From positions 124,001 to 188,000 of the forward strand of contig OZ076409.1 of the NCBI GenBank assembly GCA_964187785.1: DNA of 64,000 bases. Reading direction: 5' to 3'. Source of the DNA: Amphiscolops sp. MND2022 (Eukaryota). Below the pieces are notes generated by a model, which was given only the letters and a program-made list of their open reading frames with translations, was not told the origin of the DNA and did no database searches. Position numbers and translations under genes: made by a program. Below are positions 1-64,000 of this stretch, piece by piece. Position 1 is the stretch's first letter. Each line of letters starts with the position of its first letter.

Positions 1-3000
1 GTTCGTAAGCTCTAAGCACGTTTGCACTTGCTTGGCACCACAAGTTATGGAGAGAGGCGTGTGGAAGGCTGGAGGTTCCGCGGGATGAAGCGTCAACACA
101 CAATCATCCTCTAGTGGCACGGTATGAGCAGCAGCACCAGCCGCCTCAACTTCCGCCCGTCGGCTGTAATCGAAAACGTCGCTCACAGGATTTTCTACAC
201 CTTGTGAAGCCACATGATCCACCAGACCGCAATTGACGCAAAAGCGAACGCCGGAGCGATTCTCCGCGATGCACTCTACGCAATCTTCGGTAGTGGTTTT
301 CACGGCTTCAGGCTCTGGCATTGTGGCGGGTTTACGAGCCTCATCTCAGGTAGGACAGTCTCGGGCAAAGCGACCTGTCTGTCCACTGTTAAAACAGGCA
401 CCTAGTGGCAAGCGTACAGCAGGTGGCGCAGCCGGCGGGTTGGCGGGTGCATTGCTCGGAGGAGGTGGTGGTAACACTCCTGGTGGCGACACCATCTTGT
501 TCGGCTGCTACGGTACGAAGGGATGAAGCCTCGACCTTATGACATAACAGGGATCACATGGTTGTGAAGGTTTCGGTCAGTTTTGTTGCAGTTGCCTTGT
601 GGTGAACCGCAAGGATTCCACTGTGGGTGGGTCTCGGATGCATGGATGATGGAAAGTTCCCGTCGCAAGGCAGCGTGGCGGACACCTTCAAGGAAGCGCT
701 GGAGGATTTCATAACGCTCGGTGGTGATAGGCTCATCAGGGAATCCCTGACTACGCAGGCCTTCCAGAGCCTCTAAATACTGCAACCCAGTCTTCCTTTT
801 CCGACTGTTGTCGAGTGGCAAAGGCTTGGCGCACTTGCATCCAATCACCTCCAGTTCCGAATCGACTGGCCAGCAATTCGAAGACTTTTTCAGGCGTGTC
901 CCGTTCGGACTCGGCCTTGTTGATGATGTAGTTGCGAGTTTCACCTTCCAAGTGAATGATGATGCTCCAAGTTTTATCATCTGGAGTCGCTTAGGTTTGC
1001 GTGTGTTGCAGATAACGGCGCATGACTAGGATCCAGCCGTCAATGGAGCCGCCTGTGGATCCTCGGTAAACACTAGGCCGGGCTTGGGAGGGGTCACGGC
1101 CAGCTAGCAATAGAACCAGTTCCTTCGACATAGCTTAGGATATAGTAGTGGTGAATCGCAGCTGTTCCGGGGAGAATACTTCCCCTTCGTCACTGGCTGC
1201 TGGGGAGTTGTCCCGACTGCTCTTGGTATCCTGCATAGATAGATCTCCATTCAGATGTTCTTTTTTGCGAGTACTGCTGGCATAAGGGTTGCCCTTGAGC
1301 ACTCCTTGGCTAGCAGTTAGGAACATCGAGTCAGTTCCAGTAGTCCTTACCCTAGCGATAGCGCAGGTATCGTCATCCACGCTGCTGGTTTGGGATCCAG
1401 CTGTGGCCTTCGTTTCAGTAAAGTCAATGACTGACAAGGTGGTGGTCATTGGATCTACTCCTCGATCTTGAGTTCGAGTGAGCGCCAGTTTGGGTGGCAG
1501 CTAAACAGTGCTCAGCGTATTTGGCGCACACATATGTACCTTAGTGTGACTCTTGGTTGTTGCCTCGGGAGGCTTGGGAACTTTGGTCGCCGTTTTGGGG
1601 CTAGCCTTCAGTATCAAGGGCCGGTCAGAGTGTGCGCAGGCACCACCCTACTACTGGACGTGGCATGTTCATCTGCTCTGAGTTGGTCGCTGTCATGGGT
1701 TGCAGTACTTAGCGTGTGCATCTTTATGTTGAGCTCAGCCACCTACACTTCCGGACGAAGTTCGCGTTGAAGGAATAAATACTTCATTTCTTCTAGGCGA
1801 TATCTCATAGCATCCACTTTCGCAAATTGCGCTGTGTGTTGTTTATTAGTAGCCCTCAGGCTTTCCTTCACAGAGCTTTGCATGGCTTCAAACTCTGCGG
1901 GCAGCGCCTTATGCTGCTCATTGCACTCGGCGCGGGTATCCGCGAAGCGAGCCAAGGCTCGTTGCGCCCCAGTTTCCTCCTGCAACATCGCGGTTTTAGC
2001 GGCTGCCGCTTTCTCCTCGGCACGATAAGCCGACGATCGTCGCGAAGAGGCGATGGAGGTAGCGCCATCGCGAATTGATTGCACATTATCACGGTCCAGT
2101 TCATCTTGCATACACAATGTTGGAGGGCGCACTTTCTTCTGCTTCCCGAGGGCACTCTCGGAACTCTCGCATTGGACTGAGTTCACTTCTTGTGTCGTAT
2201 CAGTTCCTGTGATTTCGGACGTGTAAGACTCGCACGCTTTAAGTGTAGTTGTTGAGCGGCGCGTAAGCAACTTGGCTAGGGCCACTGCACCAGCCAAAAA
2301 CATGGTGTGGTTATCATTAACTACGTGGGTACGCGTACCGAGGCAAGTGGGGAATATTAGCAAGGAGTAGCATGTACAACTGGGTTACCAGCAAAGCTCA
2401 AACTTCACAATCGCATGTGACTTACTGGGCAACCAGGGGTGTCCATGGGACACCGGATCCTTAGCTAGGGTCCACGGAGGGTGTGCGACTGCCATTCGTT
2501 TCAGTGAAGACCTAACTAAAATCAGTCTCTGCCCATCCCAGAAAGATCAAAATCACTTCTAGTGATCGTAGCGAGCTCACATTCACTCCAGCAGTAGTTT
2601 CACACCCAAAAACTCAGAAAATTAGTTTGGTGTTACGCGTTCGTGGGGGCGAGCACGGGACGTTTACGATGATTTTTGAATTTTCTCGAACAGTTCAAAA
2701 AAACAAGTAGCTCGTACTCGTCACTCAAAACTCGGATCCGGCCTGTGGTTCCTACTGGAAAGTACGTACGTAGTGGTGAATGCTGATACGGTCTCTGAGG
2801 ATGGTACACTATTTCGCTTCGGTAAGGACGTGCGATACGCCTATGTCTCCGTAGCACCTAAATTGCACACTTTCTGTACGATTTCCAAATATTGGTGTGA
2901 GTTAGCGGCTTGGTTTTCTTGCTAACAGTGCACCAAATAGTACCAATCACGTTAGTAGGCAGCAATTTGTTCCCACTTATCAGCTACGGTAATCAGGCAC

Positions 3001-4810
3001 TTCCAAAAAATTCGAAAAATTCTCCTTTTTGCACCACTTTTTGTGCAAAACGTTTTCCACAATTTCTCAACAATGACTGCACCGATCGGCACGAAACTTA
3101 GTAGGCGCTGCCAGTAAGCACCCACAATACTGGGTCAACGGTCCGATGAAAGGCCGCGAGCTTTTTTAGGATTTTGACTTGGTAGAGACACTATCTTAGC
3201 AAACACCGTCTTTTTTGACACTTTTTTCACAAATTGGCTAGGCGGGTCGACACTACAAATGTTACGGCAGGCAAAATAAGGTCAATGTGTTGCGCCACTG
3301 GTCACAGCACTGCCACAAGCCCTAAATCAGGTATGCCTAATAGGTAGGAAGTTCTGTCAGTCTCGCAGTTTTGGCTTTTTTTGGCAAGTTTGACACTTTC
3401 TGAAGTCAAAACGTCAGAGAGTTTTTATCAAATTTGGCTGTCGTTAGGCTCACCAAAATTTTTGGCACAAGGGTTTGTTTTGGTGGTAGTTACGAAGATG
3501 CAACCGTTCAATGACCCGGCCTCAACTTTGGGACAGTCCGGTTTCTGGATAATCGACCAATTTAAGTGCGTTTTTCCACATTTCACTGAACCGAATGGGA
3601 GTTTTTACATGCGATTTTTTCCACCGCACGTTAGTTTTACTACTAAAACAGAAGATGAGAGCTCACAAGCTCTCTCGGGCAATTTAGGGTTTGCTCTGTA
3701 GAGATTTTTACTATGTACTCCACTGGGCCCAAAACTGTCAAAATTACAAGATTTTTGTTTATCCACAGTTTCGGGAGCGGCTAAACGTGTTACAAAAACA
3801 ATTCTCAGTGCCCTATGGTTGTGTGTTGCTCGAGAAACGACTTTACAACGTTTTCCCAGTCTTTTACGCCTGTCTGCACCTGTGGTTTTAGGCGAACTTT
3901 TGCCCTTTTCTCCATTTTTTGCACTTTTTTTTACCACAAATCACGTCTTTTTTACCTAAAAAAGTCGCGGGAACGACCAACATTTATTTTTCCCGACTTC
4001 CTCAGAGCTTGAGGCTGCTTTCTTCCCAATTTTTGCAAAGCTACGTTTGACTTACGGAGCACTCGTGCTCCAACCAAAAATATAGCTATTTTTGCGAAAA
4101 CTCTGTTTTCTTCGCTCAAACGCGTTCCATAAGGTTTCGTTACATTGCAAAAAAAGGTCACTGACCTGCATCAACGATTCCCCACAAAAGATGTGCAAAT
4201 TCAAAAGTTTCACGAACCATGACCCATCTGAGCGACATTTCTCAACACCACGCAATTTCTCAACACCCAGACCAGCTAGAGACTTGCAATTTGAACCCTT
4301 AGCATCGTCAGCGCTTGCAATCGCTGCCCACCAAATTTCGTCCCTCTCGGACATCTCCTCGAGAAACTTGAAACAACGAATCATGAACCAACATCGCAAA
4401 ACACTACTTTTCGCCCCTCCGTCGCTCTGTTGGAGTATGGCTTTTCCTCCATCGGCGGCTGTCTTGCATAGCTCAAAAAGCTGCAAAAAGCTGAAAGTAC
4501 CTGTTAAACACCCGTAGCCACGTGCTACGGTAACTACGATCTACAAAACGTATACCTGCTGATGGATTACCACATCACAACATCACAAAATATGCATTTA
4601 CTGGTTTTTGAACCTGAAAAAGCCATTATCACACCGGAAACTTGCTTTTTCCGGGCTTTTCTGGGACCTTTCCGTTCCAACCTCCAGGAATGCTTGCTGT
4701 TGTTAACAAAGAGGCAAACTCTGGCTTATCCAACAGAGCCGAAACTGTCTTGGCGCTGGATACCGGTGGGCCAAATTTTTAAGAACAATGCAAGAAAGCT
4801 TCTCAGAGAC

Positions 4811-4829
4811 GATCCCTCTGTGGTCGCCA
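4811..4829 (-). promoter_or_regulatory. Primer binding site, tRNA-Arg-like (TGGCGACCACAGAGGGATC)
   Basis: + strand GATCCCTCTGTGGTCGCCA resembles the 3' end plus CCA of metazoan tRNA-Arg(TCG) (..TCCCTTCGTGGTCG-CCA, recalled). It sits just inside the LTR and is conserved in copy B (TGGCGACCAC at 13630). Confidence 0.7.
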
Positions 4830-4847
4830 AAAAATATTGATGTTCCA

Positions 4848-5556
4848 TGTAACGGCAAGCGCTAAGTTACTGTATCGTAACATTGGAGTGGAGGAACTAG
4901 TAGCATGGATATGGTCCGGGACAAACCACTATGATATCAGCTCACTTTGTCCTCCTAAGCATAGCCGGTCTCGAGGAGGGGGAACCGTCTCTAGAGATGC
5001 TCTCTGGCCTAATACCAGTCTGTAACTGCTAGGAATCACAGAAATTGTGCTTTTTTCTCACAACCACTGTGTAGACAACTCATAAAAAAAACAAGGTAGT
5101 GTAAAACTGATTTTTACCAACAGGAATCTGGATAAATGCATAACGTAGAGGTAGCCGTAGAGCTAAAAATTAATCAAACAAATACATCAATTACGACAAT
5201 AAAGTCCAGTTCGGCGAAGATAATGGGTGTGAGGGCGGCATGGCACCAGCGCTCGAGCTGGGCACAACCTTCGGTCTCGGGTACGGTGATCATTAAGCTG
5301 TCATGCTGAGTTCCGGGCTAATCCTGCAAAACCATGCTTTCAGCAGGCAAACACCGTGGATACAGCCAGTTCGCTGTCTTCTTGTCTCTTTTTGTGCTTG
5401 TCACGCTCTTTTCGTTCTCGCTCTCTCGCGCGGCGCTTCTCTGTTTATTTCTTTTTACTTTCTGCTGACAGCCAAGCCATGTTCCAGTGCCACGTCAGTT
5501 TTGAACGATTTTTTCAACATAAGTCAAAATTTCGTTGACCATTGGATGCCTTTACA
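4848..5556 (-). repeat. 5' LTR of copy A (~709 bp, TGTAA...TTACA termini)
   Basis: Similarity to 12909-13615 begins exactly at TGTAA in both copies. The inner end TTACA lies shortly before the PBS; the inner boundary could be a few nt further in. Confidence 0.75.
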
Positions 5557-5755
5557 TTACTTTTTCTCTACACCAGAGACCTTACACTGAAGAGTCCACT
5601 TCTTACACTAGTTACTGTCCCCCATCCAGTTTTTTCCAGTTTTTCAATGTTTTGTACCAAACCGAACGAGAATATGGGTCCCCAGGTATAATTGTTTCGG
5701 CGAAATATCGGAACAGAAGCGCTATATGCGATCTTTTGACGTTATAACCGTTATT

Positions 5756-5958
5756 GAGGAGGAGGAGGAGGAGGAGGAGGAGGAGGAGGAGGAGGAGGAG
5801 GAGGAGGAGGAGGAGGAGGAGGAGGAGGAGGAGGAGGAGGAGGAGGAGGAGGAGGAGGAGTAGGAGGAGGAGGAAGAGGACGGAGGAGGGAGGAGGAGGA
5901 GGAGGAGGAGGAGGAGGAGGAGGAGGAGGAGGAGGAGGAGGAGGAGGAGGAGGAGGAG
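5756..5958. repeat. (GAG/GGA)n trinucleotide microsatellite, ~200 bp
   Basis: Directly visible, with a few interruptions near 5860-5890. Confidence 0.98.
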
Positions 5959-7510
5959 GCGCAGGTTCGAACACAGGAGTTTGTCATGAGAACGTCCCAC
6001 GCATACTTTGAAAAGTGATCGTTTTGCTCCTTAGATATAGCGTCGACTTAACGGAAACATTGTTGAATGAAAACATGAGTTGCTCATTTTTTGACATGGT
6101 CACACTTCTCGCTAGAAGAGCTGGTCGAAAAGATTGTGCTCGTGGAGATACTGCTATGGTGGTTGGATCAGCATGTTTCACTGTAGCAGAGGATTTGACA
6201 TTGAATGCTTTGAATTCGCTGTAGCTGTTGGAGATCATTATTCGGAAGGAAGACTAGAGCTCTTCTGATTGTCCTGATTATTTTCCTTATCCTTGTGCTT
6301 GCGAATGTTTCTTCAAAGACCTTCAACGTTTACTTGAAACCACTCTACTCAGTCTTGGGCTTAACTTTCCTTCGAATCAGTAATCTCATTCTTTTTGTCT
6401 CTTGTATTTCAATTTGCTATCAATGGACAGGAAGTTATAGTACAAAAGCAGCTTTCGAGAGCAACAATTTCGAGTGAAATTTCTTAGCCGCCAATTTTGA
6501 GCCAACCATGATGATAACAACTTTGGAATTAGCCCTTTTTTTCCTTTATCGTTTCAATTTGTTGAACTTGATCATCTAAGATACCACTATTCCTTTTCAT
6601 TGAGCTTTGCAATCGTTTTCCAGCCTCAGTTGCCTTTCTTGGAAAACTCATTGGTGAATCTTTCGCGTCTGGTCTTTTTGTACATTCATGGGAACAGTTA
6701 GCTTTCTCTCATTACCCGACTGATTCAAATGTTTCGTTCAGTGATCTGACTGATTCGAACTGACTTCGACACTCTCATGTGGCGAAGTTCCATTTTGTTC
6801 AACAGGAAACGTAAAAAGCGTTTGACGAAGCTAAACTACTATTCTTCCCACACGATGCATACACTGAGCAACATAAAGAACAGATGGAAATTTATTAAAC
6901 TCTCCGGGAAAGAAAATTGAAAACCTATAAGAAATCTGAATTTGACTTTAGCAACTCAGCTGACTAAACCGTATATCTTTTGATAACAGTCCAGGCACGA
7001 AAACTCGTCTCGGTCGTTTGACTCAGCTGAATAGCTTCAAGAGAAACCTTTATCTAATGTTTATTCAACAGAAAACTTTTTTCTGATAGGTTAACGAAGA
7101 AAAATGCGTTCAATACTCATTTCTCGAGCAATTTCAATATTCAACATTTTCATGTTGTAATATGTGAATCTGAGGACAGAATTGGGTTGGGAGATATTCT
7201 TCAAAGTTTAAGCCCTACTGTGATTCGCCAGCTTCAGGATGGAATTGGAGCGAAACCTGAAAGAAGACTCGCTCTTCACACTTCGTCCGACGATAGTCAG
7301 AATCGCAGGTTCAATCCAACCTTCTCAGAAGAAGAGCTCACTTTTAGGTTGTCAAAGCTGGGAACAACCACCGATGCTAAAACAAAGAAAACCTTGACAC
7401 GAAAATGCCTAAACACGCTTGCAAAGTTTTGAAGCCGGTCTTCCTCTTACTGTCTAATAAAATCTATCCCCATAGAAAGTATTCAAAGTAATAACCTCGC
7501 AAAATCCCGG

Positions 7511-10500
7511 TGTCACTTGTTCTATTCTGACAAACTAAAGACTACGTTGAAAGAAAGAGTTAAGAGAATATCTATTGTGCACTGACTGTTTCGTAGATAC
7601 CAATTTGTATATAATAAAGTATCTAATTTAATGTGTAGCTGAGTTTTGTTTATCGACAACAATCAGTTTGACTAGACAGTTTTGACAGTTAGTGAAGCGA
7701 AACTCGGTAGAGGGCAGAAACCGGAATGAACCGAATATCACATTGTCCCCTCTCTCTGTTTCTCCTTCCCAACGGTCCCGGTGGTGTCGCGTCTCCGGGA
7801 AAAAGTCTGAGGGCTTCTGTATTTCTTCTGGCTCCCGTTCCTTTCATTCTGGTCCCCAGATTTACTGTGATAAAAACAATGTACATTTAGCCCTATGATT
7901 CTAACCCCAAGAATTTCCGGTGTATGGCATACTGCCGTATCTATTCTGATTTTTACCATTTCGGTTTGATCGTCTTTGTTTTCTAAATTCTCACCCGATA
8001 GTTCACCGTCGCAGTGGATCTGCAATGCATCCTCTTCCGCATTGGTCCGTATGGGTGCAAATCTTCCGTTGAGTTCGGAAGTATCATAGACCTTTGGTGC
8101 CCCGGTCTCCTCCGGCCTTTCATCGTCGTCTTCATCATCATCGTCTTCTTCAGTGTCACTTTCCGTGGCTTTTCGGTTTTGGACGATCTTCAGTTTTCCG
8201 TATATTATATCACAGAGTATTTCGTCCCAGCGCCCGTATTTGACATTGTGACACCTCAAGCAGTGCCTGTTTTTTGGATTGATTTCACCGCTCGTGTTGA
8301 TGGCCGGCTCCTTTCTTGATATTCGTTCGTTCTAAATTATATGAAATATTGGTCTCGAAATAAATTGTATTTCCGGTACCCGCTTTTACGATACTTTTCA
8401 CCATTGGTATTCTCACCTTTCGCATCAAGGCCCACAGAAATAGGAATCTTTAGTGTGCTCGATGCTGAAATAATTAATCAAACAAACATTTTTCCGTCTT
8501 TAACGATATTCGCTAATTCGGTTCTCGGTTGTCTGCCGTGGTGTTATTCTAACGGTGTTATTTTCCATCCCGTATGTATTGTAAAACGCATAAAACATTA
8601 CGCTCGATTCAAACTTTCGATTAAGTTTATTCCGTGTTCCAGATTCGCTATAACCAAGTTTTTTCAAGGTTTGTATTGATTTTTTCAAAACTCCGTTTCC
8701 GGTATGCATTCAAGGTGAGCAATATTCTATTTCAATATTTCGGCTTTTGCAAAACTGCCTAAATCTTTTCTGAATCCCCTTCATAGGATTTTACTTTTTC
8801 GGGTATTTCGTGAAAGTTAAAATTACTCGCTAGGTATTTTATCACCTTTTTGTTTTCAATTTTTGCACATTTTTACGGTAGGCCATTTGCTGAATCTGTC
8901 TACAGCAATAAGTAATTGTACTTCGCCGTGTAAATTTTTGTTTTCTAACGTTCCGATAAAATCGATTTGTATTTCTTGACAGGGTTCGGACAGGGTTCGG
9001 TATTTACCTGATGCTAGGCATGAAGTGCCTCCTTGACTTTCTGTTGTATCTTTGGTGGGTTCAATTTTAGAAATGCTTTCACTTTTTATTCATTTGGTTT
9101 TATTCCGTTTTTGTCAATTTCGTGGCCCAACCACTTTGTTTGGCTAATGAAAAAGTTTCTTTTGCTTGCCCGGTATCCGGCTTTTTCCGATTTATTCAGC
9201 AAATTGAATGATTTTTTTCTTGTGATCTTGAAAATTACTAAAATTATATCATCTAACCAAACCGAGTGTACAGTACCCGAGTGTTCAGTCAATTGTTTCC
9301 TGAAATAATGTGGATATAACAGCAAGACTGTGGTATCGTTTTTGCAATGGTAGTATTCGCTAAACTTTCCCCGGGTTATCACGAATACGCGTTGTCTCCT
9401 AGGACAATTTCATCTGTCCGTATGCGTAGTCTAAATCAATTTTTGATATAAATACTTGTGCTGTTCGGTAAAATGCTCAGGTTATTTTGGTTTTATAATT
9501 CCTCAATGTTCGGCATATGTCGTCTCAATTTGATGCAACTGTCATTTAGTTTCCGTGAATCTAAAGCCATTTTTACCGATTTATCGCTTTTCACGGTTAT
9601 TACCGCCGGTAATACATAACGATCTTTATACACATATTTTTTTTCCAAAAATCCGGCTTTTTATCAGTTTTTCTAGTTCTCGACCCACATCCTCCTGCAT
9701 GTGTAGTGGTACCGGTCTGGTTTTTTGTTTTGCTGCGTATTGTCCCGTCCTGGTCTTAACTGGATGTTTAGTTCATCTCTGTGTATTATAGTCTTTCAAT
9801 ATTCTCAAACGAGTCAAGAAATCTGTAGAATACATTCTCGCGTTCTGATTGGCTGTTGAGTTTGAATTTCATCGTCCAGTTCATCCCGAGTAGAGGTGTT
9901 ATATCTGTTCTTTCCGTTATCACAATTTCCATTTTTTGTTCCTTTTTCGCGTATTCCACATCTACCTGAGTTTTTCTTCGGGATTTTACTTCGTTCTTGT
10001 TCACCTCTTGGTATCTGTTTGTGATTTTCTGTAATCCAGTTGATTTCAGTATCTTTTCGTCCGGCGGCATTATTGTTATGGGTTATTCCGTATCGATGTC
10101 CTTCTTTGTCCCGTTTGTTTACACTGTTGCCGTATATATTCGTTCTTTTTTCAAGTTTCTTTATATCCTTAATGTGATGTACATTTTCTCCTGATTCACT
10201 TGATGCTTCGTCTCGGTCGTCAGTTTTTTTTCAGTTAGTCTTTTAATGGTTCTGTTGTTGGTGTATTTCTGTCTACATACCTTTGCGTAGTGTCTTTTTT
10301 CCCATAATTGTTGCAATTTGTTTCAATTGCTGGACACTTGTGTATTGGTGTCAAAATCGGTGCCCCGCAAAATATACATGACCTTTCTAGTCTGTCTGTT
10401 TTTTGGTCTGGCGCTTAACTTTTCTATCTTTTGTACGGGTTTTTTTGTGTGTTTTTCTTTTGTCAAAATTAGCGTCTCCAGTTATGTGTTCTTCTTGTTT

Positions 10501-11190
10501 TTCTGTTCATAGGTGTTTTGTTTGCATAATTTATCGTCTTTTTCAGTTCTAGTGTCTTTTTTTGTTGTCGGTGATTGCTGTCATGTTTTTAGATACCTGT
10601 AGTTCTCGATCTCGATTAGTCCTCTCCAAAACTCCTCGGGTGTTTCTTCTTTCGTTTGTTTTTCCCAAAAGAAGTCTCCACGGTTGTGGTATGTGTTGCG
10701 TTCCAGTAAGTAGTACTCGATGAACAACCGGATGAAGTCTTCAATTATGATACTTTCCGGTTCCGTTTTATACTCGGCACGGGTTGTTTGATACAACGCT
10801 TCAGGTCCTACTTCCCAGATGAAATCTTCCTGGATGAGGTGTTCTTTTCCGGTCCACCTGGTTTCCGTGATGTCTTCTCCTTTTATCAGTGGTGCGCTAC
10901 CTTATTTATGTTCTCGTTTAGTAAACTGCCGGAATCGTTCTAACCACTGTCACGGTGTGAATTTCGCGTTTCCGTGCTTCTACGTCCGGTAGTGTATTTT
11001 TTTCTGTCATGGTTCTAGTTTTTTAAGAAGGTTTCATTAGAAAAATGGTCGAGCTGGCGGTTACCCAAAATCAGTCTGGAAGACGTATCAAAAACACCAA
11101 ACACAGAAGACACACCGAGAAGACACCCGATGAGCGTAGACAACTCCGAAAAACAACCAAAACCCCCCGTGTTGGTCTTGCTCGTGCCAG
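7511..11190 (-). mobile_element. Decayed, internally deleted Ty3/Gypsy element (gag-PR-RT-[RNase H missing]-IN, PPT, putative 3' LTR)
   Basis: Minus-strand motifs: gag (ERNTYHNRGDFFWEKQTKEETPEEFW), protease relic (DIDTE*PITIMPP), RT (ISKIDLDYAYGQMKLS, VWLDDII, KWLGHEIDKNGIKP), integrase (EPCQEIQIDF...LLIAVDRFSKWP, HTGNGVLKKSIQTLK). Purine tract AGAGAGAGGGGACAA precedes TGTGAT at 7742. PBS-like TGGCACGAG at 11181-11189. Many stops and frameshifts. Confidence 0.85.
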
Positions 11191-11399
11191 AAATCGCTCT
11201 TTTGCAACAGCATCAGAAGAAGTGCTTTGGAAACTGTGTAACTCAACAGCAGGAAAAGGCTTTTTTTGCATGTACTGCCTCAGACTGGCAACTCAATGAC
11301 TAGCTGAGACTGTATGTCGATCTTTCTGGCGCATTTCAGTGTAATTGTTGAAACTTTCAGGTAGTTGGAGATTTATGATCTGCTACATTAATTATGGTC

Positions 11400-11917
11400 A
11401 TCACATATACCCCATAAAATGTACTTCAGCTAGTTGCCATCTTTAGACCTCAGGAGTAAGTTGGAAGTCTCGGCAACGCTAGGATCCGTTATTACGTGCT
11501 TGTGGGGGGACGTGTCCGGACATTCATAACGCCAGCACGTTGCCTCAAAGCTCTGAAAAAGTAGTGTTCTCGCCGTTAGAAATGTCCCCCACCAGAACAC
11601 TTCTGGGAACAAGACTGAGGTCTAGGCTAGTGAACAGACTACAGTTTAGTGTCCAGGCAACCAGGTCATTGTCCCGGCTCAAGCATGTGTTCCTTTTGCA
11701 GGAGTTTCTATGAGTGACTAATCGAAGGCTTGAGACCTCACAAAAAAGTGTTTATATGCTCTATCTGCTAAAGACCAAGCTAACTGAAGTCAAGCAGCTA
11801 CACGCGACCAGCACATTAACTTTTGTAGACTTTGACTTTCGAGGTATTCGACTCACTCTGCGAAAAGAGCTCACTGATGACAACTTTGATGCTGGGATCA
11901 GAACAATTGGTCACTAG
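11400..11917 (+). pseudogene. Possible highly decayed non-LTR retrotransposon RT fragment
   Basis: Weak motifs LQFSVQATRS...HVFLLQ and ATSTLTFVDF...(frameshift) FDSL resemble the RT domain 2a/3 pattern QxGFR..RS / FVDFxKAFDS. Confidence 0.3.
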
Positions 11918-11923
11918 AACGGA

Positions 11924-11963
11924 AGGGTTAGGGTTAGGGTTAGGGTTAGGGTTAGGGTTAGGG
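11924..11963 (+). repeat. Interstitial telomeric repeat AGGG(TTAGGG)6
   Basis: Six perfect TTAGGG units at 11928-11963. Confidence 0.95.
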
Positions 11964-12908
11964 TCGCCAGAAAAAAAACAAGAGACGACATTCTGAAAAA
12001 TTGGATATCGTCCACAAAAAGCTGCAACAATTAGTACAGCAACTATTTTGTCGAATGTTTTTTATTCTTAAGTTCCAAAAGCCTCTCATACCAACCCCCT
12101 AGAGAGAGTGGCGAAAAGTATCTGTTCCGACAACTGCCGGAAGGAAATATGATAATTACTCTCAAAAATGATTCTAAATTGCAAAGTAGAGCTGGAAGCA
12201 TATGCTTACAAACAATGGCTAAAAGAATCACCCCTCTCCAGATGCAAAAAGTAAGTCGAGTCGCCTGATTCTCTTGTTTTCTCACTTCTCATTTTTTGCC
12301 TTCGCGCCACGCCTCTTCCGACACTGAACATATACAAGCATGAAGAGATATAGAACAAGACCGGAACGTAGAGTCGGCACTATAATTACGGCTCAAAAAG
12401 CACAGTTTTCAAAGTATGTCTGGGACCGTTTCATGAACAACATGTTTTCAACAACAACATGTTTTGGAACCTCCGCTTCCTCTTTAAGAAAACGCTATTT
12501 AGTTCGGATATAACGTCAAAAGTTTATACAAAAGTCAAATATTGCGAAAGTAAACACTTTTCAATTCAAAGTCGAACAATCAGATTTAGCCCTCCACTTT
12601 GGATATTACGAAAGTAAAAAGTAAATAAATATATTAAAAGTGAAAAATGAAAGGGGGACTCGTCGTACGAAGCTTCCGCTTGCCGGACATGGTAGTTTCT
12701 GTAAAAAGTGGACATTTCAGTGTGAGGTTTGTGGTCTGGAGAAAAGAGGTCACTTTAAAAATCGGGCATTTTTGCTTCACAAAAAGCGCCCACTAAAACT
12801 AAACAAGAGTCAAAATTATCAAAACTATAGGCAGATTCGAGAAGCAAGTTGAATGAAAAAACACAGTATGCTACCAGACGGAATATACAGATATGTGAAA
12901 CAACAAAG

Positions 12909-15900
12909 TGTAACGGCAATCACCGGTGAACGAAATTTTCAACGTGTACCAAAAAGTCGTTCAAACTTGACTTAAGCATCTTAAGCATGTTTTGCCGTAG
13001 TACCTTCCCGCAGAAAGCAGAGTAAAAAGAGACAGAGCCGCGCCGTAGAGAAAAAGCAGCAAAATAACTACTGAAACGTGCCAAACCACGGCGTTCGCCA
13101 AAGAACCTGAAATTGACGTTACTTTTGGTAGCAGAACCGGTATCCTGTATCCATGATGGCTGCTTGAGGTATTCACCCGTGCCCGGAGTTGTGCCCGGCT
13201 CAAGCGCTGACGTGCCGATGATATGGATTTCGATTGAAACTGACTGAATTATCGTAATTTTTTGTACTAAGTGGTGTCTTTCGATTGATATGCTCGAGAG
13301 CTGTTGTTTTTTTTGGATTTTACAATTAACTTGGTTTATCGATTACCATTCTGGAGTAAATTTAGTAATCCCACAACCCGGTTTTCACAAGCTATTCCTG
13401 CGGTGGTAATGAAGCCCAGCATAATACACGCAACCAAAAGCAGTTATAGGACTCAGGCCGGAGAGTGCCCTTTGAGACGGTTCCCTCTCCTCGGGACCGC
13501 CACCCCTAAGGAGGCAAAATGTGCTAATGCTATAGTAATTTGTCCCGAATCTAAATCCATGGTATTGCTTCCTCCACCTCTTTTTCTGGCTAAACGCTCA
13601 GCGCTTATCTTTACATGAGAACACTCTTTTGGCGACCACTGAGTGACCGTCTGGAAACGCTTTCCTGTATGGGTTTCGAACATTTTGACCCTCCGGTACC
13701 CAAAGACAACACAACTTCGACTCTGTAGAGCAAAGGAAAGACAGAGTTTGACTTAATGTTTATTGACAGTGTGTGTTCTTGGGAGTTGGAGCTGAATGAA
13801 TCCTGGAAAACCCTAAAAAGACCGTTATCAGGTGTTTAAATGGCTTTTCCAGAGATTAAACCATTTAATGTATGCTCTGTGTATGTTAACCAATCAGTGG
13901 GTATGTCTTTTCCAGGTAACAGTGATAGTAGCTCGTTGCTACTGCTGTTTAACAGATTGTTGTAGCTTTTTTCAGCTTCTTGAGCTTTGCAAGGGTGTAG
14001 CAGGCGGGTGGAGCATCAAAGTCCATCTGAGCGAGAAAGGGGCGAAAACGAGTGTTGCAGATTGTTTCCTCCTGTTTCTCAAGAAGACGTCCGAGAGGGA
14101 TGATTTTTAGTGGACAGCAAGTGCAGGTGCTGACGCTGCTAATGGTTCAAACCGTTTGTCTCTGGTCTAGATGTGGAGAAGAAGCGTGGTGAAGAAGCAG
14201 CCCCCTTGACCAGAAGCGTCGCTCACATGGGTCATGGCTAGCAAAACTTTTGGAAATTGAACAATTTTTAATAGAAAATCGATGGTGCAGGTCAGCACCA
14301 CTTTTTCACGATGTAACGAGAAAAGCTCTGTGACGTTTACACATCAGAAAGAGCTAAAGTAGTCCAAAAAGCCAAACCTACAAGACTGATGTTGTCCTAC
14401 AACTAATGGCACGGCTAATTGAGGCTTTATGACAGTGCTGTGGCTAATGGCGAACACGTTGGCCCTATTTTAACTGACGTAGCATTCCTAGAAGTGACCT
14501 TCGTAGCCTAATTGTGAAAAAAGTGATCAGAAGGACTGTTATTTCAAGAATAGTGTCTGTACCTCCTCGAAACCCTAGGTAAGCTATCGAGCTTCCATCC
14601 GACCCTCGTAACAGCATAATCGGTGCCCACTGGCAGCGCCCACATAGTTTGGTGACAATTGAAACAGCTGCTGTTGAGAGATTAACGCAAACAGACCGCA
14701 CAAAAAGGTAAGCAAAAAGTCGATTTTTTCAATTTTTTTGGAATTGCCTGATCACTTTAGCCAAAGGGTGGGATCAAATGGCTGTCCATTGTGGTAATCT
14801 GTGCTGGTTGTTTTTTTTACTGAAAAGACGAGATTCCTAGCGTGTAAAGTTATTTGAAAAAAACTGAAATAAGAGTGAAAACCGGGTCCTACTGAAACAG
14901 AAGGGTACCGCACGTCTGTAGAAAGTTGAAATTATGTACAAGCCTCGGAACCCAAATTAGAGCTTGATTCCGTGCACCTGTGCACATGCAGGGTTCTCTG
15001 GTCAATTTGGAGCCAGATGCGACTCTTCTGTGATGAACACGGGCCACTTACGTTTTTTATACCATCTGAGAACTTTAGAAAATCGTCTCCTTTCCGTCTT
15101 AAGGATTGTGTTGCTTCAAACTGAATTCAATTTCGGTAACAACAACCTTACTGAGTTTTTATGACCCTTGGAAGTGATTTTGACAAATTCGAGACGTGCA
15201 TATTGTAGCTTTGGCTTAAGATTCTATCGAGACGACTCAAGGTCAAGAAACCTATTGGCGCCTTTGACAGCACCATCAATTGTTCTAAGATTTTTCAAGC
15301 GTTCCCGTGAGCACGAATTAGTTGTTCAAGGTTCGGTGCTGGGCTGGAAATGGTGTAAATGATACCGAATTGAGCTTATCGGTACTTATAGTGGTGATCA
15401 GCTGGCTAATTGTCATCATCAGCCTTTTTAGAGGTGGCAAAAATGTTATGGGCGGGTGCTGTGTATCGGCTTCGCTACCTGCTGAAGCGTGGTAGAAGTG
15501 TTAGTTCAACTTTGACCGAATCTGTAACACTGGAAACGACTGAAGACGGATTATGTCAGTTGAGCTCCATGCAGCCTGAAAGTTCCGGTAGCAATGGCGA
15601 CCTGATTCTACAGGAATGGCCGTCTGTGAACTCTTTAGTGAGTGGTACACTTTTTTCGGAAGCAATTCCTAATCGAGTAACCACCGAACAACAGGGAAAA
15701 AGGAGCAGGCGGTCAAGTCCCCTGACAGGGGCTGTTGGCCAGTCTCCGAGGAAATGATACGACCGCAGCAATGGATCCAGCAAATGCGGGACAGGAGGCT
15801 GAAGGCTGCTCGCTAGCACCCGACGGGGCTAGCAGTCCAGGCAGCAATGACACTGATGCCATATTGCGAAGCATGACGTACGTGGTTGGTATGAAATATC

Positions 15901-17330
15901 CGAAATACCGCCTAGAGGAAAGGCAGTCGACCGAAGGCATTCGCACAGCACAAGAATGTTCGACCGAAGGCATTCGCACAGCACAAGAATGTTCGACCAA
16001 CCACATTGTAAGTGCGAGATGAAATGGAAGGCGATAGTGCGCCCCCCTGCGTGGGACGGCTCTGTATTTGTAGATTTTTCCCGACGATCTTCGAGTTGTC
16101 GAGTCGTGGAGAAAGCTGCGGCGGCTAGAACCACCATGTTAGCGGTTGATGTCGAAGCAAAACGGGCATTAGAACGACTAGCTGACAAGTGCTGAGTGTG
16201 GCAAGCAGCATAAAGCGATCGCCGCTGGATATGAGGCAGTGCAAAGCGCTGTGAGAGTCTGACATCAGCCTGCGCTCTAGCAGTCAATAGCTAACTGTGC
16301 AATCCGCAAAAGTGGATGCTATGGGTTATCGGCTATGAGAAATGAAAGAAATGTTACTCGTGCGTGAACTGCGCAAGAAAGTGTAGATGACTGAGCTTAA
16401 CTATCAGATGATGCATTGAGTGCAGCAGCGTGAGGAGAGAAGTCTGAACCAGATGTATCCACAGCAGATTTTTCTAAGACTATCACTAAGTCTCAAAAAC
16501 CGCCAAAAGTGATCGGTAGCAATTGTGTGCACCTAGTAGTTCTAGCACGACGCTATTGCCTTCGCAAACCACTTTGCTGTTGCGTACCCAAGATAGAGGA
16601 GTGGAACCTATCACTTTGGATTCGACTACCCTGGACCTACCCGAAACAAAAGCTACTGCTGGGTCCCATGCTAGCAGTGCGGAGGATAGCGCCTTTGCTA
16701 TTGCTCAAGCGAAGGTGGTTGAGGCAAGTTCTTTGTGTCTTACTACAGATGATGCGATACCCCTCTTAGAAGAGATCCACTTGGTCACCTTGAAGGTGAG
16801 GCTCGAAACTACCTTAATATTAGGGCTGAATTATCGCGCGATACACTCGAGAAGGTCTTCGAACTGTTGGCAAGTCAGTTCGGCACTGGAGGTAACCGGA
16901 TGCAAGTGCGGCAAGCCTTCATAACCCGATGCAAGTTGGTAAAAAAGACTGGAAGCTGTATTTGGATGCTCTGGAAGGCCTGCGAATTCAAAGATTTCCT
17001 GATGAGCCTATCACTACCAAAACGTTACGAAATCCTGCAGCGGTTCATTGAAAATCCCGTGATCCCACTCTACGACAAGAACTGGCTATTATTTATGCTT
17101 CCGGAGCCCCTGTGTCTGACCTGCCTACGGTGGAATCTTTGAGATTTACAACCCGTCGGTTGCAACAATATCGCCCAAGACAGTCACAACCCTATGATCC
17201 TCGTTGAGCAATGAGATCAAGACCTCATCCTTTTGCCCCATTGCCACCTGACAAGCTTGTAATCCCGCAAGGGGCGTTGCCACCTTCTCCTGCACCCAAC
17301 AATGCACCAGCGACTTCCTCAACTGCACCA
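12909..17330 (+). mobile_element. Ty3/Gypsy-type LTR retrotransposon remnant, copy B (same family as copy A, opposite orientation, 3'-truncated)
   Basis: LTR 12909-13615 (TGTAA...TTACA) and PBS TGGCGACCAC at 13630. Leader similar to revcomp of ~2400-4800. Peptides match copy A: EKAAAARTTML vs EKAAAAKTAML, ETKATAGSHASS vs ETKATAGSQTSS, ASQFGTGGNRMQVRQAF, RYEILQRF. Confidence 0.85.
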
Positions 17331-17359
17331 CTTTTTGACAAAAAATTGTTTCGCTTCAA

Positions 17360-17700
17360 AAAAAAGTCCTTGAGGATGTCAAAAGACTTCAGGTTATCAT
17401 GCTTAAGCGAAGACCCGGATAGGACCTGTATCGGCGAAGTTACCGAAGAAATCTTGCAGAAGTGGTGTTGGTATTTTTAAACTGTTCAAACTTTTTTGAG
17501 ATTCCTCAGCTACCCTCCACCTAGCGTTAATTGCATTGATCCTGTCACTGAGTTGTGATCCTCATGCTGCTGTTTAAATTAGTGCCACAGTTTCGGAGTT
17601 TTTGATCATAGAAGTTTTGGTGGATTTTCAACTTATTTTCAGAGACGTTCGTCAACTCGGTTCTTTGCTCAAAACACTGATCGCAAGGTCTTTACTGGGT
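17360..17700. repeat. Interspersed repeat, second copy at ~21160-21470 (direct orientation)
   Basis: Shared sequence such as GTGATCCTCATGCTGCTGTTTAAATTAGTGCCACAGTTTCGGAGTTTTTG in both places. Confidence 0.85.
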
Positions 17701-18422
17701 AGGCATTACCCTTTGAGCGTCCTGATAGTGCACGAGTTTTCGGTTGGCGATACTGTTCACTACCTCTGGTGCCGCAAGGTTCTTGTGCATCATTCTGCGT
17801 ATAATGAGGACTGGGCATTCGCCTTACGTTTGCAGATGCAACTTGGCTCCACCCTGCTTCCATGCCTGTTAAGTTCTTGATTTTTTTTCTCTCTGCAATG
17901 TTTCTTGTACAAACTGAGTTTTGGGTACACAGACTTTTGGTAACTTCAAATAATTCGAAATAGTTCTTCTTGATATACAATGCTTTCAGTTCTTTTGTCC
18001 AGCTGGCGAGTTCTTTTTTGTCCGATTGATTTCTGTATAATTTTTTTTCTTACCGTTGTTTAGACGGCGTTTTCTACTTGGGTGAAGATTAGTTCACGTT
18101 TCCAACAGTTGGATTGTCTGTCTGAGTCCATCATTTGGCGTTTCTTCACAAGGAAAGAATTCTATTTTTTTTCAAAAAAGGTGGTAAATAAGAATGAAAT
18201 TGATTGCCCACAAGAGGGTTACGATCTGAGATGAGTCTCTGTGAAAAGAATGGAGCGATAACTTCTGTAAAGACCAAATTAAAGCTTACACTGCGTTTTT
18301 TAAAATCTCTCTCGAATGACAGATAGTCGTCATTAATCTAGAGCCGTTTAGGTCATCAGGTAGGGTGAAAATGACGCACACCCTTGGTCTGCAACTAAAG
18401 AGAAACGAAATAAACGACAGAG

Positions 18423-18642
<220 letters not shown>

Positions 18643-18961
18643 CATGCCAGCACTTCCCCAGTAGATCGACAGAACCAAAACAGCGAGCAAAAAAATCTCA
18701 ATACTCCGTTTAGTGTCGTTTAACGCTGTGTTTATCGTCTTTTTGATTAAAATCGAACAATTGGTATTGGTCACTTTCTCTTGAACGACAACACAACGTT
18801 TATACGAAATTCATAGAGGTATTCCCTTTAGAATTTACTTATTTAGAATGTGTCTCAGAAATTTGTCAATTGAAAGATTGAGCTGACAAAATTTCGATTC
18901 GCGAACGAACTTATAGTATAAACATGACGTTTTGTGAACGGGAATGGCGTAGGGGAATGTT

Positions 18962-19934
18962 CGGGGAAACGGAAATCGGACTAAAGAAATAGAACTAATG
19001 GAATTAGGACTAACATGCTCAAAATTTCTGAAACGTTCATGTGAAATAGAACTAATTTCGTATACTCTCAAACAGGAATTAGAACTAATTTGTCACTGGA
19101 ATTGGAACTAAAAACAGGAATTAGAACTAATTTGTTACAGGAATTGGAACTAAAAAAAAGTGGGAATAAGACCTAAAATGCGGAATGAGACCCAAGGGGA
19201 GAACGGAATAGTATGTAGAGGAATAATATCTAAAGTTTTTCAAGGTATAAAACGTGCCTTTGATATTTCCCCATTTCCTCTAGCGCCCCGCGGCCCCCTG
19301 GGGCCGCTTATGTTCTCGTCTTGCTAAGCGAGGTCGAACAGGAGCAAAGACCTAGCGGGAACGGAGATCGCGAAGCGATCGTAGTGGGAGCTGGTCTTTG
19401 CGACGGTGAGGGCGAGCGTGCATACACCGAATATGCCCCGAATTTAGAAGGGGACAGTACTGAAAATTTTGAGACATTTACGAAAGGTAAAATTTTATTC
19501 GTGAATGAAATGATTTGAGATCTGACACTTTTATAAAATCAATAGAAGGAAGAAAATAATGATTGTTTTAATTTTATGTTGATCAATTGTATTACGTTAT
19601 TTTTGTACTACTTTCAATGAGGTATAAGTCATTTCCTACTTTCATGTTCCACGTTTCCAATTTGAATTTTGTACCATGTTTTTATCCGCTTCTGCGTTTT
19701 TTTGTTGTACCACTTTTATGTTGGATGTTTACAATTGAACATATCGTGATTTTGTCAATTTGATCTACGTAATTGCAATTTTTCCGTGCCAAAAGTTGTT
19801 TTAGTCCTATTTCAATTAGTCCTATTTCCATTAGTTCTAAGGCGGCACTAAAAAAGAATTAGTCCTATTTCCATTAGTCCTATTTCAGTTTTGATCATTA
19901 GTCCTATTTCATTAGTCCGAATTCCTGTCTCCCG
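18962..19934. mobile_element. Foldback/MITE-like element with modular inverted arms (GAAATAGAACTAAT / ATTAGTCCTATTTC repeats) containing a ~195-bp structured core
   Basis: Left arm GGGGAAACGGAAATCGGACTAA... is inverted relative to right arm ...TTAGTCCGAATTCCTGTCTCCC. No TSD identified. Confidence 0.6.
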
Positions 19935-19937
19935 GTG

Positions 19938-21085
19938 GGAATAACGTCTAAGGAATAACGTCTGAAGGAATAACGTCTAAATTTTACTCATTTTTCAGGA
20001 ATAACGTCTTTAGATTTAGACGTTATTCCCGTTTTTTTAGATGTTATTCCCGATTTTGAAATATTGTTTCTTGTGCTGAAAAGTTCTTCCCTTGCTCTAG
20101 TTCTCAGGAATGAACTATGAAATAATCGAAGGCCACGGAATGCGAGCAAAAGTCTATGTGTCTGGTGGGTATTTGTACCTGAATCGAAAAAAATATCAAA
20201 AAACTATGCAAATACGTCCGAAAAAAGGAATAACGTACAAAATCCAGAAAAAACGCCCAAAATATCCGAAAGTCATCGAAATACGACTGAGAAACGAGAA
20301 AAACAAATTAAATTGGAAAAAAAATAAATCGTTCAAGATCTAAAACTAAAAAGTGATATAAAATATAAAACGTGCCTCGGATATGTCCCCATTCCTTCTA
20401 GTGCCCCGCGGCCCCTTGGGGCCGCTTATGTTCCCATCTTGCTAAGCGAGGTCGAACAGGAGCAAAGACCTAGCGGGAACGGAGATCGCGAAGCGATCGT
20501 AGTGGGAGCTGGTCTTTGCGACGGTGAGGGCGAGCGTGCATACACCGTATATGACCCCACATATCTCCTTAGACGTTATTCTAATTCAGTTTAGACCTTA
20601 GTTACGGTGCATGCTTTTTAGATCTTAGTTCTTTAGATCTTAGTTACGAAATTTCTTTAGATCTTATTCCTTAGACCTTAGTTGCGGTCCCCATTCGTAA
20701 TCTACACCCTGGATTCAAGCCTAAACTTTGTATTGTCGACTTCAAAACGGCGTTGTATTCTGCAATTCAGTACAACTTTGAATGCCGTATGCAAGGACGT
20801 TAGTTATTTTCACTATCGCCAAGCACTATGGCGACAATGGTCTGAACTTGGCCTCTGTGGTAAGAATCTTCTGGTTCTGTTATATGTCTTATTACTGCGT
20901 TGTTATTGGTCTTATTGTTTGTCTTCTTAAATCGATGATTTGCTAATTTCTTTTTTGAAATTAATATTTTAAATCTTATTCCATTAGATCTTAGGCGTTA
21001 CATGAATTTCTTAGATCTTATTCCATTAGATCTTATCCCATTTTGGTACTTTAGATCTTAGGCGTTAGATCTTATTCTGTCTTCC
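19938..21085 (+). mobile_element. Mutator-like (MULE) remnant with repeated GGAATAACGTCTAA / TAGATCTTATTCC arms
   Basis: Peptide relics MNYEIIEGHGMRAKVYVSGGYLY (FLYWCH-like start) and FHYRQALWRQWSELGL (MULE transposase C/FHxxQAxWR motif). Contains a second copy of the ~195-bp core. Confidence 0.55.
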
Positions 21086-22394
21086 AATCCGTGAAATGAA
21101 AATTCTACGAGGACAAAGGGAATTTTGTTTCGGTGGAGAGAATTTATCGAGGATTTCTTAAAAAACAGCCCCTGGGGATGTCAAAGTACTTAAGGCTATC
21201 ATGTTTAAGCGAAGCCCTGGATAGGATCGGTATCGGCGAAGTTATTGCAAAAAGTGGTGTTGAGTTAGTATTTTTAAATAGTTTTTCCTCAGCTACTCTC
21301 CACCTGGCGACAATTGCATCGATCCTGCCATTGAGGTGTGATCCTCATGCTGCTGTTTAAATTAGTGCCACAGTTTCGGAGTTTTTGGTCATAGAAGTTT
21401 TGGTGGATTTTCAACTTATTTTCATCAACTCGGTTCTTTGTTCAAAATTTTCATCGCAAGGTCCTCACTGGGCTCCTTAGGTTCCCTTGAGAGTCTTTTC
21501 TGTTTTTTTTTGCGCATGATTCTCTTTGCAGCAAAATGCCAGACAAATATCAGTAATAATAATAATTGTAATAATCGGCTTGTTTCATAAATACGCACCG
21601 ACCAGAAACTAAAACGAGAAACCTGACTCAGTTCCCGAAACGATGGTTGACTCTCATTTCCTTCAAACGTACATCATCATGTGCAACTTTTCCGCATTCC
21701 CTGTTGGAAATCAAGTGTTTTCCATTCGTGTTTGCGCAATCCATTCTTATCTTTTGTGCTAAAAAGGTTGATGCATTTCAGTTGCATTGTCATGCCAAAA
21801 GGACAGCTCAAATCCGGAGGTGAGTCATGCTTTAGTGCTTCTCTCTAACTTGATTTTTAAAAAAATAATCAAATTACAACAATTATCATTATTACTTAAA
21901 ATTTTTACACTGCTCCCATATATATAAAATCCTTTGTATTTTATTATTTCTGCGATAGCAGGAATAATATTGAAACCTCAAGATGTCTACTTTTTTTCAG
22001 TACAATTCTTGGCACGATACTGAATAATTGAGATATTTTGTTCGGCAGTGACTGTAAGCGTGGGAATCGAATTTCTCAAGCTGCCGACGACATTTCAATT
22101 CTAGTGCGATAGAACGAGCGAGTGGTAATTATCCATTCGTATGCTGACGTCATTGAGATGAAGCGAGCGAATGTTCGTAATTGTGCTTTCGTTGCCCCGA
22201 GTTATTGAGATGAAGCGAATGAGTGTTAATTATTCGTTCGCCGAGAGCTTCGTCTACATTCAAATGCGAATGCGAAACTCATGTAAGAAAAACGTGTTCA
22301 ATAGAAAGAATGATTCTTGAAAGGACCAAAAAAATGAACAAAAAATTAAAATTAAATCAAATCTGCAGCGGAAGTTTTTGATCATGTGATAAAA

Positions 22395-22730
22395 TGTCTC
22401 TTCAAGAAAATATATGCTGTTACCGATTTTTCAGCATAACTCAACACAAACTAGGATTTTCTGCACGAGAAATTTTAAAGCTGCTTAAGGAAGCATGATA
22501 TTCCAGCCCTTTCTATCATACAAAATTGGATCACTCAGTTGAAGCAAGGAAAACGCCAAAGTCTAGAAGATGCCCCACGTGTTCAATCGTGTGATGAAAT
22601 TGCGAATGCTTGTCGAGAATTTTTAAATTCTGTTTCCCGCGAAGTGTTGATGCATCAGTTAGACAAACTTTTTGATTATTGTCAGTTGGTGATAGATTGT
22701 AATGGAGATTATGTTGCCGATGTTTACTAA
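22395..22730 (+). pseudogene. Internally deleted mariner-type transposase relic
   Basis: N-terminal HKLGFSAREI and GKRQSLEDAPR (EDxPR motif) joined directly to C-terminal ..CQLVIDCNGDYV (mariner C-terminal pattern). DDD catalytic domain absent. Confidence 0.7.
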
Positions 22731-24151
22731 ACAAATGAAAAAAATGTATTTTCACATAATTCGCTGCAGTTTTTAAGCTTCTTTATTTCTAAGAAAGATA
22801 GTAAAAAGTTTTTAAACGGTAAACATTTTCTAATTAAAATTTTATATTCTAAAAAGGTTTATTTGAAATAATTTTTTGAAATTTACTCTCAATGACGTAA
22901 TAACCAATTAGTTGAATCGGTATATAAAACTATACTTCGTTACATTTGAAAGGGAAATGTATATGATAATCTGTATACTAAAACGTGCTTCATTATAAAT
23001 CATCCAAGAAAAAAAACGGACATCCTGGGGATATCTGTATATTTTATATACATAGTCTGTCTGCTCTGCAAGTTATTTAGGTTACAATGACCAAAAAGAT
23101 GCGGCGCAGTGACACAGCGATGATATTTTGGATAAAGAGCATTTTTCTCGTCATATGTTATAACTTATAACAGAAACCGGTTATTGATATTAAAGTGTGG
23201 TTCATTCAAACTGTGGAACACAAAGTTCCACTCTCATTACAGTTGAACCCTGGCATATTCTTCCTGACAAAACGTAAAATCATGCGAATATGACGTCAAA
23301 TGTTCGGAATCGACGAGTTTTTTATTGCTGTATATGTGATATAGAAATGATACTTTATTGGTAAATGCGAAAAAAAGATACATAACTTCGACAATGGTCA
23401 GAGTCAAACCCTTACTTTTTCTGGCAGTATTCGATACCATTCGATTCGAGTTCAAGTTGAAAACATCGGAAATAATGTCATCAACTTGGTACCATACCAC
23501 ATTTTCCATAGCAAATGGCCCTATATCAGAAAGCGGATCTAATACATTTCAACTTGACAATCAATAGAGTCAAACTTCTGCTAAAGATATGAAAATGTCT
23601 AATCTGTGAAAAACAATCTCAAAAAGCTTTCCAGGCTAAAAAGGTTTTTTCTTATCCGCTTGGTACTTTCATTGGAAAGTGCAGAATATAAGGCTTTTTT
23701 AGAGCACGAAAACTGACATATTTTACAAACTACTACAATGATTGTTAGAGCGTTGGCTTGTGATTTCGGTTCGAATACTGCTGAGGGCAAGAATTGTTCT
23801 GAAATAAATTATTCAATAGTTTTCTTGGAAATAACGTAAACAAAGTGATATAATTCTGATGAAACGTTCTGATTTTTTTCCGGCATCTTTTCCTTTTTTT
23901 TCCAGTCGTAAGGCGGAGGTACTTGAGTTCAGCCAGAGACGAAAGATTCAAAAAATTTGGAAAACAATTCTTTAGTTGTCACAACAAAATTGAGTGACAC
24001 CTTTTTTAGTCAGAAAATGAGCGCAACTGTTACAGTGGCAAGTTTTTTTTCGTAAGATAACAATGTATGCATAGTGGACACTTTTTACAGAACTACTAAA
24101 CTACTGGACCGGCCAAGTTCGGCCACGTGAAGAACTTATTTATGCTTGTTC

Positions 24152-24765
24152 TTTTTAGTCGGCGCTTCATGAAGTGAAACGCGACTATTATAGTGACTCT
24201 TTTTTTTCTATCCACACGAACTGACCAAAATAGTTCTTAAAAGTTCTACAAAATATTATGGTGTCAAATTGCACCATTTGGCCTAGCGAACTGGACCAAA
24301 ATGGTTTTACCTGTTTTTCCGCGTAACATACCATACCGGGAGAGACCAAAGAGTCCCCCCTTTCAATTTTTTTTCGGCACTGCGAGACATTTTTTTCGGA
24401 ATTTTTTTTCGAATTTTTTCTTCTCAAAGGGTCCCCCCTGCATTTTTTTGATGTTTTGCGACAGAATGGATGTTGGAAAATCCCAAAGGGTTCCTCCTTT
24501 CAGTTTTTTTCGGCATTGTGAGATTTTTTTCCGGAAATGAAAAAAAAAGTTTTCTTCAATTTTTTCATGCTTTGCGACAGAATGGATGTTGAAAAACCGG
24601 CGCGCCACTCGGTCCAGTTTTTTTAGTATGTAATTTTTTCAAAAAAAAAATTCGAAAAATTTTCGATTTTCGACTTCTGTAAAAGAATACTTGACACTTG
24701 GAAGTCTTTTTGCTATTTTAGAGCCTTGGATATGGCGCCGACTTGGGCCGGTCCCGGCTTGTTTT
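24152..24765. mobile_element. Helentron-associated/DINE-1-like non-autonomous element; further copies ~30163-30696 and ~59221-59690 (reverse)
   Basis: Subterminal inverted repeats AGTCGGCGC ... GCGCCGACT, a short palindrome CTTCATGAAG next to one subTIR, and T-rich ends with terminal CTTGTT. The terminal motif GGCGCCGACTTGGGCCG..CCCGGCTTGTT recurs at ~25290, 34335, 38010, 50812, 53846(rc), 54275 and 56221(rc). Confidence 0.65.
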
Positions 24766-26487
24766 AACGTATTATACAAAACCAGGTGAGACTCAAGGGT
24801 CCCCTTTCATTTTTTTTGGCTCTGTGAGACTTTTTCGGAAATTTGTTGATGTATCCAATTGGTCTCATTTTCGAATTTTTTGATATTTTGCAACAAATTG
24901 GATGTTAAGAAAAGCTGAAAAGGTCGCGCTTTTTACGTTTTTCGGCGCAATGAGACTGTTTCAAAATAGCGAAAGTATTGCGCTATATCCGAATTTTAAC
25001 GTTATATCCGAAGTAAATTGCATTTTACTAAGGAGGAAGTGGAGTATCGAAATAATTGCGCTTTATCCAAATTTTGACGTTATATCCGAACTATAGTGTG
25101 TTTCACTGAGGAGGAGGCCGATGTTCAAAAAAGCGCTCCCGTGTGACCCAGCACGTAATATCCGAACTTTTGAGGCGTTTTCCGGAAACGAAAAGCACAC
25201 TTTGGGTGTATCAACACTTTTTGTGACCTTTTCATAAAAAGTCTACACTATATTTTTAAAGTTTTGCGTGTTTTGAGATTCAAGTGGGGCGCCGACTGTA
25301 AATGTTCCCGTCTTGTTTTCCCTGAAAAGGGTCCCTCATTAGCAGTAAAATCTCACATAATGTCGTTGTAATTTGATGACATGATACAACTTTCGAGCTA
25401 CAAACGTAGCCAATTTTCGAGGTGAATGATACTAAGCTTTTTGGATGGAAGGTTAAAGGGTTTTCACAAAGCTACACTTTCACAAAGCGGGTCAAGCCGC
25501 CATAGCTGTTAACAACTGAGGTGTGAGTGAAATTGTATCCCACGAGCGAACAAGTCGGGAACGACCCTAATCGGCGCATCGCTCAATGCTCAAAGAAGCA
25601 GTTTTAGAAATATGCTCGAGGACAATCATTGCGCTAAATTATAAGGGATAATCCGAATGTTTGACTTTATACCCGATTTGTCCTAACATATTCGTTATAT
25701 CAGAAAAAAGGAACTACGAAAAGTGTGGTACAGTTGGAGGAAATGAACACCTCGACATCAGCTCACCTCAGACGCCAAAAACGGAAAAAGTCCTTTGAAT
25801 TTTCGTCGTTGTATCCGGACTATCACTATTTAAACGCAGAATTGAATGGGAAAAAGCGTTTTTGACGTTATAACCGGACTTCATCTCTATGTCTACACGA
25901 TATATCTGAAAACGCTATTCCTATATAAAAACTAAAATAGTTGGACCTTCTGTATTTTCCACCGCTGCAATTTCATTTGAAAATAAATCCCACTTCATTA
26001 CCGACACGATCACTTTGTTTTCTCAACTACTCATCTGATGCGATCACCGCCTCTGAAATAACACGCTAAACAAGACGCTAATTTGCAATTTATTACGTGA
26101 CTGAAAGTATTTTGCATCAAAATAGCGGTAAAACTTATAGCAACTTTGTTGCACTTGAAATTAGAGCTTTTTCTAAGTACAATCTGCAAGACTTAGAGGC
26201 TTAAAATTACCGCCAAAACTTTGAGTCTTGTAAGCAGCTTGATAAAATTCGAATACAAGGGAAATAAATGCGCACCCTTGTTGAACTTGCTTGAACTTTT
26301 TGTATGTTCTTTAAAGTTGCCAGTAACTTTTTCAATGATTTTCTAAATCTCTTACGGAAACTTTAATCCGTTATTATTTCCCTGTTGTCATCAACTTTTA
26401 TCAAGCTTCTCGAAAGAATCATCAAAGTTTTGGCGGCAATTTCAAGCCGTGAAGTTCTGCAAGTTTTATTATGCATCGATTCTAATT

Positions 26488-26857
26488 TTAACATCTAGAA
26501 ATTGAACTGACTATAAACTCTCATAAACAGCTGGAATTTATCTTTTCACAGCAGGAGGTGTCGAAAAACTTAGTTTTGACCATATCAAAAGACTTTTGTT
26601 TCCAACTTGTTAACATCTAGAAATTGAACTGACTATAAACTCTCATAAACAGCTGGAATTTATCTTTTCACAGCAGGAGGTGTCAAAAAACTTAGTTTTG
26701 ACCATATCAAAAGACTTTTGTTTCCAACTTGTTAACATCTAGAAATTGAACTGACTATAAACTCTCATAAACAGCTGGAATTTATCTTTTCACAGCAGGA
26801 GGTGTCAAAAAACTTAGTTTTGACCATATCAAAAGACTTTTGTTTCCAACTTGTTAA
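26488..26857. repeat. Near-perfect 122-bp tandem triplication bounded by TTAA
   Basis: TTAA at 26488, 26610, 26732 and 26854. Only about one mismatch seen between units. Confidence 0.95.
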
Positions 26858-27447
26858 CCCCAATCGACCTGGGCGTTTTTTAAAATTTTCGAAAAATTTG
26901 CCAAAAAAATTTCAATCATCAATATTTCCACAACTACGCGTACCAGAGGAACGAACTATAGCGCGTTTGAAAGGTCTGATATTGGGCTTTCATTTTGGTC
27001 AGGTGAGTCCCTGTCGCCGCGCGCCCCTTCCTTCAGAATTTTAGTCTCTTTTTCCGGTACCGCCGCTTCGCGGCAGTTCCGCACTTCGTACGGCCCGCTG
27101 CGCGGGGGCTTGTAGTAACAACAGAATATTATAGGGGTTTGTTGCACCAGGACTTGTTGTGGAAGGGTATGTGGTTGGTTTTTTCTATTGATCAAAGACT
27201 TTTGAGAAAACAGGATTTCGTCAAAATCTGAATTTTGAGGAAATATAACTCTTTTTTGTGCAGAAAACTCATTTTTCTCAGCTTTGGAGATATATTCCCT
27301 TTTTCTAATGCTTGTGCCATTCAAATCAATCTAGGTACCAATTACTTGTTGAAAAAAACTGTGCTAGAGAAAATGGGCTACTGGCAAAAGTAATCGGAAT
27401 TTGGAAAAAAGGTAGGCTGCTTTAAAGCATCACTAGGTTCATTGGGG
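26858..27447. mobile_element. piggyBac-type MITE (TTAA|CCCCAAT...ATTGGGG|TTAA); partial inverted copy ~30700-31115
   Basis: TTAA on both sides, imperfect TIR CCCCAATCGACCTGG / CTAGGTTCATTGGGG, and no ORF. Confidence 0.75.
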
Positions 27448-29026
27448 TTAAATGCACCTGAGACGTTAACAATTTTGCCGCCATTTTAATGCAAATTAAC
27501 TTCAATCACAATGTAAACATCAAACTAGCGTCATCTTCAGCGTCCTGTTCGAGAAGCGGTGATTAAATCGGACGAGTAGTGGAGAAATTAGTGTGTGAAT
27601 ACAACGTGATCATGTCCGTAAAGAAGAAGGAAATATTCTCAAATTTAACGGCAGTAGTGGAGAATGCAGTGTAATTCTACAAAATTTACGAACGGATGCA
27701 TACTGAATTTTCTAGGTTTTATAAAACATTGCCCTGCATGCAGGCCTGCAGCATGTAAAAAGTTCCAGCAGTCTCAACTAGGGCATGAAAGTTTTCGTAA
27801 GTTTCAGAAAATCGTAATAAAAGTTGCTGACAACATTGAAGTGCATGCAAAGAGTTCAAGCAATTTCAGCAAGGACACTAGTCCATCGGGTTTCACATGT
27901 TTGAAGCAATTTCGTAGAAATTTTGCAATAATCATTGTCCGCCCACAAGTAATGGGGGAGGAAAATCATAATTTATGTTGCGTTTCTTTCCAAATTCTGC
28001 CAAATCTCCACGATCTCCATCCACGTCACCGAGTTACTTGACTATTTTAGTTACTAGTATTTAATATTGCGTTTTACTAAGGAGGATGCAGAGGTTCGAA
28101 AACAAGTGCTCCCATTTGTCCCAGCAAGCTATATTCGAATTTTGACATTATGTCCGAAGTAAATTGCCTTTTAACAAGGAGGAGGTAAATTTTGGGTTAA
28201 GTGTCTATTGTTAGCCAATTGAAGGCGGAAAATATCCAGGTGCATAGCGGGGCGGGCGTCTTGTTATTTTATATGGAAAGTGGCCATTACAGTTACAGCT
28301 GGAACAAACTTGCCACTGCAAGTGGCTCGCACTGTTTTCCACACCGCGCAGACTAAAAGGCTCAAGAAACTCGTGTCTTGTCTTAGAAGTGGTCAGTCAC
28401 AGAAGCAAGTCTTTCAAGTTCATGTGCAACTTGCATGCAGCAGCCGATCTCTGCTGACGTTTGTGTTGGCTGGCTTTGGAGACACACGCACACGCACACA
28501 AGTCTACTATCAGCTTGTATTTTGGCACAACTATTTTTCATTTTCCACAAATACGATGAGATAGCAGAAAGCGGACAAATTTGCTGGCTGTATTTGGCGG
28601 TCAAAACATCCGTGCGTATGTTGGCAGGTTTTTTAACATCAAAATTGACGAAGTTGGTTTTGGAAACTTTGTAAACTCGCTCGAGATCTCAATCATAACT
28701 TATTCATATTCGCTTCCATTTTCCCTGTCTTAAATCGATCGGAGCTGCTCAATAAAACATGTTGAGTGTGCATTTGAATCAGTTGCTTGTCGGCTCTGTG
28801 CAAATGCAGCCAGTAATTAATTCATTGTCCCAAACACCGTCCTGATACAAGAGTAGAATAAATAGTACATGTTCGTATCGCACGCAGTCCATAAAGTAGG
28901 TGCTGCTACCAAAACGTTGGTCGCCGCTGCTCATTCAAATTTCTTCTTTTATTGTTCTCTCTATCTCTCTCTCTCCTAACTGTTGATTGGTGAGAGGAGC
29001 GAGCGTTGCCCAGCCAGTTGCAAGCA

Positions 29027-29323
29027 ATGTCTTCCGTGGATGGAAGAGTAAACAGTGACCAGATTTCTTGTGGCCACTTTCGCGACAACACGCGCGCCCT
29101 TAAGATGCGAGCCGTGCACAGGTTTGTGTGGTTGCGCAGTGGTAAGAGCAGAGACAGTGATGACGTCATCGTCGTTTCAGAGAAGTCGGCGGCGGGGGCG
29201 GGGGCCAAGCTGAAGAAGGGGGGCGGGGGCGACTGGGTGGGAGGCGAGAGAGAGGACGCCTCGCGCGAAGACTTGCCCGCCAACCTGGCCGCCCTGAAGG
29301 TGACCCTGGAGAAACTGCAACAG
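29027..29323 (+). CDS. MYCBPAP: MYCBPAP-like exon 1 (start uncertain; possible 39-nt intron 29142-29180)
   Basis: ATG 29027 in frame to ..LAALKVTLEKLQQ|gtcagc, phase 0. The true start codon or first exon is not provable from sequence. Confidence 0.6.
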
Positions 29324-29909
29324 GTCAGCACCTCCTACTCCCAACGATGGGTGCACTCTCAATAATGTTACTCTTTATAACATAACAACGGGCTTCTTTC
29401 ATATTTGTCCCAACATAAAAAAAATGGGGGGTTTCAGTACGCAAGGTCCCTTTAGAGAGTATAATCTTACTAATGTTTTAAACACCCACACACCCATTGA
29501 AGACCTGCCCCCCCCCAGTGCAAGTTGGGTTCGGAATGCCATGTTTTCACTTTCATTTGCAAATTTTCACCATTACTCAGCTACCTTATCATAGACTACG
29601 GGCGGACATCATAGGCAACAATAGGATGTACATTTGTACATGCACATTTACTGGACTAAAGTTAATCCTTTTTGTTTGGGCATCTCAATCCTGGAGGTTT
29701 CGATTTTTGACGTCAGATTACTGCCACGCTGTCCTCCCTTCTGACTCACTCTCACTGACGACTGTTGTATGTGATGTTTTGAGTTGTTTCTTTCTCTGCA
29801 GGTGCGCGCCGAGGTGCTCATCCCGGAGAAGGAGCCGCTACCTCCGCTGCCCGTGAAGATGAAGAAGCTGAAGCCAGCCTCGGAGAGGAACCGAAGACCG
29901 TGAGTGAAT

Positions 29910-29963
<54 letters not shown>

Positions 29964-29970
29964 TCTCTCT

Positions 29971-30022
<52 letters not shown>

Positions 30023-33000
30023 ATTCTCTCCCAAATCAATCACCTCAAGGACTGTCTTATTAACTCTAATTATAGTTAACCCAGCGGTACTTTGAAGCAC
30101 CATACTTGTTTTTTTTTCAATTTCTGATTCCTTTTGCCAGTAGCCCATGTTCGCTAGCACAGCTTTTTAGTCAGCGCTTCATGAAGTGAAACGCGACTAT
30201 TATAGCGACTCTTTTTTTCTATCACCACAAACTGACCAAAATAGTTCTTGAAAGTTCTACAAAATATTATTGCACCAAATTGCACCATTTGGCCTAGCGA
30301 ACTGAACCAAAAAGGTTTTTCCGCGTAACATACCATACCGGGCGAGACCAAAGGATCCCCCCTTTCAGTTTTTTCGGCACTATGATTTTTTTCCCAAAAA
30401 TTAAAATTTTCCCCCTTCAATTTGTTTTGCGACAGAATGGATGTTGAAAAACCCCAAAGGCTTTCAGTTTTTCGGCATTGAGACTTTTTTCAAAAATTTG
30501 TTTTTTCTCCAAAGGGTCCCCCCTTCAACTGCGACAAAAATGTTGACAATTTCGGAAGTGTCCCCCTTTTAGCGCGCCACTCGGTCCATTTTTTTGCTTT
30601 TTCGATTTTCGAGTACTGTAAATTGACACTTGGAAGTCCTTTTGCTATTTTTGAGCCTTGGATATGGCGCCGACTTGGGCCGGTCCCGGCTTGTTTCAAC
30701 AATTCATGGGTACCGTGTTCGATGTGAACGGCACAAGCATTAGAAAAAGTGAATTCATCTCCAAAACTGATTAAAAATGGATTTTTCTGACAAAAAATGG
30801 TTATACTTTTCTAGAATACCGTTTTTGGCGAAATCCAGTTTTTATCAAAAGTCCTTGACACAAAAAAGCAACCCCGCACCCTTCCACAACAAGACCATTA
30901 GCAACAAAACCTAATAATATGCTGTTGGTCCTACAAGCCCCTGCGCAGCGGGCCGCGGAAACCAAATTTTTCAAGAATGGGGCGCCTTTCAATATCAGGC
31001 CTATCAAACCCGCTATAGTTCTTTTCGTTTCTCTAGTATGCGTAGTTGTGGAGATATTATTGATCTAAATTTTTAATCAGATTTTTTGAAAAATTGCAAA
31101 AACGCCCGGGTCAATTGCAAAAAATGAGGGTTACCCTACTCGAGATTGCTTGAACTTTTTACATGCTGCATGGAAACATGCAGGCTAATTTTTTTTACAA
31201 AACATGGAAAATTCCGGGACCATGCATGGAAACATTTTGTAGGATTATTATGCAGCTTTCACTATTTGAGTTAAACTTGAAAACATTCCACTTCACCACC
31301 GCGACCACTTTGTTTCCACGCGTAAGTTTCTCAAGTAAGTACTTTATGTAATCACCGTTAGTCAAATAGCACGCTGAATATGACGCTACTTTGAAAGTTA
31401 TAAAGTGACTGAAGTTTATTTGCATTGAAAGCGCGGTAAAATTGATGAAGCTCCCAGCTGCTTGCAAAATTAGAACGACGTCTTAATGAAACCTACAAAA
31501 CTTTGCGGCGCAGAATTGCCGCCAAATTTAGGATGCATCCTATAGGCAGCTTGATAAAACTAAACCGAATCAGTGAAGTTTTAATGCATGGACGTTTCTT
31601 TGAGAAGTTTGTAAAATCATAGAAAATAAGCTTGGTAACCTACAAAAACAAGTAAAAAGTTCAAGCAGTTCCAACCAGGGTAATGATTCATCAGTTGCGT
31701 TGTGAAGAGAGACTGAGCAGAATCGCAGTCGTCGCAAAACTACACCTGCAAGTTGGCAGCACATGCAAAGTTGCACGTCGTTACAAACAGCCCATCACTT
31801 TCCTCTGTTTCCTTCCTTCACTTCACACATTATCTGTTCAAGTTAATCGCTCGCAGAGGTTGTTGCGGAAATGCCGGAAACTTTGATCTGCAAAAGGCAT
31901 CATCACCCTTGCTGTTTGTCACCCTGTCGCCCCATCCACAACCACCAGCAGTGTTTTTGTATTTGTGACAGTTTGCGAGTTATTTGATTTTGACTTTTAT
32001 CATTTTGAGTAATGGAGTTGCAATAATTTAGAACGTCATTGTCAAATACGCTCATTGTTGATTTCTGAGCACATTTCACTTTTCGTGTTCGAGCGATAAC
32101 TTCAATGTTTCTCCCGAAAGCCAATAAAATTGCTTCATTTTCTCGTGTATTTTGAATAAATCGTGTAAATTGGTAGTTCGTGGAGCGGTAGAAGAAACTC
32201 GTGTATTCCGATACGGTACAAGTGCCGACGTCAATGCACTGTTGCCCAGATCATTGAGATAACCTATTGGCAGATTGCTGACAACGATAGTATTTTTGCC
32301 TGCCGTTCAATAGTCCTTACATAGGCGCTCCATTGCTCTTTGATATCTCAACAAGTTCCTTGTTCGCCCTTTTGACTGAGTGAGAAAGTTTCAATTTCCG
32401 AATTTAACCCACAGTTGTCTATTATCTTTTGCCTTTCACAGTGCTCATGAATAATTGTGTCAACCATTTTCGGCCCTAACCTCGCCAGTACACCGAGAAG
32501 TCGAAAAATGGACAAAATTTTGGCAAATTTTTTTTCAAAGCTTCATTTCTCTACAAATAATAGCAGCAGCTCCAATCGGTTTTCTGTTCCTGAAAGCCCT
32601 TTACCTAAGCTTTCAAATGCACACTAGTTAGGTCGTGAGTTGGCGCCACTTGTTGGGGTGAGAGCGCCACCCCAGCTGCGCCGGGCCTTTCAAATATCGG
32701 TTGAACTGTTAATGGTGGCAAACTGTGTTACCAGAGTGGGACAGTAACTTAGCAAACAGTTGCTCAGTTATTGAGAAAAAGCGAATTTTCTGAAATGTAC
32801 TTTTTTGCAATTTTTCACTTTTTTCACTGACTTTTTTGCCGGTGGTTCGGAAAACAAACTATATTGACACAAAAAACTACTCGCCCCAGATAATAATAAT
32901 AATAATTTAATTCAATTCATCTGGTATCTATTTAAATAAAACAGAAGCCGACTTATGCAGTTCCCCCCGGCTTGTTCCGCAAATTATTCAACTTGGTAGC

Positions 33001-36000
33001 TTAAAACCTTGAACTTGAACGCTATGCTCAGATCAGATCAGATGTTAGTTATCTTGGAAGTGCTGTGTGTGTAGAGTGTTGGTGGCCAGAGTGGCCGACC
33101 CGGAGGCGCCCCTGAAGCCCCCCGGCGGCGGCGAGGCCAGCAGCCAAGTGCGGGGCAGTGTGGGCGTGCCCCAGTACAGCCTCGACGGACACTTCCTGCC
33201 ACACTCGGTGCTGGGCGAGGAGGAGGACTTCACTCAGGAACAGCACAGGAGGGCCACTGCACAGGTATTCACAACTATTCATTACTAACTACTCATAACT
33301 AGCAAAACCAATTTTCGATTCGACCAAAAAAGCTGTTTTCGGCAGAAGTTCGGCTGAAAAACACAATTTTCGATAAAGTTGTAAATTTCGGAAATTATCT
33401 TACAGATTGTATCGAACAAACATCAGTTTCAGCACAATTTCAGTCGAGTATTTCAGCTCTGTCATTGTATTTGCGCATGGTAGAGTTCGCTTGAAACCTG
33501 TTACTAGGACGCTTACCTTGAAGGCGCTTATTAGAAATAAGAAGTCCAGCATCGGGCCAACGTTTCACAAATTTAATGCTAAAACTATCTTGGAGCTGCT
33601 TTCCGGTTGACGACGTTTGAATTGAACGACGTTTGTTTGCTGACGCTTCTTTCTTTCTGACGCACTTTCAGTGTTAAACTGGTGTTCCTGACCTTTGACG
33701 TGGTCGTAATCATGCCGCCCAAAATTGGTTTTCCTACTCATAACTACCTACATGTACCTACTAACAAGAGGCGCAGTAGCACTGCAATAGTTTGCGTATA
33801 CCGTCACAACAAAAACATTACAAGAGACTTTTCTTAATTGTTAATATCACAAAACTAATGTTGTGATTTTTTCGAAAAAAAAACTTATCTAAAAAAAGTG
33901 GCACAGTGCCAAAATTATTCAAAGGTGCGACACTATAGGCTCCAAAAACGCGTTTCGTTTCATCACCTACAAGCTTCCAAAAAACCGAAGCAGCGAAACT
34001 AGCGAAAACAGATTGTAAAAAGTCGCTCAAAGTCGAAAAACAGTTGGTCTTTTTGACGATTATTGAGAAAACTCTCATCAGTCCCACAGGAACAAAAAAA
34101 ACAAAAGAAGTCACACGAAAAACTTTTAGGAAATCAAAAATCGTTGAAAAAAAATCGATGTGTCGCACGGTGCCTAAACTCCTAAGGGGGTCTCGATGCT
34201 CACATAACGCTTTGTTCCTGCTAAATGCGTATCCTGTCGGGTATTTTTCGGCACTGTAAATTTAATAGAAATTTTCACAATAGTGTCTTTTTGCATATTT
34301 TGAAAAACTTTACTCTGTTAGAACCTTGAGCGGGGCGCCGACTTGGTCTGTTCCCGGCTTGTTTACAGTTGTCGCAATAGCATTGTACCCCGTAAAGTCT
34401 AGTTTCAACTGTTGTAATTCCTTTGCATTTATAATAATTTGAAGAAGTTTCTCATTTCTACTCGGCGCTTTCTTTTAGACAGTGCAGACTATGGTAGTAT
34501 CTTTCTTGGAAACACTCCACCTGATAAATTATCTTTTTTTGCACGCAGCGATCTCTTCGTTTTTCCCTTTTTTGTAATACTCTGAAATAGAAAAAAAGCA
34601 TTTTTGTGTCCAAAGAATTTCACATCTTCGGAGCATATTGACAAGGCAGGCGTTGCACTTTTTGATCATTAAGCGGGGCCCTTGGCGACTTGTCTTGTCT
34701 TTTTGTTAACTGAACTCAGTGTTGTACAATTAAAGGACAATATACAGGATCATTCAAACTGAAAGATTTACCATGTGTGCCAACTCGATCTGTTTTTGGA
34801 AATTTTATTAGGTATTATTCAAAATGCAGATGAGATGAACAATCATTTCGAATTGATGTATTGAATGGATTGGTGTATATAATCCATTCAATACATCCAT
34901 TCGAAACTGTTCTACTTATTCATGCGTGAAGAACGACAGTCGCACTTGACTTTTGAAATGTTTACAAATGTAAACTCTTTGAGGCTTGCAATTTTGATCT
35001 GAAGTACTGTTTTGATCTGTGTTGAATACTATGCAATAATTTGAATGATCCTTTTTCATAAACAAAAATACTTTTTTCCTTTGAAAAACCCATGTAAAAA
35101 TAGAGATGCACGCACAACACTGACTGAACTGTATCATATGTGTGGTTACATGTACATGTAAGTTGGTTTTGTGTGTTGTGTTCACGCACAGAGTGCAGCA
35201 GTTGGGCGGCCCGAGAGCAGAAACAAGCGGGAAGTGGTGACGTCATCGGCCACCAGCGCCGCCGCCACTCGAGACCAGAGAGGGAGAGGAGACAACCAGC
35301 AGACGCAGACAGACCACCACCACACAACACCCCCTTCCGCCACACAGGTCAGTTCAGGTCAGGTCAGGTGACGGTTGCTCTCTGCCTTAGATGAGTCACA
35401 GATCTAGCTAGTCGTGACACCAGTTAGGGTCCAATTCGGCATAGAGTAATTCAGCTGCTCTGCTCAGTTGATGGACAATAATTTCAATAACAAAGGATGG
35501 CTGGCAATCGAATTTCCGCCTCAGCAGAACAAAAACAACAACCGTTCAATTGAAGTGAGATAATGCATAGACAAAAATTAATTTGGTTGGACATCTGGTC
35601 AACATCTGTGAACTCTGTGTGAATGTAATAATGCCATGTCTAGGCAGCCGTGTCCCTTTTGGTTTTGCCATGTGTGGTGAGTTCAACACTACTCGTCGTC
35701 CGCTTAGTTTCGGACTGTGGTGAGCCTCTAGTTTGAGTTGTGATGACTACTCATAGCTGTATGGGTGTGTGTTTAGAACGGGGACAGGGCGGCCATGCAA
35801 CACTGGGTGGAGTGCATGAAGCAACAGAAGCGCTATCAGAGCCTCCTACAGAGTTAGTTACAACCCTCTACTCGCTCTCTCTCCCTTCTGTCCACCGAAT
35901 TAGGTTTTACCAAAAAAAAACGAGCTTATCGCTTGTTGCGCTTGCGACTGACCAGCTAACGCTTAATGGACGAAAACTTTGGTCCAGCCATTGTAAGTTT

Positions 36001-39000
36001 TCAAAAGCTGCTATTTCTTAACAATATTTCGAACAATATCCAAAAACCTGTTCGACAACAGTGAATTAGAGATTGTCGATGGACAACGTGTCCTCGGCTC
36101 GGTAATAGGTTCAGAATCAGCGTGCAATTATTACAAACTTAAAAAGCAAAACGAGTACATTGAAGTTGTCGAAAAGTTATCAAAACTTGCTGAAACATCC
36201 CCACAAAACGTGTATCGATCACTGTTTCACTAAGGGACTTCCGCGCAAGTTGACATTCTTATCCCGCACTACACTCACAATCTTAGAGAATCTTCAAGAA
36301 ACCGAAAAACATATTAAGAGCAAATTGATACCGGCTTTGACTGGCAAGCAAGAAACTTCCGACGACGAACGCTCCTCTCCTTTACCGGTTAGAGACGGAG
36401 GGTTAACCATAAGCCTACCTGAACACCGACTGCAAGAAATCAACGGGTCTAGAGAGATGGCGTCATGCCTGGAAAGCGATGATTTGGCCGCGAAGCTGCA
36501 AAAACTGTTGTAAAAAAAACAGATTCGAAAACACAAATCCACAAAAGTAAAGGAAAAAATAACATTTTTGAAGGATTGCCTTCACAAAAACCAACGTTAC
36601 GCCTCAGATCTTGCTGTTTAAAAAGGTGCGTCGAGATGGCTAAACACGCTGTCACTGAAGCGCTATCACTATGACTTGACGAAAACTAAATTCCGCGACG
36701 CTTTAGTTTTGCGCTATGGTTGGGAACCACTCAAAATATCGACAATATGCCCGTGCCAAGCCCTTTTTAGCCTGTCGCATTCCCTCCAATGCAACAAGGG
36801 CGGTTATACACAAATGCGACATGATGAAATTCGAGACGCTTCCGACGCTAAGAACACTTTCGCCGCTAAATTCGAGACACTTTAGCTCCTTTCTTTAATC
36901 ATTCCCTTTATATTAAACTGTGAATTAATACTAGGCTTCCCAGGTACTGACCGTTTCAAGTTCGAATTTGTTCAAGATTAAACAACCGCAAGAATAGCCT
37001 GATTGCTTAGCCAATTATTCAATTTTCTCAAGTTCTGCCATCAACTGCAGCAGGACTCGTTAAGGCTTGAGACTATTTGAAATCTGGAGTTAGCTTTAGC
37101 AGTCTTAAATCCTCAGGAGTGTCAGTACATGAGGGGCCTATTTTTAGCACCCCACGCTTGAGTACCTTGAAGATCATTATCCTTCGAATTACTCCACGAT
37201 GTTCCTTTCAAACAAAACCTGTGATAATATGTATTTGAATAAAGTGATCCGATTCTCTGCATTTTTTTCGGCACTTATGTAGCAAGACTATAGTAGTGGC
37301 ATTTTAAAGACCGACGAAGTGACTGATTTTATAAGCTGCTGGCAGTATCCTATTCGACAATCTACATTCTACACTTGAGCTGTAAAATTGCTAAGGAGTC
37401 CCATTCGACGATAACACAAGCCATACCGGCGGATTTAACGCAAACCGGATATAACGTATACCGGATATAATGTTTCTTGGAGAATTTTTCAAAGCTGTAA
37501 AAAGTGCTAAGGAGTCCCCTTGGACAATAACAACTCATATCGGATTTAACGCAAACCGGATATAACGAATTCCGTATATAACGTATACCGGATACAACGT
37601 TTCTTGGAGAATTTTCCAAAGCTGTAAAAAGTGCTAAGGAGTCGCCTTCGACAATAACACAACCCATTCCGAATTTAACGCAAACCAGATATAACATATA
37701 TACCTGATTCAACGTTTCTTGGAGAATTTTTCAAAGCTGTAAAAAGTTTCTCATAACATCTAACACGTTCTGAATTTCGGATAAAACGTTTCAAAGTTCG
37801 GATTTAACGTCTTCAAAGTTCGGATATAACGTTTTTATTTCTCGTATAACATTATCGATGTTATTCCCCCAAAATTTCACATAATTTGCGTCCAATGTAA
37901 AGCTTTAGGTTTTCAGTACTATAAGACTTTTTGGATTTTTGAAAAGTCTTTATTCAACAAGTGATACTAAAACCAGGTCACCGGGTACACTTTTGTGCCT
38001 TGAGTGGGGTGCCGACTTGGGCCGTCCCCTGCTTGTTTTGACTTTTGTTTGTGTTCCTGCGAAACTATTGGTGTTCGAATAAGTTTCGAGGAAGAAATAG
38101 TTTTCCGGAAAACGTCCTTTTGCGCCAACAAACTTTTCAGCTACCCATCAATTCATTTGGCAAACAAAGTTGCCTCAGGCGTGCGCAAAAGCATTTTGCC
38201 TCTAGTTGACATGTCCCTTGAAGTGGGTCCCTTGAGAGGTCTGCAATAAAAAGCGACAGGGTCTGTTACTCCGACATTCCGCTCGCAATCTGTGAGAGCA
38301 TATCAGTAGTAATAGCAGGGGGGTTAAATGATGTTTTGGGCTCCCAACCGAAATTATTCTAAGTCAGAAACCTATCTCACTTTTAGGGCTCCCAACCGAA
38401 ATTATTCTAAGTCAGAAACCTATCTCACTTTTAGGGCTCCCAACCGAATTTATTCTAAGTCACAAAGGTTAAAGTTCATTCTAACCATACTGAAATGAAT
38501 GTATGCCAATTGTCATCCATGTTTACTTGGACAAACTAATGATGAATTCAATACGTTTCAACAATGGTAACTGTGTTCTGACTTAGAATAATCTCGACTC
38601 GGGCGCCCAGAAATTGCAATGAGAATCTGAGAATAATTTCGGCTAAAGAGCTGTAAACATGCACAAACTTGCAGTTATACGACCGAGTTCATTGAATCTT
38701 AGCTACTTTAGACTTATAGTATTGTACTGTATTTTGAAATAGTAGACAGAAATTTTGAAGACAGAAAGGTTGAAGTTCATATTAACCATACCGAGCGGGA
38801 TGTATGCCAATTGTCATGAATGTTTACTAATGCAAACTAATGATGATAAATAGAATAATCTCGAATTAGGAGCCATAAAAGTGTAATAAGAATCTCAGAA
38901 TATTTTCAGGCAATGAACTGTAAACATGCACAAACCTTCTACAGTAGCATATGAGCGTTTTCCAAAATAACGTGTACCGTAGAACAAATGCGCTGTATCT

Positions 39001-42000
39001 GAACATTTGATGTTATATCCGAACTGAAAATATTTCACACGAGAATATAATTTCAAATTCCTGAAAACTATAAATGCAATTTATATAAAATTTAGCCCAG
39101 TCATTTTACATCCGAAGGTGCTCATGCGTGAGCAACGGCATCAAAATCCTTTGACTGGGATGAGAGAAACATAACCAAAATTAGACAAAAAATTACCAAA
39201 ACTGCAATTTTTGGACATTTTTCGATTTTCTCAAAAACTGTCCATTCGATTCGAACGATTTTTTTACATTCATTCAATAACGTAATAGGGTCCTTCGTCT
39301 GCAATTAGATCAAAATTATATGGGAGCTGAGAAACATAGCCAAGATTAGTCAAAAAATGATCAAAAAACGTCCATTGCTGGACTTTTTCGATTTCCTCAA
39401 AAACTGTCCATTCGATTCGAACGATTTTTTTACATTCATTCAATAACAAAATAGGGTCTTTCGTGTGCAATTAGATCAAAATTGTATGGGAGCTGAGACA
39501 CATAGCCAAGATTAGTAAAAAAATGACCGAAAAACGTCCATTTTTGGACTTTTCGATTTTCTCAAAACTGTTCATACGATTCAAACGACATTTTTTTAAC
39601 AAACCGAATTTATTCTAAGTCATAAAGGTTAAAGTTCATTCTAACCATACTGAACTGAATGTATGCCAATTGTCATCCATGTTTACTTGGACAAACTCAG
39701 TTCAGTATGGTTAGAATGAACTTTAACCTTTATGACTTAGAATAAATTCGTTTTGGTCTGTTGGTCTGTATATACGACCGTGTTCATCGAATTTTAGCTA
39801 CCTTAGACGTATAGTATGGTACTGTATATTGAAAGATAGATCGAATATAAGTCCTATACGACTTTGTTCAATGATTTTTAGCTACTTTAGACATACAGTA
39901 TGGTACTGTATATTGAAAGATTAATGGAATATAAAACCTATACGATCGTGTTAATTGAATCTTAGCTACTTTAGACCTATAGTATTGTACTGTATATTGA
40001 AAGATAGATCGAAAATAAGTCCTATACGAAATTGTTCATCGAATCTTAGCTACTTCAGACTTATAGTATGGAACTGTATATTGAAAGATTGATCGAATAT
40101 AAAACCTATGCAATCGTGCTAATTGAAGCTTAGCTACTTTAGACCTATAGTATTGTACTGAAGATTGAAAGATAGATCAAATATAAGTCCTATTCGAAAG
40201 TGTTCATCGAATCAGCCACCTTAGACTTATGGTATGGAACTGTATATTGATAAATAGATCGAATATAAGTCCTATACGACCGTGTTCATCGAATCTTAGC
40301 TACTTTAGACCTATAATATGGTACTGTATAATGAAAGATAATTCAAACATAAGTCCTATACGGCTGTGTTCATCGAATCTTAGCTACTTTAGACCTATGA
40401 TATGGTACTGTATAGGGAAAGATAGATCGAACATAATTCCTATACGGTTGTGTTCATTGCTTCTTAACTACTTTAGCCCTATCGTATTGTACTGTATATA
40501 GAAAGATAAATCGAATATAAGTCCTATACGAAAGTATTCATCGAATCTTAGCTACTTTAGACTTATAGTATGGAACTGTATATTGAAAAACAGATCGAAT
40601 ATAAGTCCAATACTACCATGTTCATCGAATCTTAGCTACTTTAGAAAAATAGTAATGTATATTGAAGATAGATCGAATATAAGTCCTATACGACCATGTT
40701 AATCGAATCTTAGCTACTTCAGAATTATAGTATGGTACTGTATATTGAAAGATTGATCTATAATAAAACCTATGCAATCGTGTTAATTGAATCTTAGCTA
40801 CTTTAGACCTATAGTCTTGTACTGAATATTGAAAGATAGATCGAATATAAGTCCTATACGAAAGTGTTCATCGAATCAGCCACTTTAGACATATAGTATG
40901 GAACTGTATATTGAAAAATAGATCAAATATAAATCCCATACTATCGTGTTCATCGAATCTTAGCTACTTTAGACCTATAATATGGTACTGTATATGGAAA
41001 GATAGATCGAACAAAGGTCCTATACGGCTGTGTTCATAGAATCTCAGCCACTTTAGTCCTATAGTATGGTACTGTATTTTGAAAGATAGATCGAATACAA
41101 TTCCTATACGGCTGTGTTCCTTGAATCTTAGCTACTTTAGTCCTATCGTATTGTACTGTATATGGAAAGATAAATCGAACATAAGTCCTATACGAAAATG
41201 TTCATCGAATCTTAGCTACTTTAGACTGATAGTATGGAACTCTATATTGAAAAACAGATCGGATATAAGTCCGATACGACCGTGTTCGTCGAATCTTAAC
41301 TACTTTAGAAGTACAGTATGGTAATGTATATTGAAAGATAGATCGAATATAGGTCCTATACGACCGTGTCCTTTGAATCTTAGCTACTTTAGACCTATAG
41401 TGTGGTACTGGACATTGAAAGATAAATCGAAAATAAGTCCTATACGACCGTGTCCTTTGAATCTTAGCTACTTTAGACCTATAGTGTGGTACTGGACATT
41501 GAAAGATAAACCGAAAATAAGTCCTATACGATCGTGTTCTTTAAAGCTTTGCTACTTTAGACCTATAATATAGTACTGTATAATGAAAGATAAATCGAAA
41601 ATAAGTCCTATACGACCGTGTTCTTTGAATCTTAGCTACTTTAGACCTGTAGTATGGTACTGTATATTGAAAGATAAATCAAAAATAAGTCCTATACGAC
41701 CGTGTTCTTTGAATCTTAGCTACTTTAGACCTGTAGTATGGTACTGTATAATGAAAGATAAATCGAAAATAAGTCCTATACGACCGTGTTCTTTGAATCT
41801 TAGCTACTTTAGACCTGTAGTATGGTACTGTATATTGAAAGATAAATCAAAAAAAAGTCCTATACGACCGTGTTCTTTGAATCTTAGCTACTTTAGACCT
41901 GTAGTATGGTACTGGACATTGGAAGATAAATCGAAAATAAGTCCTATACGACCGCGTTCATTGAATCTTAGCTTTTTTATATCCATAATATGGATCTGCA

Positions 42001-45000
42001 TATTGAAAGATGGATCGAATATAAGTCCTATACGACCGTGTTCATCAAATCTTAGCTACTTTAGACCTATAGTATGGTGCTGTATAATGACAGATAGGTC
42101 GAATATAAAACCTATAAAACTGTGTTCACTGAATCTTAGCTTCTTTAGACCGGTAGTTTGGGACTGCATATTGAAAGAGATGGAAAATAGGTCCTATTCG
42201 ACTGTGTTCATTGAATGTTAGCTACTCCGGACCTATAGTATGGTACTGTATTTTGAACGATATATCGATTATAAGTCCTATGCGGTCGTGTTCATCGAAA
42301 CTTAGCTACTTTAGACCTATAGTATGGTACTGTATATTGAATGATAGGTCAAACATAAAACCTATACGACTGTGTTCACAGAATATTAGGTACTTCAAAC
42401 CTATAGAATGGGACTGTATATTGAAAGATAGATCGAATATAAAATCTACACGACTGTTTTCACTGAATCTTAGCAACTTGACATACAGTATGGTACAAAT
42501 ATTGAAAGATAGATCGAAAAAGGTCCTATACAACTGTGTTCACTGAATCTTAGCTCTTTTAGATCTATAGTATGGAACTGCATTTTGAAAGATGGATCGA
42601 TTATAAGTCCTATACGACCCTGTTCATCGAATCTTAGCTACTTTACACCTATATTATGGTACTGTATTTTGAAAGATAGATCGAATACAAAACCTGTACG
42701 ACTGTGTTCACTAAATATTAGGAACTTGAAATAGTATGATACTATAAATTGAAAGATAGATCAAAATAAGTCCAATACAACTGTGTTCATTGAATCTTAG
42801 CTCTTTTAGATCTATAGTATGGAACTGCATAATGAAAGATGGATCGATTATAAGTCCTGTACGACCGTTTTCAGTCATTCTTAGCTACTTTAGACCTTTA
42901 GTAAGGTACTGTAGATTGAAGGATTAATCGGATATAAAACCTGACATAATTTTACTTCTCTTGCGTCTTTTTGCAAAAAATTGAAAGTTCAACGGGCGAA
43001 ATAATGCTTTTTCGCTCGCTCTAGAAAAAAAAGTTTCAAGTGCTAAACTCTACTCTAATGGAAAAACCTGACTGTCGCAATAACGTTTCCAATCCGTAAC
43101 TCTTTTGATCACTAGAATGGATCAAATTCCATTGATTGATCCATAGATTGCATCAGGAATGGTTGAATTGTTTAGATCGCAATTCGAATGCCAACAACTT
43201 TCAAAGGGTGAAAATGTTTTCTCTACAACTCCCATCGTTTTTCGATTTCTTTCGAAAGCTGAGTATCCATTTTTCAAACTTTTCCATAAGAGTTCTAAAA
43301 TCTTAAATATGCAGATTGCAGACTCCACCGGGAAAGATTACATTGTTTCGCTCTTCGAATGATTGTTCGAAGGGTAACAATTTCACAAGGGTCAACATAA
43401 TTTTCCACAACCACCTGCCCCAATTGTGAAACACCGCTGTCAAGAAAACTGTGCTGTGTTCAAATCTGAGGTAAGTATACGGTTGATATTGGAAGCTGGG
43501 AGTGCTGGACTGGTCTGCTGAAAAGTTGTGTTGCTGCTGTTGGCATGTTTGATAGAAGACAAAGAAGAGAAAACTGACTATCAATATTTTTCTGAATAAT
43601 TGCGTGGACTTTCACTGCAATATGAAATAGATGAATAGTTCAACAGAGTGGCCGAGCTGATATCTTCCTTGCTATCACTTTCCTTTGCAACTGCGGAATG
43701 AATTTTGTGAATTCTGATGCAAAATTCGGTTTCCCAAAACTTTGCAAACGATGCATTTTTAGTTACGGTCGGCAGTGTTGAATTTTTTTAAACAGTTTTA
43801 GAAATCTTTCTGGGCGTGCACTCCGAAAAGGTACATCACAAGTAACTTACAACCACTTTCCCAATTCTTACTTCAAAACGGCTTCTTTCGATTTCTACCA
43901 AAACCATAAACCACAAAATATGTGACCTTTTAACGTTGAAAACGTGTGGTCATTGTGTGAAAGTTAGTCCATGAACATTGGGACGATAACTTAGGAGCAG
44001 ACCGGCAGGCAGTGTGGCCTGAGTGATTAGTCCTCTAGCTAGATACCATACTCGTCTGAAATGTATCGAGCGATCAAACCACTTGGGTCACACTACTTTT
44101 CTTTCGATAGGACAATCGAAGACAAGTTGTTCACCTTATGAATGAAGTCTCCACGTGAAAGCTTCGGGCGTGATTCCATTCTCCACGGACTAATTGTTTT
44201 CTCAGCCCCTTCATTGAAAGCGACTTCTTATTGAAATCTAGCTCCCTAGGCAACGATTCGGAAAAAATTGCGACCTTCACGAATGTTTCTGGGTGAGGAG
44301 TTGAGTTTTTTTCGAGACTTCACATTTATTGTACAGCTACCGGATTCCAGGCCGCGATTATCGGTGTAAGAAGGCCTCCACCTGCTTTGAGATGTGTTGG
44401 TATGTTATGGTTGCTACAGAGTTTTGAAATTTGAACGGCTATACTTCGCCACCGACCGCCACGCTCCGGGTTTCCGCTCGCCGACCGTCGCGATCCGGGT
44501 TTCCGCTCGCCGACCGTCCCAATCCGGGTTTCCGCCCGCCGACCGCCGCGATCCGAGTTTCCACTCGCCGCTGCCCAGCCAAAGGGCAACTCTGGGAACC
44601 AAACCAAACGAGGTCTATGGTACAAAGAATATTTTGATCCTCTCTGCAAGAATTTGATTTGGTCCATCCTGGCTCTTTGGGAAAATTGTCTGCAGATCAA
44701 ACACCAGCAAAGCTTGTTTTTAAATTTGATGTAATGTTGTTGACTTATCCATCAAACGGCTTTCAGCAAGATTGACCTCAGCATTGTATATCAAACTATT
44801 CCTATCAAACTGATCATTTCGCTATTAGTCGTATGTTTATCCTGAAATAGGGTTTCATATAACCGGAGATTTTGTTTGAAGAACTTTATTCATAAAAACC
44901 TGTAGAACTATTTGAAGGTAACAGCTTCAAAGCCGGTCAGCGTTCCACAATTAACAAGCTGATGAAGACTTAACTTGGGTTTACAACCAAATTTCAGAAA

Positions 45001-48000
45001 CTAAAGTTTGATGAGAATGTTAGGTTTTAGGCAGTTGCTTCAGACGAATAGAGTGACTGTGATGAATCAGTGAGCAGCAGCAGCAGCAGTGTCCCCACTT
45101 CTGACAGTGATACTTAAACAGACTCCCTCGATATTTTAGATTTCCTCAATAACAGCTGCTCGTCGCGTGCTTCGAGCTACGCGAGTCCACTGAAACAAGC
45201 TTCAAACTCTGACTCGGCAAATTTCAGTTGGTACCGTTTCATTCACAGTGTATCGATCACTTGATATTCACCATTGATATTAACCTAATTGCGCCCGATG
45301 CTGGCCTAAACAATCAGCTTCTTGCTCTAGCGATGATGGAGAATTAGCAAATGTTATTGACTGGGATGCTCTATCTGACGACTTGTCTGATGAGTAGCAG
45401 GATGCCCACTTTGATTGTCCATTCATGAGTTATGAGGCACAGAAGTCAACTGACATTGGAAATTTTTCGGAAAAACGGTAGTGATAAATCGGGATTTTCA
45501 TAATTCGTCAAACATGGTCATAGGTAGACGCCAGGTTCAGTTAAAGAGACGTTCTGGTCAGCATTTTTTCGCCAGTTCGTGGATTTTCTTCATACGCTCA
45601 CTTGTAATCCTAGTTGTGTGGACGATTCCTGACTTTGGAAGCCCTGAAGTTGAAATGAAGTTTTTGAAAAATTCTGAAAAGTTTCCAAGTCCCACAACTT
45701 TTGCTCGGGAAATGCTAGAACGCTTAAACCTCGTTAAGAAGGCCAAATGGTTTTGCTCGGGAAAAATTTGGACAGGGGGTCCCCCTAGAGTTCCATACTA
45801 TAAGTCTAAAGTAGCTAAGATTCGATGAACATTTTCGTATAGGACTTATATTCGATTTATCTTTCCATATACAGTACAATACGATAGGACTAAAGTAGCT
45901 AAGATTCAAGGAACACAGCCGTATAGGAATTATATTCGATCTATCTTTCAATATACAGTACCATACTATAGGACTGAAGTGGCTGAGATTCTATGAACAC
46001 AGCCGTAAAGGACCTTTGTTCGATCTATCTTTCCATATACAGTACAATACGATAGGACTAAAGTAGCTAAGATTCAATGAACACAGCCGTATAGGAATTA
46101 TATTCGATCTATCTTTCAAAATACAGCACTTACAATAGGACTAAAGTAGCTGGGATTCTTTGAACATAGCCCTATAGGACCTTTGTTCGATCTACTTTTC
46201 AATATACAGTTCCATAATATAGGTCTAAAGTAGAAAAGATTCGACGAACACGGTCGTATCGGACTTATATCCGATCTGTTTTTCAATATAGAGTTCCATA
46301 CTATAAGTCTAAAGTAGCTAACATTCGCTGAACATTTTCGTATAGGACTTATGTTCGATTTATCTTTCCATATACAGTACAATACGATAGGACTAAAGTA
46401 GCTAAGATTCAAGGAACACAGCCGTATAGGAATTGTATTCGATCTATCTTTCAAAATACAGTACCATACTATAGGACTAAAGTGGCTGAGATTCTATGAA
46501 CACAGCCGTATAGGACCTTTGTTCGATCTATCTTTCCATATACAGTACAATACGATAGGACTGAAGTAGCTAAGGTTCAAGGAACACAGCAGTATAGGAA
46601 TTGTATTCGATCTATCTTTCAAAATACAGTACCATACTATAGGACTGAAGTGGCTGAGATTCAATGAACACAGCCGTATAGGAATTACATTCGATCTATC
46701 TTCCAAAATACAGCACATACAATAGGACTAAAGTAGCTGGGATTCTTTGAACATAGTCCTAGATGACCTTTGTTCGAGCTATTTTTCAATATACAGTTTC
46801 ATAATATAGGTCTAAAGTAGAAAAGATTCGATGAACACGGTCGTATAGGACCTATATTCGATCTATCTTTCAATATACATTACCATACTGTCCTTTTAAA
46901 GTAGTTAAGATTCGACGAACACGGTCGTATCGGACTTATATCCGATCTGTTTTTCAATATAGAGTTCCATACTATAAGTCTAAAGTAGCTAACATTCGCT
47001 GAACATTTTCGTATAGGACTTATGTTCGATTTATCTTTCCATATACAGTACAATACGATAGGACTAAAGTAGCTAAGATTCAAGGAACACAGCCGTATAG
47101 GAATTGTATTCGATCTATCTTTCAAAATACAGTACCATACTATAGGACTAAAGTGGCTGAGATTCTATGAACACAGCCGTATAGGACCTTTGTTCGATCT
47201 ATCTTTCCATATACAGTACAATACGATAGGACTGAAGTAGCTAAGATTCAAGGAACACAGCCGTATAGGAATTGTATTCGATCTATCTTTCAAAATACAG
47301 TACCATACTATAGGACTGAAGTGGCTGAGATTCAATGAACACAGCCGTATAGGAATTATATTCGATCTATCTTCCAAAATACAGCACATACAATAGGACT
47401 AAAGTAGCTGGGATTCTTTGAACATAGTCCTAGATGACCTTTGTTCGAGCTATTTTTCAATATACAGTTTCATAATATAGGTCTAAAGTAGAAAAGATTC
47501 GATGAACACGGTCGTAGAGGACCTATATTCGATCTATCTTTCAATATACATTACCATACTGTACTTCTAAAGTAGTTAAGATTCGACGAACACGGTCGTA
47601 TTGGACTTATACCCGATCTGTTTTTCAATGTAGAGTTCCATACTATAAGTCTAAAGTAGCTAAGATTCGATGAACATTTTCTTATAGGACTTATGTTCGA
47701 TTTATCTTGCCATATACAGTACAATACGATAGGACTAAAGTAGCTGAGATTCAAGGAACACAGCCGTATAGGAATTATATTCGATCTATCTTTCAAAATA
47801 CAGCACATACAATAGGACTAAAGTAGCTGGGATTCTTTGAACATAGCCCTATAGGACCTTTGTTCGATCTATTTTTCAATATACAGTTCCATAATATAGG
47901 TCTAAAGTAGAAAAGATTCGATGAACACGGTCGTATAGGACCTATATTCGATCTATCTTTCAATATACATTACCATACTGTCCTTCTAAAGTAGTTAAGA

Positions 48001-51000
48001 TTCAACGAACACGGTCGTATCGGACTTATATCCGATCTGTTTTTCAATATAGAGTTCCATACTATAAGTCTAAAGTAGCTAAGATTCGCTGAACATTTTC
48101 GTATAGGACTTATGTTCGATTTATCTTTCCATATACAGTACAATACGATAGGACTAAAGTAGCTAAAATTCAAGGAACACAGCCGTATAGGAATTGTATT
48201 CGATCTATCTTTCAAAATACAGTACCATACTATAGGACTAAAGTGGCTGAGATTCTATGAACACAGCCGTATAGGACCTTTGTTCGATCTATCTTTCCAT
48301 ATACAGTACAATACGATAGGACTAAAGTAGCTAAGATTCAAGGAACACAGCCGTATAGGAATTGTATTCGATCTATCTTTCAAAAAACAGTACCATACTA
48401 GAGGACTGAAGTAGCTGGGATTCTTTGAACATAGTCCTAGAGGACCTTTGTTCGAGCTATTTTTCATTATACAGTTCCATAATATAGGTCTAAAGTAGAA
48501 AAGATTCGATGAACACGGTCGTATAGGACCTATATTCGATCTATCTTTCAATATACATTACCATACTGTACTTCTAAAGTAGTTAAGATTCGACGAACAC
48601 GGTCGTATTGGACTTATATCCGATCTGTTTTTCAATATAGAGTTCCATACTATAAGTCTAAAGTAGCTAAGATTCGATGAACTTTTTCGTATAGGACTTA
48701 TGTTCGATTTATCTTGCCATATACAGTACAATACGATAGGACTAAAGTAGCTAAGATTCAAGGAACACAGCCGTATAGGAATTGTAATCGATCTATCTTT
48801 CAAAATACAGTACCATACTATAGGACTAAAGTGGCTGAGATTCTATGAACACAGCCGTATAGGACCTTTGTTCGATCTATCTTTCCATATACAGTACCAT
48901 ATTATAGGTCTAAAGTAGCTAAGATTCGATGAACACGATAGTATGGGATTTATATTTGATCTATTTTTCAATATACAGTTCCATACTATATGTCTAAAGT
49001 GGCTGATTCGATGAACACTTTCGTATAGGACTTATATTCGATCTATCTTTCAATATTCAGTACAAGACTATAGGCCTAAAGTAGCTAAGATTCAATTAAC
49101 ACGATTGCATAGGTTTTATTATAGATCAATCTTTCAATATACAGTACCATACTATAATTCTGAAGTAGCTAAGATTCGATTAACATGGTCGTATAGGACT
49201 TATATTCGATCTATCTTTCAATATACATTACTATACTATTTTTCTAAAGTAGCTAAGATTCGATGAACATGGTAGTATTGGACTTATATTCGATCTGTTT
49301 TTCAATATACAGTTCCATACTATAAGTCTAAAGTAGCTAAGATTCGATGAATACTTTCGTATAGGACTTATATTCGATTTATCTTTCTATATACAGTACA
49401 ATACGATAGGGCTAAAGTATTTAAGATGCAATGAACACAGCCGTATAGGAATTATGTTCGATCTATCTTTCACTATACAGTACCATATCATAGGTCTAAA
49501 GTAGCTAAGATTCGATGAACACAGCCGTATAGGACTTATGTTTGAATTATCTTTCATTATACAGTACCATATTATAGGTCTAAAGTAGCTAAGATTCGAT
49601 GAACAAGGTCGTATAGGACTTATATTCGATCTATTTATCAATATACAGTTCCATACTATAAGTCTGAAGTAGCTTAGATTCGATGAACAATTTCGTATAG
49701 GACTTATTTTCGATCTATCTTTCAATATACAGTACAATACTATAGGTCTAAAGTAGCTAAGATTCAATTAACACGATCGTATAGGTTTTATATTCCATTA
49801 ATCTTTCAATATACAGTACCATACTGTATGTCTAAAGTAGCTAAAAATCAATGAACAAAGTCGTATAGGACTTATATTCGTTCTATCTTTCAGTATACAG
49901 TACCATACTCTACGTCTAAGGTAGCTGAAATTCGATGAACACGGTCGTATAGGACTTATATTTGATATATCTTTCGATATACAGCCCCATACTGTAGGTC
50001 TAAAGTAGCTAAGATTCAATGAACACGGTCGTGTAGGACTTATATTCGGTCTATATTTCAAAATACAGTACAATACTATAAGTCTAAAGTAGCTAAGATT
50101 CAATGAACTCGGTCGTATAACTGCAAGTTTGTGCATGTTTACAGCTCTTTAGCCGAAATTATTCTCAGATTCTCATTGCAATTTCTGGGCGCCCGAGTCG
50201 AGATTATTCTAAGTCAGAACACAGTTACCATTGTTGAAACGTATTGAATTCATCATTAGTTTGTCCAAGTAAACATGGATGACAATTGGCATACATTCAT
50301 TTCAGTATGGTTAGAATGAACTTTAACCTTTGTGACTTAGAATAAATTCGGTTGGGAGCCCTAAAAGTGAGATAGGTTTCTGACTTAGAATAATTTCGGT
50401 TGGGAGCCCTAAAAGTGAGATAGGTTTCTGACTTAGAATAATTTCGACTGGGAGCCCAAAACATCATTTAACCCCCCCCCCTGCTATTACTACTCATATC
50501 AACAAGAGTAACAACAGTTTCTGTTTCTTCTGTTGGCATGTGTTTTTTCTATGGCCGCAAAAGCTGCAAATTTAAGACGCAGCGAGCAAGCTACTTTCGT
50601 TACTCTGACACTCGAGGTCTGCTAACTTCTCAACGAGCATCATCAAGTCTTTTCTAATCGTTTGTAGAAAACGTTGCATGAGCCTTAATGACCTCTTTTT
50701 AGGTTTTTCGGCATTGTGCGACTTTTTTACCAAATACTTGTTTTGGAAAAAAATATTTTTTTCCAAATATTTCCAATAGTTGTTCCTTGAATATTTTTGA
50801 GCCTAAGACATGGCGCCGACTTGGGACGTTCCCGTCTTGTTTGGATAATGGGCTAATACAGTCCGTTTACAGAAGGAGATCAGTCAACAATGCATTATGC
50901 ATGCCTTTTCTTGGACAAAGGCGCAAACATTGTTTAGTAATTTTATCAAACGAATTAAAGATTCGCGATAGCAAATTATTGAAAAAGTATTTTAGTCGAA

Positions 51001-54000
51001 AACGGTATTTTAACCCGGAAAGGTTGAATTTTTGGGATCCATCCAAAAATCTGGTGCTTAAACTTCAAACCGCAATATCTCCCAAAGTATTCAATTTTTA
51101 GCGCGTTCGAAAGAAGATAATCAGGGCTTTGATTTTGATTTTTTAACTGCTGAGCTAGCGGGTCCCTTGCGTGCAACGTTTTTTGCGCGAGGTTTTTTGG
51201 GCTTCGCCGCACTGGCTCCGGACTTGCATGCCCGTGACTGCATTTCAGCATGTTCATTAGAGTGCATAGACAAGTTAAATTTGCTCAAAGCACAATTTTG
51301 TGCTTTCAGTACCTCGGATTCCACGATCATACCTTTAACCGTGCAAAATTGGCAAATTACGTCATAAGTTCTGGATTCCACAGATTTTGTCGTGGATTCC
51401 AGTAACAAATGCTTAACTTTACGCACTGTCAGCATGCCGCTTTGTCCCGGATTCCACAAAAACGTAAGTTTTGCAAAACGAACCAATCAGATTGCAGAAA
51501 TCATAAATTTCCTGGATTCCACGACTTTATGCTTGACGCGATACGCGGCATCTCTTCTTGAATTAAATTCAAGTGGAAGACTGAACAAACGTATTGAAAG
51601 TTTCAAAACATGCTAGAGTCTCTTTAAACCAATATTGTCCCCAGTGGGATAAAGAGGCTACACAAGAAAACAGGAAAAACGGAAGTTTTGCGCTGAATTT
51701 TTTTTGATTTTGGAGACATGCAGTCAATATTCTGTGAATAGGCGTGCAATGCTATGTAATATCGTCTGAAAATCTTATTCGAGAGTTTTCTTTACCATAC
51801 AGCCACCATATAGCCAGCTGGTTCGTTCAGAAGCTTGCAGATCTTAAGTAAGGTAATTAGGGTAATTAGATAATTCTCCCGAAGACTCCGCCGATTCCGG
51901 GAATCGAACCTAAGACGTCATGGTTCCGAGCCTCAGACTTTTCCACTCAGCTATACCGCCTTAACAGTTGCTTGTTTTAACTCAATCACATTGCTACGCA
52001 CCACTGACTGCGTGTTTGCATGTGTCTGGCAGAGAAGCTGGGCAGGTCGCAGAGACAGCTGCTGATGAATGTGGGCGAGGACGCGAGACAGAGGAGCGAG
52101 CTGGCCTCCCAGCTGGACCGACAGCTGGCATTCGTCGACTACGGCAAGGGCCACAGGACTGGCTCCGAGTTCTGGTCACAGCCAGAGTGGGTGGGGGGCA
52201 CTCACTCCCACTCCCACACCCAAGACTCCTCTGCTCCCATCCAGTGAGTATGACGTCATCACACCTCGCAGGCCACAAGTGAGAGCGGCTCTTTTCTTGA
52301 AACATCTTGTGACAAATGGAAAACTATCACAGCGCCACTGCGCCCGTTGTTTCCGATTTAAATCCATCTAATGTCGAGGGACTGCCAAAAATTGGTGGCT
52401 TCCCACGAAACAGAGTTTTCACTAAGCCGAAAATACGAAAGTATTCACTGAGACGAAAAATACGTGGCACTGTATAATTGTCTGCAATCTGATTGGCTGA
52501 CGGGTCGAATCGGAACGAAGTCCTTTCAAAGATTTTTTAAAATGAATTTTTCAATTTGCCCTAGTCAGCTATGTCCACATACTCCTAGTTCCCTAAATGC
52601 AGGAGCGAACTTCCGCTTGAACCGGAGCGACGTGCCAAATGGCCATGCCTCAATGTTACTACTTGTTACTACAATGTTACTACAATGATACTACAACTAT
52701 GCTAAGTATTTTTGACTTAGTGAATATTTTCATTTTTTCGTCTTAGTGAATACTCTTGTTTTTTTTCGGCTTAGTGAATATTCTGCTTCGTGACACCCCA
52801 CCCAAAAATTGAGCTGTCAAACTTTTGAAATCATAATAGCAGATGCGACTCTTTGAATTTTGTCATTCTGATCTAAACGGCCCTCTCTTAGAAGAAGGGA
52901 AATATGTTTACAACCGTATTTATTCAAACAAAAATTGCGGCTTTTTTGTTGACTGCTCCCAAAGAGTTCCTTTTACCTGAAGGCGGTATCTATTTGAGGA
53001 CGACTTTCTTTTTCAAAGTTCGGTAACCCCGAGAAACAAATGATCGAATTTGAAGCATCTTTCAATCGCTCTGACGTTCAATCTTTCATCCCAATTGAAT
53101 TGGCAGAAAACAGCGACGTGGCTTGCCTTTCAAATTTTGCATCATAATTGGCGGTTTAAAATGTTTTTATTTGAGAGAAAATCGATTTTGTGGAACATGC
53201 GAGAATTCTCCTTCGAGAAGGGCTCCTTCTTTTCTAAGTGAAAGAGAAATGCTTAGACTTGTATGTGAATAGATGCGTTAGTTGATGATGAGACTGAGAT
53301 GGATGGTATAGATAGAGTACATGTAGATGCGTGTATGCATGTAGTTGTGCTCCTCCAGGTTCACTCTCTCATCCTCTCAGAAGGGCTACCCGCCTGTGTA
53401 CGAGCACTCGGGGCTGCCACTCCACATCCAGAAGGAGAAGGGTTAGCCACACACACTCACACGCCACACTACACTCGCTTCTCTTACCCTAACACCCCAA
53501 ACCCCCCTTTCAATACCCCCCTCCCCTTTGATTAGGACCACCCGTGCTAATTGTAAGTGACCTCGATGCGTGACGTCACATCACAATGTGTAAGCAAAGT
53601 AAATCGACAGACCTCTGCGTATGTCTCGAATGATCCAGTCAGGTCCTTCCTGCAAATGGGACAATAGAGTGCATGTACCTTAAATTATGAGATAGGATGA
53701 CCGAAAATGTCTTCAAATATCGCCTGTCTTGTGTCTGCTGGCGCATTTTCTGAGAAACTGAACCCGACTGTTACTGTGACTGTGTTACTTTTCTCCTCGC
53801 CACAGAATGTATCTGGATGGCATATTTTCAGTCACTGCTTTCGTAACAAGCCGGGAACGGCCCAAGTCGGCGCCCCCATTAAGGTTCAAAAAGACCAAAG
53901 TGTATTAAATATGCGAAGAGACACTATTGTGAAAACTTTCATCAATTTACCAAGGCAAAATACCCAAAAGCATACCCAAGAAACTGGAAAACCGCTTTTA

Positions 54001-57000
54001 CCCTGCCTCGAAACAGCAAAAAACGTAATTTTGAAATATATATATATTAGTGGCTGGAGAGCAGACGTTCGTGAGTTCGAATCCCGGGTTGAACATTTAC
54101 TCGAAAGTTAACAAAACCAACGTACCCTCTTCACTTTTTGAAAAGTTTTCGGTGTGGAAGAATCGTAGGTACCCCTTGGCCTATTTTTCAGAACTGTATT
54201 GTTAATTGACATTTTCACAATTGTCCCTTCGCATATCTAAAACAGTCTGCTCTGTTTGAACTTTGAGCTAGGCCTCGACTTGGGCCGTTCCCGACATGTT
54301 CACTTTGTTTCAGTGTATCCAAAAATCCAAATGCCCCTTTGATTGTCTCTCATTTTTACTTGGATTACTGAGCTATATGAGATGGAAGGGCTGCCTTGGG
54401 TTTTGAAATTTTCAACGAAACCGCACCGGAGCATATTTGCCTGACGGACGTTTCGCTTTTTGAGCGTTTCGCGGGGAGACGTTTCCCGTCTTGTTACGAC
54501 ATGAACAATATGGTTTTTGACATCAGAAAAGAGAAGAAGGGAGATGGTTGGACTTGTTGTGGTTCCAGGTTACGTGCACATCCCCCCTGGAAGAAGAGGC
54601 TGGCAGAACAGCGAGTTTCTGCAGCAGAGGATGCAGCAGCTGCAAAGCATCATCGCCGAGGTTGACCCCAAAAGACCCACGCAAGAGGTAAGTTGAGCAG
54701 GTCGTTTGCGTTTGACTTGAACACCGCCGTTATACATATTTCGACTTGAACAAATAAAATATATTATTTTTAATGTTGAATAATTCTTTAGAAGAAATGC
54801 TTTGCATAGCTAGCATTGCAATGTTTACACAATTTGTCCAATGAGATTTTTGCAAATTCTGTTGGAATTATCGACGTAATGTAATAACGAATACATGCCT
54901 ATTTGTCAACAAACGTTTATGGAACATCAAAACCGTTGATAAGGTTGTTGCTAAAATTGGATAAATATATTTTTTCCAATGAAAATACCTATTTATGAGT
55001 GATATTCATAAAAGTATTTTTCTTGCAAACATATATTCAAATATATTTTGTTTACATTGCTGACTGCGAGTATGTGTGTGTTGAGGACTTCAATGAACTC
55101 ATGGTTCGCGGCTTCAATTCGCACAGCCTGCCCCCCAAGCCCCCAGTGGCAGAAAGGTTGAAGACCTCTAGTCACGTGCAGCTGGTGACGCTGGACAGTC
55201 CCCGCACTGAGAACCTGCCCGACGAGTTCTACCAAGAGCTCCTCCTCGTCGACAGGTAAGTCAGGCAGTGACGTCACACCACTATCACTACTGCCCAGCC
55301 CAGCCCAATCATACACAACAATACACATACGCTAGACAGAGTGGAAAGGGTTTGGCGGCAGTCAGGGTTGGCACAAATGAAAAAAAAACATTTTTAAACA
55401 CACGTTTTAAAATAAAACTTGTTTAATTCACGAAAAAAAAACATATTTTGCCCAACCCTGGCGGCAATTTGGGTGTTTGATCCATAGTTAGATTTCAAAT
55501 CATTTGTTGACTGGTATTTGTTTCGGCTCTTTTTGTAGGATTGTGTTCGTATTAAGTGTTTATTGATGACTCAAAACAGGAAGCTATTGATTTCTTCATC
55601 AAAAATGCGTAACTACATAGGGAAAAAGTGTGAACAAAGTTGGTATCTAAATCCTAAACTATCACCCTGAGAATAAATTTGAAGCTGAAGCTTTCTGGCT
55701 TGTATTCAAGTCTATTTGTTATAAGGTTTACACTAATTTTCCAAAAAAAATTGGTGGTGGGGGGGCAGAAAAGAGCCTTTGTTTCTAGCAATCAAGCTGT
55801 GACCTTTTCTGCGGGGGGAGAGGACGAGAGCCAATCGGGGGCAGCACCCAAGTGCACACACACGCAGCAGCACAGCGGGGGCTGTGTGAGTGGGCCGGCG
55901 CTGCGGGTGGGCGGTGTGAGTGCGGAGTGGGAGGGCGACGACACCAGCAGACTGGGCGAGATAGGCGCCAGTTGTCGGGTCATCCTGCAGGGCAGCCAGG
56001 GCAGCCAGTTGACCTCCTGGCTCGAACTAGTCAACTACGGCTCCACCGTCATCCGCTTCAACTGGACTGTGAGTGCCACTGCCACTGCATTTCTCACAAA
56101 TCAATCCCTGTCTCTAGGCCACGCCACGTATACTACACTACGTATTGTGGTGTCTTCTCAACAAAAACTCCCGGCCACCCTTTTTCTCATCGTTCTCTCA
56201 AAGCGTGCACACACTATACTAACAAGACGGGAACGTCTCAAGTCGGCGCCCCTCTAAAGGCCCAAAAAGCGAGAGCAGTCTTTCAAATATGCTAAAAGCC
56301 TATTTTATGAAAGTTCTGAAAGATCTCTATGTCGAAAAAATGGGCTCAAACAGGGGACTTTCTCTAATTTCAAAAAACTGCGTTGTACCCTTTCGTGAAA
56401 TGAAAACAATTTCGAAATATTGAGTGTTGTACCGGGAAAATCCGAAAAGGGGTCCATTTGGTCTCATATAATTTTGTAGATCATATAAAAATGTGGAAAA
56501 CTCAAGGGAAGGACCACCCTTTTGGTATCTTTCAGTTCTTTTAAAGTTGTAAAAAATGAATATTTCAAGGTGAAAGTTGTCATCTGGCATAAAAACGTGC
56601 AACTGTAAGACTCGGGCAATGTTTTTATTTATTAACCCTAGTCGAACTTCCATACATTTTCTGCAAGAATCTGTCAGATTTTACTTTCAAGATCTTGGAA
56701 GACGATGCATTATTCTTGCAGGTATCTTGGAAGAAAATGTCTGGTCTTGCAAGATCTTGCAAGAAATGTGTGAATCTTGGAAGTAACTTGGAAGAAAATG
56801 CTTATATCTTGAAAGTAAATTGAAAAAAGAGTTTGAAAATTTTCAATTGAAAGATTTTTACAGCATCAGCAAAATAAATATAGATGAAGATAAACATAAA
56901 TATGTACACATATTCAGAGATGAGTTCGTTCGATATATGTGATTCTGGAGGTAGTCTGCTGCTTTCGTCTTCATGAGAATAAGACTACCTTCTGGGCTGC

Positions 57001-60000
57001 ACCTATTATATAGCAGTAGCAGAAATTGTTTACACCTGTATATTTTCTTGATGCACTGACATATGTTTCATATTACTGTACATGTGCACTTGAGTAGATC
57101 CTTCATGAAAATCCTCGCAAATCAGGGCACGGCTCAAACGGCTGTCGTAGGTCACCATCGTGGCAAATGTACAGCTCCAAAAACCGGTAGTTCTAAAATA
57201 AACAAATCATATTCCAGCAACTTCAGTCACATTTAAGTCCGCGCGACTCCATATGCGAGACATGTACATTCATTTTGAACATATTCTTGATTAAAATTGA
57301 AAAACAATCTTGACGTTTTCCGTACATTCCAGACATTTTGCAGAATATCTTTCAATTTTCACACATTGTCTTGCACGATCCGTCCAAGAATCTAGCAAGA
57401 AATGTCTTGACCTGCAAGAATCTTGCAAGAAACATCTGAATCTGCAAGAAATGTCTGATCTGCCAGAATCTGACAGGTTTGTCTGAAATGAAATGTGAGA
57501 TTCTTGCAGATAGTACCTGATATGTACCACTTCTGCAAGATTCTTGCAAGAAATGTATGGGAGTTCGACTAGGGAAGAAGGACTAAAAAAGGCTCCGTCC
57601 GTTCCAATTTTCAGCCTACGTAGAATTACTCCAAAAACGCGCCATCCACTTCGAGAAATCAACACCGTGCAAAATTGTGCGAGACTATTCTAAGTGGCAG
57701 ATTGGAACTCGTGAGTCTCGATTATTATTACTCCATTACCCTAGTGACTGGGAACGCATTTTTGGGTCCGTTGGCCGTCGTTAGTCTGTGTAAACAAGCA
57801 CTGTCTAAAAAGAATAACAAGTTTAGACCGAATTGCTTCAGAAGGAGTCTGTCTGACAGTGAGCTAACATTCACTGAGCCAAAACATGGAAAAATTTAAT
57901 GGAAAATTGAGCTCATTTTGCCACAAGTTATGCGAACCATTTTTGAAATTTTTGTCGAAGTTCCTGAAATTGGTGGAAACAAGAGCGGGTTTATCAAGAG
58001 TGTTTTTCCGCGGAATTTGTCTGTCATCTGCAAATTACGGACAATATTTGTAGAAAAGAAAATGACCTAAAATTGATGCCGAGAAGCGATAAAATGGAAG
58101 AAGTCTGAGCAGTAAAACTACAAGTGTTTGGAGTTAATGTCTTAGTGTAATCTGTTGTTCGCATTGGCGTAGACACCTGGCATAACTTCGGTATCAGTAT
58201 TTGTCAGGAGGGGGGATTCTCATTCAATATTTTGAGACAGTTCGCTGGGGATCTCAATTTGAGGGAAGGAGTCTGTGCATCCAACATGCTTTTACATTGT
58301 TATACGATATCAGATACGATTATTAGGGGTCGATCATTTTGACCGTCAGCAGTTACGCGAGATCCACCCAAACACCATCCCCACATGAAATAGGGGCATT
58401 CGAGTAACTTCACAAAATGAAGGCAGCAATTGTGAAACTAAAGGAATAATTGTGACGTTAAATCTTGAAGATGGCTGTTTTTGCGAGGCAGGAATCAATG
58501 CGCATAGTTTGGAACAGTATGGGCTAAATTCTTTTTCCAGGTGTCCGTTCATTCCAACCCACTTTCATTTCACACCATATTGTAATTATACAAAAGCGTC
58601 TCACCTTAATTAACAAAATAACGATTATATTTTGATGCCTACTGTCTTAGAGTTAGCTTTGACTTGATTGTGTTTCTTGCCTGTAGGAAACATTTTGCCG
58701 TAGGAAAACGGAGTAGGACATTTTTTTGCTGAAGATTCGCAGTATCCATTATTGAAGATTTTGATTGATAGAAAAAAATTTCAGCGCTTTGTTCCAAAGT
58801 ATTACAATTCCGATAAGTGAAACTTTCCGGTTCCTATTTTGTGGTTCACAGCAACCATCGTTTGCGTATCTAACTGGTAATTAGATTCAAGACGCTTTTC
58901 TTTTAGCATTAAGATTGAAATTGTGTTGTACAAGAATGGTTGATTTATATAATTGATTGAAATCATGATTTAAATCATGATTTTTACAAACTTAAAATCA
59001 GAAAATTGATTTTTTTTATTTTTTTTCATGTAGGCATGACTCCCGGTCTGCCGATGTTTGGGAGAAATTTGAAAGATCGAAGAACCGGCAAAGCTGTCAA
59101 AGTTTTGAATAAATCAAAGTTTGAAGAGCTTTCAAATGAAATTAATTCATCTTTTTAATCAATATTGTTTTCCCAGAAAAAAATCAAAAAATCATTAAAA
59201 TAAAAAAACCATAAATTTAAAACAAGCCGGGAACGGCCCAAGTCGGTGCCATATCCAAGGCTTAAAAATAGCAAAAGGACTTCAAAATTTCCAAGTATTG
59301 GTGAATTGGGACTACTTTTATGAAAATTTTTTTTGAAGTCTCACAATGCCGAAAAAACTGAAAGGCAGGACCCTTTTGGATTTTTCAACATCCATTCTCT
59401 TGCAAAACTCCAAAAAATTGAAGGGGGCCTTTCGTGGGGGAAAAGTTTTTTTTGAAAAAAGTCGCACAGTGCCGAAAAAATGGACCCTTTGGTCTCGTCC
59501 GGTATTGTATGTTACGCGGGAAACCTTTCTGGTTCAGTTCCTTGGGCCAACGGGTACATTTTGGCGTCTTCTGAAAATTTTGTAGAACTTTTGGTAGAAC
59601 TATTTTGGTCAGTTCAGGTGGTCTTAAAAAACACTGACGAAAAGCCATGACTATAGTCGACTCTTTTCTAAAGAAAAGCGCCGACTAAAAATTGGTTTTG
59701 ATTGTTTTTTTTTATATAAAAAATCGGATTTTAATCCATTCTTGGTGTGGTAATAGTCATTAATCTGAGACGGTGCACAGACAAAAGGGCCACAGACAAA
59801 AGGCCAAAAAAAAACAGACAAAAGGGCCAAAAACCAAATTATATTTTGATTGTTTTTCAATGAAAAAATTGTTTTTTCAATGTAATAAAACGGAACTGGA
59901 ACTTGATATATTTGAAGACGTTAGCATATTTGTTGTATGGCTCGGTCGCTTCGCTCCCTTCGCCAAGAAGCAACATTGAGGCATGGCCATATGGCACGTC

Positions 60001-63000
60001 GCTCCGCTTCGCTTCGCTCCTGCATTAAGGACCCTAGGGGTATGTGAACATAGCTGACTACGTTATAATAATTGAGCTTTTAATTAAAATTATTTTGGCC
60101 CTTTTGTCTGGAAGCGTTTTTGTCTGGACACGATCTGAGACGCATTTGATAATTTGAATGTGGGGTGAAATGATGCTAAACTGTCCTCCCTCTTTGCAAA
60201 TGCAAATGTGTTGTGTTGTGTTGTGTTTGCAGAGAGAGAAGCGGTACAACCCGTTCGACGTGGCCAAGCCGGTGCTGGAGCAGCGCTTCTACTTCAACCA
60301 GGGTCCCAGCGTGATCCTGCCCAGACAGCGGCTGCTGTTCCCCTTCGTGTTCAAGAGCGACCTCGCCGGCATCTTCTCCGAGCACTGGCAACTCAACACC
60401 ACCCCCAAGCTGTGTGGCGGCGCCAAACTCGTCGTCTCCCTGCGCGGCATCGCCCTCAAGGTCGACAAGTACCTGCCCGTGAGACAACACATCAATGTTA
60501 GCATCGCGATGCTACCACCATTGCTACCGTCCCTCCCCCCCCCCCTCTTCTCTCTTCTATTCCATTCCAGGCAGGGGGGGTGGCACTGTAGAAACCCCTG
60601 TAGACTGCGGTGGCCTACTCTTTCTAACGGATTGCGGACGTTTCGGGGAAAAAATATGCTGAAACGTCTCAGGTTAAAATCATTTGCCGAAACGTTCCGT
60701 ATGATATGTGGGGCATATCCAGTGTATGCACGCTCGCCCTCACCGTCGCAAAGACCAGCTCCCACTACGATCGCTTCGTGATCTCCGTTCCCGCTAGGTC
60801 TTTGCTCCTGTTCGACCTCGCTTAGCAAGATGGGAATTACGCGGGGCACTAGAGGAAATGGGGACATATCGGAGGCACGTTTTATGCCTTGCATCATTCC
60901 TACCCGTACTGAGGTCCCATGCGATCCCATGCATGGTCCATGCTAATCCCATGCATGGCCATGTCACTTTTAAGCATGGAATTGCATGGACCATGCATAG
61001 TTTTGAGGGGAAAAGCAATCGCAAAAACGCCCGAAAATGACTTCTAGAAAGGCAATGAAACACCTGGTTTAATTAAAAACTTATCTATGGCCTTTTGTGA
61101 GATGAAAAAAATTCAGCAAAAATATTCAATTCAAAAACAATGTTAGAAATGTGCCTTCAGAGATTGGGTAAAAAGCATATTGGGGGAAAGCCACAGGACC
61201 TAAAATTAGGAACTTGACGAAACTTCTTATAAACAATCCTCATAAAATGTAGAACAATTGTGGAAAGTTTACTAGCGTGAACATTCATTATTCAAGGATC
61301 TGAAAAAAACATCTCATAAGACCCAAAAAACTGTCAAAGGGATTAATGTCGAAGGAATAACGTCTAAATTCAATGTATTAAGATTGTGAATAGGCATGAC
61401 TGGCGGTAGACGTTATTCCCGTTTAGCATTTAGACGTTATTCCTTAGACGTTATTCCCGCTCGCCGAAAATGATGACAACCAAAAATGATAAAATTCAAA
61501 ATGGCCGCGTCCATCAATTTCGAACTTTTCAAAGTTAGAATTTTTTTTCAAATGGAAGTTTTTCTTTGACGCAATTTCCAGTTTCCAAAAAAATGAATTC
61601 AACACTTTTTTTCGCGATTTGAAGTTTTCCAATTTTCACGAATAGTCCCATGCATGGCCATGCATGGGATGTGACTTTTTACATGGACCATGCACGGGAT
61701 CGCATGGGACCTCAGTACGGGTCTTTCTACAAACTGGTTAGGTCCACCTTTGTCACAATACCAGTTTGTATTCTACAACACAGTTTGTAGAATTCTGGAA
61801 TTGAAGAAAAACGATAAGACCATTAATGTATATATACATTAATGGTCTTATCGTTTTTCTTCAATTCCAGAATTCTACAAACTGTGTTGTAGAATACAAA
61901 CTGGTATTGTGACAAAGGTGGACCTAACCAGTTTGTAGAAAACCAAAAAACAAAACCAAGATAATACGGGACGTTTCGGCATGAAAAATTTGCCGAAACG
62001 TCCTGTTCCCTTTCTAACCGAATGCTTGTCAGTAGTTTGTTTATATATGTGCATTACAAACCGCCGGGGGGGGGGGCGTTGAAATTTTGCAAAATTTTGG
62101 CAAGTCCCGGATTCGACTGGTGAACTTCAGGGAAATGGAAGTCAGGGTACAAATGTGATGAAACGTATCATTGGCATGAGAAACCCAAAAAACTGCCGAA
62201 AATATGAACACACCCCCCCTCCCCACACTCTACATGTTAAAAAATTGAAAAATTAATTTTTTTCCAAAAAAAACAGAAATGGTGGGGAACATTCCAAAAT
62301 TTCAACTACTCTTGTCCTCTTCTGCTCGTTCGAATCCAGGGCAAGAGACGTTTCAAAGTGTGGCTTTTCGACCGATGATTAGTAAGACTGCTGGCACTGT
62401 TGCGCATGTTGGGTGATATGGAACAATCTCGATTGCGATTTGATTAGCCATGAAATTATTTAAGTAAAGTAGTAGGAATACTAGTAGCATTGCCGTGTGA
62501 ACAATCAGATTAATATGGATTCGGTCACAGTGAATTAAGCCCGCCGAAAAGTGTGAAGTATTTGGGAAGTCCGAATTGGCGAATTGCTGAGGTGAAGTGA
62601 TCGTATTGAATGCAAAACAAATCCCACAAAAATAACGGTTTTTTGTTTTGTGTCATGCAAACAATCTTAATGTTGTCTTAAAATCCTAGTTCCATAGCTT
62701 TGGGTATCTTGACCCTAACCCAAGTTTTGCTGAGCATTGGCATTTTAGGAACGCTTAAGCCAATCAAAGTTGGTTTTAGTCTAGTTGGCCGAAAAATTAT
62801 TGGCCTTATCCGAATTTTGATGTTACTTAAACATTTACTGATTTTCATAAAGACTTATATGGCCGTTTGGCCTAGCGGTTAACGCATATTTTCACACCTG
62901 GTGTCGGTCTGAAAAGCAGGAGTACGTGGGTTCGGGCCCCTAGAGTTTTTCGGCACTATACGACTTATCGAGACATTTTTTAAATCAAATTTTTGAGAAA

Positions 63001-64000
63001 AAATCAAAAATTTTTGAACTCAATTTTTTTCAGGTTTTTTGTTAAAGAAAACCGTTTTCCAAGGCTCAAGGGTGAGAATTTTTAGCTATTTTAACGTCCA
63101 GTCTGACTGATGGAATTTTTCTCAATATTAATATATGTGGAAACAACCTACCGTTTTTTCTGCACTGTACGATTTTCCCCTTGAGTTGCATAAATTTTTT
63201 CGGCTTAAAAGGAGCGTTTAATGTTCCTTTTTCGGTATCATGAAGAGAAAACATTTTCAAAGAAATTTTGTTTCCAAATAATAAATCTTTTGCTATTTAT
63301 TCTTTGCCTCGAATCTTGTTGGAATTCAGAACGAATTTGGCCTTTAAATCTGGAAAAGAATACATGACAAAAAGACTCGAATACAAACCAGAAAGCTTCA
63401 ATTTTAATTTTATTTTCAGAGTGACAGTTTAGAATTGAGATACAAACTTTGCTCACACTTTTTCAATATGTAGTCACGCATTTTTGATGAAGAAATCAAC
63501 AGCTTCCTGTTTTGAGTCATCAATAAACACTTAATACGAACATAATTATAGTCAAAATGCGTGAACAATGTTTGATGTGTGAACAACAAGCAAAAAACTG
63601 TTATAATAGGCGTTAGCTTCCCGTTATGAAAGAAGGTTTTACTTTTAATTAAGCTAGTGTAAAGTTTTATGGAAATTAAGTTGGTGGTGGTGGAACAAAA
63701 AGGGGGAACAAAAAAGCCTACATTATTGGGTGTTTCTCTTTTGACGCCCAAAACGATATCCTGTAGAGAACTTTGTATCCTGTAGCTTTGTATCTTGATC
63801 AGTTGTGATGTTGATTGAGGCGAGGGGTGTTGCGGTGTTTGTATCAGAGTGTTTCTTCCTTTTCAGAGGGAGCTGGAGCGACGCCTGGCGGAGAGCGTGT
63901 CTCGTGGGCTGCTGCTGGACTTGGTGCACGCCATCCACTCGCCCCGCCCACCCCCCTCCCCCATAGACGCCTTCATCACCGACGAGGAGAAGTTCGAGCA
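29027..64000 (+). CDS. MYCBPAP: MYCBP-associated protein-like gene (multi-exon, 3' part beyond window); span of the 12 exons listed separately
   Basis: GC-rich exons with GT-AG boundaries that join in consistent phase. Ordered motifs match recalled MYCBPAP/AMAP-1 sequence: KKLKP..VLVAR.A.P, LPHSVLG, AMQHW, LLMN.GE, SEFWSQPEWVG, WQNSEFL, GPAL..G..A.W, LELVNYGSTVI.FNW, RFYFN...VILP...F.F.FKS..AGIF.E.W, PSPIDAFITDEEKF. Confidence 0.88.
29802..29899 (+). CDS. MYCBPAP: MYCBPAP-like exon 2
   Basis: tctgcag|VRAEVLIPEKEPLPPLPVKMKKLKPASERNRR(P)|gtgagt; phase 0 to 2. Confidence 0.85.
29911..30018. repeat. (CT)n microsatellite immediately after the exon 2 donor
   Basis: Directly visible. Confidence 0.97.
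33075..33264 (+). CDS. MYCBPAP: MYCBPAP-like exon 3
   Basis: gtgtag|..VLVARVADPEAPLKPP..PQYSLDGHFLPHSVLGEEEDFTQEQHRRATAQ|gtattc; phase 2 to 0. Confidence 0.88.
35192..35347 (+). CDS. MYCBPAP: MYCBPAP-like exon 4 (low-complexity linker)
   Basis: cacag|SAAVGRPESRNKREVVTSS...TPPSATQ|gtcagt; 156 nt, phase 0 to 0. Confidence 0.75.
35777..35852 (+). CDS. MYCBPAP: MYCBPAP-like exon 5 (this frame is not shown in the ORF track)
   Basis: tttag|NGDRAAMQHWVECMKQQKRYQSLLQ+A|gttagt; phase 0 to 1, and it completes the codon with exon 6. Confidence 0.85.
35950..36845 (+). mobile_element. Decayed CRE/NeSL-like (RLE-type) non-LTR retrotransposon fragment
   Basis: Frameshifted motifs GQRVLGSVIGS, KLTFLSRT, IPALTG, PLPVRDGGL, KGASRWL, FRDALVLRYGW and CPC...HSLQCNKGGYTQMRHDEIRD (CCHC preceding the RLE domain). 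Confidence 0.75.
37380..37746. repeat. Diverged tandem repeat, ~3 units of ~115-130 bp
   Basis: Recurring GCTGTAAAAAGTGCTAAGGAGTC...ATTTAACGCAAACCGGATATAAC...TTTCTTGGAGAATTTT. Confidence 0.8.
39770..42943 (+). repeat. 84-bp satellite array, left arm (~38 units)
   Basis: Consensus GAATCTTAGCTACTTTAGACCTATAGTATGGTACTGTATATTGAAAGATAGATCGAATATAAGTCCTATACGACCGTGTTCATC. Confidence 0.95.
44450..44575. repeat. GC-rich ~28-29 bp tandem repeat (CCGGGTTTCCGCTCGCCGACCGTCGCGAT) x~4 in the element core
   Basis: Directly visible and sharply GC-rich relative to its surroundings. Confidence 0.85.
45787..50120 (-). repeat. 84-bp satellite array, right arm (~52 units, inverted; contains a ~671-bp higher-order duplication)
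   Basis: Reverse complement of the left-arm unit. Near-identical blocks are offset by 671 bp (e.g. ORFs at 46494 and 47165). Confidence 0.95.
51885..51960 (-). mobile_element. tRNA-derived SINE-like head or tRNA pseudogene
   Basis: Minus strand GGCGGTATAGCTGAGTGG (A box)...GGTTCGATTCCC (B box). No clean acceptor stem found. Confidence 0.5.
52033..52243 (+). CDS. MYCBPAP: MYCBPAP-like exon 6
   Basis: ggcag|..KLGRSQRQLLMNVGEDARQRSELASQLDRQLAFVDYGKGHRTGSEFWSQPEWVG..API|gtgagt; phase 1 to 2. Confidence 0.9.
52394..52801. mobile_element. Mutator-type MITE with 9-bp TSD CCAAAAATT
   Basis: TSD at 52385-52393 and 52802-52810. Imperfect ~65-bp TIRs (CACGAAACAGAGTTTTCACTAAGCCGAAAA / TTTTCGGCTTAGTGAATATTCTGCTTCGTG). 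Confidence 0.75.
53359..53441 (+). CDS. MYCBPAP: MYCBPAP-like exon 7
   Basis: ctccag|(Q)FTLSSSQKGYPPVYEHSGLPLHIQKEK(G)|gttagc; phase 2 to 1. Confidence 0.85.
54569..54687 (+). CDS. MYCBPAP: MYCBPAP-like exon 8
   Basis: ttccag|(G)YVHIPPGRRGWQNSEFLQQRMQQLQSIIAEVDPKRPTQE|gtaagt; phase 1 to 0. Confidence 0.88.
55086..55255 (+). CDS. MYCBPAP: MYCBPAP-like exon 9 (acceptor appears to be GAG)
   Basis: gtgtgttgag|DFNELMVRGFNSHSLPPKPP..ELLLVD(S)|gtaagt; phase 0 to 2. Alternative in-frame GAG acceptor at 55070. Confidence 0.8.
55789..56068 (+). CDS. MYCBPAP: MYCBPAP-like exon 10
   Basis: tttctag|..NQAVTFSAGG..GPALRVGGVSAEWEG..EIGASCRVILQG..LELVNYGSTVIRFNWT|gtgagt; phase 2 to 0. Confidence 0.85.
56636..57574. 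mobile_element. CMC/EnSpm-like non-autonomous element (CCC...GGG termini, 2-bp TSD AA, subterminal TCTTGCAAGA repeats)
   Basis: TIR CCCTAGTCGAACTTCCATACATTT / AAATGTATGGGAGTTCGACTAGGG with AA on both flanks. Superfamily call is inference. Confidence 0.65.
59771..60132. mobile_element. MITE with 8-bp TSD ATCTGAGA
   Basis: TSD at 59763-59770 and 60133-60140. Imperfect TIRs with CAGACAAAA/TTTTGTCTG modules and internal CGCTTCGCT motifs. Confidence 0.7.
60233..60496 (+). CDS. MYCBPAP: MYCBPAP-like exon 11 (conserved core domain)
   Basis: tttgcag|REKRYNPFDVAKPVLEQRFYFNQGPSVILPRQRLLFPFVFKSDLAGIFSEHWQLNTTPKLCGGAKLVVSLRGIALKVDKYLPVRQHIN|gttagc; phase 0 to 0. Confidence 0.92.
60903..61721. mobile_element. 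Nested TIR element (CCCGTACTGAGGTCCCATGCGATCC...GGATCGCATGGGACCTCAGTACGGG)
   Basis: ~40-bp near-perfect TIRs and subterminal CCATGCATGG repeats. Confidence 0.75.
61724..61941. repeat. Perfect 218-bp spacerless palindrome centred on TATA|TATA (61832/61833)
   Basis: The arms are exact reverse complements over 109 bp as read by eye. Confidence 0.93.
62861..62945 (+). mobile_element. Possible tRNA-derived SINE-like head
   Basis: TGGCCTAGCGG (A-box-like) and GGGTTCGGGCCC (B-box-like) at tRNA-like spacing. Confidence 0.35.
63867..64000 (+). CDS. MYCBPAP: MYCBPAP-like exon 12 (truncated by window end)
   Basis: ttttcag|RELERRLAESVSRGLLLDLVHAIHSPRPPPSPIDAFITDEEKFE..; phase 0. Confidence 0.9.

Follow-up and report, generated by a model that had tools for sequence, protein, structure and literature searches.

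A gene-less Maverick/Polinton derivative with satellite arms in the genome of Amphiscolops sp. MND2022

Introduction

The window analysed here is a 64,000 nt stretch of Amphiscolops sp. MND2022 DNA (assembly GCA_964187785.1, contig OZ076409.1, positions 124,001 to 188,000); at 38305−50494 it contains a 12,190 bp element without genes, which is genuine, was mobile recently, and derives from a virus-like Maverick/Polinton transposon. The element is very probably one copy of a multi-copy, non-autonomous family which has ends derived from a helper and carries satellite DNA as cargo. Mavericks/Polintons are regarded as integrated viruses; to our knowledge, their replication, packaging, and cis-acting signals are largely untested. 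Perfect 6 bp duplications and (AGT)2//(ACT)2 end motifs are given as Maverick hallmarks in a passage of PMC8097293, and the abstract of PMC5499653 states that Polintons "by definition" encode a protein-primed family B polymerase (pPolB) and a retrovirus-like integrase.

Termini and Insertion Site

The first base of the element, 38305, begins AGTAGTAATAGCA and a poly-G motif, and the reverse complement of the motif closes the element at 50494; the termini are (AGT)2/(ACT)2, giving 5'-AG...CT-3' ends on terminal inverted repeats as is characteristic of Mavericks and Polintons. Both these ends and the perfect CATATC direct repeat claimed by the initial annotation were found (Table 1). The left terminal repeat contains (AGT)2, a conserved 13 nt motif, and a G6 tract in an alignment of 22 ends, together with a segment of ~240 bp in common with autonomous Mavericks; the 48 bp subterminal direct repeats are candidate protein-binding sites. 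An empty site with one CATATC and no element is present at G000:C12:8273150-8273750; it matches the two flanks of the element with 95% and 93% identity, and these matches overlap by exactly 6 bp. The lone CATATC that had been sought at an unoccupied allele is therefore present, at a paralogous rather than an allelic site; as the flanks are contiguous in the paralogue, both ends belong to one locus.

Table 1. Features of the element and its flanks (positions in the window).
Feature	Position	Strand	Basis or remark
Left target-site duplication CATATC	38299..38304	.	single copy at paralogous empty site
Left terminal inverted repeat, W-type end	38305..38751	+	element self-comparison: 1-447 against 12190-11741, 447 bp, 98.2% identity
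48 bp subterminal direct repeats, 2.8 copies	38334..38466	+	TRF; also in the autonomous Maverick's repeats
Illegitimate junction, about 18 nt filler	38742..38759	+	comparison to canonical ends of W and X type
Subterminal X-region of subfamily 2	38758..39770	+	~100% identity (as tabulated) to four other copies
166 bp tandem repeat, 2.6 copies, within X-region	39164..39598	+	tandem-repeat analysis
156 bp palindrome, 86% self-complementary	39600..39755	.	element 1296-1451 against 1451-1296
84 bp satellite array, 38 units (38.0 copies), forward	39771..42937	+	tandem-repeat analysis
Non-coding core, 2,851 bp	42938..45788	+	specific to gene-less family; not in autonomous Mavericks
GC-rich 29 bp minisatellite, 4.1 copies, within core	44452..44570	+	tandem-repeat analysis
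Weak relic resembling residues 20-57 of Maverick adenain-like protease	44601..44729	-	tblastn, lead only
84 bp satellite array, about 52 units (51.6 copies), reverse	45789..50119	-	tandem-repeat analysis
Right terminal inverted repeat, canonical W-type end of subfamily 1, G10 tract	50045..50494	-	self-alignment, end alignment
Right target-site duplication CATATC	50495..50500	.	single copy at paralogous empty site

Satellite Arrays, Core, and X-Region

The two opposed 84 bp arrays together make up 7,498 bp, or 61% of the element, in agreement with the ~7.5 kb of repeat around a ~2.8 kb core estimated previously. The description of the arms as satellite arrays stands for the right arm, where the reverse array directly adjoins the terminal repeat, and needs one correction for the left, where the X-region places ~1 kb of other sequence between repeat and array. 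The X-region has distant kinship (67−69%) to positions 600−845 of the autonomous Maverick's left end, and the palindrome within it was made from a copy of terminal-repeat positions 138−233. Rfam matches of microRNA-like type on the palindrome were sub-threshold (best 59.9 bits; gathering score 94); these and a weak 7SK-like match were rejected as family members.

A profile of 84 satellite units from the window found no source for the repeat in autonomous Maverick copies A and B (described below) or in the core (best E 2.2); its sole match outside the arrays in this search was to element positions 372−437 of the W-type end, so that the innermost ~76 bp of the left terminal repeat is a satellite-like unit. 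The core also lacks a nucleotide match in copies A and B, and its right part recurs in other repeat loci which, among the sites listed, have no exact terminus. At some loci, G000:C13:32524958-32532180 for example, core positions 2522−2850 make up ~338 bp arrays. As both the core and the 84 bp unit are without a detectable source in the autonomous Mavericks, and the right core recurs elsewhere, part of the element may be captured foreign sequence.

Coding Content

There is no long ORF in the element, and a Pfam search of seven core ORFs returned no families. Neither an ORF nor a relic of pPolB or integrase is present within the element, and ORF, Pfam, and tblastn searches found no encoded ATPase, protease, or capsid protein; lacking the two defining genes, the element is not an autonomous Polinton and qualifies only as a non-autonomous derivative. 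The sole protein trace is a 43 aa match to the Maverick protease by tblastn (42% identity, E 5e-5); Pfam gave this relic no support, and its site also matches in two other gene-less copies, C9 and C6a. The initial annotation, which recognized no Maverick genes, thus holds with this weak trace added. A UL97 match by Pfam on an ORF inside an array lay at the cut-off without a passing stretch and is considered a repeat artefact.

Autonomous Mavericks and the Gene-Less Family

Autonomous copy A (G000:C3:56350068-56364402) has Pfam matches to PF03175 (pPolB), PF00665 (rve), PF04665 (A32 ATPase), and PF00770 (adenain-like protease); the clusters nearest to its 453 aa ORF are double-jelly-roll capsid proteins, a lead by which the ORF is a probable capsid protein. 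Copy A has 240 bp terminal repeats and the target-site duplication CCTAAT, and no satellite was found in it or in copy B. The window copy and the 14.3 kb Mavericks encoding pPolB, rve, A32-type ATPase, and adenain-type protease have the terminal ~240 bp in common, which bears out the earlier prediction of an autonomous element with the same terminal repeats. The terminal repeat of copy A is only 87−92% identical to the window copy's ends, so the actual helper could be a Maverick lineage other than that of copy A; other gene-less copies carry 602−727 bp of copy A's left end at 97−98.5%.

The 19 nt terminus has 119 occurrences in the genome (58+61) against none on either strand (0+0) for a reversed control, an abundance far beyond chance. 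Among the 100 termini listed 40 pairs were formed, of which 11 have a pPolB match (10 of these 11 measure 14,307−14,335 bp) and 13 are unclassified; at least 16 pairs include the core, with lengths of 10,328−16,509 bp and a median of about 12.9 kb. Single pairs of termini just 2,021 bp and 286 bp apart are also present, and may be in-place deletions. By genome search the full-length core lies in at least 16 places, including the window copy, at 94−100% identity. The genome searches scored the best 40 of 1364, 40 of 1869, and 91 of 1908 candidates; family counts are therefore lower bounds and absences are weak.

All seven gene-less copies examined whole share one layout (repeat, forward array, core, reverse array, repeat), and satellite makes up about 60% of each. 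Positions 4240−12190 of the window element align with 1−7976 of copy C9 at 98.66% identity with 39 gap positions; such collinearity of the arrays from copy to copy (98.7% over 8 kb) indicates that the satellite is carried along by the element and was not grown in place, in line with one option of the initial annotation, which pictured satellite DNA carried around the genome. The other insertions that it called for, with the same ends and different duplications, also exist: 17 of 19 elements examined (8/9 and 9/10) have perfect 6 bp duplications, no two alike. The two exceptions are C2:84179622-84191657, with 4/6 matches, and C6:58833726-58848970, also 4/6, which matches fully only if the end is read as (AGT)3. 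Insertions prefer a pyrimidine-purine step at the centre, seen in 36 of 37 distinct end flanks, with one exception, against a background of 23%.

It might be supposed that a full Maverick decayed in place, an option the initial annotation had left standing, or that a chimeric assembly produced the inverted structure; the protease-like relic in the core would fit decay, and long near-identical arrays, known here from the assembly alone, are hard to assemble. Such an account is highly improbable given that at least 16 paired copies, inserted at different sites and flanked by perfect duplications that differ, show this gene-less architecture again, and that both flanks of the window copy are contiguous in the paralogue; these two observations show that the gene-less form itself moved, and decay in place is discarded. 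A foldback-type cut-and-paste transposon unrelated to Mavericks, similar to Drosophila FB or Tetris and with Maverick-like ends by chance, would explain the long inverted tandem-repeat arms around a non-coding centre, which are classic foldback architecture. Drosophila FB has family-specific termini and a 9 bp duplication, however, compared to 6 bp here; no copy contains a transposase, and the terminal ~240 bp and the longer left-end sequence of the sister copies are held in common with 14.3 kb elements encoding pPolB and integrase. Chance likeness of this kind is so improbable that it can be set aside almost entirely. What stands from the initial annotation is a non-autonomous derivative of a Maverick with foldback-type form: its ends are shared with resident pPolB Mavericks, its arms are long inverted tandem repeats, and it is multi-copy.

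The Window Copy as a Recombinant

Comparison with its relatives marks the window copy as a secondary recombinant of two subfamilies. Subfamily 1 supplied the right arm, the core, and the adjoining array units, about five in number, and subfamily 2 the left arm; the outermost ~150−160 bp of the left end were replaced, through a junction bearing filler, by a 437−447 bp copy of the opposite end, and this replacement produced the unusually long, near-identical terminal repeats. At the junction a duplicated W-type end, running to element position 437, meets an X-type end without its first ~150−160 bp. Element positions 454−1470 match four subfamily-2 copies at ~100% identity (as tabulated); these four, characterized by their ends and search coordinates only, have the core in the opposite orientation. 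Beside its right end, the window copy has its core oriented as in 10 of 10 further copies that carry a W-type end. The array segment 40665−41084 likewise matches two subfamily-2 copies at ~100% identity (as tabulated), and also the other arm. The near-identity of the ends had been taken as a sign of recent insertion; this argument falls, as the 447 bp ends are a secondary duplication of one end and provide no clock.

Alternatively, gene conversion templated by the right end of the element itself could have produced the second W-type end once the element was inserted. Among the best 40 of 55 candidates the junction is spanned by the window locus only, and there is accordingly no sign that the chimeric form transposed again; however, a conversion tract would need to stop exactly at the boundary of element and flank without outer homology, and both the terminus and the 6 bp duplication are intact. 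The 18 nt filler at the inner junction is also what template switching or end joining typically leaves, rather than homologous conversion. Conversion after insertion is therefore considered unlikely, and an end replacement preceding transposition is preferred.

Proposed Mechanism and Element Length

The family keeps just the cis-acting ends of a co-resident 14.3 kb Maverick: the (AGT)2 repeat, the 13 nt motif, the poly-G tract, and three 48 bp repeats. The protein-primed polymerase of the helper would copy the element starting from the terminal repeats, and its rve integrase would insert the product by a 6 bp staggered cut centred on the pyrimidine-purine step; the satellite would move along as cargo. 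Mobilization in trans by intact Mavericks bearing these ends is probable on the basis of shared ends and co-residence. Alignment traces every end type of the gene-less family to the Maverick's left end, which points to a strand-switch ('snap-back') replication origin, as in defective adenovirus genomes; the family may have arisen in this manner.

It is also conceivable that the arrays are a length stuffer, with copies packed into capsids made by the helper and selected near genome length as a defective, helper-dependent virus-like genome. Despite about 60% satellite, the 16 core-bearing pairs have 72−115% of the helper's 14.3 kb; non-autonomous DNA transposons are usually far shorter than their parents. 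All family ends derive from the left end, which is where adenovirus has its packaging signal, and the helper has genes for an A32-type packaging ATPase and a protease as well as for a probable capsid protein. The wide length spread (6 kb) does not favour such selection, nor does the lack of obvious compensation between the unit counts of the two arms in a small sample of six copies; the two short terminus pairs also exist, although each is single and perhaps an in-place deletion, and the arrays could be merely tolerated cargo or products of replication slippage. The stuffer explanation is accordingly a minority possibility, and the fuller proposal, in which a hitchhiker made of two Maverick left ends spreads in helper-made capsids with its satellite arms as length ballast, is a little more doubtful still. 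The preferred reading is that of a trans-mobilized family with satellite cargo.

Significance

A family that is young, multi-copy, and gene-less, and whose helper is clear, brings the required cis sequence down to about 240 bp, containing the (AGT)n repeat, conserved motif, poly-G tract, and three 48 bp repeats, and also yields a target preference in the central pyrimidine-purine step. The recombination and end duplication seen are such as protein-primed, strand-displacing replication would be expected to produce. The family is a clear case of a virus-like transposon spreading kilobase-scale satellite arrays over many chromosomes, and therefore a possible route for the seeding of satellite DNA. 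If near-helper length is selected, it would provide a sequence-only handle on whether Mavericks travel as virions; if the ballast reading is true, the length distribution would be a genomic signature of Mavericks moving as virions in this animal, and the packaging signal would be marked by the left-end subterminal region that both ends have kept.

Relation to Known Systems

Full-text searches of the literature yielded no account of a satellite-carrying foldback derivative of a Maverick, nor of a non-autonomous Maverick whose satellite arrays are opposed or whose length approaches the helper's. The element resembles autonomous Mavericks in its 6 bp duplication, (AGT)2//(ACT)2 motif, terminal inverted repeats, and shared ~240 bp; unlike them it is gene-less, 61% satellite, and has both ends from the helper's left end. 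Non-autonomous Polintons are a recognized category, in that "Polinton elements (autonomous and nonautonomous)" is a phrase in PMC3014272 and Tlr1 is "sometimes viewed as non-autonomous polintons" according to a section of PMC5499653; the element is similar to these in keeping Maverick ends and in its probable dependence on a helper.

Like the foldback elements Drosophila FB and Tetris (the latter named in the reference list of PMC8268682), the element has long inverted arms of tandem repeats; unlike the foldback families, it has Maverick-type ends and duplication and a virus-like helper, and it is not a member of them. Its dispersal of short satellite arrays across chromosomes is similar to that of satellite-carrying transposons. 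Among these are Helitron/Helentron elements, which carry satellite arrays. Defective adenovirus genomes have inverted left-end duplications, and helper-dependent adenovirus vectors carry stuffer DNA; the element shares with the defective genomes a protein-primed replicon, a terminal trinucleotide repeat, one end in inverted duplication, and near-helper length. Unlike adenovirus, it is integrated in the chromosome with a target duplication, presumably by an rve integrase, and its packaging is only hypothesized.

Anatomy of the element

The left terminus of the window copy, a gene-less Maverick/Polinton derivative, consists of (AGT)2, a conserved motif of 13 nt and a tract of Gs; its right terminus is the reverse complement of the same, and CATATC flanks it on both sides. 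The reverse-complementary ends and the CATATC repeats had been described in the initial annotation. Its 84-bp arrays (80% matches between units in each) sum to 7,498 bp, 61% of the element, and enclose a 2,851-bp core, in agreement with the earlier estimate of about 7.5 kb of opposed arrays around ~2.8 kb. In register the mirror arms (40665-42076 vs 47806-49217) are 90% complementary; out of register, 79-83%. No core ORF exceeds 141 aa and no Pfam family was found for the seven core ORFs tested, which upholds the description as gene-less.

Coordinates of the element and associated loci (window positions unless a contig elsewhere in the genome, G000:C#, is given)
Feature	Position	Size or copies	Remark
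Element	38305-50494	12,190 bp	
Left 84-bp array	39771-42937	38.0 copies	Tandem Repeats Finder
Core	42938-45788		
Right 84-bp array	45789-50119	51.6 copies	Opposite orientation to left array; Tandem Repeats Finder
Copy A	G000:C3:56350068-56364402	14,335 bp	240-bp terminal repeats
Facing termini	G000:C5:71168671-71168956	286 bp	
Facing termini	G000:C3:64973826-64975846	2,021 bp	
~338-bp-period arrays	G000:C13:32524958-32532180; C2:68707270-68713806; C3:14602370-14608233; C11:37250032-37255225; C4:23105636-23110626		
Tandem left-junction duplicates	G000:C6:63840300-63856000 (L043+L044); G000:C5:43043338-43050063 (L011/L012); C3:55644873/55652061; C7:38363089/38367515	3.3-7.2-kb period	
Facing ends	G000:C4:33831943 (+) and C4:33901008 (-) (L020, L019)	69 kb apart	
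Gene-less copy beside truncated Maverick	G000:C8:126000-145999 (L045+L046)		
127-bp tandem repeat	37430-37834	2.1 copies	
122-bp repeat	26488-26858	3 copies	99% identity
(GAG)67; (ACT)73	5756-5959; 18424-18642		Pure trinucleotide runs
Exon-like ORFs (+)	55658-56257; 60158-60781		PF14646, E 1.8e-9; 8.6e-20

Genomic census and insertion site

In the 1.07-Gb assembly the element's first 436 bp has many matches at 89-100% (40 of 1364 candidates scored), and the genome holds 58 forward and 61 reverse copies of its exact 19-nt terminus (reversed control, 0 and 0). Pairing 100 listed termini of the 119 within 20 kb gives 40 elements: 11 enclose a pPolB match, ten of them at 14,307-14,335 bp and one measuring 18,139 bp that contains a 3.8-kb insertion; 16 enclose the core (10,328-16,509 bp, median ~12.9 kb); 13 are unclassified, seven of these at 14.1-14.35 kb. 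The unclassified set also includes the 286-bp and 2,021-bp pairs, each of which may be a miniature derivative or have arisen by deletion in place. The core is present at full length in 16 places at 94-100% identity, window included (40 of 1869 candidates scored).

Perfect 6-bp duplications flank 8 of 9 elements fetched whole (C2:84179622-84191657 matches at 4 of 6) and 9 of 10 further pairs judged from 32-base end stretches, the tenth becoming a full match on an (AGT)3 reading of its end; the 17 of 19 all differ in sequence, so that the other insertions sought by the initial annotation do exist. Insertion with a 6-bp duplication is demonstrated. The 300-bp stretch on the element's left side has a paralogue on another contig, of which 601 bases align at 95% to the left flank up to CATATC and at 93% to the right flank from CATATC on; the two alignments overlap by exactly these six bases. 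The paralogue is an empty site with just one CATATC, and the element is a true insertion. A pyrimidine-purine step occupies positions 3-4 of six in 36 of 37 distinct end flanks (background 23%), these being ends and not independent insertions, as some elements contribute both; the step is TA in 23. This symmetric central step would suit an integrase dimer that cuts the two strands 6 bp apart.

The flank itself is a low-copy repeat, its 95%-identical paralogue being on contig C12; just left of the insertion, the 127-bp repeat is made of 16-22-bp sub-repeats bearing CGGATATAACG. The element lies ~5 kb upstream of exon-like ORFs of the MYCBP-associated protein family, a gene whose exons (55.6-60.8 kb) identify the host as an animal, and the window also holds a 122-bp repeat and two trinucleotide runs.

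A presumed resident helper and the arrays

Copy A, a gene-bearing Maverick and presumed helper, encodes a protein-primed polymerase (PF03175), rve integrase (PF00665), A32-type ATPase (PF04665), adenain-type protease (PF00770) and a C2H2 zinc-finger ORF; the nearest protein clusters of a 453-aa ORF carry double-jelly-roll capsid domains, which is a lead only. Copy B is 99.2-99.5% identical to it. The window ends match the copy A terminal repeat at 87-92%, and 602-727 bp of its left end is present in other gene-less copies at 97-98.5%; a gene-bearing Maverick with these ends was thus found, and the sharing of ends between the two forms is demonstrated. In a 22-end alignment the first ~160 bp is nearly invariant except for the G tract (6-14, with 15 in one other end).

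All seven gene-less copies fetched whole have a forward array, the core and a reverse array, in that order, between their terminal repeats, and each array holds 6 to 64 units (34-64 in six copies; the C6b reverse array has 6). Neither satellite nor core was found in copies A and B, and a profile built from 84 units detects no source in the helper, matching only element positions 372-437 in the W-type end, the window copy's terminal repeat type. Element 4240-12190 aligns with sister copy C9 (1-7976) at 98.66% with 39 gap positions, and the element matches a copy on contig C8 at 97.1% across 9.2 kb; one stretch of five units is found at 16 places with 99-100% identity. The arrays are thus inherited rather than grown in place, and the suggestion that satellite is carried round the genome holds; the gene-less form has demonstrably moved repeatedly, arrays included.

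The final ~330 bp of core sequence (2522-2850) recurs as ~338-bp-period arrays adjoining core positions 1407/1515-2442, with no listed terminus (100 of 119) near those on C2, C3 and C4; these loci may represent either a sister family of repeats with satellite or the place from which the core was captured.

Recombinant origin of the window copy

Subfamily 1 is ordered W-type end, forward array, core (reverse), reverse array and A-left-type end, with core orientation relative to the W-type end identical in 10 of 10 other W-type copies. In each of the four known subfamily 2 copies, the ~1-kb region that comes after the 241-bp X-type end is ~100% identical (as tabulated) to element 454-1470, and the core is opposite in orientation to that of the window copy. 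The window right arm, core and ~five adjoining units match subfamily 1 and its left arm matches subfamily 2; the offset of 40665-41084 differs by no more than 1 bp from that in the C4 copy, at ~100% identity (as tabulated). The window copy is, on these alignments, a recombinant of the two subfamilies, and one exchange inside the array explains the mixed arrangement.

In place of the initial ~150-160 bp of the X-type end stands a 437-447-bp piece of W-type end, with an 18-nt filler at the join that echoes both sides; the junction is spanned at the window locus only (40 of 55 candidates scored). The near-identical ends noted initially are present (447 bp, 98.2%), but this replacement makes them secondary, the product of an end duplication. 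Replacement is judged to precede insertion because terminus and duplication are intact; the likeliest route is probably a polymerase switch onto the displaced strand.

At four other loci the left junction is duplicated in tandem, taking in part of an array, the element end and no less than 1.5 kb of flank; the duplicates, 96.6-97.3% identical at the two loci checked, are either real local duplications at element ends or haplotype mis-assembly. Near-identical 30-bp sequences in inverted orientation lie outside the facing ends on C4 and suggest that the element bounds a large palindromic duplication, or else that the assembly is in error there. On C8 a gene-less copy lacking its first six bases adjoins a truncated Maverick from a different lineage, with 66-85% identity to copy A; like the window copy, the gene-less C8 copy lies within ~170 kb of a contig start.

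Mechanism and comparison with known systems

Mavericks are marked by (AGT)2//(ACT)2 motifs and perfect 6-bp duplications according to PMC8097293; PMC3014272 gives 6-bp duplication and long terminal repeats as Polinton-typical and mentions non-autonomous Polintons, as does PMC5499653, whose abstract defines the group by polymerase and integrase. One oyster satellite similar to a Polinton is tabulated in PMC8268682. Full-text searches of the literature yielded no description of a satellite-carrying foldback Maverick derivative.

The gene-less satellite-bearing family is well supported as real; it bears on Maverick biology and on the spread of satellite DNA, and is not categorically new. The helper's protein-primed polymerase would copy the gene-less element and its integrase would insert it. 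The terminal (AGT)2, of which a single (AGT)3 variant is seen, fits slide-back priming; G-tract variation may instead be homopolymer error. Gene-less lengths are 72-115% of the helper's, though mostly satellite, a range compatible with a packaging constraint.

The W-type end tracks copy A's left end ~40 bases past the 240-bp repeat, the other subfamily 1 end tracks it up to 727 bp, and the X-type region is 67-69% similar to copy A positions 600-845; right-end-specific sequence of copy A is absent from the gene-less copies compared. All three end types thus derive from the helper's left end, and a two-left-end family would be the expected outcome if the polymerase switched strands in the course of protein-primed displacement synthesis. 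Defective genomes of adenovirus, a virus with its packaging signal at the left end, acquire the same two-left-end structure by strand-switching.
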